From the NCBI GenBank assembly GCA_934141145.1, contig CAKPCA010000003.1, positions 7,748 to 71,747 on the forward strand: a DNA stretch of 64,000 bases. Reading direction: 5' to 3'. The notes under the pieces were generated by a model, which was not told the origin of the DNA, made no database searches, and worked only from the letters and a program-made list of their open reading frames with translations. This document shows, one piece after another, positions 1 to 64,000 of the stretch. The position numbers and the translations under genes were made by a program. The first letter of the stretch is position 1; each line of letters begins with the position of its first letter. Origin of the DNA: an uncultured Bacilli bacterium (GTDB lineage: Bacteria; Bacillota_I; Bacilli_A; RF39; UBA660).

Positions 1-500
1 TTATATATCAAGAAAAAGTTAAAATAGAAGAAAATGATAATGCTGGTACTTTGTTTGATAAATTAAGTATTTTAGGATCTAAAATGATTATTAAAGTATT
101 ACCTGATATAATAAATGGTACAAATAAAAGAATTAAACAAAATGAAAATGAAATAACATATGCTTATAACATTACAAGAGAAGAAGAACATATTTTATTT
201 AATAAAAGTACAAGAGATGTTTACAATCATATAAGAGGATTATATCCTTGGCCGGTTGGATACACTACTTTAGATGATAAAAAAGTGAAAATATATTCAT
301 CAAAAATAGGAACAAGTACGAAATATGGCGAAACAGGTGAAATAATAAATATATATAATGATGCAATAGGAGTAAAAACTTTAGATGGTGAAATACTTAT
401 TACTGAACTACAATTTGAAGGTAAGAAAAGAGTTTCTGTAAAAGATTATTTAAATGGTTTACATGACAAAAAAAGTATAATAGGAAAAAAATTTATTTAA
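1..500 (+). CDS. fmt: methionyl-tRNA formyltransferase, C-terminal part (5' end lies outside the window)
   Basis: C-terminal Fmt domain motifs (LYPWPVGYT...KVKIY...ELQFEGKKR); the frame is open from position 1. Confidence 0.75.
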   Translation, partial: IYQEKVKIEENDNAGTLFDKLSILGSKMIIKVLPDIINGTNKRIKQNENEITYAYNITREEEHILFNKSTRDVYNHIRGLYPWPVGYTTLDDKKVKIYSSKIGTSTKYGETGEIINIYNDAIGVKTLDGEILITELQFEGKKRVSVKDYLNGLHDKKSIIGKKFI

Positions 501-518
501 CTTTAAAAAGTAACAATT

Positions 519-548
519 AAACGACAATATTTATAAGTCGTTTTTTTT
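519..548 (+). terminator. rho-independent terminator after fmt
   Basis: aaacgac/gtcgttt stem followed by a T8 run. Confidence 0.6.
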
Positions 549-569
549 ATAATTAAAATGGTGATAAAA

Positions 570-1355
570 ATGAAAGTATATTTAGATTTAATATTATTAT
601 TAAATTTTTTGTTTGATTTTATATTATTATTAAGTACATCAATAATACTTAAACGAAATACTAAAATCTATAGAATAATACTTGGTTCTTTAGTTGGTAG
701 TATTACAATGCTTTCACTTTTTTTAAGAATGAATAGTTTTACATTATTTATATTTAAATTTATAGTGAGTATATTAATGATCATAACAGCATTTAATTAT
801 AAAAATATAAAATATACTTTAAAAAATATATACTATTTATATATTGTGAGCATAGTTCTTGCAGGAGCACTTTATTTTATAAGTAATAATTTTTTATACA
901 ATAATGAAGGATTTATATTTATTAAAAATAAAGTAAGTATAAATATAATATTTGCCTTAGTACTTTCACCACTAATTTTACATTTTTATATTAAGCAGAA
1001 TAAAAATTTAAAAACTAATTATAATAAGTATTTAAAAGTAGACATATATTTAAAAAATGGACAAATTATTAGTTTGAATGCATTCTTAGATACTGGTAAT
1101 AAACTAATTGATCCATATAAAAAAAGACCAATTATTTTGATTAGTAAAGATAAAATTAAAATGGATAAACAAGAAAAAATATTATTAGTGCCGTATTATA
1201 ATTTAGAAAATAATGGACTTTTAAAGTGTATAGTACCATCTAAAATATATATAGAAGGTCTTGGTTTTAAAAAGAAATTTTTAATAGGTTTATCACCAAA
1301 TATAAATATAGATGGTGTGGACTGTATTTTAAATGAAAAATTATTGGAGGGATAG
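570..1355 (+). CDS. spoIIGA: sigma-E processing peptidase SpoIIGA (membrane aspartic protease)
   Basis: multi-TM N-terminus, DTGN aspartic-protease motif (FLDTGNKLIDP), immediately upstream of sigE; ATG at 570 has a GGTGA RBS. Confidence 0.8.
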   Translation: MKVYLDLILLLNFLFDFILLLSTSIILKRNTKIYRIILGSLVGSITMLSLFLRMNSFTLFIFKFIVSILMIITAFNYKNIKYTLKNIYYLYIVSIVLAGALYFISNNFLYNNEGFIFIKNKVSINIIFALVLSPLILHFYIKQNKNLKTNYNKYLKVDIYLKNGQIISLNAFLDTGNKLIDPYKKRPIILISKDKIKMDKQEKILLVPYYNLENNGLLKCIVPSKIYIEGLGFKKKFLIGLSPNINIDGVDCILNEKLLEG

Positions 1356-1357
1356 AT

Positions 1358-2050
1358 ATGATTAAATTATTAAAAATATTATTAGGAAAATTATTTACAA
1401 AGTATAACGAATTATTTTTTGTTGGAAGTACTGATATACTTCCAGAACCACTTAGTAAAGAAGAAGAAGAAAAATATGTGGAGTTATTCCAAAATGGTGA
1501 TATGAATGCTAAAAATAAGTTGATAGAACATAATTTAAGATTAGTTGTGTTTTTATCTAAAAGATATGAAAATACAAAAGTAGATTTAGAAGATTTAGTT
1601 TCAATTGGTACAATAGGTTTAATAAAGGGTATAAATACTTATAAAAATGATAGAAGTATAAAACTTGCAACATATGTATCTAGATGTATAAATAATGAAA
1701 TACTTATGTATTTAAGAAAAAATAAAAAAAGAAATGCGGATGTATCACTTGATGAATCACTTAGTTTTGATTCAGAAGGTAATGAGTTAAGACTTGAAGA
1801 TATATTAGGTACAGAAGCAGATGTAGTAACTAAAAACTTAGAAGAAAATGATATGAGAAAAATAATGCTTAAGGAAATAGGTAAGTTAAATGAAAGAGAT
1901 AAACAGATAATGGTGCTTAGATATGGTTTATCTAATAACGATGAATTAACCCAAAAAGAAGTCGCAGAACTTCTTGGAATATCACAGTCATATATATCTA
2001 GAATAGAGAAAAAAGTAATTAGTAGAATAAGAAATATGATGAAAATCTAA
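1358..2050 (+). CDS. sigE: sporulation sigma factor SigE (pro-sigma-E)
   Basis: pro-sequence plus sigma-70 regions 2 and 4 (NLRLVVFLSKRY, SQSYISRIEKK); adjacent to spoIIGA; GGAGGG RBS. Confidence 0.85.
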   Translation: MIKLLKILLGKLFTKYNELFFVGSTDILPEPLSKEEEEKYVELFQNGDMNAKNKLIEHNLRLVVFLSKRYENTKVDLEDLVSIGTIGLIKGINTYKNDRSIKLATYVSRCINNEILMYLRKNKKRNADVSLDESLSFDSEGNELRLEDILGTEADVVTKNLEENDMRKIMLKEIGKLNERDKQIMVLRYGLSNNDELTQKEVAELLGISQSYISRIEKKVISRIRNMMKI

Positions 2051-2077
2051 AGAAAGAATAAAAACTTTCTTTTTTTG
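2049..2077 (+). terminator. terminator after sigE
   Basis: agaaag/ctttct hairpin plus T-run; no sigG follows. Confidence 0.55.
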
Positions 2078-2135
2078 TTACTATTTATTTTTATTCATAT
2101 TTGTGTTATACTTATTTCAAAGAAAGTTTTAAGAG

Positions 2136-2393
2136 GTGATTATTTTGGATACAAATACAACAAGTGTCTTTGATATATCAGATATAGATGATGTTCTAGT
2201 AGAGGATGTTATAAATGATGTTTATTCAGCATTAGAAGAAAAAGGGTATAATGCAATTAATCAAATTGTAGGATATATAATTAGTGGTGATCCAGGATAT
2301 ATATCTACATATAAAGAATCAAGAAAGAAAATATCTAAATTAGAAAGAACTCAAATAGTTGAAGTCTTACTTAGAAATTACATGAAAAAATGA
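2136..2393 (+). CDS. ireB: UPF0297 / IreB-family small protein (YrzL-like)
   Basis: 85 aa with FDISDIDD...ALEEKGYNAINQIVGYIISGDPGYI...Y signature; GTG start at 2136, alternative TTG at 2145. Confidence 0.7.
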   Translation: MIILDTNTTSVFDISDIDDVLVEDVINDVYSALEEKGYNAINQIVGYIISGDPGYISTYKESRKKISKLERTQIVEVLLRNYMKK

Positions 2394-2821
2394 GATATAT
2401 AGGTTTTGATTTAGGTACAAAAACATTAGGTGTATCAGTTAGTGATAATCTTGGTTTAATTGCAAGTGCATATAAAACTATAAGATTTAATGAAAACGAT
2501 TATGAATCTTTATTAAAAGAAGTAGAGAATGTATTAAAAGAATTTAATACAAACATAATAGTATTAGGATTACCAAAAAATATGAATAATACACTAGGTG
2601 ATGCTGCCAACAGAAGTTTAAACTTTAAAAAATTATTAGAAGATAATTTTGATGTAAAAGTAATTATGCAAGATGAAAGACTTAGTAGTGTAGAAGCCAA
2701 TAATATAATGATTAGTGGTGGTGTTACTAGAAAAAAAAGAAAAAAAAGTGTAGACTCACTTGCAGCTAATATAATATTACAGAGTTATTTAGATAAAAGA
2801 AAAGAGGATAATAATGAGTAA
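2390..2821 (+). CDS. ruvX: Holliday-junction resolvase-like RNase RuvX/YqgF
   Basis: MRYIGFDLGTKTLGVSVSD N-terminus; conserved ireB-ruvX-yrzB order. Confidence 0.85.
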   Translation: MRYIGFDLGTKTLGVSVSDNLGLIASAYKTIRFNENDYESLLKEVENVLKEFNTNIIVLGLPKNMNNTLGDAANRSLNFKKLLEDNFDVKVIMQDERLSSVEANNIMISGGVTRKKRKKSVDSLAANIILQSYLDKRKEDNNE

Positions 2822-3089
2822 AGATGAATCTTTAGTAAATAAATTTACTTATATTGATGATGATGGTAAGAAAATAGAATGTGATATATTATTTACTTTT
2901 GACTTAAAAAAGACAGGTAAAAATTATATTATATTTACAGATAATACCACAAATGAAGATGGAACAATAAGAACATATGCAAGAACATATGATCCAACTA
3001 AAGAAATATGTGATTTAGGAAATATTGAAACAGAAGAAGAATGGAAAATGGTAGAATCAATATTATCCACACTTGTAAAAAATGAATAA
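2814..3089 (+). CDS. DUF1292 / UPF0473 protein (YrzB-like)
   Basis: DDDGKKIECDILFTFD motif; synteny. Confidence 0.65.
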   Translation: MSKDESLVNKFTYIDDDGKKIECDILFTFDLKKTGKNYIIFTDNTTNEDGTIRTYARTYDPTKEICDLGNIETEEEWKMVESILSTLVKNE

Positions 3090-3092
3090 TTT

Positions 3093-3113
3093 GGAACTTT
3101 AAGTTCCTTTTTT
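3093..3113 (+). terminator. terminator
   Basis: ggaac/gttcc hairpin plus T6. Confidence 0.5.
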
Positions 3114-3127
3114 AAGGAGTAGTAATT

Positions 3128-3724
3128 ATGGAAGATATAATAAAAGAAATGGAAAAGTATGCAGAAGAAAATAGTGTACCAATTATGCAAAAAAGAGGTA
3201 TTAAGTTTTTATGTGAATTTATTAAGAAAAATGATATACATAAAATATTGGAAATAGGAACAGCTATAGGATATTCTGCAATAAGAATGGCTTTAACAGA
3301 TGAAAAAGTAACAGTAGTATCTATTGAAAGAGATCAAGATAGATATATAGAAGCAGTAAGAAATATAAAAAAATGTAAATTGGAAGATAGAATAACATTA
3401 ATATTAGGTGATGCACTTAATATAGATTTAAAAGATAAATATGATATGATTTTTATAGATGCTGCAAAAGGACAATATACTAACTTTTTTAATCACTATG
3501 AAAAAAACTTATTAGATGATGGAATTATAATAAGTGATAATATGGATTTTCATGGACTTGTTAATGAAATTGATACTATAGAAAATAGAAATTTAAAACA
3601 ATTAGTTACTAAGATAAAGAAGTATAGAGAATTTTTAGAAAATCATGAAAAATTTGATACAAAATTTTATAAAGTTGGTGATGGCATTGCAATAACATAT
3701 AGAAAGGGTATGCTAGATGTGTAA
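3128..3724 (+). CDS. SAM-dependent O-methyltransferase (YrrM/TrmR family)
   Basis: LEIGTAIGYSAIRMA and DMIFIDAAK motifs of class I O-MTases; position matches yrrM. Confidence 0.75.
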   Translation: MEDIIKEMEKYAEENSVPIMQKRGIKFLCEFIKKNDIHKILEIGTAIGYSAIRMALTDEKVTVVSIERDQDRYIEAVRNIKKCKLEDRITLILGDALNIDLKDKYDMIFIDAAKGQYTNFFNHYEKNLLDDGIIISDNMDFHGLVNEIDTIENRNLKQLVTKIKKYREFLENHEKFDTKFYKVGDGIAITYRKGMLDV

Positions 3725-4622
3725 AATAATTGTACCTTTTCCAGATGATGAAAATATTAACTTTTATCTAGAAAATGAAGCTGATGGATTTATAATAGGG
3801 ATTGAAGAATATAGTGAAAATTTTAATAGGTATATAAAATTAGAAGAATTAAAGGAAAAATGTAATTTAATACTTAATAAAAATAAAAAGGTTTATATTG
3901 GGCTTAATAAGATATATTTTAATAGTGAATTACCAAATTTAAAAAAAATATTATTAATTTTGGATGATATAAATGTATCTGGTGTGCTTTTTACTGATAT
4001 TGCAGTATTAAATATAATAAATGAAAATAATCTAAAAATGAAACCTGTATGGTATGGAAATCATTTAGCAACTAATTCTTATACTATTAATTTCTTAGAA
4101 AAAAGAGGATTAAAAGGTGTAATACTAAGTGATGAAATAACTATAGATGAAAAATTACAAATAGCAAGTAAAGTAAATATACCAGTCGCAATTAAATTAT
4201 TTGGTTATACAAATATGGCCACATCTTCAAGAAGTCTTTTAACTAATTATTTTAAATATACAAATATTAAACAAGATAGTACAAAAAAATATTATATGAA
4301 AGAAAAAAATAGTGGAGAATATTATTCTATTATTGAAAGAAAAAATACAAACTTTTTCTCAAGCAAAGTATTAAATGGGATAAAAGAATTTCCTAAAATA
4401 ATAGAAAGCAATAATGTAGATTGGATATTTTTAGATGATTATATGATAAATAAAAACTCTTTTTATAATGTTATAGAAGCTTTTAAAGCGTTAAAAATAG
4501 CTCCAAAAGATACTGAGTTTGTAAATAAATTATATGAAGTTGTGAATTGTAATAATTACGAAAATACATCAGATGGTTTCTTAAATAAAAAAACTATTTT
4601 TAAGGTGAAAAATAATGAATAA
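3717..4622 (+). CDS. peptidase U32-family-like protein (YrrN-like)
   Basis: weak similarity to the U32 family; immediately upstream of yrrO-like gene, as in Bacillus. Confidence 0.45.
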   Translation: MCKIIVPFPDDENINFYLENEADGFIIGIEEYSENFNRYIKLEELKEKCNLILNKNKKVYIGLNKIYFNSELPNLKKILLILDDINVSGVLFTDIAVLNIINENNLKMKPVWYGNHLATNSYTINFLEKRGLKGVILSDEITIDEKLQIASKVNIPVAIKLFGYTNMATSSRSLLTNYFKYTNIKQDSTKKYYMKEKNSGEYYSIIERKNTNFFSSKVLNGIKEFPKIIESNNVDWIFLDDYMINKNSFYNVIEAFKALKIAPKDTEFVNKLYEVVNCNNYENTSDGFLNKKTIFKVKNNE

Positions 4623-5820
4623 AGTAGAATTACTTGCGCCAGCTGGCGATTTAGAAAGATTAAAGTGGGCTATAATATATGGTGCAGATGCGGTATATAT
4701 AGGTGGTAAAAATTTTAGTTTAAGAGCAAATGCTATAAACTTTACATTAGATGAAATGAAAGAAGGAGTAGAATTTGCGCATGCTCATAATGCCAAGGTA
4801 TATGTTACTGTTAATATAGTATTTCATGAAGATGATATAGATGGACTAAAAGAATATTTAATGAATTTAGAAAAAATAAAAGTAGATGCAATTATTTCAT
4901 CAGATTTATTTATAATAGATTTTTTAAAAGAAAATAATATTAATTTGGAATTCCATTTAAGTACTCAGAGGTGTACTTTAAATAAGGAAGATGCTAAATT
5001 TTACAAAAAAGAAGGAGTAAAAAGAATAGTACTTGCAAGGGAATCATCAAAAGAAGACATTAAATCAATAATAGATGATGTAAAAATAGATACTGAAATA
5101 TTTATTCATGGAGCTATGTGTACATGTTATTCTGGTAGATGTATGCTTTCTAATTATATGACTAATAGAGATTCAAATAGAGGAGGATGTGCACAAGTTT
5201 GTAGATGGAATTTTGATTTATATGATGAAAATAAAGATAAAATTAATGATAATGTAGATTTTGCAATATCACCAAAAGATTTATCTTTATTAAAATTCAT
5301 TCCAGATATTATTGATCTTGGTGTTACTTCACTAAAATTAGAAGGAAGAATGAAATCTATTTATTATGTTGCAACATTAATTAGTGTTTATAGAAGAGTA
5401 ATAGATAGATATTATAAAGAAGGAAAAAATTATGTATATAATAAAAATGATGAAATAGAATTATATAGGTGTGCTAATAGAGACACTCTTCCTCAATATT
5501 TCGATAAGTTTCCAGGAGTAAATGAACAATATTATAGTGAAAGAGAAGAAAATACAAATCAAGATTTTTTAGGAGTAGTACTTGGTTATGATGAAGAAAA
5601 TAAAGAAATAATATTAGAAGAAAGAAATTATTTTAAAAAGGGCGACATAATTAATATTTTTGGTCCACATAAAGAATCATTTAATGTTACTGTAACATAT
5701 ATTAAAGATGAAGATGGTAATTTAGTAGATGTTGCGCGTCATCCTAAAGAAGTACTTAGAATACCATGTGATAAAAAAGTAGAAAAATATGATTTGTTAC
5801 GTGTTAATTTTTTAGGTTGA
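4615..5820 (+). CDS. peptidase U32 family protein (YrrO/RlhA-like)
   Basis: LLAPAGDLERLKWAIIYGADAVYIGG U32 N-terminus; Cys-rich C-terminus. Confidence 0.8.
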   Translation: MNKVELLAPAGDLERLKWAIIYGADAVYIGGKNFSLRANAINFTLDEMKEGVEFAHAHNAKVYVTVNIVFHEDDIDGLKEYLMNLEKIKVDAIISSDLFIIDFLKENNINLEFHLSTQRCTLNKEDAKFYKKEGVKRIVLARESSKEDIKSIIDDVKIDTEIFIHGAMCTCYSGRCMLSNYMTNRDSNRGGCAQVCRWNFDLYDENKDKINDNVDFAISPKDLSLLKFIPDIIDLGVTSLKLEGRMKSIYYVATLISVYRRVIDRYYKEGKNYVYNKNDEIELYRCANRDTLPQYFDKFPGVNEQYYSEREENTNQDFLGVVLGYDEENKEIILEERNYFKKGDIINIFGPHKESFNVTVTYIKDEDGNLVDVARHPKEVLRIPCDKKVEKYDLLRVNFLG

Positions 5821-5887
5821 CAAAACATAAAAAATGTAGTATTATTTTGTCATGCTTGAAATAAAGTATATAAACGAGGTGAGTTTA

Positions 5888-6358
5888 ATGGCTACAAAAC
5901 AAGAATGCTATATAACAAAAGAAGGATTAGAAGAATTAAAAGCAGAATTAGAAAATTTAACTAAGGTTGAAAGACCTGAAATAGTAAATGCTATAAAAGA
6001 AGCAAGAGCTCTTGGTGATTTATCTGAAAATGCTGAGTATCATGCTGCAAAAGAAAGACAAGGTATAGTAGAATCTAGAATTCATGAACTTGAATACTTA
6101 ATTGAACATGCTACAATAATAAAAGAAGGAACTTCAAAAGAAGTTAGAATTGGATCTACTGTTGAAATTAAGTATTTAGAAGATGATGAAATAGATGAAT
6201 ATAAAATAGTAGGTAGTACAGAAGCAGATCCATTTGAAAATAAGATATCTAATGAATCTCCAATTGCAAAAGTAATTATGGGTAAAAAAGTAAATGATAT
6301 TGTTTCTGTAGAAAGTCCAACAGGAAATTATCAAGTTCAAATAATTTCAATAAAATAA
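5888..6358 (+). CDS. greA: transcription elongation factor GreA
   Basis: canonical GreA N- and C-domains (LGDLSENAEYHAAKERQ); ATG 5888 with GAGGTGAG RBS. Confidence 0.9.
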   Translation: MATKQECYITKEGLEELKAELENLTKVERPEIVNAIKEARALGDLSENAEYHAAKERQGIVESRIHELEYLIEHATIIKEGTSKEVRIGSTVEIKYLEDDEIDEYKIVGSTEADPFENKISNESPIAKVIMGKKVNDIVSVESPTGNYQVQIISIK

Positions 6359-6377
6359 CCATTAGGTTATTTTTTTC
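6356..6377 (+). terminator. weak terminator after greA
   Basis: taacc/ggtta hairpin plus T7. Confidence 0.4.
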
Positions 6378-6406
6378 TTGATAGATACAATATTTAATAT
6401 ATAATA
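6378..6406 (+). promoter_or_regulatory. sigma-A-type promoter for the SIR2-like gene
   Basis: TTGATA, 17 nt, ATAATA. Confidence 0.4.
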
Positions 6407-6432
6407 TAATGACTAGAAAGAGGGTTAAATTT

Positions 6433-7608
6433 ATGCAGTTTCCATATAAAGTATCTAAACTTACTAAAGATGAGATAGATGTATTTAATAATTATTTTGC
6501 AAATAATAATGAATATATATTTGAAGGAGTATGGTTTAGAAGTCAAAATATAGAAAATAAAATTAATTCAGGTTACGTTGATAACACAACAAAAAGAAGA
6601 AGAACACTTCATTATAGACATACGTTTTATATAGAAAATGATTACTTAATGGTAAAAGACTCTTATATTTATTTAAGTGTTAGATTGCCATTAGATGAAT
6701 ATTATGACTATGTAAATAGTATAAAAGAAGAATTAAATAATAGTAACTATAATTTCATTAATAACGAATACAAAAAAGATGATATAGTAATTATTATTAA
6801 TGAATTTGATAAGCATCCCGAAGAGGAAAAAATAGATAATTATAAAGTAGTAGATATTATAGTAAAAAGTAATAATTTAACTAATACTAGTGATTTTTAT
6901 ACTCAAGTTTGGAAACTTCAAGTAAAAGGAATAAGAGAAAAGGATAAAAGAGGTAATCCAGAATATATAACTGATATAAGAAAGCTAGAAAAATATTTAC
7001 CAGCACAAGTAGAACTCGGATGTGGACCTAGTATAGAAGCAGGAATAATGCCACTTTATTATTTACATGAAATATATAAAGTTCAAAGACATAGTGATGG
7101 AAAGTTCTATTTTGGAAAAGATGATGATTTAATTCTTCAAATAATAAAAAAAGACAAAGATAAATTTGATGAATTTTATGAAATGATGATAATGTGCATT
7201 AAAGCAAAGCCTACATTATTTCATAAAAAATTAAAGGAAATGTATGAGAAAAATATATTAAAAGGGGATTTATTAAATAATAACTTTGATCGTTTATGTA
7301 AAAGAATAGGAATAAATGAAAAAATACTAAGAGTATATAATATTGAAAATTATTTTCCTAAAATAGAGTTTGATAAAAATATAAAGTCTTTAATATGTAT
7401 AGGTACACACGCGGATAGAAGAGGAGTACAAAAACAAGCAAGAGAAAAAGGATTAAAAATTATATATATAGATCCAGAGGGCTTCGAGACTGGTAATGGT
7501 TTTGAAGAATATTTAATAGAAGGCGCAAGTGATAATGATTTAATATTTAGAGTAAGTGCTAATTCTTTTGCTAATTTAATTGACATAAATAACATTAAAA
7601 TTAAATAA
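6433..7608 (+). CDS. SIR2-like (DHS-like NAD-binding fold) protein with an unknown 190-aa N-terminal domain
   Basis: C-terminal half carries GCGPSIEAGIMP (cf. sirtuin GAGIS..AGIP), LNNNFDRLCKRIG (cf. TQNIDxLhxxAG) and ICIGTHADRRG (cf. the GTSL motif). No obvious catalytic HG. The ORF track starts at 6409; ATG 6433 has the better RBS. Confidence 0.45.
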   Translation: MQFPYKVSKLTKDEIDVFNNYFANNNEYIFEGVWFRSQNIENKINSGYVDNTTKRRRTLHYRHTFYIENDYLMVKDSYIYLSVRLPLDEYYDYVNSIKEELNNSNYNFINNEYKKDDIVIIINEFDKHPEEEKIDNYKVVDIIVKSNNLTNTSDFYTQVWKLQVKGIREKDKRGNPEYITDIRKLEKYLPAQVELGCGPSIEAGIMPLYYLHEIYKVQRHSDGKFYFGKDDDLILQIIKKDKDKFDEFYEMMIMCIKAKPTLFHKKLKEMYEKNILKGDLLNNNFDRLCKRIGINEKILRVYNIENYFPKIEFDKNIKSLICIGTHADRRGVQKQAREKGLKIIYIDPEGFETGNGFEEYLIEGASDNDLIFRVSANSFANLIDINNIKIK

Positions 7609-7612
7609 AATA

Positions 7613-7641
7613 TTGATATATATTTTTATTTATTATATAAT
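7613..7641 (+). promoter_or_regulatory. sigma-A promoter upstream of tig
   Basis: TTGATA, 17 nt, TATAAT. Confidence 0.5.
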
Positions 7642-7670
7642 AAAAGAGATTGTTTTAAGGAGGAAGTTTA

Positions 7671-8912
7671 ATGAAAAACGTACATAAAATAGAAGTAAAA
7701 ATAGAAGGACAAAAATGGGAAGAAGCTCTAACAAAAGCATTTGAAAAAGTATCAAAAGATGTTAAAGTTGATGGATTTAGAAAGGGTAAAGTACCAAGAA
7801 ATATATTTGAAAAAAAATATGGTAAAGAATCTTTATATCCAGAAGCAGTAGATGCTGTACTTCCAAAAGCATATGAAAAGGTATTAAATGAAAATAAATT
7901 AGAACCTATTATTCAACCAACAATTGATATAAAAGAAATTGATGAAAAGCATGTAGTAATAGAATTTACAATAACTACTAAACCTGAAGTAAAAATCAAA
8001 AAATATAATGGTTTAAATGTAAAAAAAGAAAAAGTTTCAATAACTAATAAAGATGTAGAAAATGAAATAAATACATTATTACAAAAATATGCAGATGTAG
8101 AAGTAAAAGAAGGAAAGATTGAAAATGGTGATATAGCTGTTATTGATTTTGAAGGATTTAAAGATGGTGTAGCATTTGATGGTGGAAAAGGAGAAAATTA
8201 TTCACTTGAAATAGGTAGTAATACATTTATACCAGGATTTGAAGAACAATTAATAGGATTAAAATCTGGTGATGAAAAAGATATAGAAGTAACATTCCCA
8301 GAAGATTATGGTTCAGAAGAGTTAAAAGGTGCTAAAGCAACATTCAAAATAAAAGTACATGAAGTAAAAACTAAAGTACTTCCAAAAATGGATGAAGAAT
8401 TCTTTAAGGATTTAGGATTTAAAGATGTTGAAACAGAAGAACAATTAAGAGACTTAATAAAGGCAGATTTAGAAGCAAAAAAAGATTATGAACTTGAAAA
8501 TAAATATGTAGATGATTTATTGGAAGAAGTTGCAAAAAATACTACAGTAGAATTACCAGAACAATTAATTGATGAAGAAATTCATAGAATGATGCATCAA
8601 TATGAAGATAATTTAAAAATGCAAGGTATAACACTTGATATGTTCTATAAGTTTACAAATTCAGATGAACAAGCATTAAAGGATCAAATGAGAGGCGAAG
8701 CAGAAAAGAGAGTTAAATATAGATTTATGCTTGAAGAAATTGCTAGTCTAGAAAAAATAGAAATAGATGATAAAGAAGCAGAAAAAGAAATAGAAGATTT
8801 ATCTAAAAAATATAATACTCCAAAAGAAGAATTATTAAAACAAATTGGTGGTATTGAAATGATTAAATACGATCTTAAAATGCAAAAAGTATTAGATGTA
8901 ATGAAAAAATAA
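7671..8912 (+). CDS. tig: trigger factor
   Basis: DGFRKGKVPRNIFEKKYG motif plus PPIase and C-terminal domains. Confidence 0.9.
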   Translation: MKNVHKIEVKIEGQKWEEALTKAFEKVSKDVKVDGFRKGKVPRNIFEKKYGKESLYPEAVDAVLPKAYEKVLNENKLEPIIQPTIDIKEIDEKHVVIEFTITTKPEVKIKKYNGLNVKKEKVSITNKDVENEINTLLQKYADVEVKEGKIENGDIAVIDFEGFKDGVAFDGGKGENYSLEIGSNTFIPGFEEQLIGLKSGDEKDIEVTFPEDYGSEELKGAKATFKIKVHEVKTKVLPKMDEEFFKDLGFKDVETEEQLRDLIKADLEAKKDYELENKYVDDLLEEVAKNTTVELPEQLIDEEIHRMMHQYEDNLKMQGITLDMFYKFTNSDEQALKDQMRGEAEKRVKYRFMLEEIASLEKIEIDDKEAEKEIEDLSKKYNTPKEELLKQIGGIEMIKYDLKMQKVLDVMKK

Positions 8913-8976
8913 TGATGTAAAAAAAGAATGTTTAACTCTTTTTTTGTTTATATAATGTAAATAAGAAAGAAACTTA

Positions 8977-9005
8977 TTGACATAAAGGCTAGGGGGGTAT
9001 ACTAT
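8977..9005 (+). promoter_or_regulatory. sigma-A promoter for the pilin gene
   Basis: TTGACA, 17 nt, TACTAT. Confidence 0.45.
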
Positions 9006-9032
9006 AAGTAAATAGTATAGGAGAGTAGGAAA

Positions 9033-10205
9033 ATGAAGAAAAAAGGATTTACATTAATAGAATTATTAGCAGTAATAGTAATCTTAGCAATAATAACAGT
9101 AATAGCAGTACCAAAAATACTGAATGTAATAGAAAAGTCAAAAGAAAGTAGTGCGGAAAGTAGTATAAAACTTGTAAAAGATGCAATAAAAACACAAATA
9201 ACCGCAGGAGATGCACTAAATGAATCTAACTTTATAAAAAATAATGATGGTTGTTATTTATTTGATTTTGATGATCAAAGTACAGCAAATTCAAAAGAAT
9301 TAAAACTAAAAAATAAAGATAAAATAAGTGGAAGTATAACTTATTGTAATGGAACATTTAAAGATGATACATTAAAATTTGATGGTACAGAAATATCAAA
9401 AGACGATAATAACAATAAAATAATATGTAAAAGAGCAACAACACTTCATACAGAAGAATGTACACAGACAGATACAACATATTCTTGTTCAGGAGCTGGA
9501 TATACAACTAGTGGTTCAAAAGGAACAACTACAATAACATATGGTAACTTAGGAACAAAAGGAACACTTACTTCAGGGGATGCATTTGATTGTGATGTAA
9601 ATGGAGATGGAACATACGATTCAACAACAGAAAGATTTTATTATGTAACAGATATGGATAATAATACTGCAGTATTAATTTATTATAATAATGTAAGTGC
9701 AGGTAGTCCAAGTAATAGTGAGGTATATGCATATGATAGTTCAGAAGAAAACTTTCATGGACCAAGAACAGCAATAGAGCAGCTTCCTACAACTAGTCAA
9801 TGGAAAAATGTAAGTTTAAAAAATAGTACAAGAGCAATATTAAATGAGAATGCAGGTAATACAACAACAGGAGGAATATTGCCAAGTAACTTTAGTTATT
9901 CTGGATATGCAGCAAGATTACTTACAATAAATGATATTAGGAAGACTACTAATAATGGAAATATACCGACTAAACAGGTGGGAGAATTAGATGATTTTAA
10001 TTATTTATTAGAAAATACGAAGTATTCAAATCCTGATGTAGGAAATTATGGGTATTGGCTTGAAACTCCATATTTTGATAATTCAACCGATGCATGGTCA
10101 TTAAGTGGCGATTCCAGTCATATTTATTATACTATTGTTTCAAATGAGGTTTATCGTGGTGTTCGTCCGGCAATAGAAGTGTCTAAAGTAAATATTTTAT
10201 ATTAA
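9033..10205 (+). CDS. type IV pilin-like protein (prepilin N-methylation site) with a large Thr/Gly-rich C-terminal domain
   Basis: class III signal KKGFTLIELLAVIVILAII; 390 aa; no assembly genes adjacent. Confidence 0.8.
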   Translation: MKKKGFTLIELLAVIVILAIITVIAVPKILNVIEKSKESSAESSIKLVKDAIKTQITAGDALNESNFIKNNDGCYLFDFDDQSTANSKELKLKNKDKISGSITYCNGTFKDDTLKFDGTEISKDDNNNKIICKRATTLHTEECTQTDTTYSCSGAGYTTSGSKGTTTITYGNLGTKGTLTSGDAFDCDVNGDGTYDSTTERFYYVTDMDNNTAVLIYYNNVSAGSPSNSEVYAYDSSEENFHGPRTAIEQLPTTSQWKNVSLKNSTRAILNENAGNTTTGGILPSNFSYSGYAARLLTINDIRKTTNNGNIPTKQVGELDDFNYLLENTKYSNPDVGNYGYWLETPYFDNSTDAWSLSGDSSHIYYTIVSNEVYRGVRPAIEVSKVNILY

Positions 10206-10214
10206 TTAGAAAAA

Positions 10215-10239
10215 AGAAACAAAATTGTTTCTTTTTTTG
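10215..10239 (+). terminator. terminator after the pilin gene
   Basis: agaaac/gtttct hairpin plus T7. Confidence 0.6.
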
Positions 10240-10283
10240 ATTATTATATGATATAATATAAAAAAGAATAGGATAGGGATAGT

Positions 10284-12014
10284 ATGTTAGGAAAAATAAT
10301 AGCAATTGAGGGGAATTTGGCAGTTATAAAATTATCTATTGATTTAAGCAATAAAACTGGATTATTAAATATGCATGTTGCATTTGATTCAGTAGGATCA
10401 ACTATAATTGGTGAAATAGTTTCATTAAGTTTAACAGAAGCAAAAATATTATTACTTGGTGAAATAATAAATAATAATTTTGTGTCTGGTGTTAATAAAA
10501 AACCATCATTTTCAAGTACAGTTAGAATAATAAATAGAAATGAACTTGATTTAATAATTGGAAATTCAAATGGTGAACATTATGTTAATTTTGGAAGATT
10601 ACCACTTTATTCAGGATATCCATTAAATATAGATCCAAATAAGTTTTTTTCAGAACACTTTTGTATAGTAGGTAATTCTGGTAGTGGTAAAAGTTCTTCA
10701 GTCGCAAGAATATTTCAAAATTTATTTTTAAATAATACGCCAAAGACTAATATTTTTATATTTGATGTTTTTGGTGAATATCATACAGCGTTAAAAGGTA
10801 TAAATAATATTTCATATAAATCTTATACAACGGATAAAGAAAGTGAAGAAACTAATTTAGTACAAATACCAATATGGTTACTTGATGCGGATGATATGGC
10901 ACTTTTATTAGAAGCAGAAAGTTATGTACAAATACCTATAATAGAAAAAATGCTTAGAATAGTAACTATATATTCTATGGATGAAGAACAAAGAGATAAA
11001 CATATAAATGATATAATAGCAAGAGCTGTCTTAGAAATACTATATAGTGGTAAACCAGCTAATCAATTAAGAGACCAAATAATGGCAATCTTCTCAATGT
11101 TTAATACTAAAACATTGAATTTAGAAACAGAAGTTAGAGTTCCTGGATGGACTAGAACATTAAGACAATGTTTGATTCTTGATAAAGATGGTAAAATAGC
11201 AGATATAGTACTTGTTTCTAATTTCTTTAAGAAATTTATAAATAATGATACAGAATTAAATCCAGGTCATGGTAAATTATATTATACATTAGAAAATTTA
11301 TATGATGCTTTAGAACTTGCATTTATTTCTGAAGGAATATTAAAAAGTGACGCAATATATGAGAAAATTAATGTTTTAAGAGTTAGATTAAAATCTATAA
11401 TAAATAGTGATTATGGTAATTATTATAGAGTAGACAATTATATTTCTAAAGAAGATTATGTAAAATCTTTAAATGAAGATGGTAAATATAATATAGTTAA
11501 CTTTAATATAAATAATATTACTGATAGACAAGCTAAAGTTATGATAAAAATATATTCTAAAATGTTATTTGAATATAATGCGAGATTAGAAGATAGAGCT
11601 TCATATCCAGTACATATATTTATAGAAGAAGCACATAGATATATACAAAGAGATAGAGATATTGATTTGATTGGATATAATATATTTGAAAAAATTGCAA
11701 AAGAAGGAAGAAAATATGGTGTTATTTTAGGATTAATAACACAAAGACCTTCAGAACTTAGTGATACTACACTTTCACAATGTTCAAATTATTTAATTCT
11801 AAGAATTATAAATCCTAAAGATCTTGATTATATAAAGAATGTTGTTGCTAATATGAGTGATGAATTAGTCGCTAAAATAAAGAGTCTTCAACCAGGATAT
11901 ACTTTGATGGTTGGTAGCGCATTTAAAATACCTATAATAACTAAATTTGATATGCCAAATCCAGCCCCATATTCTAAAAATGTTGATATAAATAATACTT
12001 GGTACAAAGAATAA
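10284..12014 (+). CDS. HerA-like (DUF87) HAS-barrel ATPase
   Basis: N-terminal HAS-barrel-like beta region; Walker A GNSGSGKSS; Walker B HIFIEEAH; GLITQRPSEL motif typical of the HerA/FtsK clade. Confidence 0.7.
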   Translation: MLGKIIAIEGNLAVIKLSIDLSNKTGLLNMHVAFDSVGSTIIGEIVSLSLTEAKILLLGEIINNNFVSGVNKKPSFSSTVRIINRNELDLIIGNSNGEHYVNFGRLPLYSGYPLNIDPNKFFSEHFCIVGNSGSGKSSSVARIFQNLFLNNTPKTNIFIFDVFGEYHTALKGINNISYKSYTTDKESEETNLVQIPIWLLDADDMALLLEAESYVQIPIIEKMLRIVTIYSMDEEQRDKHINDIIARAVLEILYSGKPANQLRDQIMAIFSMFNTKTLNLETEVRVPGWTRTLRQCLILDKDGKIADIVLVSNFFKKFINNDTELNPGHGKLYYTLENLYDALELAFISEGILKSDAIYEKINVLRVRLKSIINSDYGNYYRVDNYISKEDYVKSLNEDGKYNIVNFNINNITDRQAKVMIKIYSKMLFEYNARLEDRASYPVHIFIEEAHRYIQRDRDIDLIGYNIFEKIAKEGRKYGVILGLITQRPSELSDTTLSQCSNYLILRIINPKDLDYIKNVVANMSDELVAKIKSLQPGYTLMVGSAFKIPIITKFDMPNPAPYSKNVDINNTWYKE

Positions 12015-12037
12015 GTTTTAAAAAACTTATTTTTTTG
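12011..12037 (+). terminator. terminator after the HerA-like gene
   Basis: ataagtt/aacttat hairpin plus T7. Confidence 0.6.
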
Positions 12038-12061
12038 TTATAATTTTTTTAGGTGATAATA

Positions 12062-13147
12062 ATGTCTAATATAAAAAGTGCATATATACATATTCCTTTT
12101 TGCAAAAGTATTTGCTCATATTGTGATTTTAGTAAAATGTATTATAATTCTAATTTTGTTAATTCATATTTAAATGCATTAAGTAATGAAATAAAAGAAG
12201 ATTACAAAGGTGAAATATTAGATACTATTTATATTGGTGGAGGAACACCATCCGCATTAAGTATAGATGAATTAAAAAACTTATTTTTAATAACAAATAC
12301 TTTAAATTTAAGTGATAACTATGAATTTACTATAGAATGTAATATAGAAGATATAACTAAAGAAAAACTAGAATTATTTAAAAATAACAAAGTTAATAGA
12401 ATTAGTATAGGGGTACAAAGTTTTAATAACAAGATATTAAAATACTTGAATAGAAAGTATGATAGTGAAATTATATTAAAAAAAATAAATTTAGTAAAAA
12501 AATATTTTGATAATATAAATATTGATCTAATATATGCGGTTAATAATGAAACTATTGATGATTTAAAAAAAGATTTAAAAATGTTTTTAAGTATTGATAT
12601 ACCACATATATCTTGTTATTCATTAATAATTGAAAAAAATACCATTTTATATAATAAAAATGAAGAATATATAAGTGAAGATTTAGATAGATTAATGTAT
12701 GATACAATAGAAAAGACATTAAGTTCTAATTATTGTCATTATGAAATAAGTAATTATGCTAAAAAAGGATTTGAATCAAAACATAATTTATGTTACTGGA
12801 ATAACAAGGAATATTATGGATTTGGTTTATCCGCCGCATCTTTTATAGAAAATAAAAGAATTAATAATACAAGAAATTTAAAAAAATATATAGAATTTAA
12901 TAGAGATAAGGAAGAAGAAATACTTACTAAAGAAGATAAGATAAGATATGAATTAATACTTGGTTTTAGAAAGATAGAAGGTATTAACAAAAAAGAATTT
13001 TATAATAAATATAATATAGATATTCATAATTTGTATAATATTAATGAACTATTAAAAAAAGGTTATTTAAGTGAAAATGATAAATATATTTTTATACCAA
13101 AGGAGTATATTTATGTTTCAAATGATATTTTGATTAATTTTATATAA
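12062..13147 (+). CDS. hemW: radical SAM heme chaperone HemW (HemN-like)
   Basis: CxxxCxxC (CKSICSYCDF) plus GGGTPS; position before hrcA as in Bacillus. Confidence 0.85.
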   Translation: MSNIKSAYIHIPFCKSICSYCDFSKMYYNSNFVNSYLNALSNEIKEDYKGEILDTIYIGGGTPSALSIDELKNLFLITNTLNLSDNYEFTIECNIEDITKEKLELFKNNKVNRISIGVQSFNNKILKYLNRKYDSEIILKKINLVKKYFDNINIDLIYAVNNETIDDLKKDLKMFLSIDIPHISCYSLIIEKNTILYNKNEEYISEDLDRLMYDTIEKTLSSNYCHYEISNYAKKGFESKHNLCYWNNKEYYGFGLSAASFIENKRINNTRNLKKYIEFNRDKEEEILTKEDKIRYELILGFRKIEGINKKEFYNKYNIDIHNLYNINELLKKGYLSENDKYIFIPKEYIYVSNDILINFI

Positions 13148-13209
13148 TGTATATTAAAATATTAAAAAAAGTAGTATAATATATATAAAGAATAGAAGGA
13201 GGATTATTA

Positions 13210-13512
13210 ATGGAAGAATTAGATTTTGAACCTATAGATGAAGTTCTTGAAAATAATGAAGAGATAGAAACTTTAGATATTGATGAAAATCCTTCTAATA
13301 CAGAAGAAGATATGATAAAAATAGATAGACTATTTAATGTTAATGATGAAGAAGATAAGAAGGAAGAACAACTTAATAAAGAAAAAGAAACAAAAAAAGA
13401 TAAAAAAATAGAGAAAATACAACTAGGTTTAATAATATTTTTAATAGTAAGTGCGACTCTTATATATTTTTTTGGTTATAATTTAGTAGAGCCATTTATA
13501 AAATTAGAATAA
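13210..13512 (+). CDS. small acidic protein with a C-terminal TM helix
   Basis: D/E-rich N-terminus; single TM LGLIIFLIVSATLIYFF; AGGAGG RBS. Confidence 0.5.
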   Translation: MEELDFEPIDEVLENNEEIETLDIDENPSNTEEDMIKIDRLFNVNDEEDKKEEQLNKEKETKKDKKIEKIQLGLIIFLIVSATLIYFFGYNLVEPFIKLE

Positions 13513-13513
13513 A

Positions 13514-13542
13514 TTGACAAATAAAATAAAAAAAAGTATAAT
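13514..13542 (+). promoter_or_regulatory. sigma-A promoter
   Basis: TTGACA, 17 nt, TATAAT; followed at 13536-13575 by a 7-bp AT-rich hairpin plus T-run. Confidence 0.45.
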
Positions 13543-13581
13543 CTACGTGAAAAGGTTATACTTTTTTTAGGGGGAATATAT

Positions 13582-15222
13582 ATGATAAACAAGGAAAAAG
13601 TATTAAATGAAGTTATAAAAAAATATGAAAAATTTGGAATAACAAAAGAAGAAATACAAAAGTATTTAGTTGATGAGACAAGTACATATAAAAATGATGC
13701 AGATGCAATTAAAAAAATATCAATATCTCTTGATAACTCTATAGTTCAAAATGTCGCAAACTTAAGCACTATAAGAACTTCATACAATTATTTAAAAAAA
13801 ATAATTAAATCAGATGGTATTAGCTTATCAAGAATTAGTAAATTAGCAAGTAATGATAAAGTAAGTATTGATAGCAAGCTTGATGAAATATATAATCAAA
13901 TAATAAATACAATAAAAGAGAATTATGATAGTAGTAAATTATTAAGTCAAAATATAATAGAAAATATGAAACAATTTTTACAAAAAGATGTAGTTACAAG
14001 TATAGATAAAAATGAACAATTTGATATTACTTTTTTAAAGAGATTAAATGGTGTCAGTATTGAATCTATTTCAAAAGTAACAGATATTCCAGTATCAACA
14101 CTTTATAGTTATATTAATTTGAATAAAAAAGTTCCTGGATATAATCTTGCCCAAATTCTTGAATATTTTAATGTAAAAAATTATGATGAATTAAAAGAAT
14201 TATCTGAACAAAAGAAACTTGTTACAGAAGTTTTAAAAAACAACCCTGAAGTAGAAACAAATACTAATAAATTTGATATTTCTATACTAAAAGCTTATTT
14301 ATTAAAAAATAATGTAATGCTTGTTAAATTACAAATAGTATTATCAATGAACAAAGCAAGATTAATAAAATGTCTTGCAGGTGAAGAACTAGTTACGGAT
14401 GATATCATGAATGAAATATATAAATTATTTGAAGTAAATAGTTATGATGAACTTGTAACAAAAATAAGAGAAAATACTTTAAAAATTCCAGCGTGTTTAA
14501 AACCAGAGCGTTATGATATATTATTTTTTAACAAATTTATAGCTTTAAATAATATTGATAAGATAAAACTAGCTGATACATTAGGTATAAATAAGATGGT
14601 GTTAAGTGATTATTTAAATGGTAAAAAAGCCGCACCAACAAAATTAGTAGATAAGCTAATTGATATATTTGGGTTAATCAATTTTTATGATTTAGAAGTT
14701 AATGTGAAAAAAAATACTTTAAATGTTCCAACCTATTTATTAAAAACAGTAAAAGAAAATATAACTGTAAAAAATATTAGTACCCAAGAAAAAGATAATA
14801 AAGAAATAATTAAGAATAATATTTCTGAAAAAGTAAAGGAAACAGAAGAATCTAAAAAAGAAGTAAAAGATGCTAAATCAGAAGTAGAAAATGAACAAGA
14901 AACACAAATAAATGAAATTGCTAGTAGTTCTACCAGTAATACCCACACTAATGATACGATTCCAAATATTCTAAATATGATAAAGATAGATGAACTATTA
15001 AAATTAATCGGAAAAGAAAATATATCAAACTCAGATTATATGATTGTATTACTATTATTTGGAGGAGTAGAAGATCAATACTTTAAGATATCTTCAATAT
15101 CAAAATTCCTTCATATAAATGAAGAATACATTAATAATATTTATACTAAATGTCTAGAATTATATAAAAATAAATTAAATGATGAATTAAAAAAAGAAAA
15201 AACTATGATTTTAGAAAAATAA
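13582..15222 (+). CDS. hypothetical regulator: N-domain, three tandem XRE-type HTH repeats, K/E-rich linker and a sigma-70 region-4-like C-terminal HTH
   Basis: three ~70-aa repeats (FDITFLKRLNGVSIESISKVTDIP.., FDISILKAY.., YDILFFNKF..); C-terminus DYMIVLLLFGGVEDQYFKISSISKFLHINEEYINNIY resembles sigma region 4. Confidence 0.55.
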   Translation: MINKEKVLNEVIKKYEKFGITKEEIQKYLVDETSTYKNDADAIKKISISLDNSIVQNVANLSTIRTSYNYLKKIIKSDGISLSRISKLASNDKVSIDSKLDEIYNQIINTIKENYDSSKLLSQNIIENMKQFLQKDVVTSIDKNEQFDITFLKRLNGVSIESISKVTDIPVSTLYSYINLNKKVPGYNLAQILEYFNVKNYDELKELSEQKKLVTEVLKNNPEVETNTNKFDISILKAYLLKNNVMLVKLQIVLSMNKARLIKCLAGEELVTDDIMNEIYKLFEVNSYDELVTKIRENTLKIPACLKPERYDILFFNKFIALNNIDKIKLADTLGINKMVLSDYLNGKKAAPTKLVDKLIDIFGLINFYDLEVNVKKNTLNVPTYLLKTVKENITVKNISTQEKDNKEIIKNNISEKVKETEESKKEVKDAKSEVENEQETQINEIASSSTSNTHTNDTIPNILNMIKIDELLKLIGKENISNSDYMIVLLLFGGVEDQYFKISSISKFLHINEEYINNIYTKCLELYKNKLNDELKKEKTMILEK

Positions 15223-15235
15223 GAAGGTGATTTTT

Positions 15236-16126
15236 ATGGAATTTAATGTAAAGACACATTTAAAAAATAAGTATAAAGATTATAATATACCAGAATCAAT
15301 AATTGATAAAATAGAAAGTGAAGAAATTCAAGGCTATTATGTTGATATATTAATTAGAAAAACTATTCAAATAGAAAATTATATAATTGAACAAATAAAA
15401 AAAGATGATCTTGAAAAAGAATTATTAGTTTTAGAACAACATTCGTCATTAAAAACAATTATAAAATACAATAAAATTTGTTTAAAATTGCTAGATGAAT
15501 TAGCAAACAAAGAAGGTCTTTCTATTGATAAAGTGATAAATAAGCTTTATGAAGATGCATTGGAAAGATCATTAAGTAATTATAATGATAGCAGATTGAT
15601 TAGTGAAAATATTTTGTATAATATGCAAATAATACTGCTTCAAAAATTTGGATATGATGTTTCTTCTATAACTACTAGTTTTAACAAAACTAAAGAAGAA
15701 CAAGTAAAAGAAGAAAAAAATAATACTGAATCAGTTAAAAATGACTTAAAAAGTGATAGAAGTAAAAAAGAAAAAAAGAAAGAAAGAACACTTCAAAAAG
15801 ATATAAATATAGAATTTAATAAAACAACATTTGATGCAGAAGAAGTACCAAATATTAGAAAAATGATAAACTTAGAATATTTATTAAAATTAATTGGTTA
15901 TAAAAATGGTACAAAAACCAAAGATGATGCAATTATATTTTTATTGTTTGGTGGAATAGATGGACAATATTATAAAAATAGCGAAGTCGCAAAGGCTTTA
16001 AATATAAGTGAAGAGTATGTAAATGAAGTATATCTTAGATGTTTAGAAGAATACAAAAATTCTTTAGAAAATACTTACAAAAATGATATTAAAAATAAAA
16101 AATTAGGTTTATCAAAAAGCTCTTAA
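15236..16126 (+). CDS. paralogue of the 13582 protein without the HTH repeats (N-domain plus sigma region-4-like C-terminus)
   Basis: shared N-terminal motif (SRLISENILYNM vs SKLLSQNIIENM) and C-terminus (LLKLIG..IIFLLFGGIDGQYYKNSEVAKALNISEEYVNEVY). Confidence 0.55.
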   Translation: MEFNVKTHLKNKYKDYNIPESIIDKIESEEIQGYYVDILIRKTIQIENYIIEQIKKDDLEKELLVLEQHSSLKTIIKYNKICLKLLDELANKEGLSIDKVINKLYEDALERSLSNYNDSRLISENILYNMQIILLQKFGYDVSSITTSFNKTKEEQVKEEKNNTESVKNDLKSDRSKKEKKKERTLQKDINIEFNKTTFDAEEVPNIRKMINLEYLLKLIGYKNGTKTKDDAIIFLLFGGIDGQYYKNSEVAKALNISEEYVNEVYLRCLEEYKNSLENTYKNDIKNKKLGLSKSS

Positions 16127-16202
16127 AAATATAAATAAGAGCTTTTCTTATTGCAAAAATTTATGTCACATAGTATACTTAAAATAAGAATAGGTGAAGA
16201 GT

Positions 16203-16589
16203 ATGAATAAATTTATAGTAAAAATTTTTATGTTGATGACATTCTTATTAATATTAACGGGATGTGCGACTAATAATAATAAAAATATTGATGAAAAACA
16301 AAATAATGATAACGATATGCTTATAAATCAAAATTATGATGGACTAGAATTTGTCAATGCAAAAATTAGTAATAGTGAAATAGTGACTGTTGTAATAAAC
16401 AATACAGGATATACTTATGAGGGCTCTAAATTTAAAATGAAAATTATGGATGAATCAGGAAATACAATAAAAGAAATTATTGATAAAGTAAGTGAAAAAG
16501 TAGAAAATGGTACAACAAAAACAATAAAAACAAAAGTAAATATAGATATATCAAAAGCGAGTAGTATTGAATATAGTATTATTAAGTAG
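16203..16589 (+). CDS. lipoprotein
   Basis: lipobox LILTGC. Confidence 0.6.
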   Translation: MNKFIVKIFMLMTFLLILTGCATNNNKNIDEKQNNDNDMLINQNYDGLEFVNAKISNSEIVTVVINNTGYTYEGSKFKMKIMDESGNTIKEIIDKVSEKVENGTTKTIKTKVNIDISKASSIEYSIIK

Positions 16590-16610
16590 ATGAATGTCTA
16601 CTTTTTATAT
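16586..16610 (+). terminator. terminator before the hrcA operon
   Basis: agtaga/tctact hairpin plus T-run. Confidence 0.5.
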
Positions 16611-16613
16611 TAT

Positions 16614-16640
16614 TTAGCACTCATCTATTGACATTGCTAA
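16614..16640 (+). promoter_or_regulatory. CIRCE operator (HrcA site), imperfect right arm
   Basis: TTAGCACTC-N9-cATTGCTAA; overlapped by promoter TTGACA(16628), 16 nt, TATAAT(16650). Confidence 0.7.
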
Positions 16641-16686
16641 AATAAGTGTTATAATTAGATTGTACACTTGGATTAGAGGTGAATAT

Positions 16687-17676
16687 ATGCTTACAGAAAG
16701 ACAAAGTTCTATACTAAAAATTATAGTTGAAGAGTATATAAAAGTACCAAAGCCAGTTGGTTCAAAATCTATTTGTGATTCATTAAATGTATCTAGTGCG
16801 ACAGTTAGAAATGAAATGGCTAACTTAGAAGATTTAGGATACTTAGAAAAAACACATGTATCATCAGGTAGAGTTCCATCTGAGAAAGGTTATAGATATT
16901 ACGTTGATAACTTAATGAAGCCAAAAGAAATGAGTGGTGAAGATGTATTAAAACTTCAAACAATATTCCAAAATAATTCATTAGTATTAAGTGATGCAAT
17001 AATAAAAAGTTTAGAGATAATATCTGAAATGACTAATTATACAGCAGTTATATTAAAGGATAATGCTTTAGAAAGTAAACTTAAAAAAGTTGAAGCAATC
17101 CCAATTGATGAAAATAATGTAACAGCTATTCTTGTAACAGATAAAGGACATGTTGAAAATAAAATAATTAATATAACAGGTTCTAATCTTGAAGAAGTAA
17201 ATAAAACTGTTGAACTTATTAATAAACTTATTGTTGGTACCCCAATTGATGAAGTTACATCTAAACTTGAATTTGAAATTAAACCAATTATTAATCAATA
17301 TGTAAAACATCATGAAATACTTTATAATGCGTTCTATAATGCATTTAATAATTTTAAAGATAGTGCAGATATGACTATGAGGGGTAAAAGTAATTTACTT
17401 GAACTTGATGAATTTTCATCTGATGCTAGAAAAATTAAAGATTTAGTTAATAAGTTTGATAATGACAATATTGTTTCTAAAATTAAAGAAGATGACTCTG
17501 GTATAAATGTGTACATAGGTAATGAAAACAACATAGATGATGATTTGACAGTAATAAAGACAAAATATAATGTAAATGGTAGAGAGGGAACACTTGCAAT
17601 TCTAGGACCTAAAAGAATGGAATATGATAGAGTTGTAAGTTTACTTGAATACTTAAAAGAAGAGATTGAAAAGTAA
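16687..17676 (+). CDS. hrcA: heat-inducible repressor HrcA
   Basis: MLTERQSSILKIIVEEY winged-helix N-terminus; CIRCE upstream; grpE-dnaK downstream. Confidence 0.9.
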   Translation: MLTERQSSILKIIVEEYIKVPKPVGSKSICDSLNVSSATVRNEMANLEDLGYLEKTHVSSGRVPSEKGYRYYVDNLMKPKEMSGEDVLKLQTIFQNNSLVLSDAIIKSLEIISEMTNYTAVILKDNALESKLKKVEAIPIDENNVTAILVTDKGHVENKIINITGSNLEEVNKTVELINKLIVGTPIDEVTSKLEFEIKPIINQYVKHHEILYNAFYNAFNNFKDSADMTMRGKSNLLELDEFSSDARKIKDLVNKFDNDNIVSKIKEDDSGINVYIGNENNIDDDLTVIKTKYNVNGREGTLAILGPKRMEYDRVVSLLEYLKEEIEK

Positions 17677-17688
17677 GGAGGTTTCTTT

Positions 17689-20060
<2,372 letters not shown>

Positions 20061-20072
20061 TAAACAGATATA

Positions 20073-20104
20073 GAAGTTCTAGCTTGCTAGAACTTTCTAT
20101 TTTA
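20073..20104 (+). terminator. terminator-like hairpin after dnaK
   Basis: aagttctagc/gctagaactt stem; interrupted T-run. Confidence 0.5.
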
Positions 20105-20124
20105 CTTTATATAAGGAGATAATA

Positions 20125-21912
20125 ATGAATAAATATGAAACAAGAAATGATGTACCTTTAAAATACAAATGGGATTTAACAGATTTTTTTAAAGATGTAG
20201 AAGATTTTAATAAGACCTTTAATGAAGTGAAAGAAAAAATTAAATTTTTAGATAATTATGTTGGATGTACTAAAAATTCAGATAAATTACTTGAGTTTTT
20301 AGAATTTGATATGAGTTTAGCCTCAAAAATTATAAATTTAGATATTTATTCAATGATAATGAATGATCAAGATTTAAATGATCCATTAGGCGTTGAACTT
20401 GTTGGTAGAATTAATACATTAAGATCAGAATATTATACGAAGTCAAGTTTTTTTAATCCAGAGTTACTAAGTTTAAGTGAAAATGAATATAATGATTTAT
20501 TTAAAAATGAAAAATTACTAAAATATAAAAGTATGTTAGATGATACATATAGATACAAGAACCATGTTTTAAATAAAAGAGAAGAAGAATTATGCTCAAG
20601 ATTAACAAGTACCTCAAATAGCTATAGTCAAATGTCATCAACTTTATTAAATAGTTGCAATGATTATGGTAGTGTAACTATGATAGATGGAAGTGTAGAA
20701 AAATTAATGACTACAAACTATAGAAGAATAGTAAAGAAACTTCCAAGAAATAAGAGAAAAGAAGTTTATGAACAATTTAATGAGGTAAAGGATAGGTATG
20801 CAAATATTAGTGCAGGATTATTAGATGATTATGTAAAAACTAATGTGGCTCTTTCAAAAATTCATAAATATGATTCAACATGGGATGAAAATTTATTTGA
20901 TTTAGAATTATCTAATAAAGTGTTTGAATCGTTAATAGATTCAGCACTTGAAACTAAAGATATACTAAAAAAGTATTATGATTTGAGAAGCAAAGTTTTA
21001 AAAATAGACAAATGTGCTCCTTGGGATGCGCCAATTGAACTATATGAAACAAATAAAGAATATACTATAGAAGAAGCATGTGATTTAGTTTTAAAAGCAT
21101 TAAAACCACTTGGAGAAGATTACGTAAATCATTTTAAACATGTAATAGAAGATAGATGTGTTGATTTTTGTCAATATAAAGGAAAATGTAATGGTGGATA
21201 TAATGTTTCATCTCCTAATATAAAAAATTCTAAAATATTAATGAGTTTTAATTATGATTTACAATCAGTATCAATATTTGCACATGAGTCAGGGCATCAC
21301 GTTCATCATCAATACTTATATGAGAATAATATTGAAGAGTATAGAGATGTCCCTAATATAATATCAGAAGTTGCATCGTTGACTAATGAATTTTTACTAT
21401 CAAATTATTTAATTAGTAATGGAAGCAATGAAGAGGCTTTATCTGGATTATCTAACATTTTAGGTACATTTGAAAATAATTTTTATGGTGGTATCCAGGA
21501 AGGTAATTTAGAGCAAGAATTCTATAGATATGTTGAAGATGGTGGAACACTTACAAAAGATTATTTATATGATTTATGTGAAAAAAGCTTACTTAAATTT
21601 TATCCAAATGAAATACAAAGTAATTATGAAAAAGGTGCATGGATTACAAGAAGTCATTATTATACGTTTTATTATTTATTTAGTTATTCAATATGTGTAT
21701 CAGTTGCGTCATATGTTTCTAAAGAAATATTATCTGGTAATAAAGAAATGCTTAATAAATATATTAATTTCTTAAAAACCGGTAATGAATATAGTGTTAA
21801 AGATATATATAATGTATTAGGTATTGATTTAGAAGATAAAAAAGTTTATTTAAATGCAATTGATAATTTTAGTTCATTAATTGATAAGTTTGATGAACTT
21901 TATAGTAAATAA
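20125..21912 (+). CDS. M3B-family oligoendopeptidase (PepF-like)
   Basis: HESGHHVHH zinc motif; about 595 aa; sits between dnaK and dnaJ. Confidence 0.7.
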   Translation: MNKYETRNDVPLKYKWDLTDFFKDVEDFNKTFNEVKEKIKFLDNYVGCTKNSDKLLEFLEFDMSLASKIINLDIYSMIMNDQDLNDPLGVELVGRINTLRSEYYTKSSFFNPELLSLSENEYNDLFKNEKLLKYKSMLDDTYRYKNHVLNKREEELCSRLTSTSNSYSQMSSTLLNSCNDYGSVTMIDGSVEKLMTTNYRRIVKKLPRNKRKEVYEQFNEVKDRYANISAGLLDDYVKTNVALSKIHKYDSTWDENLFDLELSNKVFESLIDSALETKDILKKYYDLRSKVLKIDKCAPWDAPIELYETNKEYTIEEACDLVLKALKPLGEDYVNHFKHVIEDRCVDFCQYKGKCNGGYNVSSPNIKNSKILMSFNYDLQSVSIFAHESGHHVHHQYLYENNIEEYRDVPNIISEVASLTNEFLLSNYLISNGSNEEALSGLSNILGTFENNFYGGIQEGNLEQEFYRYVEDGGTLTKDYLYDLCEKSLLKFYPNEIQSNYEKGAWITRSHYYTFYYLFSYSICVSVASYVSKEILSGNKEMLNKYINFLKTGNEYSVKDIYNVLGIDLEDKKVYLNAIDNFSSLIDKFDELYSK

Positions 21913-21929
21913 AAAAGAGGTGAAGTAAA

Positions 21930-23078
21930 TTGGCAAAAAGAGATTATTATGAAGTATTAGGAGTATCTAAAACTGCAACTGATAAAGAAATAAAAAGTGC
22001 TTTTAGACGTTTAGCAAAAGAATACCATCCTGACTTAAATAAAGCACCAGATGCTGCTGAAAAATTTAAAGAAGTACAAGAAGCATATGAAGTATTATCT
22101 GATGAAAATAAACGAAAGATGTATGATCAATATGGTCATTCTGCATTTGATCAAAATGGTAATACTGGATATGGTGGAGGATTTAATGGTGGATTCTCAT
22201 CTTCATCATTTGGTTTTGATGATATAGATTTATCTGATATATTATCTGGTGTATTTGGTCAAGGATTTGGTTTTTCTGGTAGTTCCAGAAGTAAAGGCAA
22301 AACATCACCAAGAAAAGGTAATGATTCATTATATAAAATGAACATATCATTTATGGAAGCAGTTTATGGATGTAAAAAAGATTTAACCCTTGATGTATAT
22401 GAAACTTGTGAACATTGTAAAGGTAAAGGTGGTTTTGGAGAAAAAACATGTAGTACTTGTCATGGATCTGGAACTGTAACAGAAACACAAAATACATTAT
22501 TTGGATCATTTATGTCTAAGACTACTTGTCATGAATGTTCTGGTACTGGTAAAACATTTGATAGTGTTTGCTCAGAATGTAAAGGTAATGGTAGAGTAAA
22601 AAAGAGAAAAACTATTACTATTACAGTACCTGCTGGTATTGATACAGGAAACCAAATAAGAATAAAAGAAAAAGGTGAAGCTGGAATAAATGGTGGACCA
22701 AACGGAGATGTATATGTAGAATTCAATGTAGAAGAACATCAAATATTTAAAAGAGAAGGCAATGATGTTTATATGGAACTTCCTATAAATATTGTAGAAG
22801 CAACACTTGGATGTAAGAAAGAAGTGCCTTTAATGAATGAAACTATTATACTTAATATTCCAGAAGGAACTCAAAATGGTAATAAACACAAAATAAAAGG
22901 AAAAGGTGTACCATATATTAATTCAAATAAAGTAGGAGACTTATATGTAGTAATAAAGGTAGTTATTCCTACTAAATTAGATAGAAAACAAAAAGAACTA
23001 TTTACAGAGTTATCTAAAACAAATTTAGATGATACTAATGATTTTATAAATAAATTTAAAAGATTTTTTAGAAGATAA
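21930..23078 (+). CDS. dnaJ: chaperone DnaJ
   Basis: J-domain HPD (YHPDLNK), G/F region, four CxxCxGxG repeats; TTG start. Confidence 0.9.
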
Positions 23079-23165
23079 ATTTTAATATTTATCTTTTTTT
23101 CTAATTGTGGTATAATCATAACTGCGCTCTTAAAAAAGTACATATAATTAAAAGAAGGTGAAAAT

Positions 23166-24089
23166 ATGGTTAAAACTATAGACGAAAAGGCAAGAAAGAA
23201 AAAAATTAGAAATTTAATAAAAGTAAAAAGTTCTGAAGAAATTTATATGTTTTTAAATAACAACAAGGATTTAGAAGAAAGTGATATTACAAGATTAATT
23301 AATGTATTATGCATGCAAAAAGATATGTATTATATATGTAAAACATGTAAAATAATTACAATTAATGGGAATAATTTATCTAACTTAATAGATATAGTAA
23401 TAGAAGCAAAAAATGTTCCTTATATAAAAGAATTATTAACAACCATGCAAAATAGAAATTATTCAATAAATAAAATCTGCTTTTTAAAAGATCCGCACTT
23501 AATATATGAAATACTATCATATTCCTCAAGTTTTATAGGCAAGGAAAATGTTAATAAATTGATTAATAAATTATGTGAAATGAAAGAATATAGATATATA
23601 GTAAAAACTGGTTCAATAGAAAAATTATCTTCTCAAAATGTTACTAAATTAGCAGATACTTTAATAGCATCAGGTAAAATATTAGAATTAGTAGGATTTA
23701 CAAGTGTATGTAACTTATTGTCGGAAGATAAATTTAATGAAATTATAAATATAGTAATGAAATCAAATCATATACCATCTATGTATACTTTAGCAAAGAT
23801 ATATTATGATAGGTATAATAAAATAAATAGAAAGTTAGTAACACAAATTTTAAATTCAAAAGAAATGAAATATATTTGTTTAGTCGCTCTTTATATAGAT
23901 AATAAACTAATATACAAATTATTTAATAATGTTAATAGTATGTATCAATATATGTGTGGTAGTGGTTATTATGGAACATTAGAACTAAAAGATATAACTT
24001 ATATAATATATGGTGAAAGTTATATAAATGGTAGTATAGAATCAGAAAAACAAAGATTATTACATGTGGTTGACAAAATCTCATATTAA
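23166..24089 (+). CDS. hypothetical helical-repeat protein, family member A
   Basis: C-terminus paralogous to the 27880 protein (LSSQNVTKLADTL.., EMKYICLVALYIDNKLIYKLF..). Confidence 0.5.
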   Translation: MVKTIDEKARKKKIRNLIKVKSSEEIYMFLNNNKDLEESDITRLINVLCMQKDMYYICKTCKIITINGNNLSNLIDIVIEAKNVPYIKELLTTMQNRNYSINKICFLKDPHLIYEILSYSSSFIGKENVNKLINKLCEMKEYRYIVKTGSIEKLSSQNVTKLADTLIASGKILELVGFTSVCNLLSEDKFNEIINIVMKSNHIPSMYTLAKIYYDRYNKINRKLVTQILNSKEMKYICLVALYIDNKLIYKLFNNVNSMYQYMCGSGYYGTLELKDITYIIYGESYINGSIESEKQRLLHVVDKISY

Positions 24090-24155
24090 TAACCTTTTTT
24101 TTATTTGACAAAACTTCTTGTTTCTGTTAATCTTGATAATAGGAGATGTTAGAAT

Positions 24156-25298
24156 ATGGAAATAAAAACAAAAGAAAAATTAGAAATAGGAGATGTACTT
24201 GCAAAACCAATATATAATGCTATGGGTGTTGCTCTTCTTCCTGCTGGTGCAGTTTTAACAGAAAAAACAATTTCTAGACTTCAATCAGAATATAGTGGCT
24301 ATACAATGCAATATTTTTATGTAGAGACACCTGGTACTGAAAATATAATTATAGAGGACAAAATAAGTGATCAAGTAAGAATAGAAACATCAAAAGCAGT
24401 AAGAAATAAAGAAATAAGGGAAATAATTAAATATTCTAAGATAATTACACACCAAATAATTAATTATAATATTCATGATGCGGATTATTATGATACAAGA
24501 AGTATGTTTGATTATGTTAGCAAGCATGCAGTAAATGTTGCTGTTGTATCTTGCATTATTGCAAAAGATATGGGATATAGTGATAAAGAGTTAGAAGAAG
24601 TTACACTAGCAGGATTACTTCATGATTTTGCTAAAAGTAATGAAGCAGATTCATCAATAGAAAAATTATATACTGAAAGATTAAAATGCAAAAAAGAAGA
24701 AATACTTCCTTATTTAACAGTGGATTTATTACGAGATACAGATTTTGTAAAAACTGGAGAAATACCGATGAGTGTACTATGTAGTATTTTATGTCATCAT
24801 GAACATCAAAATGGATGTGGTTATTATAAAATGTCAGGTAATACTATTAGAAATTATAAGTATGCATCTATATTACATGTTGCGGATATTTATGATACAC
24901 TTTCAAATAATGATATTAATGCTATAAATAGTGACTTACCAGAAAATACTTTGTTTTTATTTCAGAAAAGTGGAGGCATAACACCAAAAAATATATTAAC
25001 ATATTTTATGAGAGATTATGGCTCTTCTTCAGAGGCACAAAGATTATTTGATCAAGATGTAGTAAAACATTTTCTAAATTGTGTATCTGTATATTCTAAA
25101 GGACGAAGAGTAGTATTATCAAATGGTGATATAGCTGTTGTTAATAGAAATTTCTTAGGTCATGTAGATAGACCAGAAGTAGTGGTAATAGAGGGAACGT
25201 TGAAAGGTAGAGTAATAAATTTAACTGAAGACAAAAATTATTTAAATTTATCAGTAATAGATTATGAACATGAAGATGACAATAAATTAAAAATGTAG
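24156..25298 (+). CDS. HD-GYP-domain protein with a DUF3391-like N-terminus (possible c-di-GMP phosphodiesterase)
   Basis: H..HD (LLHDFAKS) and HHEHQNGCGYY, cf. HHExxDGxGYP. Confidence 0.65.
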   Translation: MEIKTKEKLEIGDVLAKPIYNAMGVALLPAGAVLTEKTISRLQSEYSGYTMQYFYVETPGTENIIIEDKISDQVRIETSKAVRNKEIREIIKYSKIITHQIINYNIHDADYYDTRSMFDYVSKHAVNVAVVSCIIAKDMGYSDKELEEVTLAGLLHDFAKSNEADSSIEKLYTERLKCKKEEILPYLTVDLLRDTDFVKTGEIPMSVLCSILCHHEHQNGCGYYKMSGNTIRNYKYASILHVADIYDTLSNNDINAINSDLPENTLFLFQKSGGITPKNILTYFMRDYGSSSEAQRLFDQDVVKHFLNCVSVYSKGRRVVLSNGDIAVVNRNFLGHVDRPEVVVIEGTLKGRVINLTEDKNYLNLSVIDYEHEDDNKLKM

Positions 25299-25318
25299 AA
25301 ATTAATTAATTTCTACAT
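25293..25318. terminator. bidirectional terminator (perfect palindrome) shared by convergent genes
   Basis: tgtagaaatt-aa-aatttctaca spans both stop codons. Confidence 0.65.
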
Positions 25319-26255
25319 TTTCTTTTTCCAAATAATCTTTAAATATTCTTTTAAATTCAACAAGTTCCTTTTTTACTACATCATCATATACACTATTACA
25401 ATTAACAATAGCTTCATATATATGCTTAAATGTTACATATTCAGAATTTTCAAATCTAGCATATGTGAAACATTTAGAAAGGAGTGCAAGTGCAACATCT
25501 GGATACCTAGAACCATTTTCATAGACTCTTTTATATTCACTAGTCATATTAACTAAAAATTTACATACTTGTTCAAGTAAATAATTAGTATAAGGCCAAG
25601 TAACACCAGTTGCTTTTTCTATCTTTTTTAAAGTTCCCATTAGTATTTTAACAGTAGTTTCTTGATCAGGTTCTTCTACTTCTATTTTTTCAAAACGTCT
25701 TAAAAATGCTTTATCTTTTAGAAGAAACTGCTCAAATTCTGCAGTAGTAGTTGCACCAATTACTTTTATGTCACCTCTATCAAGTCCAGGTTTTAACATA
25801 TTTAGAAAGTCAACTTCACCATTTCTAGAAGCAGTTACTAAAGTATGTATTTCATCTATAAATAGTATTATATCTTTTTTCCCCATTATTTCATTAATTA
25901 ATAATTGTAATTTTGATACTTCATTTCCATCATCGTTATAATTTCCAAGTAATGATGATGTGTTTATTTTATATATTTTAGAATTTAATAGAGCATTTGG
26001 AACTTCTTTTCTTTGAATTCTATAACTAAGACCTTCAACAATAGATGTTTTACCAATACCTGCTTTACCTGTTAAAACAACAGATTTTTCAGGACTAAGT
26101 AATATTAAAATCATCTTTTTTATTTCTTCATCTCTTGCAATTGCAGGATTAGTAACATACGTTTTACTAGTTAATTCTTCCGCATATGTTTTAAGTACAC
26201 TAAATTTATTAGTTTCATTATTATTTGGATTATATCTAATCATATCTTCATCCAT
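25302..26255 (-). CDS. ClpA/ClpB D1-domain-only AAA+ ATPase (no N-domain, M-domain or D2)
   Basis: RDEEIKKMILIL, Walker A GKAGIGKTSIVEGL, Walker B ILFIDEIH, GATTTAEFEQFLLKDKAFLRRFEKIEVEEP. Confidence 0.65.
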   Translation of the reverse strand: MDEDMIRYNPNNNETNKFSVLKTYAEELTSKTYVTNPAIARDEEIKKMILILLSPEKSVVLTGKAGIGKTSIVEGLSYRIQRKEVPNALLNSKIYKINTSSLLGNYNDDGNEVSKLQLLINEIMGKKDIILFIDEIHTLVTASRNGEVDFLNMLKPGLDRGDIKVIGATTTAEFEQFLLKDKAFLRRFEKIEVEEPDQETTVKILMGTLKKIEKATGVTWPYTNYLLEQVCKFLVNMTSEYKRVYENGSRYPDVALALLSKCFTYARFENSEYVTFKHIYEAIVNCNSVYDDVVKKELVEFKRIFKDYLEKENVEIN

Positions 26256-26395
26256 TTTTTATCACACCTTTACAATAATTAGTATATCAAAAAAATATAT
26301 ATTTTACTAGTAAACTAATTATAAAAAATATAAAATGTTCGTAAAATAGATTGTTTTATTATTGATATTATTTTATAATGAATAAGGTGAGTAAA

Positions 26396-27103
26396 ATGCA
26401 AAGATATTTCGCAGTTAATAAAGATTTAAAACTTAGTAGTCAAGATATTTTTCATATTTATAAGGTAATGAGAATGAAAATAAATGATATTATTGAAATT
26501 GCATATGATAAAAAAGTATACCTTTGTAAACTTACTAACATATCAAAAGATGAAGTAAACTACGAAATATTAGAAGAAAAAATAGAAAATAATGAACTTG
26601 AAACAAAAATAACAATCGCATTTTCTTTAGTTAATGAGACAAAAATAGATTTTATTTTACAAAAGTGTACAGAACTTGGTGCATATGATTTTATTCCATT
26701 AAATTTAGAGAGATGCAAAGTAAAAATAGATAAAAAAGAAGATAAAAAAATAAGTAGATGGAACTTAATTACAAAAGAAGCATCAGAGCAATCATATAGA
26801 AATATATGTCCTAAAGTCCATAATATAATGAGTATTAAAGAATTAGTAAAATTAGATTATGATTTAAAAATTTTTTGTTCAACAAAAGAAAAAGAAAAAA
26901 CTATCAAAAATGTATTACAAAATAATTTAAATTGTGATAGAATTATTATAGTCGTAGGACCGGAAGGCGGAATAAGCAAGAAGGAAGAAGACTTTTTAAT
27001 TTCTAATAATTTTAATGGGATAACTTTTGGTAACACTATACTTAGAACTGAAACTGCGCCCATATTTGCAGTAAGTGCTATAAAATACGAATTAATGAGG
27101 TGA
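26396..27103 (+). CDS. rsmE: 16S rRNA m3U1498 methyltransferase RsmE
   Basis: MQRYF start; GPEGGISKKE motif. Confidence 0.85.
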   Translation: MQRYFAVNKDLKLSSQDIFHIYKVMRMKINDIIEIAYDKKVYLCKLTNISKDEVNYEILEEKIENNELETKITIAFSLVNETKIDFILQKCTELGAYDFIPLNLERCKVKIDKKEDKKISRWNLITKEASEQSYRNICPKVHNIMSIKELVKLDYDLKIFCSTKEKEKTIKNVLQNNLNCDRIIIVVGPEGGISKKEEDFLISNNFNGITFGNTILRTETAPIFAVSAIKYELMR

Positions 27104-27108
27104 AGTAT

Positions 27109-27810
27109 ATGGAAATGTTAAATAGGATTTTATATAAATATTCAAATATGGATGGCAGTAGTCAAATACTGATATTTTTAATAGTTTTGGTTTTCTTAAT
27201 GCTTATTAGCATAGTTGTTATAAATATAATTACTAGAAAGAAAAAAGGTAATAACGATATAATTAGTAATAAAAAAATTGTTAAATTAAGCTCAGAACTT
27301 GATTTACCTTTTAAAGATACAGAAGAAGTAATAGAAAAAATAGAGACAAAAGAAGAACCAATTGAAGAAATAAAAGATGAAGAAGTAGTAGAAGTAAGAG
27401 TTGGTAATACATCTCTTGATGAAATAACTGATTTAATTGAGAATACATTAGAACAAAAACCAATAGATTTAACTAAATTTGAAGAAGATCAAGAAGAAAA
27501 TGCAATAATTAGTTATGATGAACTTGTAAAAAGAGCAGGTGCTAAAAAAATAATATATAAATGCGAAGATGTTAAACCTAAAGAAGAAATTGTAAAACAA
27601 GAAGAACCAAAAGAAAAAACAAAATTTAAAGCATCAAGAGTAATATCCCCTATATATGGAGTTCAAAAAGAAGAAGCAGAAGAGAAAGATGAAGTAATGG
27701 AATCTTTCATAGAACTTGAAAAAGCTAAAGAAGAAAATAAGGAAGATATAGAGACATTATCTGATATGGAATTTTTAGGTTCTTTAAAAAAATTTAGAAG
27801 TGAGCTATAG
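27109..27810 (+). CDS. hypothetical membrane-anchored acidic protein
   Basis: one N-terminal TM; E/K-rich. Confidence 0.45.
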   Translation: MEMLNRILYKYSNMDGSSQILIFLIVLVFLMLISIVVINIITRKKKGNNDIISNKKIVKLSSELDLPFKDTEEVIEKIETKEEPIEEIKDEEVVEVRVGNTSLDEITDLIENTLEQKPIDLTKFEEDQEENAIISYDELVKRAGAKKIIYKCEDVKPKEEIVKQEEPKEKTKFKASRVISPIYGVQKEEAEEKDEVMESFIELEKAKEENKEDIETLSDMEFLGSLKKFRSEL

Positions 27811-27879
27811 TCAATGATAATTCATTGACTTTTATTATTAATTATTATAAAATATATAAGCAAAAAGGAAGCGATATAT

Positions 27880-29169
27880 ATGTTAGAAAAAATCAAATTT
27901 AAATATTTTCCAACAGTAACACTTTGTTATGATTATTTAATTAATAATCCAAATATAGATGAAAAAGATAGAAATGATGCGATTGAGTTTGTATGTAATA
28001 ATGCAAATGCTAGTGAATTATTTCATTTTTTAAACAATGCTGCTAAATTAAATTTAAGTAAATATAATATTAGTGACTTAGTTCATGCACTTGCAGAAAC
28101 TGATGATATTGGATATATGTTAGAAGTCGCAAATACAAGTATTATTACAAAAAATGATAGATTTGTAATAACAAATGCAGTATATGTAAAAGCAAGCCTT
28201 GATGATGTAGAATATTATATATATAATGCTAAACAATTAGATAATGCGGATTATTCATTATTATCAGAAAGAATAGTAAAAAGTAAAGATCCTGAAAAGA
28301 TTTATAAATTCACAAGTGAATTTTTATTAAAAATTAAACAATATGAATTAAGTAAATTAACCTTTGCTATATGTTCAACTAGAAGTATTAAATATATAAT
28401 TGAATTTAGTAAATTAGATATAGATGATAATATAAGTACTATAGTTGATACACTATGTGCTATATCTGTACTTTCTGATCTTGTAAGATTTACTAAAGAA
28501 GTACAATTAAATGATGAATTATATATTCATAAAATAACACATGAATTTACAAGAGAAAATAGAATAAATTCAAAAGATATAAGATCATATATAAATGCAT
28601 GTGCTAATTTAACAGAAATAGATTTTAATGAATTAACAAATGCTATGCTAAAAACAACAAATATAAGTGCTATTATTTCATATGCAAAAGAAATATATGA
28701 ATTATCTAATATTGATCAGACTAGTAATCTAGATAAAATAACTGATTACATATGTGAGAATGGTAGTTCTAAAGATATTTATACATATGCAAGTGAAGTA
28801 AAATTATCTTCCCAAAACGTAAATAAACTTGCTAAAGAATTACTTAAAAAAGAAGATATTAAATATATTTATTTATTTTTAGAAAATATAAGTAATATAG
28901 ATAAAGCAACTAAAAAAGAATTAATAGATAAAATAATTGTATCAAGACAAATGAAATATATATGTTTAATAATTGCTTTTGTGGACATAACTTTATTACA
29001 TAAAATATTTACTAGTATGAGTGATTATTTATTATGTGTAAATTCATTAGGATATACAAAAGAAGAATTATCTAGTATATACCATAAATTATTTGATTTA
29101 ATTCCTAATGAAAAGATAGTTCAAAGGGCAAAAGAAAAAGTAGAAAAATTAGCTCTTACAATTGAGTAA
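27880..29169 (+). CDS. hypothetical helical-repeat protein, family member B
   Basis: paralogous to the 23166 protein; about 40-aa amphipathic repeats. Confidence 0.5.
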   Translation: MLEKIKFKYFPTVTLCYDYLINNPNIDEKDRNDAIEFVCNNANASELFHFLNNAAKLNLSKYNISDLVHALAETDDIGYMLEVANTSIITKNDRFVITNAVYVKASLDDVEYYIYNAKQLDNADYSLLSERIVKSKDPEKIYKFTSEFLLKIKQYELSKLTFAICSTRSIKYIIEFSKLDIDDNISTIVDTLCAISVLSDLVRFTKEVQLNDELYIHKITHEFTRENRINSKDIRSYINACANLTEIDFNELTNAMLKTTNISAIISYAKEIYELSNIDQTSNLDKITDYICENGSSKDIYTYASEVKLSSQNVNKLAKELLKKEDIKYIYLFLENISNIDKATKKELIDKIIVSRQMKYICLIIAFVDITLLHKIFTSMSDYLLCVNSLGYTKEELSSIYHKLFDLIPNEKIVQRAKEKVEKLALTIE

Positions 29170-29227
29170 TTGCTGTTTATATTTTTTCTTTTTTTTAGTA
29201 TAATATTTTTTAGAAAGAAGTGATATT

Positions 29228-30388
29228 TTGAAAGTAGCGTTTTATACATTAGGTTGTAAAGTTAATGCATATGAGACAGAAGTTGCAATTAATAGATTTA
29301 AAGAAAAGGGTTATGAAATAGTACCTTTTGATTCTTTTTCTGACATATATATAATAAATACTTGTTCTGTTACTAATTCTAGTGACCAAAAAAGTAGAAA
29401 AATTATTAGAAGTGCTAATAGACATAATAAAAATGCAGTAGTCGCAGTTATGGGATGTTATAGTCAAGTAAAACCTGAAGAAGTAGAAAAAATAGATGGA
29501 GTTTCTATTGTGATAGGAAATAAAGATAAAGCAAAAATTGTTGATTTGGTAGAAGAATATATAAAAAATAATAAAAAAATAACTAGAATTTATAATTTAA
29601 TGCATGTTAAGTTTGAAGATATGATATTGGATAAATTTGAAAATCATACAAGAGCATTTGTAAAGATTCAAGATGGATGTAATAATTTTTGTACTTATTG
29701 CATAATTCCATATACAAGAGGAAATGTAAGAAGTAAAGATAAAAGTATTGTGCTAAAAGAAGTAACTGAGCTAGTTAAAAATGGATATAAAGAAATAGTT
29801 TTAACTGGAATACATACAGGTCACTATGGGCAAGATTTAGAAGAATATGATTTTAGTGATTTACTTTCTGAGCTTGAAAAAATAGATGGCTTAGAGCGAA
29901 TTAGAATATCATCTATAGAAATAACGGAACTAAATGAAAAGTTTATGAATGTACTTAAAAATAGTAAAAAAATAGTTGATCACATTCATATACCTTTACA
30001 ATCTGGTTGTAATAAGATTTTAAAAGCAATGAATAGAAAATATGATATGAATTATTATTTTAATAAAATAGAAGAAATAAGGAATATTAGAAAAGATATT
30101 GCAATTACAACAGATGTAATAGTAGGATTCCCCGGTGAAACAGAAGAAGACTTTAACATAACTAAAGAAAATATTAAAAAATTAAAATTTACTGAATTAC
30201 ATGTATTTCCATATTCAAAAAGAGAAGGCACACCTGCCGCTAACATGAAAAACCAAATAGATGGAAATATAAAAAAACAAAGAGTAAAAGAATTAATTGA
30301 AATAAGTGAAGAATTAAAAAATGAGTATTATATAAAATTTATAGGAAAAGAAATGATTGTACTTACTGAAAACTATGAAAATGGATAA
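29228..30388 (+). CDS. mtaB: tRNA t6A37 methylthiotransferase MtaB (YqeV), frameshifted near the 3' end
   Basis: MKVAFYTLGCKVNAYE MTTase N-domain; radical SAM CxxxCxxC (CTYCIIP). TRAM-domain C-terminus continues in a different frame at 30390-30516. Confidence 0.85.
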   Translation: MKVAFYTLGCKVNAYETEVAINRFKEKGYEIVPFDSFSDIYIINTCSVTNSSDQKSRKIIRSANRHNKNAVVAVMGCYSQVKPEEVEKIDGVSIVIGNKDKAKIVDLVEEYIKNNKKITRIYNLMHVKFEDMILDKFENHTRAFVKIQDGCNNFCTYCIIPYTRGNVRSKDKSIVLKEVTELVKNGYKEIVLTGIHTGHYGQDLEEYDFSDLLSELEKIDGLERIRISSIEITELNEKFMNVLKNSKKIVDHIHIPLQSGCNKILKAMNRKYDMNYYFNKIEEIRNIRKDIAITTDVIVGFPGETEEDFNITKENIKKLKFTELHVFPYSKREGTPAANMKNQIDGNIKKQRVKELIEISEELKNEYYIKFIGKEMIVLTENYENG

Positions 30389-30389
30389 T

Positions 30390-30516
30390 TATGGTAAAGT
30401 AAGATTTAAATCTTCTATAGATGCTAAAAATAAACTTATAAAAGTAAAATTATTAAATTATGAAAATGATATATTTGATGCAATAAGTGTAGAAAATAAA
30501 GTCACTAATAAATAGA
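30390..30516 (+). pseudogene. mtaB: out-of-frame MtaB C-terminal (TRAM) segment
   Basis: YGKVRFKSSIDAKNKLIKV... typical of an MtaB C-terminus, displaced one frame after ENYENG*. Confidence 0.6.
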
Positions 30517-30525
30517 AGGAATAAT

Positions 30526-30870
30526 ATGGTAGTAGTATATAAAAAGTATAATTTAAAACAATTAATAAAATTAAAAATATTAAGCAAAGAAATAGAATTA
30601 ATATGTAAAATAACTAGTGAATTGGATTATTTATCATATTATAAAAATAAAATAATTAGAATATATATTAATTCTAATTATGATGAAGGAATATATAAAA
30701 TAATTACAAGGTATAAATTATCAAATGTATGTGATATGGAATATATAATGAAATTTATAAATTATTATGTAAGGTCAAAATATAGTAAGGAAGTATTATC
30801 AATAATATTAAATAATAATATTACTGCAGGAAATAAAATAATAAAATTAGATAAAAAATATAATAATTAA
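30526..30870 (+). CDS. hypothetical protein (possible short member of the helical-repeat family)
   Basis: similar composition and repeat pattern. Confidence 0.35.
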   Translation: MVVVYKKYNLKQLIKLKILSKEIELICKITSELDYLSYYKNKIIRIYINSNYDEGIYKIITRYKLSNVCDMEYIMKFINYYVRSKYSKEVLSIILNNNITAGNKIIKLDKKYNN

Positions 30871-30877
30871 TTTTATA

Positions 30878-30906
30878 AAAGATACTTAAAAAAAGTATCT
30901 TTTTTT
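30878..30906 (+). terminator. terminator
   Basis: aagatactt/aagtatctt hairpin plus T6. Confidence 0.7.
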
Positions 30907-30931
30907 GTTATAATTACTAAGGGAGAATATT

Positions 30932-33124
30932 ATGGAAAAATATATAAAAGGGATATTTAGAAGGTTTATATTTAAATCAGATGACAATTATGTAGTTGGT
31001 TTATTTAAAGTAACTGATACTAATGATGAAGCTTTAGAAGAATACGTATCAAGTGTAATTACAATTACAGGTTATTTTCATGAACTTACTATGGATGAAA
31101 AATATATACTTTACGGAGAACTTGTTAATAATAATAAATATGGTAATCAGTATAAAGTAACTGAATATGATAGATTAAAACCAGAAGGAAAAGATGCAAT
31201 AATAGATTTTTTATCTAGTGATTTATTTCCTGGTGTTGGTGAAAAAACTGCTAAAGAAATAGTTGATACTTTAGGAGAAGATGCATTAGATATAATCTCA
31301 AATGATTATTCATCTCTTTTTTTAGTGCCTTCTATTAAAGAAAGTAAAGCTAAAAAAATATATGATACTTTGCATAAATATAATGAAAGTTATGAAATGA
31401 TTGTATATTTAACAAGTATTGGTTTTACTATGACAGATGCAATGACTATATATAATAAATATAAAGATATTACAAAAGAGGTAATAAATGATAATGTATA
31501 TTCTATTATTGATGATATAGATGAAATAACTTTCTTAAAAGTAGAAAATGTTAGAAAAAATCTAAATATAGAAGACTTAGATTCAAGAAGAATTGTAGCA
31601 AGTATTATATACTCTATGAATAGTCTATGCTTTAAAAATGGTGATACATATCTTTTGATAGATGAAATATATAAAGAAACTATAAATATTATAAACTATG
31701 AATTTTCATTAGAAGATTTTGAAAATATATTATATGAAATTAGTAAAACGGGTAAAATAATTATAGAAAATAATTGTTATTTTCTAAGAGAATATTATAA
31801 TTATGAAAACAATATTGCAGATACTATATATTATTTAACTAATAAAACTCCTGCAAAATATAAAAATATCGATAAAGAAATATTAAATATAGAAAATTAT
31901 TTTGGTGTTAGTTATAATGATAAACAAATACTTGCTATTAAAGATGCACTTTTAAAAAATTTTAGTATTATAACAGGTGGACCAGGTACAGGTAAAACTA
32001 CCATAATAAAAGCAATAATAGAACTATATAAGAAGCTAAATAAATTGTCTTATGATGAATTAATTGAAGAAGTATGTTTACTTGCACCTACAGGAAGAGC
32101 AGCTAAAAGAATGAGTGAATCATGTCTTATGCCCGCATCTACTATCCATAGATTTTTAAAATGGAATAAAGAAGCAAATAAATTTTTAATAAATGAAAAT
32201 AATAAATCTAATGTAAAATTCGTTATTATAGATGAAGTTAGTATGATAGATGTACCACTTTTAGATAGCTTATTTAAAGGCCTTAATAAAAATGTGCATA
32301 TAGTTATGATTGGTGATTATAATCAACTTGAGAGTGTAGGACCAGGTAAAATACTAAAAGATTTAATAGATAGTGATATGATTAATGTTACATTCCTAAC
32401 AGATCTTTATAGACAAGATGAGAACTCTTATATAGCACTTTTAGCAAAAGAAATAAAAGACAATGATATAGATGAAGATTTTGCTTTAAAGAAAGATGAT
32501 TATAGTTTTATTGCATGTGATAAATATAATTTAAAAGCATATGTTAAAAATGTATGTGAAAAAGCAATAGAAAAAGGATATAGTTCAAAAGATATACAAC
32601 TTTTAGCACCTATGTATAAAGGTGAAAACGGAATAGATAATTTAAATAAAATTCTTCAAGATGTATTTAATCCGTTATATGATCAAAATGAAATTCATAT
32701 AAAAGATATAGTATATAGAGAAAATGATAAAATACTTCAATTAGAAAACGATCCTGATAATAATGTATTTAATGGGGATATTGGTTATATATCTAAAATA
32801 GAAAAAAATAATATATTTGTTTCTTTTGATGGTAATGTAGTTAAGTATGAACCAAAAGATTATATAAAAATAAAACATGGATATGCAATAAGTATTCATA
32901 AAGCACAAGGTAGTGAATTTAAAATTGTTGTAGTACCAATATTATTTTCATATAGAATAATGCTTTATAAAAAACTAATTTATACCGCAATAACAAGAGC
33001 TAAATCTAATTTAACTTTAATTGGTGAAAAAGATGCATTTTTGTATTCTGTAAAAAATGAAATTTCTTATGAAAGAAAAACTAAGTTAAAAGATAGACTT
33101 CTTTCTTATTTGATGAATAATTAA
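30932..33124 (+). CDS. recD2: RecD2-type (YrrC) ATP-dependent DNA helicase
   Basis: GGPGTGKTT Walker A; SIHKAQGSEF motif. Confidence 0.9.
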   Translation: MEKYIKGIFRRFIFKSDDNYVVGLFKVTDTNDEALEEYVSSVITITGYFHELTMDEKYILYGELVNNNKYGNQYKVTEYDRLKPEGKDAIIDFLSSDLFPGVGEKTAKEIVDTLGEDALDIISNDYSSLFLVPSIKESKAKKIYDTLHKYNESYEMIVYLTSIGFTMTDAMTIYNKYKDITKEVINDNVYSIIDDIDEITFLKVENVRKNLNIEDLDSRRIVASIIYSMNSLCFKNGDTYLLIDEIYKETINIINYEFSLEDFENILYEISKTGKIIIENNCYFLREYYNYENNIADTIYYLTNKTPAKYKNIDKEILNIENYFGVSYNDKQILAIKDALLKNFSIITGGPGTGKTTIIKAIIELYKKLNKLSYDELIEEVCLLAPTGRAAKRMSESCLMPASTIHRFLKWNKEANKFLINENNKSNVKFVIIDEVSMIDVPLLDSLFKGLNKNVHIVMIGDYNQLESVGPGKILKDLIDSDMINVTFLTDLYRQDENSYIALLAKEIKDNDIDEDFALKKDDYSFIACDKYNLKAYVKNVCEKAIEKGYSSKDIQLLAPMYKGENGIDNLNKILQDVFNPLYDQNEIHIKDIVYRENDKILQLENDPDNNVFNGDIGYISKIEKNNIFVSFDGNVVKYEPKDYIKIKHGYAISIHKAQGSEFKIVVVPILFSYRIMLYKKLIYTAITRAKSNLTLIGEKDAFLYSVKNEISYERKTKLKDRLLSYLMNN

Positions 33125-33188
33125 TAATTGTTAGTTAATAATATAAATGGCGCCAAAAACAAAAAACATATTATAACGAGGTGAAAAA

Positions 33189-33335
33189 ATGAAAAAAGCA
33201 CTTGGCATGATGGTATTAGGTATTGGAGTAGGTGCAGCATCTTATGCTATGTACGATCAATACAAATCTGGTAATTTACAAAAATTTATTAAGAAAACTA
33301 GTAAAGAAGTAGACAAAATGCTAGATAATATGTAA
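33189..33335 (+). CDS. small membrane protein (48 aa), not in the ORF track
   Basis: AGGTGA RBS; TM segment ALGMMVLGIGVGAASYAMY; terminator follows. Confidence 0.45.
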   Translation: MKKALGMMVLGIGVGAASYAMYDQYKSGNLQKFIKKTSKEVDKMLDNM

Positions 33336-33339
33336 GAAA

Positions 33340-33366
33340 AGGTTCTCTATTTTGAGAACTTTTTCT
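33340..33366 (+). terminator. terminator
   Basis: gttctc/gagaac hairpin plus T-run. Confidence 0.6.
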
Positions 33367-33422
33367 TTTATATTTTTCTATATTATGATATAATTTATTT
33401 AGCTTAAAAAGGAAGTGTAATA

Positions 33423-35123
33423 ATGAAATTAAAAAATAGCTTCTTTTATACTATTAGAGAAGATATAAAAGATGAAGATAGTAAGAGTGGTAACTTACTT
33501 GTAAAAGCTGGAATGATTAAAAAAACATCATCTGGTATATATATGTATTTACCTCTTGGAATGAAAGTACTTGAGAATATAAAGAAAATAGTTAGAGAAG
33601 AAATGAATAATATTGGTAGTGAAGAAGTATTAATGCCATGCTTAATTAATGAAGAAGTTTATCAAAAATCAAATAGAATTAATGCATTTGGTAATGATAT
33701 GTTTTCATTAAGTGATAGATATGATAAAAAATATGTACTAGGTCCAACACACGAAGAATTATTCACAATAGCAGCATTAAGTAAAGTACGTTCTTTTAAA
33801 GATCTACCATTCAGTTTATATCAAATTAATACTAAATTTAGAGATGAAGCTCGTCCAAGATATGGACTTATTAGAGTTAGAGAATTTTTAATGAAAGACG
33901 CATATTCCTTTGATAAAGATTTAGAGGGATTAGATAAAGTTTATAATGATATGTTTAATGCATACAAAAAGATATTTGCAAGACTTGGTATAAACTATAG
34001 AATAGTAAAAGCAGATACAGGATCAATGGGTGGACTTTTATCTGAAGAGTTTCAAGCAATAACTGATATAGGAGAAGATACTGTAGTATTTTGTGAATCA
34101 TGCGATTACTCAAGTAATTTAGAAGTATGTGAATCAATAATAGATGATAGTGAAACTACTGAAAAAAAATTAGAAAAAGATTTAGTAGAAACAAAAGATG
34201 CTAAAACAATAGAAGAAGTCGCAAATTATTTAAATGAAGCAGAAAGTAAACTTGTAAAAACTCTTATTTATAAGATAGGTGATGAACTTTATGCAGTTTT
34301 AGTAAAAGGTGATTCAGAAGTTAATGAATTAAAATTAGAAAGATTATTTAATGGTAAAACAGTAGAACTTGCTTCTTTAGAAGATTTAAAAAATGTAAAT
34401 ACTGTAGTTGGATTTGTTGGTCCAATAGGAATAAATATAAAGGTTATAATGGATAATGAAGTTTCACATATGGTAAATTTTGTAGTAGGAGCAAATAAAA
34501 AAGATTATCATTATAAAAATGTTAATATAGAAGATTTTAATGCTGATATAGTCGCAGATATAAGAAATGTAAAAGAAGGAGATATGTGCCCTAAATGTGG
34601 TAAAAAACTTAAATTTAAAAAAGGAATAGAAATAGGTAACACATTTAAATTAGGTACAAAGTATTCAGAAAGTTTTAATTTAATGTACCAAGATAAAGAT
34701 AATACTTTAAAACCAGTAGTAATGGGATGCTATGGCATTGGTATAGGAAGATGTTTATCTGCTATAGTAGAACAAAAGAACGATGAAAAAGGTATTATAT
34801 GGCCTATGAGTATAGCACCATTTAAAGTAGCAATAGTTGTAGTAGATATGAAAAATGATATTCAAGTAGATGCTGCAAACCATTTATATCAAACATTTAC
34901 TGAAGCAGGTATAGAAACACTTCTTGATGATAGAAATGAAAGAGCTGGAGTTAAATTTAATGATATGGATCTTATTGGTATTCCAATTAGAATTACAATT
35001 GGTAGAAAAGCAGAAGAACATATTGTAGAACTTAAGAAAAGATCTGAACAAGAAATTAATGAAATATCTATATTTGATGTACTATACAAAGTACAAGATA
35101 TTATTGATGAAGAGAATATATAA
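33423..35123 (+). CDS. proS: prolyl-tRNA synthetase
   Basis: class II aaRS motifs; bacterial ProRS with INS domain. Confidence 0.9.
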   Translation: MKLKNSFFYTIREDIKDEDSKSGNLLVKAGMIKKTSSGIYMYLPLGMKVLENIKKIVREEMNNIGSEEVLMPCLINEEVYQKSNRINAFGNDMFSLSDRYDKKYVLGPTHEELFTIAALSKVRSFKDLPFSLYQINTKFRDEARPRYGLIRVREFLMKDAYSFDKDLEGLDKVYNDMFNAYKKIFARLGINYRIVKADTGSMGGLLSEEFQAITDIGEDTVVFCESCDYSSNLEVCESIIDDSETTEKKLEKDLVETKDAKTIEEVANYLNEAESKLVKTLIYKIGDELYAVLVKGDSEVNELKLERLFNGKTVELASLEDLKNVNTVVGFVGPIGINIKVIMDNEVSHMVNFVVGANKKDYHYKNVNIEDFNADIVADIRNVKEGDMCPKCGKKLKFKKGIEIGNTFKLGTKYSESFNLMYQDKDNTLKPVVMGCYGIGIGRCLSAIVEQKNDEKGIIWPMSIAPFKVAIVVVDMKNDIQVDAANHLYQTFTEAGIETLLDDRNERAGVKFNDMDLIGIPIRITIGRKAEEHIVELKKRSEQEINEISIFDVLYKVQDIIDEENI

Positions 35124-35152
35124 GAAAAATTTTAAGAAATTTTTCTTTTTTT
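35124..35152 (+). terminator. terminator after proS
   Basis: agaaaaatt/aatttttct hairpin plus T6. Confidence 0.6.
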
Positions 35153-35249
35153 AATGGATTTTTTAAATTTTTAGCAAATATATTTTATAGGTAGTATTTT
35201 CGACAAAATATTTAATTATATACTATTATTATTTTAATAGGTGAAGAGT

Positions 35250-35708
35250 ATGAAAAAAACTACAATATTATATATTTTGGGTGCAATATTAATTGGTGTT
35301 TTTATAGGAAAATATGTTTATAATGGTTATCAAAATGAAACTAAAGAGGCATTTAAAGATATGAATGAAAATATTTATTTGCTTCAATATGGAGTTTATT
35401 CAAGTAATGATTCTATGATAGAGAATACTAAAAATCTAAAAGATTATTTTTATTACATAGAAAATAATAAGTATCATGTAATCATAGGTGTTACTATGGA
35501 TAAAGATTTAAAAGATAAAATAAAAAATGTAAATAGTATTGATAATGATATTTATATTAAGAAAGTTTCTATAAACAATGATGAATTTATAGAATCATTA
35601 AAGCAATATGATAATTTAATTAAAAATACGGAAGACAAAACAACAATTTTGACCGCAGAAAAACAAATACTATCAAAATATGAGGAGTTAATAATCAACA
35701 ATGAATAA
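35250..35708 (+). CDS. membrane-anchored protein with a SPOR-like C-terminal domain
   Basis: N-terminal TM; LQYGVYSSNDS...YHVIIGVTMDKD pattern. Confidence 0.4.
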   Translation: MKKTTILYILGAILIGVFIGKYVYNGYQNETKEAFKDMNENIYLLQYGVYSSNDSMIENTKNLKDYFYYIENNKYHVIIGVTMDKDLKDKIKNVNSIDNDIYIKKVSINNDEFIESLKQYDNLIKNTEDKTTILTAEKQILSKYEELIINNE

Positions 35709-36381
35709 TTTACTTATTAAGAATATACCTGAATTTGATAGACCAAGAGAAAGATTTAAAAAATATGGAGTTGAAAATTTATCAAATAATGAGCTTATTA
35801 GTATAATACTTTCTTCTGGTACTAAAAATATTTCGGTAAAAGAATTATCAAGTAATATCTTGGGTAAGTTAGATGATATATCTGATTTAAAAGATATGAC
35901 GTTAAACAAATTAAAACAAACAAAAGGAATTGGTGAAGTAAAAGCAATAACACTTTTATCTGCATTAGAATTAGGTAAAAGAGTATATTATGAAAAAAAT
36001 ATATCCAAAATAAAGATGAATAGTGCAGATAAAATATATAATTATATGAAGGATATAGTGTGCAATAAAAACCAAGAATATTTTTATGCTTTATATCTTG
36101 ATTCTAAAAAGAACCTTATTGATAAAAAATTATTATTTATTGGAACTATAAATAAAAGCATAGTTCATCCAAGAGAAATATTTAAGTATGCTTATTTGTT
36201 AAGTGCGTCATCTATAGTATGTATTCATAATCATCCAAGTGGTGATCCACTTCCTTCAAAAGAAGACATGCTTATTACTAAACATTTAGTTGATATAGGA
36301 AAAATACAAGGAATAAGTGTAGTCGATCATATAATTATTGGAAATAACTATTACAGTTTTTATGAAAATGGTGATATATAA
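35701..36381 (+). CDS. radC: RadC-family JAB-domain protein
   Basis: HNHPSGDPLPSKEDMLIT JAMM motif. Confidence 0.85.
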   Translation: MNNLLIKNIPEFDRPRERFKKYGVENLSNNELISIILSSGTKNISVKELSSNILGKLDDISDLKDMTLNKLKQTKGIGEVKAITLLSALELGKRVYYEKNISKIKMNSADKIYNYMKDIVCNKNQEYFYALYLDSKKNLIDKKLLFIGTINKSIVHPREIFKYAYLLSASSIVCIHNHPSGDPLPSKEDMLITKHLVDIGKIQGISVVDHIIIGNNYYSFYENGDI

Positions 36382-37176
36382 ATGAAAGGATTAAATAGTA
36401 AAAATAAAAAAAAGAACAAAGATAGAGTAATTACGATATTAATAATTTTATTATTACTTTTTATTTCACTTTTTTATTTTATAAGTGATAATAGAACTAA
36501 TATTGTATTGTTTAGTATGTTAAAAGATGCAAGTGCTAGTGTGTATAATGTGTTAGATATTTCTAAAACAGATGCTCTTGATAAAAATATTGTAAGTGAA
36601 ATAAATAAAGATTATGAAAATCAAATAGAAGAAATGAAAAAAACATTAAATTTAAATAGTACAATGAGTGATAAATCATTCATAAATGCTAGTGTAATTA
36701 AAAGGAGTACTGTTTATTGGTACAACTTAGTAACAATTGATAAAGGAACTAAAAATGGTATAAAAGAAGGGTATGCGGTAATAAATTCAAGTGGTTTAAT
36801 TGGAAAGGTTATTAAAGCAAATAAATATACTAGTGATATAAAATTATTAACTTCTAAAAATGAAGAAAATTATATATCTGCAATGTTTGACATAGATGGT
36901 ACATTATATTATGGACTTATTAATGAGTATGATATTACAAAAAACGAATTATATCTTAAAAATGTAGTAGGAGATTTTGATATTAATAAAATAAAAAATG
37001 TAAATGTTGTAACTTCTGGCTATAGTGAAGCATTTTCATCTGGATTATTAATTGGTACTATAATAGATGTAAAAAAAGAAAATTATGGTATTTCTAATAC
37101 TATAAAAATTAGACCAAGTGCAAACTTTAATAATATAAATATAGTAACTGTAATAAAGGGTGATAATAATGATTAA
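36382..37176 (+). CDS. mreC: rod-shape protein MreC
   Basis: N-terminal TM, coiled coil, beta domains. Confidence 0.8.
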   Translation: MKGLNSKNKKKNKDRVITILIILLLLFISLFYFISDNRTNIVLFSMLKDASASVYNVLDISKTDALDKNIVSEINKDYENQIEEMKKTLNLNSTMSDKSFINASVIKRSTVYWYNLVTIDKGTKNGIKEGYAVINSSGLIGKVIKANKYTSDIKLLTSKNEENYISAMFDIDGTLYYGLINEYDITKNELYLKNVVGDFDINKIKNVNVVTSGYSEAFSSGLLIGTIIDVKKENYGISNTIKIRPSANFNNINIVTVIKGDNND

Positions 37177-37651
37177 ATGCGTAATAATAATGCTTATTAG
37201 TTTAGCACTAGAAAGCATTATAAACTTAAATATTTCATTTACATCTTACTTGGTCCCACTTTTTTCTTTATTATCATTAATTTTAATATATAAATTTTTA
37301 AAATATAGTAAAAAAGAATACTTTATTTTTGCTATAGTTTCTGGATTTATTTATGATTTAGTATTTACTAATTTTTATGTATTAAATTCAGTTCTTTTTT
37401 TACTTAATTCTTTTATAATATATTTTTATTTTAAAAAGATGAAATATAATTTACTTAATATAATATTGATTACTATAATATGTTCAAGTATGTACAATTT
37501 AATGCTATTTACTTTATTTAATCTTTTTAGTTATAGTACATATTCATTTTTAGATTTTTCATATATATTAGGTCACTTTATTATCATTAATGTTATATAT
37601 ATAATATTAGGTTACATATTATTAAATAAGACAAAACTTAAAGAATATTAA
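37169..37651 (+). CDS. mreD: rod-shape protein MreD
   Basis: polytopic small membrane protein downstream of mreC. Confidence 0.7.
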   Translation: MIKCVIIMLISLALESIINLNISFTSYLVPLFSLLSLILIYKFLKYSKKEYFIFAIVSGFIYDLVFTNFYVLNSVLFLLNSFIIYFYFKKMKYNLLNIILITIICSSMYNLMLFTLFNLFSYSTYSFLDFSYILGHFIIINVIYIILGYILLNKTKLKEY

Positions 37652-37687
37652 CTAGATTTTATGCATATTATTTAATGGGTGAATAAT

Positions 37688-38311
37688 ATGACAAAAGTAC
37701 ATGAAATACAAAAAAGAATAAAAAATAAAAAAACAGAAGAAGTAAAAAAAGAACCTAAAAATAATAAATTAAAGATATTTTTTATGAAATTATTAATAAT
37801 TGTAAGTACTGTTTTAATATTAACAATAGTTATTAAAAATAATTCATCACTTAAAAATAAAATATATAAGTATGTTTATAATACTAATTTTTCCTTTTCA
37901 AGTATTAAAAAAATATATAATGAACATATAGGAAATGTTTTACCATTTCAAAATGTATTTAAAGAAAAAAAAGTATTTAGTGAAAAGTTAGAATATAAAT
38001 CTTTAAATGTATATAATAAGGGTGTTAAACTCACTTTAAATGATAATTATGCAATACCTGCTATAAAAGGTGGTATTGTAATATTTGTTGGAGAAAAAGA
38101 AAATATGGGAAATACTATTATTGTACAACAATCTGATGGAATAGATGCTTGGTATGGTAATTTATCTAATATAAATTTAAAGTTATATGATTATATTGAG
38201 GATAATAGTATAATTGGTGAAGCTAAAAATAATGAATTATATTTAATGTTTCAAAAGGATGGAGTAGATGTTAGTTATAAAGATGTTCTTAAAGAAAATA
38301 AAAATAAATAA
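37688..38311 (+). CDS. spoIVFA: SpoIVFA-like degenerate M23/LytM-domain membrane protein
   Basis: N-terminal TM plus LytM-like C-terminus; immediately upstream of, and overlapping, spoIVFB. Confidence 0.55.
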   Translation: MTKVHEIQKRIKNKKTEEVKKEPKNNKLKIFFMKLLIIVSTVLILTIVIKNNSSLKNKIYKYVYNTNFSFSSIKKIYNEHIGNVLPFQNVFKEKKVFSEKLEYKSLNVYNKGVKLTLNDNYAIPAIKGGIVIFVGEKENMGNTIIVQQSDGIDAWYGNLSNINLKLYDYIEDNSIIGEAKNNELYLMFQKDGVDVSYKDVLKENKNK

Positions 38312-39032
38312 CTATACTTTAATATTATGTTTTTTAGCACTTATAACAGGTTTATTTAAAGAAATAGTAGTAGTATTTATACTAATATTAGTTCATGAAT
38401 TTGGACATTTTATTACTATGAAAAAATACAAATGGAATGTAAAACAAATAGATATATATCCATTTGGAGGAATTACAAAATTAGATGATAAAATTGATAA
38501 ACCATTAAAAGAAGAGTTAATAATTACTCTAATGGGTCCAATATTTCAAGAAATACTATTTTTAATAATATATTTACTATATAAAAGATACTTAATAAGT
38601 GATTACTTATTTAATTTGTTTAAAGATTACAATTATACGATTTTAATCTTTAATTTACTTCCAATAGTACCTCTTGATGGATATAAAATACTAAATGTAT
38701 TTATAAATAAAATATTTAATTTTAGATATTCTTATGTAATAGGAATAGTTTTATCTATAATAACTTTTATATTATTTATGTATATGTATAAAATAGATAG
38801 TAGTTATTATGTAATATTAGCTTTTTTGATATTTCAAATAATATATGCGTTTAAAGTAAGAAATATAATTTATAACAGATTCATACTAGAAAAAAGATTA
38901 TATAAAAATGAATACTCAAGATTAAAGAAAATAAATAATGTTAAAAAAATGTATAGAAATAAAAGACATATTATTAAAGATAAACATAGCTATAAAACAG
39001 AACAATTATATTTTAAAATTAAAAAAAATTAA
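38268..39032 (+). CDS. spoIVFB: pro-sigma-K processing site-2 metalloprotease SpoIVFB (M50)
   Basis: HEFGH zinc motif within a TM helix; polytopic. Confidence 0.7.
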   Translation: MLVIKMFLKKIKINNYTLILCFLALITGLFKEIVVVFILILVHEFGHFITMKKYKWNVKQIDIYPFGGITKLDDKIDKPLKEELIITLMGPIFQEILFLIIYLLYKRYLISDYLFNLFKDYNYTILIFNLLPIVPLDGYKILNVFINKIFNFRYSYVIGIVLSIITFILFMYMYKIDSSYYVILAFLIFQIIYAFKVRNIIYNRFILEKRLYKNEYSRLKKINNVKKMYRNKRHIIKDKHSYKTEQLYFKIKKN

Positions 39033-39167
39033 AATTATAGTAATAACAAAAAAGGAATAGCAATTATTTCTTTTTTTTGTTAAGAAAATGTAAAATTTAT
39101 TTTACAAAATTATATAGATATTAATTTATGATATACTATTATATACAATAGTAGGAGGTGTATAAAA

Positions 39168-39965
39168 TTGAATATAACTCAATTAATATCAGTATTAGGT
39201 GTATCTTTAATACCAACACTCGCACTCATTTTTTTGATTTTATATTCCGACAGAAAGAGTAAAGAACCTTTATTCTTAATACTTATATGTATCTTTTCTG
39301 GTATATTTACTATTTTTTTATCTTTGTTAATAAGTAAGTTAGTACTTCCTAGTTTAAATAATTTTAGTATATATTTAAGTGAACCAGAATTTAATTTAAT
39401 TAAAATAATAATTTTAGCTATCATAGAAGAGTATTCTAAGCTATTTGTATTATATGTATTTATAATAAAAAATAAGGCCTTTGATGATATATATGATGGT
39501 TTTGTGTATTCTGCTATAATTGCACTTTCTTTTGCAGTTTTTGAAACTTTAATGTATGTGTTTAGTGAAACTGATATATATTCTATGGGTTCACTTGCAA
39601 TACTTAGAGATTTTACTACTATACCTTTACATCTTGTGTGTGGTATAATAATGGGGTGTTACGCAGCATTTGCTAAATTTTCAAAAACAAAAAAGAAAAA
39701 AACAGAAAATTTTTTCAAAGCTATGCTTTTGCCAGTAGTAGTACATGCTACGTATAATTCGTTTTTTACATTCACAATTAGTTCATTAAGAAATTCAAAT
39801 AAATTTTTGATAATACTAATAATATTTCTTTTTTCAATGTACTTACTTGGAATATTGTTTATAAGAAAAATTCAATATGTAAACAAATTGTTTATGAGTA
39901 ATGATCCATATCCAAAGGAATATAAATATTTAATGAATAAAGATGAATTTAATAAAAATATATAA
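39168..39965 (+). CDS. prsW: PrsW-family intramembrane protease
   Basis: EEYSK (cf. EExxK), FETLMY and HATYN motifs; TTG start after AGGAGGTG. Confidence 0.65.
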   Translation: MNITQLISVLGVSLIPTLALIFLILYSDRKSKEPLFLILICIFSGIFTIFLSLLISKLVLPSLNNFSIYLSEPEFNLIKIIILAIIEEYSKLFVLYVFIIKNKAFDDIYDGFVYSAIIALSFAVFETLMYVFSETDIYSMGSLAILRDFTTIPLHLVCGIIMGCYAAFAKFSKTKKKKTENFFKAMLLPVVVHATYNSFFTFTISSLRNSNKFLIILIIFLFSMYLLGILFIRKIQYVNKLFMSNDPYPKEYKYLMNKDEFNKNI

Positions 39966-39980
39966 AATAGGGTGATGTTA

Positions 39981-40496
39981 ATGAAAAAGTTTGTACCAGA
40001 TATGTACAAAAAAAATATATATGAAATTAATTATGAAAAATTAAAAAGTATGGGTAAAAAGTATTTATTTTTTGACCTTGATAATACACTTATTAGTTAT
40101 TTAGATAGTGTTCCTACTAAGGAAAATAAGAAATTATTTGAAAAATTAAAAAAAATGGGATTTGTTCCATTCATATTTTCTAATTCACATAGTGAAAGAT
40201 TAAGACCGTTTAAAGAAGAATTAAATGTTATTACTTTATCTGGTAATATGAAACCATTAAAAAAAGGTTATAAAAAGGTTCTTAGCAAATATAACAAAGA
40301 TGAGTGCGTATTTATTGGTGATCAAATAATGACTGATGTAATAGGCGCAAAAAGAAATGGTTTATATGTTATATTTTTGGATAGGATAAACGATAAGGAA
40401 CCAATATATACAAAGTTTTGGAGATTTTTTGAGTCATTTGTATTAAAAAAATATGAAAAGAAAAATTATTTAGTTAAAGGAAAATATTATGAGTAA
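39981..40496 (+). CDS. yqeG: YqeG-family HAD phosphatase
   Basis: FFDLDNTL and GDQIMTDVIGAKRNG motifs. Confidence 0.8.
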   Translation: MKKFVPDMYKKNIYEINYEKLKSMGKKYLFFDLDNTLISYLDSVPTKENKKLFEKLKKMGFVPFIFSNSHSERLRPFKEELNVITLSGNMKPLKKGYKKVLSKYNKDECVFIGDQIMTDVIGAKRNGLYVIFLDRINDKEPIYTKFWRFFESFVLKKYEKKNYLVKGKYYE

Positions 40497-41505
40497 GAAA
40501 TGTATAGGGTGTGGTGCAATTCTTCAGTCTGATGATAAAGATAAAATCGGATATATAAGAAAAGAAAAGTTAGAAGATTCTAATTATTGTGAAAGATGTT
40601 TTAAAATAACTAATTATGGTGATTTTAAAAAGATTGACACTACTGGAGAAGAATATATTGAAATATATAAAAATATAAATAAAACAAATGATTTAGTCTT
40701 ATTTTTAGTAGATATATTTACACTTAATGATTCTATTAATATGGTAAATAAATATTTAAATAATAAAATAGTTTTAGTAGTAACAAAATATGATATAATT
40801 CCAAAATCAGTTAAAGAAAGTAAAATAAAATCAAAACTAAAAGAATATAATTTTAATAGTAATATAGTAGATATTGTATTTGTAAGTAGTAAAACTAATT
40901 ATAATATGGATCTATTATATGAAATGATAAATGAGTATAAAACTAGTAATAATGTTTATATAGCAGGTAATACTAATGCGGGTAAAAGTACTTTAATAAA
41001 TAAGTTGATTGAAAATTATTCTATAAATGATAATAGAGTAACAACAAGTATTTTACCTTCTACTACTATAAATACAAATGAAATAAAAATAAATGAAGAG
41101 TTAACTATTATAGATACACCGGGTTTTATAGATAGAGGTAATATTAGTAACTATGTAAGTGCAAAATTACTTAAAAAGATAATGCCAAATAATGAAATAA
41201 GACCAGTAACATATCAAGTTAATAAAGGTATAACTTTACTTATTAATAATTTACTTCGTATAGAATATGTAAATGGAGAAAAAAATAGTTTTACATTTTT
41301 AATGTCTAATGATATAATAATTAGTAGAATAAATACTATAACAAATACTAGGGGTAAAGATTTATGCAAACATACTCTAGAAGTAAATGAAAATGAAGAT
41401 GTTATAGTAGAAGGATTATGTTTTATAAAAATTACTAAGAAAGCAGTAATAGATATATATACTGTTAATGGAGTAAGTATTTATAAAAGAAAATCTTTAA
41501 TATAA
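40489..41505 (+). CDS. yqeH: ribosome biogenesis GTPase YqeH
   Basis: N-terminal CxxC...CxRC zinc ribbon; circularly permuted GTPase motifs. Confidence 0.85.
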   Translation: MSKKCIGCGAILQSDDKDKIGYIRKEKLEDSNYCERCFKITNYGDFKKIDTTGEEYIEIYKNINKTNDLVLFLVDIFTLNDSINMVNKYLNNKIVLVVTKYDIIPKSVKESKIKSKLKEYNFNSNIVDIVFVSSKTNYNMDLLYEMINEYKTSNNVYIAGNTNAGKSTLINKLIENYSINDNRVTTSILPSTTINTNEIKINEELTIIDTPGFIDRGNISNYVSAKLLKKIMPNNEIRPVTYQVNKGITLLINNLLRIEYVNGEKNSFTFLMSNDIIISRINTITNTRGKDLCKHTLEVNENEDVIVEGLCFIKITKKAVIDIYTVNGVSIYKRKSLI

Positions 41506-41521
41506 GAAAGAGGGATAAAGA

Positions 41522-42802
41522 ATGAAAAAAGGGTTATTTGCAAAGTTAGTTTTATTTGCAATAATAATGATTATATTTCCAAAGAATGTGTATGCATTAA
41601 ATTTTAAAGTAGAAAGATCAGCAGATACTGTAAAACCAGGCGCAGAAGTTACTGTGTATGTAAAAGCAGAAGGTGTAGGAAATGATTCTTTAAAAGAATA
41701 TAATGTATCACTTGCATATGATGGAACAAAACTAGAATATAAAAGTGGTACAAGTGATGTTGCTACTGTAACACAAGGTAATCCAATTGTTGTAAAAAAT
41801 GGAAATGGTACAATAAGTTCAGACACAACAATTGCAACTTTAGTATTTGGAGTAAAAGCAAATTCTAAAGCAGGTGACACTAATTTAACGCTTACAAATT
41901 CTGGACTTAAAACAATAGCAGGTGAAGAAAAAACAGCAACTAATACAAGTTCAATGATAAAGGTTGCAGCTCTTGGTTCAGATGCAACACTAAGTTCATT
42001 AAAAATACCAAATACAACACTAAGTCCAAAATTTGATAAAAATACACTTGAATATACAGCAGACATAAAAGATATTACTGAAATAACTATTAATGCCCAA
42101 GCAACAGATTCAAATGCTAAAATAATGATATCAGATAACTATAAGAGTTTAGTTAAGGGAGAAAATATAGTAAAAATATCAGTAACTGCAGAAAATGGTA
42201 CAGCGACAAAAACATATCAAATTAAAGTAAATTTAACTATGACACCAACAGAGGAAGAAAAAATAAAAGCAAATGCATTACTTAAAAAATTATCTATAGA
42301 AGGATATGATATTGATTTTTCATCTGATCAAAAGAAATATACTTTAACAGTACCATATAAAGAAAAGAAAGTTAAAGTACTTGCAGAAGCAGAAAATGAA
42401 AATGCACCTATAGAAATGGAAGGTACAACTTCTTTAAAAGTAGGTAAAAATATAATAAAAGTATTAGTAACAAGTGAAGATGGTTCTACTAAAGAAACAT
42501 ATACTTTAACCATAACTAGAGAAAAACAAGAGAAAAAAGTTGTACAAACTTGTCCAGATGAAACAAGTACAAGAGAATGGATAGTATTCTCAGTAAGTAT
42601 GCTTTTAACATTTACATTAGGTATTGTACTAGGTTACTTTGTATGTAAAAAAGAAGTTCTTAGAAAAATATTTAAAAAGAAAAATAAAAAAGAACAACCA
42701 GAAGAAATAGATACTCTATCTGATACAATAGAACTTGATGCTAAAAAAGTAAGCGATAAACTAATAGAGGAAAAAGAAGAAGAATTAAAAGAAGATAAAT
42801 AA
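41522..42802 (+). CDS. surface protein: signal peptide, cohesin-like domain, two cadherin-like beta-sandwich domains, C-terminal TM anchor
   Basis: two repeats LSSLKI...TLSPKFDKNTLEYT...VTAENGTATKTYQIKVN; C-terminal TM plus K-rich tail. Confidence 0.6.
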   Translation: MKKGLFAKLVLFAIIMIIFPKNVYALNFKVERSADTVKPGAEVTVYVKAEGVGNDSLKEYNVSLAYDGTKLEYKSGTSDVATVTQGNPIVVKNGNGTISSDTTIATLVFGVKANSKAGDTNLTLTNSGLKTIAGEEKTATNTSSMIKVAALGSDATLSSLKIPNTTLSPKFDKNTLEYTADIKDITEITINAQATDSNAKIMISDNYKSLVKGENIVKISVTAENGTATKTYQIKVNLTMTPTEEEKIKANALLKKLSIEGYDIDFSSDQKKYTLTVPYKEKKVKVLAEAENENAPIEMEGTTSLKVGKNIIKVLVTSEDGSTKETYTLTITREKQEKKVVQTCPDETSTREWIVFSVSMLLTFTLGIVLGYFVCKKEVLRKIFKKKNKKEQPEEIDTLSDTIELDAKKVSDKLIEEKEEELKEDK

Positions 42803-42805
42803 AAA

Positions 42806-42842
42806 AGACTGAGCTTAATAGTAATTATTTAAGCCCAGTTTT
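42806..42842. terminator. bidirectional terminator between convergent genes
   Basis: A-run, 11-bp stem (one mismatch), T-run. Confidence 0.55.
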
Positions 42843-43351
42843 TTATTTGTACTATCTATAAATAAAGAATTTTTTATTGGATAGTAGGTTAAATATGAAA
42901 ATGTGAATGTTATAAATATCATAGCTAATAATGAATATTTATTTAAGATATAATAATCTTGAGAACTAGTTTGAATTTTATAATTGAATATAGTTGATAA
43001 AACTATGCTAATAAAATATAAAGATAAAGTTATAATGGTATTATATCCAAATATATAATATATTGGCAAATAAATAATTAAAAATATTACTATATTAAAA
43101 ATTAATGTGAGAGACACAGAAGACATAAAATTTTTAACTTTCAAATTAGTTAATTTAATTATTATTAACTCTATTAAGGCATAAATGATATAGCTCATAT
43201 TAATCATTTTCATATGTTCAAATATTGATTCATTTACAGGAAAAAATAATGAAGTTATAAACCTAGGAAAAATATCATATCCAAAATGAGTAAAACAACT
43301 TATTAAAAATATAGATATTGCACTAATAAATTTTAATTTTTTTATAGTCAT
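42815..43351 (-). CDS. hypothetical polytopic membrane protein
   Basis: five predicted TM helices; GGAGAA RBS on the minus strand. Confidence 0.5.
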   Translation of the reverse strand: MTIKKLKFISAISIFLISCFTHFGYDIFPRFITSLFFPVNESIFEHMKMINMSYIIYALIELIIIKLTNLKVKNFMSSVSLTLIFNIVIFLIIYLPIYYIFGYNTIITLSLYFISIVLSTIFNYKIQTSSQDYYILNKYSLLAMIFITFTFSYLTYYPIKNSLFIDSTNKKLGLNNYY

Positions 43352-43490
43352 AAAATTCTCCTTTACAGTCTAATATAGGCAATTTTTATGTAAATATTAC
43401 AAAAAAATAGTAAAATTTTACACTTTTTTTCATTTTTTAGGGGATTTTTGATTAAAAAGAGAGAATATATATATTGGAAGTGGTTTTTTT

Positions 43491-45227
43491 ATGTCTAAGA
43501 TTTCTTATGAGGAGATACTTAGTATTCAAAGAAAGGTAAATATAGTAGATATAGTAAAGGATTATGTTCCACTTACACAAAAAGGAAGAAATTATTTTGG
43601 GGTTTGTCCTTTTCATGATGATCATAATCCGTCTATGAGTGTGTCACCTGAAAAACAAATGTATAAATGTTTTGTATGCGGCGCATCTGGAAATGTATTT
43701 AACTTTGTTATGGAATATGAAAAAGTATCATATTATGAGGCTGTAAAAATAGTCGCAGATAAAATTGGTATAACTATTGATATTGGTAATATAAAAAGAG
43801 AAGAAATAAAGAAATCTCCATTATATGATATGTATGATATTTCATATAAGTTATATCAAAATAATTTAAATACAAAATATGGTAAAGATGCAAAAGAATA
43901 TTTAAAAAATAGAAACATGGATAATGATATTATTAAAGAATTTAAAATAGGATTATCTACAACAGGTACTGAAATATCTTCTATTTTATTAAAAAAAGGA
44001 TATAAAGAAGATGAATTATTATCTTCTGGTCTATGTTATAAAACATCTAATGGATTACATGATATATACAAAAATAGAATTATGTTTCCACTTATGGATT
44101 TAAATGGTAATGTAGTCGCATTTTCTGGAAGAATATATAATGAAAAAAGTGATAATAAATATATTAACACTTCAGAAACGGATATATTTAAAAAAGGTAA
44201 TTTATTATATAATTATCATATTGCGAAAGAAGAAGCGAGAAAAGAAAAAAGTATTATTGTTGTAGAAGGATTTATGGATGTAATAAGACTTAGTACAATT
44301 GGTGTTAGAAATGTAGTCGCACTAATGGGAACAGCACTTACTAAAAATCAAGCAAATTTAATTAGAAAACTATCTTCAAATATTATACTTATGTTTGACG
44401 GAGATGGAGCGGGTGATAAAGCAACATTATCATTTATAAATGCTTTTGATGATAGTGACGCTACTATAAAAGTAGTAAGACTAGAAGATAATTTAGATCC
44501 AGATGAGTATATACTTACAAAAGGTAAAGATAAGTTATTAGATCATTTACTTCATCCAATGAATAAAATAAGTTACAAATTAGATAAATTAAAAGATGAT
44601 ATTAATTTTAATGATAGTATAGATGTTTCAAAATATGTAAATTTAGCAGTAAAAGAACTAGAAAAAATAGACGATGATATAGTAAGAGGAATAGAAACTA
44701 AAAAAGTATCTAGCTTAACAGGCATAAGTGTAGAAAAATTAAATTCAAGTATGAATTTAGAAAAAAACGAACCAGTTATCAAATTTGAAATAAAAAAAGA
44801 AAATATAAAAGTAGATAAGTATGATAAAGCATCTAAGTATATTATTTACAATATGATTAAAAATAATAGTATAATATTATATTATTATAATAATTTATCA
44901 TATTTACCTAATAATCTTTATAGAAAACTTGCAAATGAAATAGTACTATTTTATAAGAAATTTAATAGCTTTACTATAACAGATTTTGTAACTTACTTAG
45001 AAGATAAAAAAGAATTAATTGATTTAATTAATAAAATAGATGATATGGATATAAAACCAGTTTCTGAACTTAATGAAATAGATGGATATTTTAAAACAAT
45101 TAGAGAGTACACATATAAAAAAGAAATAAATGATTTAACTATTAAACTAAAAACTGAAACAAATAAAATAAAAAGACAAGAAATTGCACAGAAAATAGTT
45201 GAAATAAAAATGAAGGAGAGTATGTAA
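43491..45227 (+). CDS. dnaG: DNA primase
   Basis: CxxHxDxxPS zinc ribbon; TOPRIM EGFMDV; followed by sigA. Confidence 0.9.
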
Positions 45228-45228
45228 T

Positions 45229-46314
45229 ATGAATGAATTAAAAACTTTTGAAGAAAGAAAGAACGAATTATTAAAAAAAGGAAAAGAAAATGGCTTTTTA
45301 ACTTTTGAAGAACTTGCTAATACATTAAAAGGTCTTGAAATGGATGCAGAAAGTTTAGATGAATTATATAACTTTTTACATGATAATAATATAGAGGTAG
45401 TTGCTGAAAGTGAACCAGATAGTGATTCTGACTCTGGTGATGGTGATTTATTACTTGAGGATATTTCACTTCCAAAAAATTTAAGTATAAATGATCCAGT
45501 AAGAATGTATTTAAAAGAAATTGGTAGAATAAGTCTTTTATCTACAGAAGAAGAATTAGAATTATCAAAAAGAATTGAAGAAGGTGACGAAGAAGCTAAA
45601 TCAATACTTGCAGAAGCAAATCTTAGACTTGTTGTATCTATTGCAAAAAGATATGTAGGTAGAAATTTATCATTTCTAGATCTTATTCAAGAAGGTAATA
45701 TTGGTCTTATGAAAGCAGTAGATAAATTTGATTCATCAAAAGGATATAAATTTTCAACATATGCAACATGGTGGATACGTCAAGCAATAACAAGAGCAAT
45801 CGCTGACCAAGCAAGAACAATAAGAATACCAGTTCACATGGTAGAAACTATTAATAAACTAAAAAGAGTTCAAAGACAATTAACTCTAGAACTTGATAGA
45901 GAACCTACAGAAGAAGAAATAAGTAAAGAACTTGGTATTCCAGAAGATAAGGTTCGTGAAATAATAAAAATATCACTTGATCCATTATCACTTGAAACAC
46001 CTATTGGTGAAGAAGATGATTCTCACTTAGGAGATTTTGTTAAAGATGAGAATAGTTTAAGTCCAGAAGAGTATGCTATAAATGAAGTATTAAAAGATGA
46101 AATATCAGAGTTATTATTAACATTAACAGAAAGAGAGGAACAAGTAATTAAATTAAGATTTGGTCTTGTAGATGGAACTTGTAGAACACTAGAAGAAGTA
46201 GGTACAATATTTGGTGTTACAAGAGAGAGAATAAGACAGATAGAAGCAAAAGCATTAAGAAAACTTCGTCATCCATCTAGAAGCAAAAAATTAAAAGATT
46301 ACTTGGTAGATTAA
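45229..46314 (+). CDS. sigA: primary sigma factor SigA/RpoD
   Basis: regions 1.2 to 4; [12 protein letters not shown] and [17 protein letters not shown]. Confidence 0.95.
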
Positions 46315-46315
46315 T

Positions 46316-46996
46316 ATGAGATTATCAAAAAGATTAAAAGCAATATCTGAATTTATTACAGATGGAGATAAAATAATAGATATTGGATGTGATCATGCAC
46401 TTCTTGATATTTATATTTATGAAAATTTTAATGATGTTAATGTAATTGCTTCAGATATACATGAAGGTGCTATAAAAGCCGCAAATAAAAATATAGAAAA
46501 ATATAATTTAACATCTAAAATAGATGTTAGAATGGGTGATGGACTAACAGTTGTTAATAAAGATGAAATAAATACTATACTTATATCTGGAATGGGATAT
46601 AATACTATAGTAAAAATATTATCTGATAGTGAAAAAATGGAAAATGTTGAAAAAATAATTGTACAATCTAATACAGATATAGTAAAACTTAGAAAATCTA
46701 TTATTAAACTAGGATATAAGATTACAAAAGAAAAACTAGTAGAAGATAATGAAATAATATATACAATTATTGAATTTAGAAAAGGAAAAGAAAAATATAG
46801 TTATGAAGAACTATATTTTGGGCCATATCTATTAAAAAATAAGGATGATATATTTTATGAGTATTACAATAAAAAATTATTAAAATATGAAAATTTATTA
46901 TTACAACTTCCTAAGGCTAATGTTGTTTCAAGAATACATCATATGAATTTGATCAAAGTAATAAAGAAAGAATTGGAAGATAAAAAAGTATCATAG
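46316..46996 (+). CDS. trmK: tRNA (adenine22-N1)-methyltransferase TrmK (YqfN)
   Basis: KIIDIGCDHALL motif; position after sigA. Confidence 0.8.
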   Translation: MRLSKRLKAISEFITDGDKIIDIGCDHALLDIYIYENFNDVNVIASDIHEGAIKAANKNIEKYNLTSKIDVRMGDGLTVVNKDEINTILISGMGYNTIVKILSDSEKMENVEKIIVQSNTDIVKLRKSIIKLGYKITKEKLVEDNEIIYTIIEFRKGKEKYSYEELYFGPYLLKNKDDIFYEYYNKKLLKYENLLLQLPKANVVSRIHHMNLIKVIKKELEDKKVS

Positions 46997-47012
46997 AAAA
47001 TGATACTTTTTT
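46983..47012. terminator. bidirectional terminator (trmK/yqfQ)
   Basis: aaaagtatcat-agaaa-atgatactttt. Confidence 0.65.
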
Positions 47013-47331
47013 AAATAAAGAAACTAGGTTGGTTGCTAGAAAAATCATTGTAGGTGTTATTTTCCTCAATTTCTGAATAAGTAGAATTAGTATTAACGTT
47101 ATTATTTTTTATATTTGAATTATTACCAGATGATGAAAATGCGCTAGCTAATTTAAACATTGTTTTAGTATTGTTTAATATTGGTTTTACTTGATATACA
47201 ATTGGTATTGCTTGATTTACAATATTAAGAGTTTTTTGAGTATTTGAAAGTAACCCAGCCCAATTAATTCCTTTTTTTGCAATAGGAGCAATCGCTCTAA
47301 GTGGCATATAAGCACCCATGGGATTAAACAT
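47011..47331 (-). CDS. YqfQ-like small protein
   Basis: composition and position near trmK, as in Bacillus; no firm motif. Confidence 0.4.
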   Translation of the reverse strand: MFNPMGAYMPLRAIAPIAKKGINWAGLLSNTQKTLNIVNQAIPIVYQVKPILNNTKTMFKLASAFSSSGNNSNIKNNNVNTNSTYSEIEENNTYNDFSSNQPSFFI

Positions 47332-47439
47332 AGATATACCTCCTTACAAATATTATATGAAATACTTAAAAAAAAGTTTAAAAATTAAAATATATATGAT
47401 ATAATTTACTATAGAATAGAAGGGCATAGGAGTGAAAAA

Positions 47440-49173
47440 ATGAAGAAAGTATTAAATTTTATAGGAAATTTCTTTTTATTTATAATTTTATTACCACTTA
47501 ATATTTTTAAGTATTTTAATTTATTCTTTTATTATGTTATAAAATTATTATTAAGAGAATCTCCAGAAAAAGCTGAAAAAAGAAAACAAAAAGAAGCAGA
47601 AAGAGAAAAAGAAAAACAAAAAGAAAAAGAAGAAGCAGAAAAATATATTAGAGAAAAAAATAAAGAAGCTAATATGGCTGCTTTAAAAGAAGGACAAAAA
47701 GATGTTCTTACAGAACCTGTAAAAAAAGATAGAAAATTATCTAGAGAAGAACAAAAAGAAGAACATAGAATTGCTAAAGAAAAAATCAGAATAGAAAAGC
47801 AAAGACAAAGAGAAGAAGCAAGAAAAGAAAATAAAAGTTTACTTCGTCAGTTTAGAGAAAGAAATATTTTTGCATTAAATAGACAAAAGAAACTTGATTC
47901 AAAAAGAAAAATATTGACTCTTGATCTTAATTCTGATGATTCAAAAAGAAGTACAGAAAAGATTATATTTAAATATACTGCAAAGAATCCTGCTGGTAAA
48001 ATAGAAAAAGGTACATTTCAGGGATATTCCAAACTAGATGTTCATTCATATTTATTATCAGAAGGTTATGAAGTATATGAGATAAAAGCAGTTGCAAAAG
48101 CTAATATGTTTAATACTGATTTAGGATTAAATAGACCAATAAAAAAATCTTTGTTAGTATTTTATTTAACACAGTTATCTACTTATATAAAAGCGGGTAT
48201 ACCACTTGTTGATTCTATTAAAATATTAACTAATCAATCTAAATCAAAAACGATGCAAACAATATGGAAATCTATTGTATATGAATTAACTATGGGTGCA
48301 TCACTTAGTGAAGCTATGCTTAGATGTGGTAATGTATTTCCTAAATTATTAATAAATATGGTAAAAACTGCTGAAATGACAGGTGATTTAGCAGAAGTTT
48401 TAGATGAACAAGCCGCATATTATAAGTCAGTAGAAAAATCTAGAAAAGAAATGAAAAATGCATTGATGTATCCAATATTTATATTTGCTTTTTCAATAAT
48501 AATAATTACATTTATATTAGTTTATGTTATACCTCAATTTGTTGATATATATGATAGTATAGGTGCAGATTTACCAGGAATTACTGTATTATTAATAAAT
48601 GTTAGTAATTTTGTTACAAAAAATATTTTATGGATAGTAATAGGTGTAATTGCTTTAATTACATTACTTACATTACTTTATAGACATAATGTATCATTTA
48701 AATACAGTGTAGAGTCAATACTTATGCATATGCCTGTAATTAAAGAAATAATAATAGATAATGAAATGACTATGTTTGCAAAAACTTTTGCAACACTTAT
48801 TAATAATAATATATTTATAACTGATAGTATGGATATTTTAAGTAGAATAACAGAAAATGAAGTATATAAAACTATAATTTATGATGCTGTTGAAAGTCTA
48901 GCAAGAGGTGACAACATATCTACATCTTTCTATGATCACTGGGCATTTCCTGACATAGCATATCAAATGATTGTAACAGGTGAAAAAACAGGTCAATTAG
49001 GAACAATGATGGATAAAGTAGGAGATTACTATCATGATGAACATGAAAATGCAATAGCGCAAATTAAAGTATTTATAGAGCCTGTATTAATTATATTCTT
49101 AGCAGTTGGTGTAGGTGGTATATTACTTGCAGTTATATTGCCAATGTTTAGTATGTATAATCAACTTATGTAA
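47440..49173 (+). CDS. pilC: type IV pilus platform protein PilC/GspF with a 165-aa N-terminal TM plus K/E/R-rich extension
   Basis: two GspF repeats; preceded by TM (FIGNFFLFIILLPLNIF) and a charged region; AGGAGTG RBS at the first ATG. Confidence 0.8.
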   Translation: MKKVLNFIGNFFLFIILLPLNIFKYFNLFFYYVIKLLLRESPEKAEKRKQKEAEREKEKQKEKEEAEKYIREKNKEANMAALKEGQKDVLTEPVKKDRKLSREEQKEEHRIAKEKIRIEKQRQREEARKENKSLLRQFRERNIFALNRQKKLDSKRKILTLDLNSDDSKRSTEKIIFKYTAKNPAGKIEKGTFQGYSKLDVHSYLLSEGYEVYEIKAVAKANMFNTDLGLNRPIKKSLLVFYLTQLSTYIKAGIPLVDSIKILTNQSKSKTMQTIWKSIVYELTMGASLSEAMLRCGNVFPKLLINMVKTAEMTGDLAEVLDEQAAYYKSVEKSRKEMKNALMYPIFIFAFSIIIITFILVYVIPQFVDIYDSIGADLPGITVLLINVSNFVTKNILWIVIGVIALITLLTLLYRHNVSFKYSVESILMHMPVIKEIIIDNEMTMFAKTFATLINNNIFITDSMDILSRITENEVYKTIIYDAVESLARGDNISTSFYDHWAFPDIAYQMIVTGEKTGQLGTMMDKVGDYYHDEHENAIAQIKVFIEPVLIIFLAVGVGGILLAVILPMFSMYNQLM

Positions 49174-49184
49174 AGGAGTAAAAA

Positions 49185-49994
49185 ATGGAAACAATAATAT
49201 ATAGTATAATGATATTTATAATTGGAATTTGTTTTGGATCATTTTTTAATGTAGTAGGATATAGACTTCCAAATAATATGTCTATATCCTTCCCACCATC
49301 TCATTGTACTAGTTGTAATCATAAATTAGGTGTATTTGAATTAATTCCAATATTATCTTATATATTTCAAGGTGGTAAATGTAAACATTGTAAAACAAAA
49401 ATATCATGCTTTTATCCAATATTTGAATTTTTAACAGGTGTACTTTTTGTAATATGTTATTTAGTATTTAAAGATGAATATCCTGAAATATTAAATATTA
49501 TATATGCAATGTTATTTATATCATCATTAATAATTATTATAATAAGTGATATAAAATACATGATTATTCCAGACGAAGTATTAATATTCTTTGGTGTAAT
49601 ACTTGTAATTTTAAAAATGATTATTATATATAAAATAAATCCTAACAATACATTCTTAGATATGGGATATGAGTTTGTATTTATATTGCTAGATGGAATA
49701 GTAATGTTTGTATTTATGTATCTAGTTAGACTACTTGGTAATGCTTTGTTTAAAAAAGATTCTATGGGTGGTGGAGACATAAAGATGATGACATTTGTGT
49801 CATTAATAATTGGATGGAAATTAGCTATTGTAGTAGTGTTTTTAGCGTCATTTTTAGCTCTTCCAATATCAATAATAAATATGTATAAGAATAAAGAACA
49901 TGTTCTTGCATTTGGACCATATTTAGCTATAGCTACCATGATATTATTTTTGTGTAAAATAGATTTTAGTATGATACTTGAATTTATTTCGTAA
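49185..49994 (+). CDS. pilD: prepilin peptidase/N-methyltransferase PilD (A24)
   Basis: CTSCNH..CKHCK zinc finger; D..GGGD motifs. Confidence 0.85.
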   Translation: METIIYSIMIFIIGICFGSFFNVVGYRLPNNMSISFPPSHCTSCNHKLGVFELIPILSYIFQGGKCKHCKTKISCFYPIFEFLTGVLFVICYLVFKDEYPEILNIIYAMLFISSLIIIIISDIKYMIIPDEVLIFFGVILVILKMIIIYKINPNNTFLDMGYEFVFILLDGIVMFVFMYLVRLLGNALFKKDSMGGGDIKMMTFVSLIIGWKLAIVVVFLASFLALPISIINMYKNKEHVLAFGPYLAIATMILFLCKIDFSMILEFIS

Positions 49995-50020
49995 ATAATT
50001 AAATAGAAAGGATTAAAAAT

Positions 50021-50821
50021 ATGAACAAAAAAGGTTTTGCAACAAGTACAATAGTATTTGCATTATTATCAGTATTTTTAATATCAATAAGTATATTATT
50101 AGTAACAATAACAAATACAAGCAAGACAAAAAATACATTAAATGAAAAAGTAGTAAGTAATATAGAATATGGAAGTAATTCATTAAATGATATAGAAAAA
50201 AGATTAGAAGAACTAGAAAATAGTACATTAAAATTAGATAATGTGTATCCAGTTGGAAGTATATATATGAGTAATAATTTAAAAACAGTAGAAGAAGTGC
50301 ATAATGCATTAGGAGGAACATGGGAAAAGTATTCAGAAGGAAGAACAATAATAGGAGATGGAACAACGACAGATGAATCTGGCAATGCATTAGTATATAA
50401 TGCAAATCAAACTGGTGGTAATACTACTCAAATACTTAAAACAGATAATTTACCAAGTCATAATCATTCTTATGTACCTAATGGAAATATAACTTCACTT
50501 TTATCAAATGGTACTACTTCTTCATCAGGTGAACATACACATACATTGTCTACAGTGTTATATAAAAATCCTGATCCTCCACTATCATTTAGTGAGGTAA
50601 TCTTTTATGAATATCCAAGTGGTTATGCCGCAAAAAATTCTGGCCTTGGTTATACTAATACAGCTATTTCAAAATCTGGTAGTCATGAACACACAGTAAC
50701 CGGGACAATAACAAGTACTTTTAAAGGAATTAAATCTGAAACAGAAAGTACAGGTTTAAATAAATCATTTAGCGTGCAAGACCCATACATAGTAACATAT
50801 ATTTATAAAAGAGTTAAATAA
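50021..50821 (+). CDS. pilin-like N-terminus fused to a phage tail-collar (MdpB-like) domain
   Basis: N-terminal KKGFATSTIVFALL hydrophobic segment; YPVGSIYMS, LGGTWEK..GRTIIG and GGNTTQILKTDNLPSHNHS match tail-collar motifs. Confidence 0.6.
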   Translation: MNKKGFATSTIVFALLSVFLISISILLVTITNTSKTKNTLNEKVVSNIEYGSNSLNDIEKRLEELENSTLKLDNVYPVGSIYMSNNLKTVEEVHNALGGTWEKYSEGRTIIGDGTTTDESGNALVYNANQTGGNTTQILKTDNLPSHNHSYVPNGNITSLLSNGTTSSSGEHTHTLSTVLYKNPDPPLSFSEVIFYEYPSGYAAKNSGLGYTNTAISKSGSHEHTVTGTITSTFKGIKSETESTGLNKSFSVQDPYIVTYIYKRVK

Positions 50822-50895
50822 ACATTAAAATTTTTCTTGATTATAATTCCTTTTAGTGCTAAAATTAGTTCATATTTATTTATGGAGGATTTTTT

Positions 50896-51465
50896 ATGAA
50901 GAAAGAAAAGGGAAAGTTATTTGTAGTTTCTGGACCTAGTGGGGTCGGAAAAGATACAATTGTAAGCGAATATTTAAAGAATGAAAAAGGACATTTATCT
51001 GTTTCTGCAACTACTAGAAGTCCAAGAGATGGAGAAATAAATGGTAAAGATTATTATTTTTTAACAGAGGAAGAATTTAAAAATTGGATAAAAAATGATA
51101 ATTTTCTAGAATATGCTATATATAACAATAATTATTATGGAACTCCTAGATCAAAAATAGAAGAATCTTTAGAAGAAGGTACAGATGTTTTTTTAGTAAT
51201 AGAAGTGCAAGGAGCATTTCAAATTAAAGATAAAATGAAAGATGCAGTCCTTATATTTATAATGCCTCCTAGTTTAGAAGAACTAGAAAAAAGAATTGTA
51301 AAAAGAGGATTAGATTCAAAAGAAATGATTCAAAATAGACTTAATATTGCTATTAATGAGATGAATTTATCTAGTAAATATGATTATGTACTTGTTAATA
51401 AAGATTTTGCATCAGCAATAGAGAAGTTTAAATTAATAATTGAAAATGCAAAGGAAAAAAATTAA
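50896..51465 (+). CDS. gmk: guanylate kinase
   Basis: GPSGVGKDT P-loop; TTRSPR motif. Confidence 0.9.
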   Translation: MKKEKGKLFVVSGPSGVGKDTIVSEYLKNEKGHLSVSATTRSPRDGEINGKDYYFLTEEEFKNWIKNDNFLEYAIYNNNYYGTPRSKIEESLEEGTDVFLVIEVQGAFQIKDKMKDAVLIFIMPPSLEELEKRIVKRGLDSKEMIQNRLNIAINEMNLSSKYDYVLVNKDFASAIEKFKLIIENAKEKN

Positions 51466-51725
51466 GAGTTATTCTTAATTTTTTCTTTTGCTTCATTATA
51501 TAAAATAATTAGTTTTTTGTAATTAGTTTCACTTATTTTATTTCTTATTTCGTTTATTAAATTCTCTGGATAGCCATAGTAAAAGTCTTTCCAATACTTT
51601 TTTAAGTAGCAAAGTAATACATTTGCTTCCGCATCATTTAAAAAAATCTCTTCTTTTTTTGCGTATTCCATAATATTATTTAATGAAATAGTATCTACAT
51701 ATTTTTGAATAATAAAATCATTCAA
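51462..51725 (-). CDS. hypothetical small protein
   Basis: 87-aa ORF with reasonable codon usage; no homology call possible. Confidence 0.35.
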   Translation of the reverse strand: MNDFIIQKYVDTISLNNIMEYAKKEEIFLNDAEANVLLCYLKKYWKDFYYGYPENLINEIRNKISETNYKKLIILYNEAKEKIKNNS

Positions 51726-51799
51726 AATTTCATCACCTCACTTAAAATATATGTTATATAAATAAAAGTATCACGCAAACTATAAATGGAGGAATACGC

Positions 51800-53875
51800 A
51801 TGAAAAATAAACCTAATAAAAACAAAAAAATGTATAAAGCAAAAGAATCAATAAATTTATCCATATTATCTAATAAAAGATTTTTAGTTATATCAATATT
51901 AGTATTAGTACTATTTTTAATAATTATGTATAAACTTGTTGATATACAAATATTAAATAAGGATAAATATACAAAAAAACTAGATAATTTAAAAGTTTCT
52001 ATTGTTTATAGTTCATCAACTCCAAGAGGTAGAATATATGATAGAAATTATAACCTTTTAGTAGATAATGTAGGTGTAAATACTATTTATTATAAAAGGG
52101 TTAAAGGTACAACAACAAAAGAGCAAATAGAACTTGCTAAAACACTTGCAAATCATATAGATGTAGATTATTCAAAATTGGATAAAATAAATTTAAAAGA
52201 ATATTATTTAGTAAATAATAAAGAAAAAGTATATAAAAAAATAACAGTAGAAGAAAAAGAAAAACTAAAAAGAAGACAAATTACGCAAAAAGATATAAAT
52301 AATTTAATGATTGAAAGAATAACAGATGAAGAATTATCTATATATACTGATATTGATAAAAAAGCAGCATATATATATTATCTAATGACTACAGGATATT
52401 ATTATGATGAAAAGATTATTAAGACACATGCTAGTGATAATGAATATGCTTATGTAGCAGAAAATATATCAAAATTAAAAGGTTTTAATGTAAAACTTGA
52501 GTGGGAAAGAAAGTATTTATATGGTGATGTTTTTAAAACTATTTTAGGAAGTGTATCTGATAATAAATCTGGTCTTCCTTTTGAACTTAAAGATAAGTAT
52601 TTAAGTGAAGGCTATTCACTAAATGACAGAGTTGGGATTAGTTATTTAGAGTATCAGTATGAATCATTATTAAAAGGAACAAAGGCAAGTTATAAACTAA
52701 ATAATGATAATACATATACATTACTAAGTGAAGGAAAAAGAGGTAATGATATAGTACTTACAATAGATATTAATATTCAAAAAGAAGTAGAACAAATATT
52801 AGAAGAAGAAATAACAAAAGCAAAAGCAAATGATGTAAACACTACGTATTATACAGGATCACATGTTATAGTAACAGAACCTAATACAGGTGAAATACTT
52901 GCTATGGCATCAAAACAAATAGTAAAAAAGAATGATGAATATAAAATATATGATAATACACCTGCGTTATTAACAAATCCAGTAACCCCAGGTTCTATAG
53001 TAAAAGGTGCATCTATGACTGTAGGATATCAAACAGGTGTAATAGATATTGGAACAACTATGAGGGATGAATGCGTAAAAATAAGAAATACACCAGCAAA
53101 ATGTTCTTGGAGTAAAAATATAGGATATGTTAATGATATTTCTGCACTTGCATATTCATCTAATAGTTATCAGTATAAAATAGCAATGAAAGTAGCAGGA
53201 GCAAATTATTATTATAATGGACCACTTGTAATAAATGAAAATGCATTTGAAATATATAGAAATACATTTAAAGAGTATGGACTTGGTATTAAAACTAATA
53301 TTGATTTACCAGTTGAATCATTTGGATTTAAAGGAACAAGTAAAAATCCAGGACATTTACTTGACTTTGCAATTGGACAATATGATACGTATACCCCAGT
53401 TCAAATAGCAAGTTATATAAATACACTTGCATCAAATGGTAATAGGTATCAGTTACATTTATTAAAAGAAGTACATGAAAGTACTAATAGTGATAGTTTA
53501 GGTGATTTAAAAGAAAAAATAGAACCTAAGGTACTTAATAAAGTAAATCTAGATGATGCACATATGAATAGAATAAAAGAAGGATTTAAAGCTGTTATGA
53601 AGTCATTAGGTTATGGAAGTATGGGAAATGTTTTATCACCGGCTGGTAAAACAGGAACCGCAGAAAGTTTTTATGATGTAGATGGTGATGGTAATATAGA
53701 TGTAGAAACAATTTCAAAAGGATTTATAGGATATGCACCTAGTGATAATCCAAAATATGCAATAACTGTACTATCTCCAAATGTAAGATATAGTAAAACA
53801 AATACATATACTTCACCTGTAAATACAAAAATAAGTGCAAGAGTATCAAATAAAGTATTTGAAATTTTAAAATAA
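51800..53875 (+). CDS. class B penicillin-binding protein (SpoVD/PBP2B-like transpeptidase)
   Basis: N-terminal TM, dimerisation domain, transpeptidase SxxK/SxN/KTG (KTGTA). Confidence 0.85.
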   Translation: MKNKPNKNKKMYKAKESINLSILSNKRFLVISILVLVLFLIIMYKLVDIQILNKDKYTKKLDNLKVSIVYSSSTPRGRIYDRNYNLLVDNVGVNTIYYKRVKGTTTKEQIELAKTLANHIDVDYSKLDKINLKEYYLVNNKEKVYKKITVEEKEKLKRRQITQKDINNLMIERITDEELSIYTDIDKKAAYIYYLMTTGYYYDEKIIKTHASDNEYAYVAENISKLKGFNVKLEWERKYLYGDVFKTILGSVSDNKSGLPFELKDKYLSEGYSLNDRVGISYLEYQYESLLKGTKASYKLNNDNTYTLLSEGKRGNDIVLTIDINIQKEVEQILEEEITKAKANDVNTTYYTGSHVIVTEPNTGEILAMASKQIVKKNDEYKIYDNTPALLTNPVTPGSIVKGASMTVGYQTGVIDIGTTMRDECVKIRNTPAKCSWSKNIGYVNDISALAYSSNSYQYKIAMKVAGANYYYNGPLVINENAFEIYRNTFKEYGLGIKTNIDLPVESFGFKGTSKNPGHLLDFAIGQYDTYTPVQIASYINTLASNGNRYQLHLLKEVHESTNSDSLGDLKEKIEPKVLNKVNLDDAHMNRIKEGFKAVMKSLGYGSMGNVLSPAGKTGTAESFYDVDGDGNIDVETISKGFIGYAPSDNPKYAITVLSPNVRYSKTNTYTSPVNTKISARVSNKVFEILK

Positions 53876-53918
53876 TGTGCTATAATTATTGATAGTTAAA
53901 AAAAGAGGAGGAAGTATT

Positions 53919-54110
53919 ATGGGAAAATCAAAGAAAAAAGAAGCAAGAAGTTATGTTGCTTTAGAATGTACAGAATGCAAAAGTAAATTAGGTGTTTCAA
54001 AAGAAAATTATTTCGTTGAAAAAAATAAAACTAATACACCTGATAGACTTGAAATAAGTAAATATTGTCCAACATGCCAAAAGCATACAGTTCATAAAGA
54101 AAAGAAATAA
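53919..54110 (+). CDS. rpmG: 50S ribosomal protein L33 (zinc-ribbon type)
   Basis: CTECKS...[12 protein letters not shown]; AGGAGG RBS. Confidence 0.8.
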
Positions 54111-54139
54111 TATAAATTATTTTTTAAGGAGAATAAAAA

Positions 54140-55042
54140 TTGAATAAAATAGTTGTGGTTGGAATAGGTAATGTGGGACTTGCATATTCATATGCGATTA
54201 TTAATAGTGAACTTAATATTGATGAACTTATATTAATTGATATAAATGAGAAAAGGGCATTAGGTAATGCTATGGATTTATCTCATGCATCAGTTTTTTC
54301 TAAGTCTAAAATCAAGGTAAAAAAAGGAGATTATTCTGATTGTAAAGATGCCAAGATTGTAGTTATTTGCGCAGGTTATAATCAAAAAGATAATGAGACT
54401 AGACTAGATCTTATAAATAAAAATTGTAAGATTATGAAAGAAATAGTGTTGAATACAGTTAGTAATGGATTTAATGGTATTTTTTTAGTTGCAACTAACC
54501 CTGTAGATATAATGACTTATGTTACTAGAAAATATTCTAATTTTAGCTCAAGTAAAGTAATCGGAAGTGGTACAGTACTTGATACAGCTAGATTAAGATA
54601 TTTACTTTCAGAAAAACTTCAAATAAATCCCAATAATATACATGCTTATGTTATTGGTGAACATGGTGATAGTGAATTTGTAATATGGTCTAAAGCAGAA
54701 GCAGGAGTAGTACCTATTAATAAAATTTTACCTAGTAATGATTTAGAAGTAATAGAACATGAAACTAAAGTTTTAGCATATAGAATTATTGATTGCAAAG
54801 GTGAAACAAGTTATGGAATAGGATCATCTCTTGCAAGAATTACAAGGGCAATTCTTAATAATGAAGAAATTGTATTAACAGTATCCGCACCAGTAGATGA
54901 TATATATATTGGTATGCCTGCTGTTATTAATAAAAATGGTGTAAAAGGTGTTATGAAAATATCACTTTCTAAAGAAGAAAAAGAAAAATTAGAAAATTCT
55001 AAAAACATAATAAAAAATGCAATGAATAATATGGAGGTATAA
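54140..55042 (+). CDS. ldh: L-lactate/malate dehydrogenase family
   Basis: VVGIGNVG Rossmann motif; catalytic GEHGDS; TTG start. Confidence 0.8.
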   Translation: MNKIVVVGIGNVGLAYSYAIINSELNIDELILIDINEKRALGNAMDLSHASVFSKSKIKVKKGDYSDCKDAKIVVICAGYNQKDNETRLDLINKNCKIMKEIVLNTVSNGFNGIFLVATNPVDIMTYVTRKYSNFSSSKVIGSGTVLDTARLRYLLSEKLQINPNNIHAYVIGEHGDSEFVIWSKAEAGVVPINKILPSNDLEVIEHETKVLAYRIIDCKGETSYGIGSSLARITRAILNNEEIVLTVSAPVDDIYIGMPAVINKNGVKGVMKISLSKEEKEKLENSKNIIKNAMNNMEV

Positions 55043-55046
55043 AATT

Positions 55047-55607
55047 ATGATGATAGATATTAATGATATCAAAAATGGTATGACTGTTATAATTGATGGT
55101 ACTCTTTATCAAATAGTTGAATTTTTACATGTTAAACCTGGTAAGGGTGCAGCATTTATGAAAATTAAACTTAAAAACTTAAAGGCTAACACAACTTTAG
55201 AAAAAACATTCAATACCAATATCAAAATTCAAAAAGCTAATATTACTAAAATGCCTATGCAATATTTGTATACTACTGGTGATACATATAATTTTATGAA
55301 TATGGAAACATATGAACAAGTTGAATTACCAAAAGAACAAATTAAAGATGAAATAAAATATTTAAAAGAAAATTTAGAAGTAGAATTAGTATATTTTGAA
55401 ACAGAATTAATTGGATTAAATTTACCAGAAAAAATAGATTATAAGGTAGTATTCGCACCAGATGCAGTTAAAGGAAATACTTCAAGTGGAGCACAAAAAG
55501 ACGCTGAACTTGAAAATGGATTGACTATTAAAGTTCCATTATTTATAAATACTGGTGATGAAATAATAGTATCTACAAAAGACGGAAAGTATGTATCAAG
55601 AAAATAA
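55047..55607 (+). CDS. efp: elongation factor P
   Basis: KPGKGAAF motif (Lys for modification). Confidence 0.9.
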   Translation: MMIDINDIKNGMTVIIDGTLYQIVEFLHVKPGKGAAFMKIKLKNLKANTTLEKTFNTNIKIQKANITKMPMQYLYTTGDTYNFMNMETYEQVELPKEQIKDEIKYLKENLEVELVYFETELIGLNLPEKIDYKVVFAPDAVKGNTSSGAQKDAELENGLTIKVPLFINTGDEIIVSTKDGKYVSRK

Positions 55608-55622
55608 TACTTTCTTTTTTTT
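55585..55622 (+). terminator. terminator after efp
   Basis: gaaagtat/atactttc stem plus T8. Confidence 0.5.
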
Positions 55623-55677
55623 GTAATAAAAATTTAATTTTCTAATATACTTTAGTAGTAAGTATGGAGGGAAAATA

Positions 55678-56172
55678 ATGATAAATAAACAAAGCATTTG
55701 GCTACTCACTTTATTTAGTTTAATTTTAGTATTAAGTGTATATTATATTACAATGCCATCAGATTTTTTAGAAGCAGCAAATAGTGAAACAAAAAAGAAT
55801 ACAGTAAAAGTAACAGTAACAGAACAAAACGAAACAATAAGTGCACTTAAAGTAGAAAATAATGAAGAAAGAAATAAGAAAATAACAGAACTTCAAACAA
55901 TACTAACAAGTGATAAAGCAACTAGTGAAGAAAAAAACAATGCATATGAAGAATTAAAAGTACTAAATATAATGAAAGGAAAAGAAGAAGAAATAAGTAC
56001 AAAAATAAAAGATGAATATAAAGTAGAGAATTTTGTAAAAATAAAAGATGATCAGGTTAGAGTAGTAGTAATAAAAGATAAACATGATTCTCTTCTTGCA
56101 AATAACATTATGAACTTAGTACAAAAGAATTTTGATTCTAAAATGTATATATCAGTTAAATTTCAAAAATAA
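55678..56172 (+). CDS. membrane-anchored sporulation-type protein (SpoIIIAH-like?)
   Basis: N-terminal TM plus a K/E-rich domain; position after efp where Bacillus carries spoIIIA; homology unverified. Confidence 0.3.
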   Translation: MINKQSIWLLTLFSLILVLSVYYITMPSDFLEAANSETKKNTVKVTVTEQNETISALKVENNEERNKKITELQTILTSDKATSEEKNNAYEELKVLNIMKGKEEEISTKIKDEYKVENFVKIKDDQVRVVVIKDKHDSLLANNIMNLVQKNFDSKMYISVKFQK

Positions 56173-56212
56173 CTTAATAGTTATTTTTTTTATCGCAAAT
56201 TTTAAGTTTTAT

Positions 56213-56220
56213 CATACAAT
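56213..56220 (+). promoter_or_regulatory. mother-cell-type (sigma-E/sigma-K) -10 element CATACAAT upstream of gerE
   Basis: matches CATACA-T / CATA---TA consensus. Confidence 0.35.
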
Positions 56221-56269
56221 AATATGAGTAATTATATATACACCTCTTACTAAGAAAGTGAGGATTAAT

Positions 56270-56476
56270 ATGAGTAAAGGAATATTAACTAAAAGAGAAA
56301 GAGAAGTATTCGAGTTATTAATTAAGAACCAATCTACAAGAGATATAGCAGAAAAACTTAAAATTAGTGAAAAGACTGTGAGAAATCATATATCTAATGT
56401 AATGCAAAAACTTGGCGTTAAAGGTAGAAGTGGTGCTGTAGTAGAATTACTAAAATTAAATGAGATATCTTTATAA
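56270..56476 (+). CDS. gerE: LuxR-type HTH sporulation regulator GerE
   Basis: 68 aa; LTKREREVFELL...STRDIAEKL.ISEKTVRNHISN. Confidence 0.8.
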   Translation: MSKGILTKREREVFELLIKNQSTRDIAEKLKISEKTVRNHISNVMQKLGVKGRSGAVVELLKLNEISL

Positions 56477-56497
56477 AGAGTCTCATTTTTTTTATAA
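56459..56497 (+). terminator. terminator overlapping the gerE stop
   Basis: aatgaga/tctcatt hairpin plus T7. Confidence 0.5.
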
Positions 56498-56527
56498 TTG
56501 TACATATAATTTTGTAGGTGATAATAA

Positions 56528-57454
56528 ATGATAAAGGATTTTTCTGTAAAAAAAATACTAAAATATTCAGCACTACTATTAATTGTCTTTTTATTTTATT
56601 TATTTCCAGAAAAACAAGTAGTACAAAAAAATGAGAGTATATTTAATGAGCAAAATATAAAATATCATGATATATTTTTGATGGATAAAAATGGATATAT
56701 TTCTAAAACAAATATATCTATTAATTCTGTTAAAACTATAAATTTAGTAGAAGAACTAGTAGAAGCTATGGTTATTGATGGTAAATATTCAAGTAAAGTA
56801 CCAAATGGTTTTACTGCAATAATTCCTACAGATACAAAATTAAACTCAAAAAAAATAGAGGAAGATACTGTAGTACTTGATTTTAATTCCAATTTATTAG
56901 ATGTAAAAAGTGAGTATGAAGAAAAAATAATAGAAAGTATTGTATATACTATGACTAGCATAAATAACATCAAAAATGTTAAAATATTAATTGATAATAA
57001 GCCGCTTACAAAACTTCCTAAAACAGGTAAATATATAAATGAAACATTAGATAGGAATTTTGGAATAAATAAAGAATATGATATATCTAATTTGGATGAT
57101 ATTACCAAGGTAACAATATATTATGTAAATAAAAATAATGTAAATCAGACATATTATGTACCTGTTACTAAATATGTAAATACAAATCAAGAAAAGATAA
57201 AAATAATTATTGATGAATTATCAAGCAAAATATCATATGAAAGTAATTTAATGAGTTATTTAAATTATAATGCAAAACTATTAGACTATAGTTTTGATGA
57301 AGATGAAGTAGATCTAAATTTTAATGAATATTTATTTGATAATAAAGAACAGTCAAAAGTATTAGAAGAAGTAATATATAGTATTTCTTATTCAGTTATG
57401 GATAGTTATGGAGTATCAAAAATTAACTTTTTTGTAAATAATAAACAAATTTAG
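56528..57454 (+). CDS. gerM: GerM-like protein (two GerMN domains)
   Basis: N-terminal TM; repeated GerMN-like segments. Confidence 0.55.
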   Translation: MIKDFSVKKILKYSALLLIVFLFYLFPEKQVVQKNESIFNEQNIKYHDIFLMDKNGYISKTNISINSVKTINLVEELVEAMVIDGKYSSKVPNGFTAIIPTDTKLNSKKIEEDTVVLDFNSNLLDVKSEYEEKIIESIVYTMTSINNIKNVKILIDNKPLTKLPKTGKYINETLDRNFGINKEYDISNLDDITKVTIYYVNKNNVNQTYYVPVTKYVNTNQEKIKIIIDELSSKISYESNLMSYLNYNAKLLDYSFDEDEVDLNFNEYLFDNKEQSKVLEEVIYSISYSVMDSYGVSKINFFVNNKQI

Positions 57455-57463
57455 CAAAAGATA

Positions 57464-57492
57464 TTGATAATTTTTAAAATTTATTGTATAAT
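57464..57492 (+). promoter_or_regulatory. sigma-A promoter of tRNA-Arg
   Basis: TTGATA, 17 nt, TATAAT. Confidence 0.55.
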
Positions 57493-57525
57493 CTATTTGT
57501 CTTTGAAAAAGGACAGAACTTGAGT

Positions 57526-57602
57526 GCCTCAGTAGCTCAGTTGGATAGAGCAACGCCCTTCTAAGGCGGCGGTCAGGGGTTCGAATCCCTTCTGGGGCAC
57601 CA
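57526..57602 (+). tRNA. tRNA-Arg (anticodon TCT)
   Basis: cloverleaf by eye: acceptor GCCTCAG/CTGGGGC; D-arm TAGCTCAGTTGGATAGAGCA; anticodon stem ACGCC/GGCGG with loop CTTCTAA; T-arm GGGGTTCGAATCCCC; CCA encoded. Confidence 0.85.
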
Positions 57603-57671
57603 GTATTTTGAAGATTAAGTTCATAAATCTGAACTTTGATAAAAGAACCATTTGAAAAGGTTCTTTTTTTT
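57593..57671 (+). repeat. direct repeat copy 1 (tRNA 3' end plus terminator), attL-like
   Basis: about 78 bp, identical to 58376-58455 except one substitution and T-run length. Confidence 0.85.
57641..57671 (+). terminator. tRNA terminator
   Basis: aagaacc/ggttctt hairpin plus T8. Confidence 0.7.
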
Positions 57672-57756
57672 ATTTTATATTGTATTTAAAGAAATTTGTA
57701 GGTAATGTATTAATATTGTGATATACAAAATCATGTTATAAAATTGCATAAGAATA

Positions 57757-57765
57757 TGATATAAT
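57757..57765 (+). promoter_or_regulatory. extended -10 (TGATATAAT) for the cargo gene
   Basis: TGnTATAAT about 20 nt upstream of the AAGGAG RBS. Confidence 0.4.
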
Positions 57766-57786
57766 CATAAAAAGGAGAAATTTGAA

Positions 57787-58401
57787 ATGGCAAATATTGT
57801 TAATCCAGCAAAAGAAAAAAATCAAGAATTTAGAGAAAGTGGTACTTGTTTAGATTTAGAAACAAAAGCACTAAAAAAAGCTTTACAGGATAAAGATCTT
57901 ATGGAAAAAACTACTTCTTTGATGAAAAAAATGTACTATGGAAAATCTGTTAATATAAATCCACTACCAGAATTACCTGCACCCGAAATGAGATTATGGT
58001 CTATTGATGGTAATTATTTTGAATCTCTTGATAAAGCGTTAAGATATTGCATAACGAATAAAATATCTGCAAAAAAACTAAATGTTATAGATTATTATAG
58101 AAATCTTGCAGGACGTTTTGATGTAATAAGAAAATCTAACAATAAAACATCAATACTGTATACTGCGGTAGATAGAGATGGATATGGATTGTATAATAAT
58201 GAAATTAGTATATATCGTGGAGAGTTTGTATGGGAATATAATTATGGTAGTATAAGAGAATTATATAAACCATTTAAAGAAAGAGGAGTTAATTTTGAAA
58301 ACGATGTTTACGGCAAAATAGACGAAGATGATCGACAGATTCTAAAATATTATATAGAAAATAATTTATTTAATATGGGGCACCAGTATATTGAAGATTA
58401 A
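57787..58401 (+). CDS. hypothetical cytoplasmic protein (204 aa), cargo between the direct repeats
   Basis: strong RBS AAAGGAG; last nine codons (MGHQYIED) lie inside repeat copy 2, i.e. sequence homologous to the tRNA 3' end. Confidence 0.6.
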   Translation: MANIVNPAKEKNQEFRESGTCLDLETKALKKALQDKDLMEKTTSLMKKMYYGKSVNINPLPELPAPEMRLWSIDGNYFESLDKALRYCITNKISAKKLNVIDYYRNLAGRFDVIRKSNNKTSILYTAVDRDGYGLYNNEISIYRGEFVWEYNYGSIRELYKPFKERGVNFENDVYGKIDEDDRQILKYYIENNLFNMGHQYIED

Positions 58402-58455
58402 GTTCATAAATCTGAACTTTGATAAAAGAACCATTTGAAAAGGTTCTTTTTTTTT
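58376..58455 (+). repeat. direct repeat copy 2 (attR-like), including a second terminator hairpin
   Basis: see copy 1. Confidence 0.85.
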
Positions 58456-58476
58456 ATATTAAAAATATTATATAGT

Positions 58477-58854
58477 ATGGAAGAAAAATTAGAAAAGTTG
58501 CATGATATAAAGGTTGAAAATTTTGTATGGATTATTTATATAATAATAATAGGACTTAGTTATTACGCTAATAGTAAAGAGGTAAAATATTTACTGAATG
58601 ACGATGAAAAAAGTAAGAAAGATTATCAAAATTTAATGATATTAATATTTAGTATATTACTTGTAATATATGCTTACTTTACTGAAAATAGTTATGACGA
58701 TGTAAAAAATTTAAAACCATATGATAGTAATAAGAAGAAAATTTTAATACATGCTTCTTTTTATGGATCCCTACTAATTTTAATTAGTGGTATTATTTTC
58801 TTATGTATTGCAATTGTTGATGATGAAATTGATACTGAAATAGCATTTAATTAA
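58477..58854 (+). CDS. hypothetical membrane protein (three TM helices)
   Basis: ATG 58477 chosen because the ORF-track start lies inside the repeat/terminator. Confidence 0.4.
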   Translation: MEEKLEKLHDIKVENFVWIIYIIIIGLSYYANSKEVKYLLNDDEKSKKDYQNLMILIFSILLVIYAYFTENSYDDVKNLKPYDSNKKKILIHASFYGSLLILISGIIFLCIAIVDDEIDTEIAFN

Positions 58855-58905
58855 AAAAGATTTTAATATTTTATACTATGTAGTATAATTAAAAAGGTGA
58901 TGTGA

Positions 58906-59841
58906 ATGAAAAAAGTAACTGTTTTTGGTGGTGGGACTGGTATGTCTACATTACTAAAGGGATTAAAAGAGTTCCCACTTGAAATAACAAGTGTTGTATC
59001 TGTATGTGATGATGGTAAAAGTACTGGTAAACTAAGAAAAGAATTTAATGTACCAGCAATGGGAGATATTAGAAGAGTAATGATATCACTTGCAGAAACT
59101 GAACCATTAATGGAAAAATTATTAAATTATAGATTTGATGCACATAGTGAATTAAATGATCATACAGTTGGTAATTTATTATTAGTTGCATCTGCGAATA
59201 TGACTGGTAATTTGTCAGATGGTATAACTGCAATTAGTAAAGTATTAAATTTAAAAGGGAAAGTAGTACCTTTTTCAGAAGATAATGTAACGCTTATTGG
59301 GAAAATGAGTGACGGAAGTATTGTTGAAGGTGAACATTATATTACAGAATCTCCTAAGCAAATAGATAGTGTTTTTTATAAAGATAAAGTAAAAGTATGT
59401 GATGAAGTTATAGAGTCAATAAGAAATTCAGATTTGATTATTTTAAGTATGGGAAGTTTATTTACAAGTATTATTCCTAATTTACTTAGTTTAGATGTAA
59501 TTAAAGAATTAGATGATTCAAAAGCTAAAATAATGTATGTTTGTAATTTAGTAACACAACCTGGTGAAACAGATGATTTTAAAGTAAGTGATCATGTTAA
59601 TATATTAAATAGCTATTTAGGTAATCATAAAATAGATATAGTAGTTGCTAATACAGGAGTAATTGATAAAGACATAGCAGAAAAATATGCTACTTTAGAA
59701 CAAAAAGACCCAGTTGATTTTGATAAAGAAAATATTAAATGTGAGACTATATTAAATAGTTATGCAACAATAGATGATGGGGTAATAAGACATAATGTAG
59801 AAAAATTATCATTAGATATATATTCATATTTAATAAATTAG
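58906..59841 (+). CDS. yvcK: gluconeogenesis factor / UPF0052 (YvcK, CofD-like)
   Basis: VTVFGGGTG; VSVCDDGKSTGKLR. Confidence 0.85.
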   Translation: MKKVTVFGGGTGMSTLLKGLKEFPLEITSVVSVCDDGKSTGKLRKEFNVPAMGDIRRVMISLAETEPLMEKLLNYRFDAHSELNDHTVGNLLLVASANMTGNLSDGITAISKVLNLKGKVVPFSEDNVTLIGKMSDGSIVEGEHYITESPKQIDSVFYKDKVKVCDEVIESIRNSDLIILSMGSLFTSIIPNLLSLDVIKELDDSKAKIMYVCNLVTQPGETDDFKVSDHVNILNSYLGNHKIDIVVANTGVIDKDIAEKYATLEQKDPVDFDKENIKCETILNSYATIDDGVIRHNVEKLSLDIYSYLIN

Positions 59842-59842
59842 T

Positions 59843-60199
59843 ATGAAAAATTATGATGAAGTATTAGATAGTTTATCTAAATCTAAATTTAGAAGTAGTT
59901 TTAAATTAAAAAGTAAAGATATAGAATATATAAATGATAAAGGAATTGAAAAAATTAAATCTCATGCATATGATTTTATAAATAAAAGATTAAAACCTAA
60001 AGTTATTTTAAATGATGGAAAACAAACTCCAATGAGAGGTCATCCTGTTTTTATAGCACAACATGCAACTGCAACTTGTTGTAGAAGTTGTCTTTATAAA
60101 TGGCATAAGATAGAAATGAATAAAGAATTAAATGCAAAAGAAATAGATTATATTGTTAATTTGATAATGATGTGGATAGAAAAAAATGATAAGTATTAA
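59843..60199 (+). CDS. DUF4186 protein
   Basis: RGHPVFIAQHATATCCRSCLYKWH motif. Confidence 0.6.
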   Translation: MKNYDEVLDSLSKSKFRSSFKLKSKDIEYINDKGIEKIKSHAYDFINKRLKPKVILNDGKQTPMRGHPVFIAQHATATCCRSCLYKWHKIEMNKELNAKEIDYIVNLIMMWIEKNDKY

Positions 60200-60798
60200 C
60201 TATTTAGTAGTGTACTTATCATTTTTATTACTTCTTTTTTCATAATATCATAATTAATAGTTTTGTGTTTATGATATACAACTTCATGACAATAATTTTC
60301 AACAATACCTATAATAATATGTACTTTTTCAGTTAAATTTTTAGAATGTATATTATTATTTTCAAGTACTGTTACAATTTTATTTGTAGTATCTATTTCT
60401 TGATTATGAAAAATTTCTGCTATTTCATCATCTAAATGAGATAAAGCAATCATTTCTTCATGTGCTTTTTTAGTCATAGTATGTTTTTTTATAAATATCT
60501 CAAGCATTTTATCAAGCAATTTATCTAAGTTATCAAATTTTATATCATTTACATTTAATACATCTAAAATAGGGAACATAATACTGCTAGAGTAATCCTT
60601 GATTCCTTCTATAAATATTTCTTTTTTATCATTAAAGTATTGATAAATAATACCAGTTGAAACACTCGCATATTTTGCAATATCATTAGTATTAGTATTA
60701 AAGTATCCATTTTCACACATTAGTTCAAACCCTTTTTTTATTATTTTATCTCTTTTTTCTATAGATCTTTTTTGTGTAGGAATTCTAATTTCTGACAT
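60196..60798 (-). CDS. TetR-family transcriptional regulator
   Basis: N-terminal HTH (RDKIIKKGFELMCENGYFNTNTNDIAKYASVSTGIIYQYF). Confidence 0.8.
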   Translation of the reverse strand: MSEIRIPTQKRSIEKRDKIIKKGFELMCENGYFNTNTNDIAKYASVSTGIIYQYFNDKKEIFIEGIKDYSSSIMFPILDVLNVNDIKFDNLDKLLDKMLEIFIKKHTMTKKAHEEMIALSHLDDEIAEIFHNQEIDTTNKIVTVLENNNIHSKNLTEKVHIIIGIVENYCHEVVYHKHKTINYDIMKKEVIKMISTLLNS

Positions 60799-60951
60799 AC
60801 TAACACCTCTTTCTTTGTAACATTATACAACCAAAATTGTTTTTTTACAACAAAATGTGAAAAAAATATCATATTCTATTGACTATAGAATAATATAAAT
60901 GTATAATTAACAAGAAATGTGAGAAAAATATCATATTTGTAAGGAGGAGTT

Positions 60952-61662
60952 ATGAATAATTTTATAGAATTTAAAAATGTAACAAAAGGTTACAAAATAG
61001 GTGATAAAACTTATAATGCACTTGATAATGTAAGTTTTTCATTACCAAAGGGGGAATTTGTTTGTATACTTGGCCCATCAGGAGCAGGTAAATCAACACT
61101 TTTAAATTTACTTGGAGGAATGGATACTGTAACAAGTGGTGATATAATAATAGATAAAGAAAATATATCTAAAAAAAGTGATAAAGAACTAACTAGTTAT
61201 AGGGCAGAAAATGTAGGATTTATATTCCAATTTTATAATATACTTCCAACATTAACAGTTTTAGAAAATGTTGAAATAGTAAAAGATATTGTAAAAAAAC
61301 CTAAATCAGCTAAAAAGATACTTAAAGAAGTAGGACTTGAAAATCATTTAAATAAGTTTCCTAACCAATTATCAGGAGGCGAACAACAAAGGGTATCAAT
61401 CGCAAGAGCAATTGCTAAAAATCCTAAATTACTTTTATGTGATGAACCTACTGGTGCACTTGATTCAAAAACAGGTGTAGAAGTATTAAAATTACTTAAA
61501 AAACAATGTGATGCAAATAACGGAGAAAATACAGTTATTATAGTTACACATAATGCTTTAATCGCAGAAGTTGCTGATAGAGTAATTAGACTTAAAAATG
61601 GCCAAATAGAAAGTAATACAGTAAATAAACATCCTAAAAACATTGATGAGGTAGAGTGGTAA
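60952..61662 (+). CDS. ABC transporter ATP-binding protein (MacB/FtsE-like)
   Basis: Walker [10 protein letters not shown]; LSGGEQQR; Walker [13 protein letters not shown]. Confidence 0.9.
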
Positions 61663-61663
61663 T

Positions 61664-64000
61664 ATGCTTAAGAAAAAAATGTTTCGTGATATAAAACAAA
61701 ATTTATCACAATTTATAACAATATTCTTAATGGTATTAATTGGTGTAATGGTTTATGTTGGTATTGAAGCATATATGGATGGTATGACTAGTGCCGCAGA
61801 TAATTTTTACAAAAATAATAATATACAAGATTTAAATGTAATGGGTAATCTAAGTGATAAAGATTTAGATAAAATTAAATCATTAGATAATGTTAAAGAT
61901 GCAGAAAAAAAACTTGTTGTTAATGCAATTGACGAGGATGATAAAGATAAAACATATTTACTTAGTTTTATTGATTCAAATAATATTTCAAAATTTCATA
62001 TAATGGATGGAGAAAAATTTGATGTTAATAAAAAAGGTGTATGGGTTGATAACTTTTATGCAGAAAAAAATAATTTAAAAGTTGGAGACACAATAAAAAT
62101 TAAATATGATACATTCTCTTTAGAAGAAAAAATATTAGGACTTATTAATGTACCAGATCATATTTATGATGTTAAAGATGAGTCAGAACTTGTTCCAAAT
62201 AGAGAAAATTTTGGATTTGTATATTTATCAGTTAATGAAATTCCTGAAAGTTATATAAAAGGTTTAGTAATGAAAGAAATGAAAATAACTGATGAAAAAA
62301 TATTTGATAAATATGTAACAAGCTTTAATTATAAAGAATATATACCATATAACTATATTATGATTGATGTAAATAAAAAGAAAAATGTAACAAGCGTAAA
62401 AGAAGATATAGAGGATAAAGTATCTAATGCAAAAGCAATAGTAAAAATTGAAGATACATTATCTTATCAAAGATACCAAGGAGAAATAGATGAAGGAGCA
62501 TCTTATGTAGGTATTTTCTCAGGGTTATTCTTATTCATCGCAATGCTTTCAGTTATTACAACTATGACAAGAGTTGTTAAAAAACAAAAACTTCAAATAG
62601 GTACAATGAAAGCACTTGGTATAAAAAATTCTAAAATAGTAATGCATTATGTTGGTTATGGTTTCTTTGTATCACTTGCTGCAGCAATAGTTGGTATTAT
62701 TTTAGGTAAATACTTTATTGGAACATTCTTTCTAAATATGGAAATGGATTATTTTGAAGTTCCAAACGGTGTACCAGTTGTAAAACCACTTAGTTATTTA
62801 GTAGCATTATTAGTTGTAATGGTAGTTTCATTTATAACATACTTAACTTGTCGTAAGGAACTATTTAAAAAAACTGCTGAAGCACTTAGAAATGAAGTAC
62901 CTAATGTAAAGGTAAGTTCACTTAATTTAAGTACAAAAGGTATATTTAAAAAATTAAATTTCTCTAGTAAATGGAACTATAGAGATATACTTAGAAATAA
63001 ATTTAGAACTGTAACAGCAGTTGTAGGTATTGTTGGATGCTGCATGCTTATTGTATGTGCATTTGGTATGTTAAATAGTATGAATCATTTTATTAAGTTA
63101 CAATTTGAAGATTTGTATAACTTTAATTATAAATTATCATTAAAGGAAAATATAAAAGATGATGAATTAAAAGTGTTAACTGATAAATATGGTGATAATA
63201 CTAGTGAAACACTTACTATTGAAACAAAAATAGGTAAAGAAAGAGAAGCAAATACAATATTTGTAACAGATGCCGGAAACTTAGTAAGATTCCAAAATGA
63301 AAATGGTAAATTTATTAAAGTTAATAAAAATAATGGTGTTTATATTACAAGAAAATTAGCAGATCAAAAGAATTTAAAAGTTGGTGACACAATTAAATGG
63401 CATATATATGGCGTTAACAAGTATTATGAATCAAAAATAGTAGGATTAACAAAAGATCCACAAGTACAAAACTTAACAATGACTAAAGAATATTTAGAAA
63501 GTTTAGATATTGATTATAAACCTGATTCACTTTATACAAATACTGATTTAAAAGGCATTAAAGATATTAAAAATGTAAGTTTAGTACAAGATATAAATGA
63601 ACTTAAAAATAGCTTAGAATCAATGCTTTCAATGATGAAGAGTATGATTATGCTTATTATAGTATTTGCTATAGGACTCGGCGCAATAATTATTTATAAC
63701 ATGGGAATACTTTCATATAGTGAAAAACAATATCAATTTGCAACTTTAAAAGTATTAGGATTTAGTAATAAAAAAATCAAAAAGATATTTGTTGAGCAAA
63801 ATAACTGGATTACAGTATTATCAATAATAATTGGACTTCCAACTGGTTATTATATGACATCATGGATATTTAAAAGTGTTATAGCAGATAACTATGATTT
63901 TAGTGCATATATTAATTTAAGTACTTATTTAATCGCAATTATAGGTACTATTTTGGTTTCGACTATAGTATCAAGAATACTTTCTAAGAAAGTAAATAAA
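61664..64000 (+). CDS. FtsX-family ABC permease with two FtsX domains (3' end lies outside the window)
   Basis: frame open from ATG 61664 to the window end; N-terminal TM, large extracellular domains, TM bundles. Confidence 0.75.

Follow-up and report, generated by a model that had tools for sequence, protein, structure and literature searches.

In a stretch of DNA of 64,000 nucleotides from an uncultured Bacilli bacterium (the window), 3.4 kb with four ORFs (p1 to p4), all on the + strand, lies between hemW and hrcA, as an earlier note on this DNA had reported, and the question raised by this locus is what these genes are and what p2 and p3 do. Gut Bacilli of the RF39 type, which have reduced genomes and no cultured representative, are common in the guts of humans and animals, and to our knowledge essentially nothing is known of their regulation. 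On the evidence of sequence comparison, p2 and p3 are probably members of a lineage-restricted family of transcription-regulator-like proteins that has not been described before. Three features are unusual for bacterial transcription proteins: a single polypeptide can string together as many as 15 whole XRE domains, a sigma region-4 domain that has lost its DNA-reading residues is put to use outside a sigma factor, and genuine sigma factors, RpoD-like ones among them, end in the same C-domain.

Layout of the hemW–hrcA interval

The features of the locus are listed in Table 1. The start of hemW is placed at 12062 by the gene caller, and hrcA is followed by grpE and dnaK. Two genes upstream is a HerA-type ATPase gene, a conserved gene between lepA and hemW without a partner gene. 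The GC content is 0.18-0.24 throughout the locus, the same as in the flanks, and insertion of a mobile element or defence island was not supported: integrase or transposase, flanking repeats, compositional shift and known defence families were all absent at the locus, where PADLOC and PHROG families gave nothing beyond generic HTH matches. The repeat search returned just short AT-rich chance repeats, and no tRNA was found near the locus.

Table 1 Coordinates of features between and including hemW and hrcA (positions in the window)
Feature	Position	Strand	Evidence
hemW (upstream flank)	12053..13147	+	TIGR00539 HemW E=8.4e-87; Radical_SAM + HemN_C
p1, acidic tail-anchored membrane protein, 100 aa	13210..13512	+	RBS GAAGGAGG before ATG
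Sigma70-type promoter TTGACA-17-TATAAT for p2-p3	13514..13542	+	12/12 match
16-bp inverted repeat/hairpin, A-run and T-run on flanks, overlaps -10 hexamer	13529..13568	.	I18, 94% complementary
p2, 546 aa: N-domain, 3 XRE-HTH units, K/E-rich linker, sigma4-like C-domain	13582..15222	+	
p2 N-domain, aa 1-142, all-helical, private to family	13582..14007	+	Family N-domain HMM match aa 3-140
p2 XRE-HTH unit 1, aa 147-210	14020..14211	+	53.1 bits, leave-p2-out unit HMM
p2 XRE-HTH unit 2, aa 231-298	14272..14475	+	55.8 bits, leave-p2-out unit HMM
p2 XRE-HTH unit 3, aa 311-378	14512..14715	+	55.0 bits, leave-p2-out unit HMM
p2 K/E/N-rich linker, aa 389-455, predicted disordered	14746..14946	+	pLDDT below 30
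p2 C-domain, aa 456-540, sigma-70 region-4-like	14947..15201	+	hhalign, sigma4 HMM, Foldseek
p3, 296 aa: N-domain, linker, C-domain, zero HTH units	15236..16126	+	
p3 C-domain, aa 201-290, sigma-70 region-4-like	15836..16105	+	Sigma4 HMM 32.9 bits
Terminator-like hairpin then T-rich tract, closes p2-p3 operon	16115..16146	+	11-bp stem, -11.2 kcal/mol, z=-2.8
p4 lipoprotein, 128/131 aa	16194/16203..16589	+	Lipobox (LTGC) signal peptide
CIRCE operator 16614-16640 (2 mismatches) overlapping perfect extended -10 promoter 16628-16655	16614..16655	+	hrcA control
hrcA (downstream flank)	16687..17676	+	TIGR00331 E=4e-90

The four genes had been taken for a single insertion. The interval instead divides into p1, which is linked to hemW, a p2-p3 operon, a strain-specific p4, and hrcA with its own CIRCE promoter; p4 is moreover missing from a strain whose p2 is 83% identical. 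The p1 protein has a net charge of -17 and a single hydrophobic segment as its C-terminal end. Homologues with an invariant C-terminal YFFGY...IK motif follow hemW in the related loci L005, L008, L011, L012 and L090, of which L005, L008 and L011 have no p2 or p3, and weaker p1-like ORFs occur in other, more distant RF39-like loci. By this gene order, p1 is a conserved hemW-linked gene outside the p2/p3 module, and its casting as the membrane partner of p2 and p3 fits poorly with its retention in relatives that lack them. A sigma/anti-sigma pairing of p2/p3 with p1 was not supported, as no anti-sigma family in Pfam or NCBIfam matches p1, p1 is found without p2/p3, and a hairpin and a promoter lie between p1 and p2.

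The p2-p3 promoter is 100% identical in L086/L087, though the p2 protein there is just 83% identical. The hairpin overlapping its -10 hexamer (RNA fold -14.8 kcal/mol, z=-6.4) is conserved in L086/L087 and is either the terminator of hemW-p1 or an operator; elsewhere in the window its half-site shows no enrichment. The gap between p2 and p3 is 13 nt, and the terminator-like hairpin after p3, which has an analogue after p3 in L086, was missed by a consensus terminator scanner because its stem has too few G-C pairs. By these signals, p2 and p3 are a two-gene operon with a promoter and a terminator of its own. The lipoprotein p4 has weak matches (LPAM_1/FxLYD-type; phrog_902, E=1.8e-5), a weak promoter of its own (16151-16179) and a hairpin (16584-16603). 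No p4 homologue was found in the 80 related loci, p4 is absent from L086/L087, and by this distribution p4 is a strain-specific accessory gene outside the p2/p3 module. DNA homology to a CAG:433 scaffold starts at the CIRCE/promoter region, and hrcA-grpE-dnaK, judged by the motifs present, keeps its own CIRCE promoter. Promoter-like elements had been ascribed to each gene, which holds for p2 and hrcA, weakly for p4, and not otherwise: the 44 promoter-like sites in this AT-rich stretch are no excess over shuffles (39.5 +/- 6.6), and the two perfect 12/12 sigma70-type sites are those before p2 and before hrcA.

Domain plan of p2 and p3 and descent of the C-domain

The paralogy of p2 and p3 was borne out by comparison of their C-terminal 85 aa (47% identical, E=9e-21) and N-terminal 119 aa (29% identical, E=1e-8). 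The start of p3 is the ATG at 15236, with the RBS GAAGGTG 6 nt upstream, and the gene caller likewise gives 296 aa; the description of p3 as a paralogue without HTH stands, and its listed length of 299 aa, from a GTG at 15227, is replaced. The N-domain of p3 spans aa 1-138, and no HTH unit was found in p3 by Pfam or by unit mapping. All three XRE-HTH repeats claimed for p2 were recovered at 53-56 bits (E about 1e-18 to 1e-19) by a unit HMM trained on other family members with p2 left out, and Pfam HTH_3 (PF01381) matches p2 at 38.8 bits versus a cut-off of 23 (E=9e-10; best stretch aa 323-364). The units are mutually 24-27% identical, and unit 2 matches unit 3 by BLASTP at E=4e-9. Both AF2 models are poor (mean pLDDT 60.6 and 52.1), and every Foldseek E-value obtained with them is > 1e-3; unit 2 is the best-modelled part of p2 (pLDDT 65-89), and the p3 C-domain is modelled with helices H232-240, H251-258 and H262-289 at pLDDT 65-80. 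The overall charge is near neutral. Neither the N-domain nor the C-domain is covered by a family in Pfam, NCBIfam, PHROG or PADLOC, and no N-domain relatives were found in Pfam, NCBIfam or the PDB. The architecture is unusual, as the earlier note had said: the database sources name no such family, literature searches found no description of it, and text searches for chained whole XRE arrays found none either.

The resemblance of the C-terminal segment to sigma-70 region 4, also proposed earlier, was supported by several comparisons. A profile of 19 family members, sigma factors excluded, was aligned by hhalign to Pfam-verified sigma4 segments with 97.1% probability (E=5e-11), and a profile of the window lineage only gave 96.9% (E range of both 5e-11 to 2e-10). 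The C-domain is aligned in register with regions 4.1-4.2 (PF04545, Sigma70_r4), including the LxLxFG turn and the HTH. When all ORFs of 50 aa or more in the window (263) were scanned, the C-domain HMM matched only p2, p3, rpoD and a sigE-like gene, and reciprocally the sigma4 HMM matches p3 (E=6.5e-10 within the window ORF set) and p2 (23.2 bits). In a PDB profile search with the C-domain (best E=0.11), 17 of the 24 top matches were sigma-factor chains, all but one over region 4, and three alignments examined were in register. The top local Foldseek matches of the p2 model were sigmaA region 4 (TM to target 0.6-0.68, rmsd 2.4-3.1 A, about 60 columns). Taken by itself, the C-domain falls short of the Pfam threshold (E=0.11). 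By these comparisons, the C-domain is homologous to sigma-70 region 4. The two differ in the recognition helix, which reads EEY(I/V)N(N/E)(I/V)Y in the C-domain versus RERIRQIE in the RpoD of the window, and in charge, the C-domain being acidic to neutral (pI 5.4 in p2 and 8.0 in p3, versus 9.9-10.0 for the window's own sigma4 domains). In the alignment, the basic -35-reading residues are gone from the recognition helix, replaced by E/Y/N; an acidic recognition helix alone leaves room for DNA binding via other surfaces. The two sigma genes of the window are rpoD (45229-46314) and the sigE-like gene (1358-2050).

The same C-domain ends a set of C-terminally extended sigma factors from organisms of the same kind (P0040, P0046, P0075, L021:17048-19318 and others; E down to 4e-13 versus the family profile). 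Unlike p2 and p3, these are genuine sigma factors, with Sigma70_r2 and r4 above Pfam cut-offs and with no XRE units and no family N-domain, and no description of them was found in the literature searched.

Distribution and divergence of the family

The plan of the family is a helical N-domain of ~135 aa, n XRE units of ~80 aa (n = 0 to 15), a disordered K/E-rich linker and the C-domain; p2 and p3, each with an N-domain and a C-domain and with a unit number in this range, are members. In the contexts recovered here, nearly all occurrences of the family are in gut Bacilli of the RF39/CAG-433 type. At least six lineages have between one and three members at the site just upstream of hrcA, which was seen in the window lineage (L001-4, L085-87), in L012, L013, L090 and L091, in L093-95, and in L096 with L009, the adjacency of the last two being inferred because they are contigs of the same MAG (L096 ends inside the third family gene and L009 begins at hrcA). 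The p2-type genes recur at this site in a clade, contrary to a one-off insertion. The number of family genes at the site varies from 0 to 3, and no member was found in the close relatives L005, L006, L008 and L011, which keep hrcA-dnaK. In L005, p2 and p3 are replaced by two orphan genes, HrcA is 99% identical, and homology to the window resumes exactly at CIRCE.

Relative to L086, p2 and p3 are 83% and 87% identical, whereas their neighbours are 96-99% identical; relative to L085 the values are 50% and 56%, versus 98% for HrcA. Within p2, conservation is highest in the C-domain (95% to L086, 69% to L085) and lowest in the linker (60% and 18%, respectively). The dN/dS values of 0.26 (p2) and 0.22 (p3) indicate net purifying selection and real coding genes. 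Neighbouring HTH units of a 1639-aa protein of L091 are visibly alike, and the arrays are, from such likeness, expanded by internal tandem duplication. HTH-less members (p3, P0033, P0053, P0054/L097_247) adjoin a further family gene in every case where the contig reaches the neighbour; this neighbour is cut after its N-domain in L097.

Proposed function and alternatives

The reading favoured here, with a probability of about 0.5, is that p2 and p3 are multi-HTH DNA-binding regulators with a sigma4-derived tail as a protein-contact module and with p3 as a modulator. DNA would be bound by p2 via its three XRE units, and the tail would serve for protein contact because its basic -35-reading residues are lost, with RNA polymerase or another sigma4-type domain, for example that of the clade's extended sigma factors, as candidate partners. 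The N-domain may mediate self-association, and p3 could form mixed complexes with p2, tuning or antagonising it by a SinI/SinR logic; this analogy and gene adjacency are the two grounds on which a modulator role is suggested. In Bacillus subtilis, SinR/SinI and SlrR/SlrA are each an XRE repressor with an HTH-less paralogous antagonist. What is shared is only the logic of an XRE DNA binder beside a shorter HTH-less paralogue, whereas p3, in which the domains on either side are retained, is far larger than SinI, and no Sin multimerisation domain was found by Pfam in p2 or p3. Known XRE proteins typically have one HTH and pair via a separate dimerisation domain. Every p2 unit is a complete HTH of the XRE/Cro-C1 type, and HipB, C-controller proteins and the P2 C repressor are among the Foldseek matches; the family differs in carrying 1-15 whole units per polypeptide with a private N-domain and a sigma4-like tail. 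In PhyR-type sigma mimics, a sigma-like domain acts as a protein-binding decoy, PhyR consisting of sigma2-like and sigma4-like parts and a receiver domain. The apparent reuse of a sigma-derived domain for protein contact and not promoter reading is common to both, whereas p2/p3 lack the sigma2-like part and the receiver domain, and a search of the locus showed nothing like a NepR partner.

A classical operator-binding repressor is hard to square with arrays that reach 15 HTH units. Alternatively, the family might be architectural or site-marking, its arrays binding long or repeated tracts (in nucleoid organisation, anchoring or possibly sporulation) and not single promoters. The variable repeat number and its growth by tandem duplication, the near-neutral charge and the sporulation genes kept by the clade (spoIIGA-sigE, spoIIP, spoIIID-like) are consistent with this, but the window showed neither a DNA repeat array to match nor enrichment of the promoter half-site, such proteins are usually conserved and abundant whereas p2 and p3 diverge fast and are dispensable in close relatives, and the sigma4-derived tail is left unexplained; we consider it unlikely. 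The fast divergence and the orphan-gene replacement in L005 would also fit a conflict-type function, such as repressor-like decoys or immunity to phages or mobile elements in a recombination hot spot beside hrcA. The exact start of homology at CIRCE, the changing gene number, weak PHROG matches to phage repressors and the nearby HerA-type ATPase also point this way. HerA is, however, a conserved gene without a partner, p2 and p3 have neither a PADLOC match nor an effector domain, relatives on viral contigs were absent in two pattern scans of limited sensitivity, and purifying selection and the lack of integrase, flanking repeats or compositional shift argue in the same direction, making a conflict locus an improbable explanation.

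The constant place just upstream of hrcA in at least six lineages could signal a heat-shock operon link, with p2 and p3 as dedicated regulators of hrcA-grpE-dnaK or of hemW-p1. This appears very unlikely, as hrcA has a perfect CIRCE promoter and is divided from p2-p3 by a terminator, the close relatives without family members keep hrcA-dnaK, and the adjacency is accounted for just as well by a permissive intergenic site and vertical descent. It is also very unlikely that p2, p3 or both are highly diverged alternative sigma factors with a degenerate sigma2/3 N-domain and p1 as anti-sigma factor. The sigma4-like C-domain and the single-pass membrane protein encoded just upstream would suit such factors, as would the Foldseek search with the whole p3 model, in which the top 50 PDB matches were all sigmaA chains (best E=6e-3, probability 0.90) and phage sigma factors headed the viral library; the full-length alignments, though, have TM 0.16-0.19 and rmsd 26-33 A, none at E<=1e-3. 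Neither region 2 nor region 3 is present: Pfam gave no Sigma70_r2 match in p2 or p3, hhalign of the N-domain gave 0.3% probability versus sigma2 and below 2% each versus sigma2, sigma4 and the C-domain, and a sigma2 HMM trained on family-associated sigma factors found both real sigma genes of the window and neither p2 nor p3. Because their N-domain shows no sigma2 similarity, p2 and p3 are not taken as sigma factors, and with the -35-reading residues lost as well, the sigma/anti-sigma module once suggested for this locus is not supported; the findings on p1 given above also speak against it.

If the tail of the proposed multi-HTH regulators docks on RNA polymerase or extended sigma factors, it would be a new coupling of DNA-binding arrays to the initiation machinery; if not, it would still illustrate clearly how a regulator family specific to one lineage can evolve fast while its place on the chromosome stays fixed. 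More speculatively, and with doubtful odds, the family may be a fast-evolving XRE-HTH array reader of DNA, its 0-15 units changing by tandem duplication and docked via the sigma4-derived tail to RNA polymerase or extended sigma factors, which would make it a novel mode of DNA reading in bacteria. Separately, spoIIGA-sigE lies within the window, and spoIIP and a spoIIID-like gene lie nearby in relatives.

Genes and control elements between hemW and hrcA

The four plus-strand open reading frames, p1 to p4, that the earlier note placed between hemW (TIGR00539, 8e-87) and hrcA (TIGR00331, 4e-90) were confirmed with minor corrections. The 100-aa p1 product is acidic at its head (net charge -17) and hydrophobic in a C-terminal segment. 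The 546-aa p2 protein carries the three XRE-HTH repeats proposed for it, each unit being some 80 aa long (aa 147-209, 231-298 and 311-378); p2 scores 38.8 bits with Pfam HTH_3, and each unit scores 53-56 bits with a unit HMM built without p2. The start of p3 is the ATG at 15236, which follows the ribosome-binding site GAAGGTG and lies 13 nt past the p2 stop. The HTH unit is absent from p3, and its paralogy with p2, likewise proposed, holds at both ends of the proteins, with 29% identity over the N-terminal 119 aa (E=1e-8) and 47% over the C-terminal 85 aa (E=9e-21). The p4 lipoprotein gene is strain-specific, as neither the close relatives L086/L087 nor any of the 80 related loci carries it, and has weak matches to phrog_902 (a phage family of unknown function, E=1.8e-5) and to FxLYD-domain proteins.

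Features of the window and of related loci (window positions unless a locus is named)
Feature	Location	Details
spoIIGA and sigE-like sigma gene	558-2050	spoIIGA: Peptidase_U4, 3e-45
390-aa pilin-like protein	9033-10205	N-terminal pilin-type methylation motif (N_methyl, 2.8e-7); upstream of herA
Lone HerA-type ATPase	10284-12014	PADLOC HerA PDLC04102, E=6e-100; DUF87
p1	13210-13512	+ strand
p1 homologues	L005:6460-6843; L008:9611-9877; L011:3555-3890; L012:8423-8695; L090:5645-5902	
Perfect promoter	13514-13542	TTGACA-17-TATAAT; 3' of p1 stop
Inverted repeat	13529-13568	16-bp stem; -14.8 kcal/mol, z=-6.4; flanked by A and T runs
p2	13582-15222	+ strand
p3	15236-16126	+ strand
AT-rich hairpin and T-tract	16115-16146	End of p2-p3
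p4	16194-16589	+ strand; lipoprotein
CIRCE	16614-16640	Operator at hrcA
Orphan genes at p2/p3 site	L005:6856-8865; L005:8911-9885	669 aa; 324 aa
First L091 member	L091:2-2950	At least 982 aa, at least 11 units
Third L091 member	L091:4015-8934	1639 aa
Extended sigma factors	P0040, P0046, P0048-51, P0055, P0058, P0060-62, P0066, P0068, P0071, P0073, P0075; L021:17048-19318	

The left arm of the inverted repeat downstream of p1 contains the -10 hexamer of the p2 promoter. This repeat may terminate hemW-p1, act as an operator, or do both, and what looks like the hemW-p1 terminator and the p2 promoter, possibly with an operator, is packed into 55 nt (13514-13568). These 55 nt are identical in L086/L087, where p2 differs at 17% of residues. 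The promoter inverted-repeat half-site was not enriched as a regulon motif (13 matches, 9.9 +/- 3.3 expected), and the window showed no DNA tandem-repeat array that would fit the HTH array. A weak promoter and a hairpin of its own belong to p4, and hrcA has its own perfect extended -10 promoter, which CIRCE overlaps.

The small p1 protein is conserved in the clade. Its homologues share an acidic head that varies, a single membrane helix at the C-terminus and the short invariant tail YFFGY..(V/L)EP(F/Y)IK, and always lie directly 3' of hemW; weaker p1-like acidic ORFs occupy the hemW-hrcA interval of more distant RF39-like loci. In L005, L008 and L011, p1 follows hemW although p2 and p3 are absent, and the suggestion that p1 is their membrane partner was therefore not borne out.

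Repeat number, position and divergence in relatives

Domain HMMs showed a single plan for the p2/p3 family, consisting of an N-domain (missing in some members), n XRE-HTH units, a linker and a C-domain, with n ranging from 0 to 15. Word-index searches run with p2, p3 and the C-domain profile reached no further than relatives of 56-100% identity, and it took an exhaustive profile search to reveal the family; pattern scans of genome contigs (with the p3 alignment), viral contigs and metagenome contigs, an insensitive approach matching exact short peptides, found no relatives. A joint MAFFT alignment of full-length p2 and p3 proteins misaligned the N-domains, and fragment alignment was used instead. 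The taxonomic range of the family was judged from about a dozen contexts.

Wherever sequence suffices, members occupy the same site, with the exception of L089, where the neighbours are different. L012 and L090 have the order lepA-herA-hemW-p1-[member]-hrcA, and L008 and L011 have hemW-p1-hrcA; among 80 species-level loci retrieved via HrcA, a member precedes hrcA only in L012 and L013. Three members in a row (653 aa, 431 aa, and 480 aa with 5 units) stand at this site in L093-95, and three follow hemW-p1 in L096, a contig that ends inside the third, hrcA opening contig L009 of the same MAG. In L091, three members lie directly upstream of hrcA, the second being HTH-less (288 aa) and the third comprising an N-domain, 15 tandem XRE-HTH units and a C-domain. 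Whenever the contig extends far enough to include its neighbour, an HTH-less member adjoins another family gene. In L005, a CAG:433 scaffold with 99% identical HrcA, two orphan genes without a Pfam match occupy the p2/p3 site; they were rejected as diverged family members, the single weak HTH-unit match being in the 324-aa product.

Compared with L086, p2 is 83% and p3 87% identical, and HerA, HemW, HrcA and DnaK are 96-99% identical; compared with L085, the values are 50% for p2, 56% for p3 and 98% for HrcA. The dN/dS ratios (p2 0.26, p3 0.22, hrcA 0.05, herA 0.03) indicate that p2 and p3 are under overall purifying selection that is weaker than on hrcA or herA. Conservation is highest in the C-domain and lowest in the linker. 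Window and L005 DNA are 98.4% identical over 16611-20077, from the left edge of CIRCE through dnaK, and unrelated or much more diverged upstream of 16611; in L006 the upstream genes are entirely different. Between these very close strains, the hrcA promoter is therefore a boundary of recombination or rearrangement.

The C-domain and sigma region 4

Four independent lines agree with the earlier proposal that the C-terminal segment of p2 and p3 resembles sigma-70 region 4, from which the C-domain derives. Taken alone, the C-domain falls below the Pfam threshold for Sigma70_r4 (E=0.11), and a first PDB profile search with a shallow alignment gave no match. An exhaustive profile search retrieved 48 proteins, many of which are genuine sigma factors (Sigma70_r2 and r4 above Pfam cut-offs) with this C-domain at their end. 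When built from the window lineage alone, an HMM also matched the canonical region 4 of those sigma factors at 18-31 bits, and in two of them scored it above the terminal C-domain. In hhalign comparisons with canonical region 4, the C-domain profile of the HTH-repeat family, from which the sigma factors were left out, gave 97.1% probability (E=5e-11), and the window-lineage profile 96.9%. A neutral control covered every window ORF of 50 aa or more (263 in total): only p2, p3, rpoD and the sigE-like gene were matched by the C-domain HMM, and the reciprocal region 4 HMM scored 32.9 bits on p3 and 23.2 bits on p2. Sigma-factor chains made up 17 of the 24 top matches in a profile search of PDB sequences, where the best E was only 0.11; all but one of these matches lay over region 4, and three printed alignments were in register. 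Structure models of p2 and p3 are weak; locally, the p2 model was matched best in Foldseek by sigmaA region-4 fragments (TM to target 0.6-0.68, rmsd 2.4-3.1 A).

Where the window's RpoD has RERIRQIE, p2 and p3 have EEY(I/V)N(N/E)(I/V)Y, and the C-domain pI is 5.4 in p2 and 8.0 in p3, compared with 9.9-10.0 for the window's two real region 4 domains. The changed recognition residues and lower pI make it unlikely that this domain reads -35 elements as region 4 normally does.

The extended sigma factors are genuine, of SigE/K-like and RpoD-like types, with long C-terminal extensions. Each extension contains a 'SIYEYF...LRYG...NPV' module, or two of them, which also resembles region 4 (hhalign 92%), and finishes with the p2/p3-type C-domain in single or double copy. 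No description of such proteins was found in the literature searched.

Possible function of p2 and p3 and their genomic setting

The N-domain had no relatives in Pfam, NCBIfam or PDB sequences (chance-level matches only in the last), and was rejected as sigma region 2, region 4, a second C-domain or an 'LRYG' module (hhalign probability at most 2%). The top 50 full-length Foldseek matches of the p3 model (mean pLDDT 60.6), which are to sigmaA (best E=6e-3, TM below 0.2, rmsd near 30 A), are no more than a hint. Judged from sequence comparison, neither p2 nor p3 is a sigma factor, and p1 is not a partner of theirs. The sigma/anti-sigma module suggested earlier was thus not upheld, the N-domain lacking sigma region 2 similarity and p1 occurring without p2 and p3, and a true module of this type is highly improbable despite the origin of the C-domain. 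A heat-shock regulator is nearly as improbable, and an architectural DNA binder and a conflict locus are each unlikely.

We favour a reading of p2 and p3 as a regulator and its modulator, to which, structure, classification and mechanism taken together, we assign a probability of roughly 0.5. The parts list, homologies, operon and synteny of p2-p3 were observed directly. The component parts (XRE HTH, sigma region 4) are of known kinds, and the family belongs with HTH transcription regulators and is not categorically new; this structural and classification part is probably correct. No model in Pfam, NCBIfam, PHROGs or PADLOC covers the N-domain, a family of the C-domain or the combined architecture, literature searches on these found nothing relevant, and protein-collection entries are without names. 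The mechanism is more tentative and somewhat less likely than not to be right. p2 would bind DNA through its three XRE units and self-associate through the N-domain, and the tail, which is highly conserved, has lost the DNA-reading residues and is common to the extended sigma factors, would serve as a protein-contact module. p3, which keeps both end domains without the HTH and is encoded 13 nt downstream, may join and modulate p2 complexes, as SinI does SinR.

The window HrcA is 99% identical to those of Clostridium sp. CAG:433 (FR893558.1) and two gut MAGs, and GTDB assigns the family CAG-433 to order RF39 (PMC8035907). The HrcA match and the shared name suggest that the window comes from this family. 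In the p1-p4 locus GC content is about 21%, against 18-34% across all of the sequence examined; with no compositional step, a mobile-element origin of this locus was rejected. The presence of spoIIGA and a sigE-like gene indicates that the sporulation sigma cascade is at least partly kept in this reduced-genome lineage; spoIIP and spoIIID-like genes were seen in related loci. Other window genes include greA, tig, a pilin-like gene, a HerA-type ATPase gene, pepF and dnaJ. No SIR2, DUF4297 or NurA partner lies beside the window HerA. The L005 homologue of the 390-aa N_methyl protein is downstream of dnaJ. HerA is conserved in several relatives, flanked there by hemW on one side and by lepA or a spoIIID-like gene on the other, and in L006 it is instead downstream of dnaJ.

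Follow-up and report, generated by a model that had tools for sequence, protein, structure and literature searches.

A pilD-linked pilin-like protein without Glu5 and with a phage tail-fibre-type domain in an uncultured Bacilli bacterium

Introduction

Why should a protein with a pilin-like leader and a phage-type domain be encoded directly behind a prepilin peptidase gene, in a chromosomal neighbourhood of housekeeping genes? The question is posed by ORF 50021-50821 (its product is called X below), which follows pilC and pilD in the window, the 64,000-nucleotide stretch of DNA from an uncultured gut bacterium of the Bacilli that was analysed as a whole. Modular pilins and a trimeric minor pilin of the tip, CofB, are established (PMC8179133). 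Here, we ask whether X is best understood as a component of such a system, as an ordinary surface protein or as a phage remnant.

Results

The features of the locus, and a further prepilin gene in the window, are as follows.

9033..10205, + strand: canonical Glu5 prepilin of 390 aa (MKKKG/FTLIELL) whose C-terminal module is large; matches PF07963 N_methyl (30.3 bits, cut-off 21.2) and, weakly, DUF6273
47377..47405, + strand: possible promoter for pilC-pilD-X, TTTAAA-17-TATAAT, its -10 box preceded by TG; a candidate only, from a consensus scan that is not above chance in AT-rich DNA (43 found, 40.9 expected)
47440..47553, + strand: additional hydrophobic helix at the N-terminus of PilC (residues 1-38), either a membrane anchor or a hairpin; Kyte-Doolittle windows 2-31 above 1.6, AF2 helix 2-37
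47554..47955, + strand: helical, K/E/R-rich part of the PilC extension (residues 39-172), which presumably lies in the cytoplasm; 57% charged, net +13, AF2 helices
47956..49173, + strand: the platform proper, of canonical PilC/GspF type, with two T2SSF domains and three transmembrane helices; PF00482, TIGR02120, NF052607
49185..49994, + strand: PilD prepilin peptidase/N-methyltransferase; PF06750 (1.8e-32), PF01478 (8.7e-14)
50021..50110, + strand: X residues 1-30, class III-like signal consisting of the leader MNKKG and a 25-residue hydrophobic helix, FATSTIVFALLSVFLISISILLVTI, with no Glu at +5; sequence, AF2 helix 3-49
50111..50233, + strand: X residues 31-71, helical stalk or short coiled coil; AF2 helices up to 49 and 52-68
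50234..50470, + strand: X residues 72-150, conserved N-terminal half of a Gp10_C tail-fibre/baseplate domain (YPVGSIY...W.KY..GRT..G...LPSHNH); PF21939, 2fkk profile
50471..50755, + strand: X residues 151-245, hypervariable HxH-rich insert, presumed ligand-binding needle or tip; paralogue identity, 8kec alignment
50756..50821, + strand: X residues 246-266 and stop, conserved C-terminal strand DPYIVTYIYKRVK closing the domain; conserved in all paralogues

The pilC and pilD genes follow dnaG-sigA-trmK-yqfQ in a synteny that is shared with three relatives (L081, L082 and L084), and the neighbourhood of X in the window consists of housekeeping genes (dnaG, sigA, trmK, gmk, pbp), with phage genes not seen. 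A gap of 26 nt, with an AAAGGA ribosome-binding site, separates pilD from X; no terminator-like site was found between 46900 and 51600, and X forms an apparent operon with pilD. The pilC-pilD-X layout is repeated in a second strain (L081), and adjacency of pilD and X was seen in this species only (the window and L081), homologues elsewhere being scattered. By its domains (A24_N_bact and Peptidase_A24) and motifs, including a Cys4 motif (CxxC at 41 and 66) and both Asp residues (D122 and the second Asp in GxGD, GGGD 195-198), 49185-49994 encodes an intact prepilin peptidase. Neither a T2SSE ATPase nor PilM/N/O could be detected within the window, in agreement with the initial annotation, which had reported PilB and PilM/N/O as missing from it; one relative (L082) encodes a short T2SSE ATPase. 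The canonical prepilin at 9033-10205, the N-terminal ~110 aa of which recur on a different cargo in L080, probably supplies a subunit to the filament that PilC and PilD serve. The earlier reading had left this gene unconnected to the pilC-pilD-X locus.

ORF 47440-49173 encodes a protein of 577 aa with two T2SSF domains (PF00482, 8.5e-54), to which GspF/PilC models align end to end from residue ~173 onward. Its matches to TIGR02120 GspF (3.1e-84) and PilC NF052607 (1.2e-74) both lie under the equivalog cut-offs (283.6 against 424 for GspF and 251.8 against 700 for PilC), as does the match to ComGB (147.8 against 240), and the assignment as a PilC/GspF-type platform is made from these profiles at family level only. 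Kyte-Doolittle windows indicate three transmembrane helices (338-372, 388-418 and 537-574), and the AF2 model is consistent with a platform.

Ahead of these domains lies the additional N-terminal helix and charged segment described in the initial annotation, both of which are borne out: the AF2 helix spans residues 2-37, and K, R, E and D make up 57% of residues 39-170 (net charge +13), with AF2 helices at 42-80, 102-141 and 143-158 at low to moderate pLDDT. The extension measures ~172 aa rather than the 165 aa first given, and the good ribosome-binding site claimed for the first pilC ATG is indeed there (AGGAG, 7 nt upstream). In relatives, the extension, including the hydrophobic helix, is retained down to ~60% identity, and the motif EEHRIAKEKIRREKLRQKEEERKE in its charged part is kept; this conservation argues against an internal pilC start. 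The hydrophobic helix is present in relatives of ~575 aa and missing from relatives of 724 aa, which have an even longer charged extension. We picture the extension as a conserved cytoplasmic charged helical spacer that would be tethered via the extra helix, whereas a role in non-standard regulation or anchoring is speculation. The conserved charged extension marks a lineage-specific change of the assembly platform, in a machine seemingly without PilM/N/O.

X begins MNKKGFATSTIV, and its N-terminus (MNKKG/FATSTIV) has the elements of a class III signal: a short basic leader ending in Gly at -1, then a hydrophobic helix of some 20 residues or more (Kyte-Doolittle windows 4-16 above 1.6). The pilin-like leader had been read with Thr instead of Glu at +5, which is correct for the window lineage; a sister lineage has Ile. 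Prepilin models do not recognise this N-terminus, N_methyl giving no match in either Pfam (E ≤ 10) or NCBIfam (E ≤ 0.1). Across three lineages and 26 sampled distant carriers, Gly at -1 is invariant and Phe/Tyr at +1 and Ala at +2 are invariant or nearly so; within the X family, this conservation is partly due to conservation of the whole 5' region (gene conversion). Stalk length varies among paralogues, two of which (P0025 and P0037) have ~45 additional heptad-like residues. No globular pilin module is recognisable in X, for which AF2 gives only helices ahead of Gp10_C in a poor monomer model (mean pLDDT 63.6). Set against the definition of a modular pilin, X has the extra module, Gp10_C, with pilin motif and fold undetected.

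The C-terminal domain of X matches Pfam Gp10_C (PF21939) with 51.6 bits against a cut-off of 27 (2.4e-13), residues 72-265 aligning with positions 2-139 of the 139-position profile. Profile matches were also obtained to the C-terminal domain of T4 gp10 (2fkk, 1.2e-6) and to a PHROGs tail protein (1.4e-18); the closing strand of X aligns with the C-terminal strand of T4 gp10 (PYITVYRWIRI), and residues 151-245 align with the HxH-rich region of the long tail fibre 8kec. The motifs PVGSIY, NLPSHNHS, GEHTHTL and GSHEHTV are present as claimed in the initial annotation, and the phage-like domain that it proposed stands as a tail/baseplate domain, but not as Phage_tail_collar: PF07484 was rejected, being absent from the Pfam matches even at E ≤ 10. 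The PHROG 'tail collar fiber protein' gives a weak match only (1e-4). At least 443 matches to viral contigs span the Gp10_C domain but leave out the KG[FY]A leader; almost all begin at residue 43 or later.

Sequence comparison places X as one copy of a dispersed, hypervariable multigene family. Paralogues that are 85-91% identical in residues 1-55 show only 5-29% identity in residues 151-245, and residues 72-150 are 40-97% identical. Many copies occur per MAG, often at contig ends, and dozens of paralogues are intact; copies are scattered among housekeeping and sporulation genes in other lineages, and in L080 and L001 paralogues lie directly 3' of genes for Glu5 pilins. With an HMM built on the N-terminus of X, 178 representative proteins were retrieved, and Glu5 was found in none of the 26 carriers sampled. 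The adhesin-type cargos on such carriers comprise ALK_LTK_GRD, Flg_new, a Laminin_G_3 lectin, DUF6273, DUF285, F5/8-C and Gp10_C, and ALK_LTK_GRD and DUF6273-like cargos also sit on Glu5 pilins (the window prepilin at 9033, L080 and L082). In two related gut Bacilli MAGs (L033 and L016), a single ORF joins an N_methyl/Glu5 prepilin, a pilin module, a coiled coil and Gp10_C; both proteins match N_methyl and conform to the modular pilin definition with Gp10_C as the cargo. In more distant MAGs, the Gp10_C domain is exported via ordinary Sec/SPase I signal peptides (...SYVLA/E), so the domain itself needs no pilus.

In related contigs, nearly every other member of the X family has a promoter whose -35/-10 spacer contains a run of 7 to 11 G (layout TTGACA-N8-10-G7-11-TATACT/TATAAT). 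Tracts of G ≥ 7 number 65 in the 864 kb of related loci; all are on the gene strand, and 51 of the 65 lie directly upstream of X-family genes. No run of seven or more G or C occurs anywhere in the window, and the window copy of X is without a tract. At two loci with 100% identical flanks, tract length is G10 in one sample and G9 in another, and an additional G9/G10 difference separates L092 from L093, although such differences could partly be homopolymer sequencing or assembly error. The spacers are mostly 19-20 long, which, by analogy with sigma-70 promoters, would imply an OFF state. Slipped-strand changes in the tracts could switch individual tips on and off, and the tract-free, pilD-linked copy would be constitutive. 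Neither the membership of X in a multigene family nor the poly-G promoters of the other copies had featured in the earlier reading.

Discussion

With modest confidence, we favour the reading that X is a Glu5-less, probably tip-located pilin-like adhesin, built from a basic leader, an alpha1-type helix, a coiled-coil stalk and a Gp10_C tip, that is cleaved by PilD and enters the filament. X would be co-transcribed with pilC and pilD and cut by PilD after Gly5. Probably as a trimer, like phage gp10/gp12-type domains, it would then top a type 4 filament at its distal end; a subunit without Glu5 can only cap and not be capped. The filament body would be made of Glu5 pilins such as the 9033-10205 product, assembly would proceed on the PilC platform with the help of a PilB-type ATPase whose gene lies beyond the window, and the hypervariable HxH insert would act as the ligand-binding tip. 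The pilus link is supported by the Glu5 pilin-Gp10_C fusions, by the cargos that Glu5-less carriers share with canonical pilins, by the position of X paralogues behind Glu5 pilin genes and by the apparent operon with pilD. The pilus-associated receptor-binding module envisaged in the initial annotation thereby gains support, from the fusions in L033 and L016 and not from the evidence that had been offered for it there. The missing Glu5 fits a capping or tip subunit (PMC10191384).

X could instead be a simple bitopic surface protein whose hydrophobic helix either stays uncleaved as a signal-anchor or serves as a Sec signal for SPase I, with a trimeric coiled-coil stalk and tail-fibre tip outside the membrane; the proximity of pilD would then be accidental, because the X family inserts at many intergenic sites. 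This alternative is unlikely but carries appreciable weight. The missing Glu5 and N_methyl match are in its favour, as are the ordinary Sec signals of homologues in other MAGs, the dispersal of family copies among housekeeping and sporulation genes and a possible S-x-S site after the helix in sister lineages (NNSSS/LNK); moreover, the K-x-G-hydrophobic pattern arises by chance in plain membrane anchors such as SpoIIIAH (MINKQG/IWLL). It is countered by the retention of Gly-1, Phe/Tyr+1 and Ala+2 while the helices diverged between lineages, and in the 26 sampled carriers with unrelated cargos, and by the occurrence of the same cargo set on true Glu5 pilins, direct Gp10_C fusions included. The window lineage also has no plausible A-x-A type site (TITNTSKTKN), and a stalk of 20-45 residues would hardly be able to clear a Gram-positive wall.

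That PilD cleaves X without its becoming a filament subunit, whether X joins a bindosome-like cell-surface assembly or is released by a type II-secretion-like piston of Glu5 pilins, appears improbable to us. A class III-like leader joined to many different binding-type cargos, and the minimal machinery seen (PilC, PilD and the short ATPase of L082, with PilM/N/O not seen), would suit such a role, for which archaeal sugar-binding proteins with class III signals provide a precedent (PMC10191384, ref. 43). Against it, Glu5-less pilins are tip subunits in the bacterial systems studied (PMC10191384), and the hydrophobic helix would hold the protein on membrane or filament. That X is a tail-fibre gene left over from a prophage, without function in the cell, is effectively refuted by context and is very improbable indeed: the domain is of phage tail/baseplate type and very common in viral contigs, but the neighbourhood is one of housekeeping genes, the leader and hydrophobic helix are uncovered by any viral match listed, and the ORF is intact, as are dozens of paralogues that have a promoter type of their own, and encodes a conserved export signal.

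Extended to the whole family, the preferred reading of X as a tip adhesin leads to a more tentative idea, which we regard as possible: that uncultured low-GC gut Bacilli hold a combinatorial tip library for a minimal type 4 filament, in which dozens of Glu5-less, alpha1-only carriers with interchangeable modules each stand behind a slippery poly-G promoter, single cells differ in their tips and the pilD-linked window copy is the constitutive default. Lectins, LRR domains, glycine-rich domains and the tips of phage tail fibres would serve as modules. Should PilD indeed process X-type proteins, class III export signals would be more varied than present models allow, and many adhesin-like proteins of uncultured gut Bacilli would be annotated 'hypothetical' because N_methyl, TIGR02532 and PilFind-type rules require Glu5. 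Hosts would also be reusing phage receptor-binding domains as pilus cargo, and the phase-variable regulon would be easily recognisable (TTGACA-N10-Gn-TATACT) and open to study directly in metagenomic reads, as a means of exploring surface variation among uncultured commensals of the gut.

Among known systems, the modular type IV pilins of Streptococcus sanguinis, PilB with a vWA module and PilC with a ConA-like lectin module (Raynaud et al. 2021, PMC8179133), resemble X in joining an N-terminal carrier with a prepilin-type leader to a grafted binding module predicted at the tip, and the cargos overlap in the Laminin_G_3/ConA-like lectin. They differ in that X has no IPR012902/N_methyl signature, Glu5 or globular pilin module, its carrier being an alpha1-like helix and stalk only, and in that X-family genes are multi-copy, hypervariable and, by their promoters, apparently under poly-G control. 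A phage tail-fibre tip is not among the common modular pilin architectures named in the main text of that paper. With the Glu5-less capping minor pilins (GspK, the PilK-PilX class and ComGG), X shares the missing Glu5, which marks the capping subunit of the tip complex (PMC10191384). Its proposed placement can be likened to that of the tip minor pilins CofB and TcpB of type IVb pili, of which CofB is trimeric, has a predicted position at the tip and bears additional beta domains attached through a linker (PMC8179133); for X, a homotrimer is suggested by the phage domain only. All of these proteins keep the pilin fold, unlike X, and have no sequence homology to it.

X shows sequence-profile homology to phage T4 baseplate and fibre proteins, namely gp10 (C-terminal domain, 2fkk), gp12 and gp37-type long tail fibre tips, and follows their topology, in which a variable HxH-rich insert separates the conserved half of the domain from the conserved strand that closes it. 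The HxH motifs of phage fibres bind metal ions along the trimer axis. Unlike the phage proteins, X has an export signal and membrane helix in place of a fibre shaft and a chromosomal housekeeping context; its N-terminal module is absent from the viral-contig matches listed. The Ala at +2 after the cleavage Gly presumably parallels the G/VAL-type leaders of GspK. For promoter-spacer poly-G variation, we found no description in the literature searched, either from gut Bacilli or in connection with pilin-like proteins that carry phage-fibre domains. Phase variation through repeats in promoter spacers is familiar from Mycoplasma hyorhinis vlp (poly-A), Bordetella fim (poly-C) and Haemophilus hif (TA repeats). 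As in these systems, the genes of a variable surface-protein family have a homopolymer in their -35/-10 spacers, and its length is polymorphic between otherwise identical sequences; unlike them, the window copy of X has no tract. If true, the tip library would provide Gram-positive bacteria with a pilus-based counterpart to the Vlp variation of mycoplasmas or the Opa variation of neisseriae, one that recycles phage receptor-binding domains.

Genomic setting of the pilC-pilD-X locus

Three ORFs on the same strand (47440-50821), the last of which is referred to as X, lie 3' of dnaG-sigA-trmK and the divergent yqfQ and are followed by gmk:

47440-49173, +, ORF1, PilC, with an N-terminal extension
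49185-49994, +, ORF2, PilD prepilin peptidase
50021-50821, +, X, 266-aa protein with a pilin-like N-terminus and a phage tail-fibre/baseplate domain

GC content is ~24% along the whole window, which carries housekeeping and sporulation genes and comes from a gut-dwelling, uncultured bacterium of the Bacilli. A contig from a Hadza gut metagenome encodes a protein identical to X, and the labels of related MAGs are 'Bacilli bacterium' or 'uncultured Tenericutes'. X begins 26 nt after pilD with its own ribosome-binding site and with no terminator in between, a layout repeated in a second strain (contig L081); scanning the locus for promoters and terminators gave nothing above chance in this 24% GC DNA. 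The dnaG-sigA-trmK-yqfQ-pilC-pilD block is kept across the clade and the genes 3' of pilD are variable. Synteny of pilD and X across genera was rejected, as pilD of relatives leads into a T2SSE ATPase and pilins (L082) or into sepF-divIVA (L084). A prophage origin of the locus was likewise rejected from its gene context, by which X as a prophage remnant is effectively excluded.

Several other features of the window were recorded. Upstream of dnaG, with a DUF6512 gene in between, a gene at 41522-42802 (+) encodes a 426-aa protein that combines one Cohesin and two Cadherin-like domains; it keeps this position in L081, L082 and L094. Two adjacent paralogues (13582-15222 and 15227-16126, +) contain HTH motifs and have a C-terminal block in common (...LLKLIG.EN...LLLFGG..QY...); no clear family beyond HTH_3 could be assigned to them. 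The full sporulation set of this 24% GC lineage (spoIIGA, sigE, spoIIIAH, gerE and a gerM-like gene) occupies 558-2050 and 55678-57454; gpr and spoIIP occur in relatives (L086, L089, L092), and one public MAG of the lineage is labelled 'Tenericutes'.

PilC, PilD and the assembly machinery

ORF1 (577 aa) contains two T2SSF domains (PF00482, 8.5e-54) and, from residue ~173 on, aligns end to end with the GspF, PilC and HofC models; because its scores are under every equivalog cut-off of these models, it is assigned as a PilC/GspF platform protein at family level only. Residues 1-172 form an extra segment ahead of the canonical start (beta-beta-alpha-beta unit FKYTAKNPAGKIEKG...). The initial annotation had described an additional hydrophobic helix and a K/E/R-rich segment here, and both are present, although the extension is 172 and not 165 aa long: a hydrophobic helix (residues 2-37) precedes a segment in which K/R/E/D make up 57% of residues and the net charge is +13, modeled by AF2 with modest confidence as three long helices. 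The charged extension runs into the N-domain of PilC, which is cytoplasmic, and so presumably lies in the cytoplasm as well. The good ribosome-binding site reported for the first ATG is there (AGGAG, 7 nt 5'), and relatives down to ~60% identity have an extension of equal length with the hydrophobic helix and a well-kept EEHRIAKEKIRREKLRQKEEERKE core; this conservation marks the first ATG as the real start and argues against an internal one. In a more distant PilC group (~50% identity, 724 aa; L084:10001-12175, P0204-P0240) the K/E-rich extension is about twice as long (~320 aa) and the hydrophobic helix is absent from it, so that the charged spacer, not the anchor, is the constant feature. 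In L084, sepF-divIVA, not pilus genes, come after pilD.

ORF2 (269 aa) combines A24_N_bact and Peptidase_A24 domains with two CxxC motifs, D122 and GGGD at 195-198, and is apparently a functional prepilin peptidase. The reported absence of the PilB ATPase and PilM/N/O was borne out, no T2SSE ATPase or PilM/N/O/T being detected within the 64-kb window. In L082, a contig with a PilC 66% identical to ORF1, pilD is followed by (slash between residues -1 and +1):

12584-13882, -, 432-aa T2SSE ATPase with a Cys4 motif and a Pro/Gln-rich C-terminal tail
13998-14474, +, 158-aa minor pilin with Glu5, NQG/YMLAE
14485-17703, +, 1072-aa modular pilin with Glu5, NKG/YTLVE, and an ALK_LTK_GRD module

Since an ATPase gene follows pilD in this relative, the lineage does possess an assembly ATPase; the type IV filament system looks minimal. 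Tyr at +1 is thus found in true pilins of the L082 lineage.

The phage tail-fibre domain and the X family

The tail-collar-type motifs listed for X in the initial annotation are all present, but the domain is not Phage_tail_collar (PF07484), for which no Pfam match was obtained even at E<=10; X instead matches the entire model of Gp10_C, the C-terminal domain of the T4 baseplate protein gp10, with 51.6 bits against a cut-off of 27. A profile of 79 X homologues retrieved T4 gp10 (2fkk, 1.2e-6) and a long tail fibre (8kec, 5.5e-6) from the PDB, and a PHROGs search with X returned 'tail protein' (1.4e-18) and, more weakly, 'tail fiber', 'tail collar fiber' and 'baseplate wedge'. The AF2 monomer was poor (pLDDT 63.6) and Foldseek against the PDB found nothing significant, the best match being a gp10-like baseplate protein (E=0.034); the identity of the domain thus rests on the sequence profiles, which indicate derivation from a phage tail or baseplate. 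The same domain stands at the end of 630-aa fibres in Lachnospiraceae prophages and is exported via ordinary Sec signal peptides in more distant MAGs. It is abundant in viral contigs, where nearly all of the matches listed start at X residue 43 or later and none of them covers the KG[FY]A leader.

Homologues of X number in the hundreds and come nearly all from gut metagenomes. Many MAGs have multiple copies, frequently at contig ends, and one rabbit-gut MAG has at least 16 loci; no second copy was found within the window. Identity between X and its paralogues is 85-91% in residues 1-55, 40-97% in 76-150 and 5-29% in 151-245, and the last 21 residues are conserved. Residues 151-245 are HxH-rich and align with the HxH region in the long tail fibre of a phage. 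Sister lineages have their copies in tandem, as pairs or triplets flanked by unrelated genes of housekeeping or sporulation (efp-X-X-spoIIIAH; spoIIP-X-X; yidD-X-X-X-rnc); with copies scattered in this way, the position after pilD is one insertion site among many. A DGR was considered as a source of the hypervariability of residues 151-245; the annotated neighbours include no reverse transcriptase.

The N-terminus of X and its probable link to the pilus

X begins with a 5-residue basic leader ending in Gly and followed by 25 hydrophobic residues, and AF2 places residues 3-49 in a single helix of pilin-alpha1 length. To this extent the pilin-like leader of the initial annotation stands; however, X lacks Glu5 and a globular pilin module, and the prepilin model N_methyl gave no match (Pfam, E<=10). 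A prepilin-like pattern alone can also be fortuitous, as the N-terminus of SpoIIIAH, a plain membrane anchor (MINKQG/IWLLTLF...; 55678-56172; L086:11858-12352), fits it loosely. X could accordingly be a plain membrane-anchored surface protein, which we consider rather unlikely: X of the window lineage contains no A-x-A type signal peptidase I site, and NKG[FY]A[ST] is preserved in three lineages in which the rest of the helix has diverged.

Comparative evidence comes from L033:5395-6750 and L016:5464-6654, single ORFs with a canonical MK(R/K)KG/FTLIELL signal and N_methyl scores above cut-off; behind the signal come a pilin module of ~150 aa, a coiled coil and a Gp10_C domain ending PYITVYMYKR. 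These are true modular pilins with phage-fibre cargo, so that in related MAGs type IV pilins do carry the tail-fibre tip. An HMM built from the N-terminal 72 residues of X matched 178 of 1.84 billion representative proteins at E<=1e-3. Among 26 sampled matches, Gly-1 is present in all, Phe+1 and Ala+2 in nearly all and Glu5 in none (0/26); the cargos are ALK_LTK_GRD glycine-rich, Listeria-Bacteroides repeat, ConA-like lectin, DUF6273, DUF285 (LRR), discoidin and Gp10_C modules. The N_methyl model recognises none of the Glu5-less modules (..NKG[FY]A[ITSV][ST]..; P0267-P0371; L086:17998-18651). ALK_LTK_GRD, borne by pilins of L080 and L082, and DUF6273-like modules are shared with Glu5 pilins, and one cargo pool for two carrier types would be as expected for two subunit classes of one system. 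X paralogues also lie directly 3' of Glu5 pilin genes in L080 and L001.

The fusions, the shared cargo pool and the gene placement tilt the balance toward a link between X and the pilus. That X is processed by PilD but not built into the filament would be improbable. The lack of Glu5 fits a capping or tip subunit (PMC10191384) and the trimeric tip pilin CofB (PMC8179133) provides a precedent, with which a capping or tip role would be the most economical reading of X. We favor, at somewhat better than even chances, a PilD-processed, Glu5-less carrier located at the tip; the pilus tip adhesin proposed initially is plausible and supported by the comparative evidence, though unproven. In all but the Pfam family and the length of the extension, the initial observation was essentially right. 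As for a joint change of position +1 (Phe or Tyr) and the leader (KK or NNK) in X and the Glu5 pilins of one genome, the lineage with Tyr-type pilins (L082) and that with X genes of the Tyr type (L092) are only 71-76% identical in RseP and Fmt.

The window also encodes a pilin with Glu5:

9033-10205, +, 390-aa canonical prepilin, MKKKG/FTLIELL, with a large C-terminal module (weak DUF6273)

It stands by itself, flanked by tig and by the gene of a HerA-like DUF87 ATPase (10284-12014, +); the pilin-DUF87 pair is seen again in L095, and the N-terminal ~110 aa of this pilin are joined to a glycine-rich ALK_LTK_GRD module in L080.

Poly-G promoters and the chimeric window copy

Nearly every X paralogue is preceded, ~40-55 nt 5' of the start codon, by cTTGACA-N8-10-G(7-11)-TATACT/TATAAT, with a deduced -35/-10 spacer of 18-20 nt in which G9 and G10 dominate.

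Examples of G7-G11 tracts between TTGACA and TATACT/TATAAT
L086:9949-9958
L088:9950-9958
L089:10735-10743
L091:7692-7701
L081:7952-7960
L080:5392-5398

In 864 kb of related loci, all 65 runs of G>=7 (65/65) are on the gene strand; 51 are directly upstream of an X-family gene and one is before a Glu5 pilin, while most of the others are cut by contig ends or precede the same N-terminus with other cargo. For two loci, the contigs of different samples show 100% identity for ~1 kb to either side of the tract and differ solely in G9 vs G10; L092 and L093 likewise differ by G9 vs G10 at one shared locus, and several contigs start or stop within the tract. With homopolymer sequencing error as a caveat, the poly-G-controlled X family appears phase-variable, and the G7-G11 promoters of these gut Bacilli MAGs likely define a phase-variable regulon. 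In an open-access subset of the literature, neither the X family nor poly-G promoters of gut Bacilli were found described, which is weak evidence of novelty.

The 64-kb window has no G or C run of seven or more, and its X has no poly-G promoter. L081 has two copies after pilD: first Xa, which lacks a tract, then Xb, which is poly-G-driven. Window X (49995-50080 compared with L081:7207-8060) agrees fully with Xa in the upstream region and up to the end of codon 10 (30/30 nt), and beyond codon 10 it is Xb-like (30/30, 56/60, 74/80 and 77/80 nt). Window X is a chimera of the 5' part of Xa and an Xb-like remainder, as recombination of tandem copies at their conserved 5' ends would be expected to produce. 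Such a chimera implies that recombination between tandem paralogues removed one gene together with the poly-G promoter.

Relation to known systems

X differs from known modular and minor pilins in a carrier cut down to a Glu5-less alpha1 helix, in its phage tail-fibre tip cargo and in belonging to a hypervariable, apparently phase-variable family. With phage fibre tips it shares the collar-needle-tip-return topology, with the tip exchanged, and the poly-G tracts of its family are arranged as in classical slipped-strand phase variation of promoter spacers.

Follow-up and report, generated by a model that had tools for sequence, protein, structure and literature searches.

A strain-variable, recombinase-less single-gene cassette at the 3′ end of a tRNA-Arg(TCT) gene in an uncultured Bacilli bacterium

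How does a single gene come to lie between two near-identical copies of a tRNA 3′ end and its terminator, with no integrase beside it? The question is raised by a tRNA-Arg(TCT) gene in a stretch of 64,000 nucleotides (64 kb), here called the window. The region around the gene has a GC content of ∼25% and a gene set typical of a spore-forming low-GC member of the Bacillota, in the order PBP2, L33, LDH, EF-P, SpoIIIAH, GerE, GerM, tRNA-Arg, a 204-aa ORF (referred to below as c0), a 125-aa membrane protein, a CofD/YvcK-like protein, DUF4186, TetR and ABC. The 204-aa ORF is part of a unit of 783 bp that consists of a trailer copy, a promoter and one gene. It is a cassette that lacks a recombinase and varies among strains, and the tRNA-Arg(TCT) 3′ end where it sits is a hot spot of insertion. 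With its single gene in ∼0.78 kb, the cassette is among the smallest strain-variable units at a tRNA integration site known to us. The features of the locus are as follows.

57464..57492, + strand: promoter-like site of the tRNA gene, TTGATA-17-TATAAT (11/12); flanking context outside the insert, identical in the empty-site contigs L042 and L045
57526..57602, + strand: tRNA-Arg(TCT), intact (ARAGORN and Rfam)
57593..57671, + strand: direct repeat copy 1, the last 10 nt of the tRNA (TGGGGCACCA, including CCA) and a 69-nt trailer (repeat search)
57597..57603, + strand: GCACCAG junction 1, common to the tRNA, the ORF end and the 276-aa/356-aa gene-pair unit of strains of the same species
57617..57636, + strand: trailer hairpin 1, a perfect 7-6-7 palindrome (AAGTTCA TAAATC TGAACTT)
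57641..57671, + strand: trailer hairpin 2 with U8, the likely intrinsic terminator of the tRNA; 9-bp stem and 9-nt loop (folding)
57672..57786, + strand: left non-coding part of the insert, 115 nt, absent from the empty site; holds TGATATAAT and GGAG
57787..58401, + strand: 204-aa ORF (c0), of an orphan family (open reading frame and homologue searches)
58376..58454, + strand: direct repeat copy 2, the 3′ end and terminator of the ORF; its T-run reaches 58455
58380..58386, + strand: GCACCAG junction 2, the ORF end joined to the trailer (junction table)
58477..58854, + strand: 125-aa membrane-protein gene, right flank; directly after the single trailer copy in empty-site strains

The two copies of the 79-nt repeat are identical at 78 positions, with T or A at repeat position 14, and end in runs of eight (T8, copy 1) and nine (T9, copy 2) T residues. 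This bears out the original prediction of near-identical repeats that differ by one substitution and by the length of the T-run, and that contain the last 10 nt of the tRNA with its CCA. The spacer of ∼35 nt proposed to follow the tRNA end is present, but it is not featureless, as the perfect palindrome of hairpin 1 lies inside it. The trailer as a whole folds at −14.4 kcal/mol (z = −2.4); hairpin 2 was not called by the consensus terminator scan because of its 9-nt loop and AT-rich stem. Within the 64-kb window, a 47-nt core of the repeat has exactly two occurrences, against none in 100 shuffles. The repeat is thus not a common intergenic element of this DNA; had it been one, the original prediction would have been contradicted. 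At the distal end, copy 2 encodes two bases of c0 Met197, codons 198–204 and the stop, which agrees with the nine terminal codons initially attributed to it if the stop is counted.

Upstream of the ATG of the ORF lie an extended −10 element, TGATATAAT (57757–57765), and a GGAG RBS (57774–57777); either ATGATATAAT or ATGATATAGT is found upstream of the gene in six distant homologous loci. The promoter scan overall does not rise above shuffles in this AT-rich DNA, and the consensus scans for promoters and terminators are uninformative. No recombinase was detected within ∼6 kb on either side of the insert, either by Pfam on the six neighbouring ORFs or in the Pfam gene tables of the identical contigs L040/L050. 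Throughout the 64-kb window, there is no tblastn match to any of the proteins of related loci used as queries (a large serine recombinase, two tyrosine integrases and a Xer protein). The absence of an integrase, noticed at the outset, holds in both searches. The same structure is present in independent assemblies (L040/L050 and L051), and is therefore not an assembly artefact of the window.

The strain comparison relies on public assemblies looked up by the exact 125-aa flanking protein, which gave the occupied contig L040 and the empty contigs L042 and L045. Look-ups by the GerM protein of the window returned only contigs broken at the repeat. In L042 and L045, two independent metagenome contigs from the same species, GerM is followed without interruption by tRNA-Arg, a single copy of the trailer and the 125-aa gene. 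This is the empty site that had been anticipated, with the tRNA joined directly to the gene at 58477, and its existence within the species means that the repeat architecture is not carried by all relatives. The flanks of both contigs are 98–100% identical to those of the window; as the contigs carry private SNPs, they represent true empty alleles and not collapsed assemblies of an occupied allele.

Within this one species, the site exists in four structures, with 0, 1, 2 or 3 units. In the window and in L040/L050, c0 stands alone. Two units, c0 and a ∼400-nt small-peptide module, are found in L001, in the order tRNA, trailer, c0, diverged trailer copy, module, partial trailer and 125-aa gene; the diverged copy is 78% identical without gaps over 76 nt and 85–87% identical in gapped alignments. 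Strains L052–L054 and L075 have three units, with a 276-aa/356-aa gene pair upstream of the trailer and c0, and the small-peptide module in addition. The module matches no Rfam family. The repeat copies are 99% identical in the window versus only 78–86% in L001 and L053, and copy 2 of the window carries the A allele of the empty site. The tRNA and copy 1 of the window are organised as in the unoccupied site, with two substitutions and one T fewer in the run as the sole differences. An array at the same GerM/tRNA-Arg(TCT) site is also present in L010, a distant MAG with a 55% identical c0; it reads GerM, tRNA-Arg(TCT), small-peptide module, a repeat (the last 4 nt of the tRNA and 24 nt of trailer), two ORFs, GCACCA and finally c0.

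Elements that use the CCA ends of RNA genes are found in related loci. Those in L027 and L035, of 5–6 kb, code for a protein of 96–100 aa, a large serine recombinase of 600 aa with Resolvase and Recombinase domains, and a Mob_Pre relaxase of 414 aa, as assigned by Pfam. They start immediately after the CCACCA of tmRNA (L027) and the ACACCA of tRNA-Arg(CCT) (L035). Their left ends are nearly identical and consist of a hairpin and a terminator that look like a tRNA trailer; their right ends are formed by a conserved arm of ∼70 nt, ...AAATTTCCAAACGT-N10-GCACCA, followed by a native-type trailer. In L092, from a related species, the same left end lies directly after the GCACCA of the tRNA-Arg(TCT) behind GerM, and the same right arm is found at a distance of 3.8 kb, with cargo genes only, no recombinase and no relaxase, between them. 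L092 is a textbook non-autonomous derivative of L027/L035-type elements. The right arm of L027 and L035 also closes the 276/356-aa unit found in the window species.

A second conserved arm, of ∼85 nt (...AAAGTTGTAGATAnCT-N9-GCACCA), comes after c0 and a terminator in L008, L017, L019 and L032, and is followed by a trailer in L008, L017 and L019; its core is degenerate (TGCACTA) in L032, and the arm is truncated in L011. Viewed as an RNA, this arm has no Rfam match and shows no covariation; its resemblance to a tmRNA 3′ region is only partial, and the reading of the arm as an RNA was dropped. Two such arms bracket a decayed serine-recombinase element immediately after c0 in L008, and c0 is located downstream of or beside serine-recombinase elements in L008, L027, L032 and L035. 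At the tmRNA of L019, the array reads core, trailer, promoter, c0, terminator, arm, core, trailer; the organisation of the window (core, trailer, promoter, c0, core, trailer) is that of L019 minus the terminator and arm before the second core. The idea of a decayed element, or of a cassette mobilised in trans, fits this company of serine-recombinase and relaxase elements and of recombinase-less derivatives with the same ends. A helper phage or element with the trailer as attP was sought in viral and metagenome contigs, and none was found. The one viral-contig match and 31 of the 32 metagenome matches to GCACCAGNATNNTGAAGATTA were discarded as chance occurrences in unrelated higher-GC DNA; the remaining metagenome match is L075, another strain with three units.

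The junctions are informative about how the units are joined. A table of GCACCAG over the loci shows the trailer joined at precisely this motif to three left arms, namely the body of the tRNA, the 3′ end of c0 and the terminus of the 276/356-aa unit, with two trailer alleles on the right side of the motif. The frequency of GCACCA in these loci is only ∼0.12 per kb per strand, and the motif occurs within 220 nt downstream of c0 in only 5 of 34 c0 loci. The closest relative with known ends is L008 (66% identical), where the native c0 3′ end reads AAT ATG GGG CAA ACA GAT TAA and is separated from ...CGCACCA by ∼110 nt that comprise a terminator and a recombination arm. In the window, the gene 3′ end is fused directly to the core and the ∼110 nt of L008 type are missing; without this terminator and arm, the right-hand site looks defective. 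The right junction falls inside a 7-nt microhomology, TGGGGCA, common to the native 3′ end of the gene (as in L008) and to the tRNA end. The ...AAT ATG GGG CAC CAG of the window is exactly the sequence expected if the TGGGGCA/GCA microhomology was the place of a deletion or of a primary junction.

Neither of the two conserved arms is present in the window cassette, and its left arm is the host trailer itself. As no conserved arm is found, and as tRNA, core and trailer resemble the empty site (two substitutions aside), the cassette contains no recognisable recombinase site. The tRNA contributes 10 nt only to the repeat, the other 69 nt being host trailer. Classical tRNA attL/attR pairs show a block of identity that covers the 3′ portion of the tRNA and in many cases begins in the anticodon or T loop. 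The window repeat contains no such block, in contrast to L026, where a 70-nt repeat starts in the anticodon loop of tRNA-Lys. Thus, of the attL/attR-like integration proposed in the original prediction, the strain-variable insertion at a tRNA 3′ end stands, but the att nature of the repeats is put in doubt by the short tRNA share and the microhomology junction.

The gene itself belongs to a family with 102 homologues at 36–99% identity in a word-indexed search, all unnamed; a full HMM search retrieved only 266 cluster representatives among 1.84 billion. Species-representative genomes hold 33 loci with almost all different neighbourhoods, one MAG having two copies. These genomes are all uncultured gut MAGs, mostly Bacilli, Erysipelotrichaceae, ‘Tenericutes’ and Candidatus Onthousia, with a few labelled otherwise. 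Tight flanking direct repeats occur at 5 of 35 c0 loci versus 6 of 298 other ORFs (Fisher p = 0.003) and are made of host sequence whose length varies: 186 nt in L011 (the 3′ end and terminator of a gene), ∼550 nt in L004 (the promoter of uvrB and its first 85 codons), 37 nt in L007, 74 nt in L019 and 70 nt of tRNA-Lys in L026. Most c0 loci (∼25 of 34) have no repeats and no core. The uvrB duplication of L004 and L007 has one common breakpoint and different cargo, and therefore represents an old slot reused and not independent insertions. Other single genes follow the same repeat pattern, namely a 248-aa ORF with a 171-nt repeat in L007 and an ORF6N gene with an 84-nt repeat in L039.

An AlphaFold2 model of c0, built from a 30-sequence alignment, has a pLDDT of 81.8, with values >90 over residues 60–190. 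The predicted fold consists of a disordered N-terminus, two helices and then an alpha/beta domain at residues 60–190. The defence function for which c0 had been put forward as a candidate finds no echo in the databases: no Pfam, PHROG, PADLOC (0 families) or PDB-sequence family reaches the curated cut-off or significance, and Foldseek of the predicted fold returns no match in PDB or BFVD. No relatives of c0 are found in IMG/VR or PLSDB. The sole INPHARED match, to a Streptomyces tape measure protein (tblastn E = 8e-4), was rejected, with a probability of 1% in hhalign and no Pfam at that place. The c0 gene of L001 is a mosaic, in which a patch of ∼100 nt (codons ∼80–113) is 92–98% identical to the allele of the L005 lineage. 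L001 was also considered as an independently acquired allele; this was rejected, the remainder being 97–98% identical to the window, like the flanks. The product is a cytoplasmic protein, and a conflict or accessory function may be guessed at with low confidence, prompted by the mobile-element association and the recombined hypervariable patch and by nothing else. An orphan family with a confident predicted fold, an association with mobile DNA and such a patch is a reasonable candidate for functional screening.

How did the cassette arise? We give about even chances to its being a miniature, partly decayed, integrase-less derivative of integrative mobilizable elements of low-GC gut Bacilli. 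A site-specific recombinase, we infer, would have made the insertion in the window. The parent elements would recombine with tRNA and tmRNA genes at the terminal CACCA, one of their arms mimicking a tRNA trailer. Upon integration, the tRNA would receive the trailer and terminator of the element, and the native trailer would be displaced behind the last gene, where it would now terminate the ORF; such replacement and displacement would account for the long repeat of core and trailer. Presence or absence among strains might result from recombination between the 79-bp repeats or, alternatively, from exchange through the flanking genes or from the serine recombinase of a co-resident element acting in trans. 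Serine recombinases normally leave only 2 bp of identity and require sites of ∼40–50 bp. A review speaks of ‘very short direct repeats’ (PMC5704250). The long repeat of the window therefore calls for the extra assumption of trailer mimicry. The route from integration through decay to a CIME and tandem accretion is described in the same review (PMC5704250). Counting against a derivation from these elements, some c0-family loci are bracketed by duplicated pieces of protein-coding genes, 186 nt long in L011 and ∼550 nt long (uvrB) in L004, which is not tRNA-site-specific. The low number of c0 loci with GCACCA close behind the gene and the lack of a recombinase match in the 64-kb window also speak against it.

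A broader proposal, which we hold to be improbable, is that tRNA and tmRNA 3′ ends of these Bacilli constitute an integron-like gene-capture platform, on which a large serine recombinase that needs little beyond CACCA and a trailer-like hairpin arm would shuffle cassettes of one to a few genes, the window unit being one of them. If so, each captured cassette would bring a replacement trailer and the RNA gene would never be damaged.

Several other explanations have to be weighed against a derivation from mobilizable elements. The main rival, which we consider less likely, is insertion with long target duplication in which no site-specific recombinase takes part. A fragment with the promoter and c0 would have been joined by illegitimate, microhomology-mediated recombination, its ends lying at TGGGGCA in the tRNA 3′ end and just after the T-run of the trailer, with duplication of the 79 nt between them; strain polymorphism would then follow from homologous exchange and repeat-mediated deletion. 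This explanation is favoured by the 7-nt microhomology at the right junction, by a repeat that is mostly host trailer with a tRNA-side junction like the empty site bar two substitutions, and by a cassette without a recognisable recombinase arm, serine recombinases normally leaving no long repeats. It is also consistent with the enrichment of the c0 family for tight flanking repeats of unrelated host sequence, a repeat pattern that other single genes show as well, and with the known long target duplications of restriction-modification genes, which cover 30 to >400 bp and lack mobility genes (PMC2853133). However, it leaves unexplained why GCACCA joins three units of the same species as well as units of distant genomes, and why the same tRNA is reused in L010 and L092. 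Furthermore, the uvrB case (L004 and L007) is a reused old slot and not a repeated independent insertion, and those who proposed the concept themselves regard repeats linked to tRNA genes as probably site-specific in origin (PMC2853133). Spread purely by host homologous recombination, with a 783-bp circle or an imported linear fragment entering the empty site via a single crossover in the 79-bp trailer, appears unlikely as a full account. It would explain the spread and not the first origin, and is compatible with either model of origin. Copies that are 99% identical in the window versus 78–86% in L001 and L053 are expected of a secondary, Campbell-type entry into a native-trailer site, as is the empty-site A allele in copy 2, and the ∼100-nt foreign patch in the c0 gene of L001 indicates that recombination between lineages reaches the locus. 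Yet a substrate of 79 bp is short for recombination, neither a circle nor a tandem form was seen (the absence of an excised circle also counts against a derivation from mobilizable elements) and homologous recombination cannot create the first junction between the gene and the tRNA end.

That the 204-aa protein might itself be the mobility enzyme of an autonomous one-gene element targeting tRNA 3′ ends is suggested by its position as the sole gene between the repeats, by the occurrence of its family in many unrelated and often repeat-flanked neighbourhoods and by its confident predicted fold with no PDB or BFVD match. It is nevertheless most improbable, as signatures of a recombinase, transposase or nuclease are absent from the protein, the gene is not accompanied by inverted or otherwise defined termini, ∼25 of 34 loci are without repeats or core and units devoid of c0 (L092 and the 276/356-aa unit) use the same junctions. 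Finally, a local duplication fixed long ago, or an error of assembly, neither of them involving mobility, would agree with an insert whose composition equals that of its flanks (GC 0.25–0.28). This is already refuted by the occurrence of sites with no, one, two and three units in independent samples of the species and by the SNPs specific to the empty contigs, and retains hardly any credibility. Collectively, the original prediction is partly supported: the unit is probably mobile and varies among strains, the site is a hot spot and the integrase is absent.

Beyond the origin of one cassette, the locus offers a natural series, from the empty site to one, two and three units in the same species, together with related autonomous and non-autonomous elements. 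Such a series makes testable both the decay of integrated elements into cassettes and the parking of accessory genes behind undamaged RNA genes. It also draws attention to serine-recombinase mobilizable elements that insert at tRNA and tmRNA genes precisely behind the CCA and provide a substitute for the trailer, a behaviour of which no description was found in the review PMC5704250.

Among known systems, the closest in organisation are CIMEs, defined as decayed ICE/IME remnants that keep attL and attR and accrete in tandem at tRNA genes (Pavlovic 2004 and Bellanger 2011, as summarised in PMC5704250). Like them, the window unit lies between direct repeats that take in the end of the target tRNA, each 79-nt copy beginning with the final 10 nt of tRNA-Arg. 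It contains no integration or transfer genes, its one ORF having no Pfam, PHROG or PADLOC match. Also alike are the tandem units at the same site and the existence of autonomous relatives, with a serine recombinase and a Mob_Pre relaxase, and of the non-autonomous L092. Unlike in CIMEs, the repeat is made of 10 nt of tRNA and 69 nt of trailer and not of the 3′ part of a tRNA, and the cassette is devoid of the conserved arms of related elements, so that its candidate att sites may be non-functional. With one gene in 0.78 kb, the unit is far smaller than the CIMEs known to us.

Insertion with long target duplication is the second kind to be compared (Nobusato 2000; Furuta, Abe and Kobayashi 2010, PMC2853133). 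It is recognised by a duplication >30 bp, an insert <20 kb and the absence of mobility genes (PMC2853133). The window shows a duplication of 79 bp and a unit of 783 bp with no mobility gene, present in one strain, with a single target copy and colinear flanks in others (L042 and L045); the variable length of the duplications across the c0 family is a further likeness. The known cases carry restriction-modification genes, whereas the gene here encodes an orphan 204-aa protein; the target in the window is a tRNA end and the junction hexamer is common to other units. The concept also demands that site-specific recombination not account for the duplication, whereas here the repeat overlaps the tRNA end and GCACCAG is common to the tRNA, to a second unit of the same species and to element ends in other genomes.

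Serine-recombinase IMEs (of the Tn4451 type and streptococcal; PMC5704250) resemble the elements of L027, L035 and L008, which encode a Resolvase + Recombinase protein and a Mob_Pre relaxase, measure 5–6 kb and have only ∼5 nt of identity (CACCA) at their ends. They insert inside genes and disrupt them (PMC5704250), whereas L027/L035-type elements insert exactly after the CCA of a tRNA or tmRNA and bring a replacement trailer. The window unit differs from both in its complete lack of a recombinase. Integron gene cassettes and Xer-dependent modules (IMEX, pdif) are small recombinase-less units, each a promoter or a gene, that stand in tandem at one site, separated by a short recombination sequence. 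The tandem array of small units at one site recalls them, but the resemblance of the window site is organisational only, with no attC-like element, dif-like site, integron integrase or sign of a host recombinase in the window. Thus, the cassette is a very small form of known kinds, either a CIME-like remnant or an insertion with long target duplication, in a little-studied lineage.

The 204-aa orphan-family ORF c0 is preceded by an extended -10 element, ATGATATAAT, at window positions 57757-57765 and at the homologous positions in L001, a contig of the same species, and in L004, L010, L011, L028 and L035, contigs of other genomes; L011 carries the variant ATGATATAGT. This element is conserved at 18-25 nt before the start codon while the remaining upstream DNA is unrelated among the loci, so the c0 promoter moves together with the gene. 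A second upstream motif is a candidate operator that may be shared among the genes it precedes:

L004:4354-4380, TAAATTTGTGGCCGAAATTCGTATCC-like motif upstream of uvrB', a truncated uvrB copy
L004:4856-4882, the same, upstream of c0
L004:5749-5775, the same, upstream of uvrB
L019:6868-6900, similar motif upstream of c0

L001 has a mosaic c0 allele, as an alignment of L001:5230-5330 to window 58027-58127 and to L005, from a different lineage, shows. A patch of ~100 nt, covering about codons 80-113, is 92-98% identical to the L005 allele, and the remainder is 97-98% identical to the window, a pattern that suggests a recombining hypervariable segment. At L001:4991-5030 a run of A8 replaces the A7 of the window and puts codons 1-9 out of frame. 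This shift is present in three independent contigs (L001-L003), where the gene call begins at an internal TTG, and the allele may be phase-variable or decaying.

In two related MAGs, the uvrB promoter and first ~85 codons are duplicated:

L004:4211-6153, uvrB duplication
L007:9098-11040, uvrB duplication

The breakpoint is identical in both (...TATTAT|AG(A/C)AACACC...), and the slot holds c0 in one MAG and an unrelated 248-aa ORF, bracketed by a perfect 171-nt repeat, in the other. Differences between the truncated and full uvrB copies of L004 are mostly synonymous. Inserts of one gene with flanking repeats seem common in c0-bearing genomes, and further inserts and neighbours of c0 are as follows:

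L026:6646-8181, 1.4-kb insert in tRNA-Lys, with a 70-nt repeat from the anticodon loop onward
L039:5773-6723, L019:5083-6579, L038:2220-2879 and L014:1308-1799, single genes adjoining c0, bracketed by direct repeats of 47-84 nt
L008:75-1330 and L096:4363-5621, 196-aa ORF with c0 immediately behind it

The tRNA-Lys insert carries c0 and a small-peptide module, with no integrase; TAGACTAC repeats near either end are candidate arm-type recombinase sites. The bracketed single genes include an ORF6N-domain protein, a Schlafen/AlbA_2 and HATPase_c_4 protein, and unknowns. The 196-aa ORF has no Pfam match; its position beside c0 in two unrelated contexts suggests that the two may form a gene pair.

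The small-peptide module, of ~400 nt, is found repeatedly next to c0 and next to tRNA-Arg, distant genomes included:

L001:5673-6041
L053:2950-3330, in another contig of the window species
L010:5300-5750
L026:7640-8000 and 8200-8520
L028, behind its copy of c0

Its minus strand encodes a hydrophobic ORF of 27-33 aa with a strong ribosome-binding site, and its plus strand carries a convergent conserved region terminating in a hairpin and T-run. The module resembles a type I toxin-antitoxin pair; an Rfam search matched no family.

Other elements sit at the CCA ends of tRNA and tmRNA genes:

L027:1120-6396, mobilizable element with large serine recombinase and Mob_Pre relaxase, directly after the CCA of tmRNA
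L035:468-6000, element of the same type, directly after the CCA of tRNA-Arg(CCT)
L092:6305-10144, recombinase-less 3.8-kb derivative with the same ends, at tRNA-Arg(TCT)

In the two elements with a recombinase the left end mimics a tRNA trailer (hairpin and terminator), and the conserved right arm terminates in GCACCA. Such targeting of CCA ends without gene disruption seems unusual, because serine-recombinase integrative mobilizable elements interrupt genes according to a review of these elements (PMC5704250).
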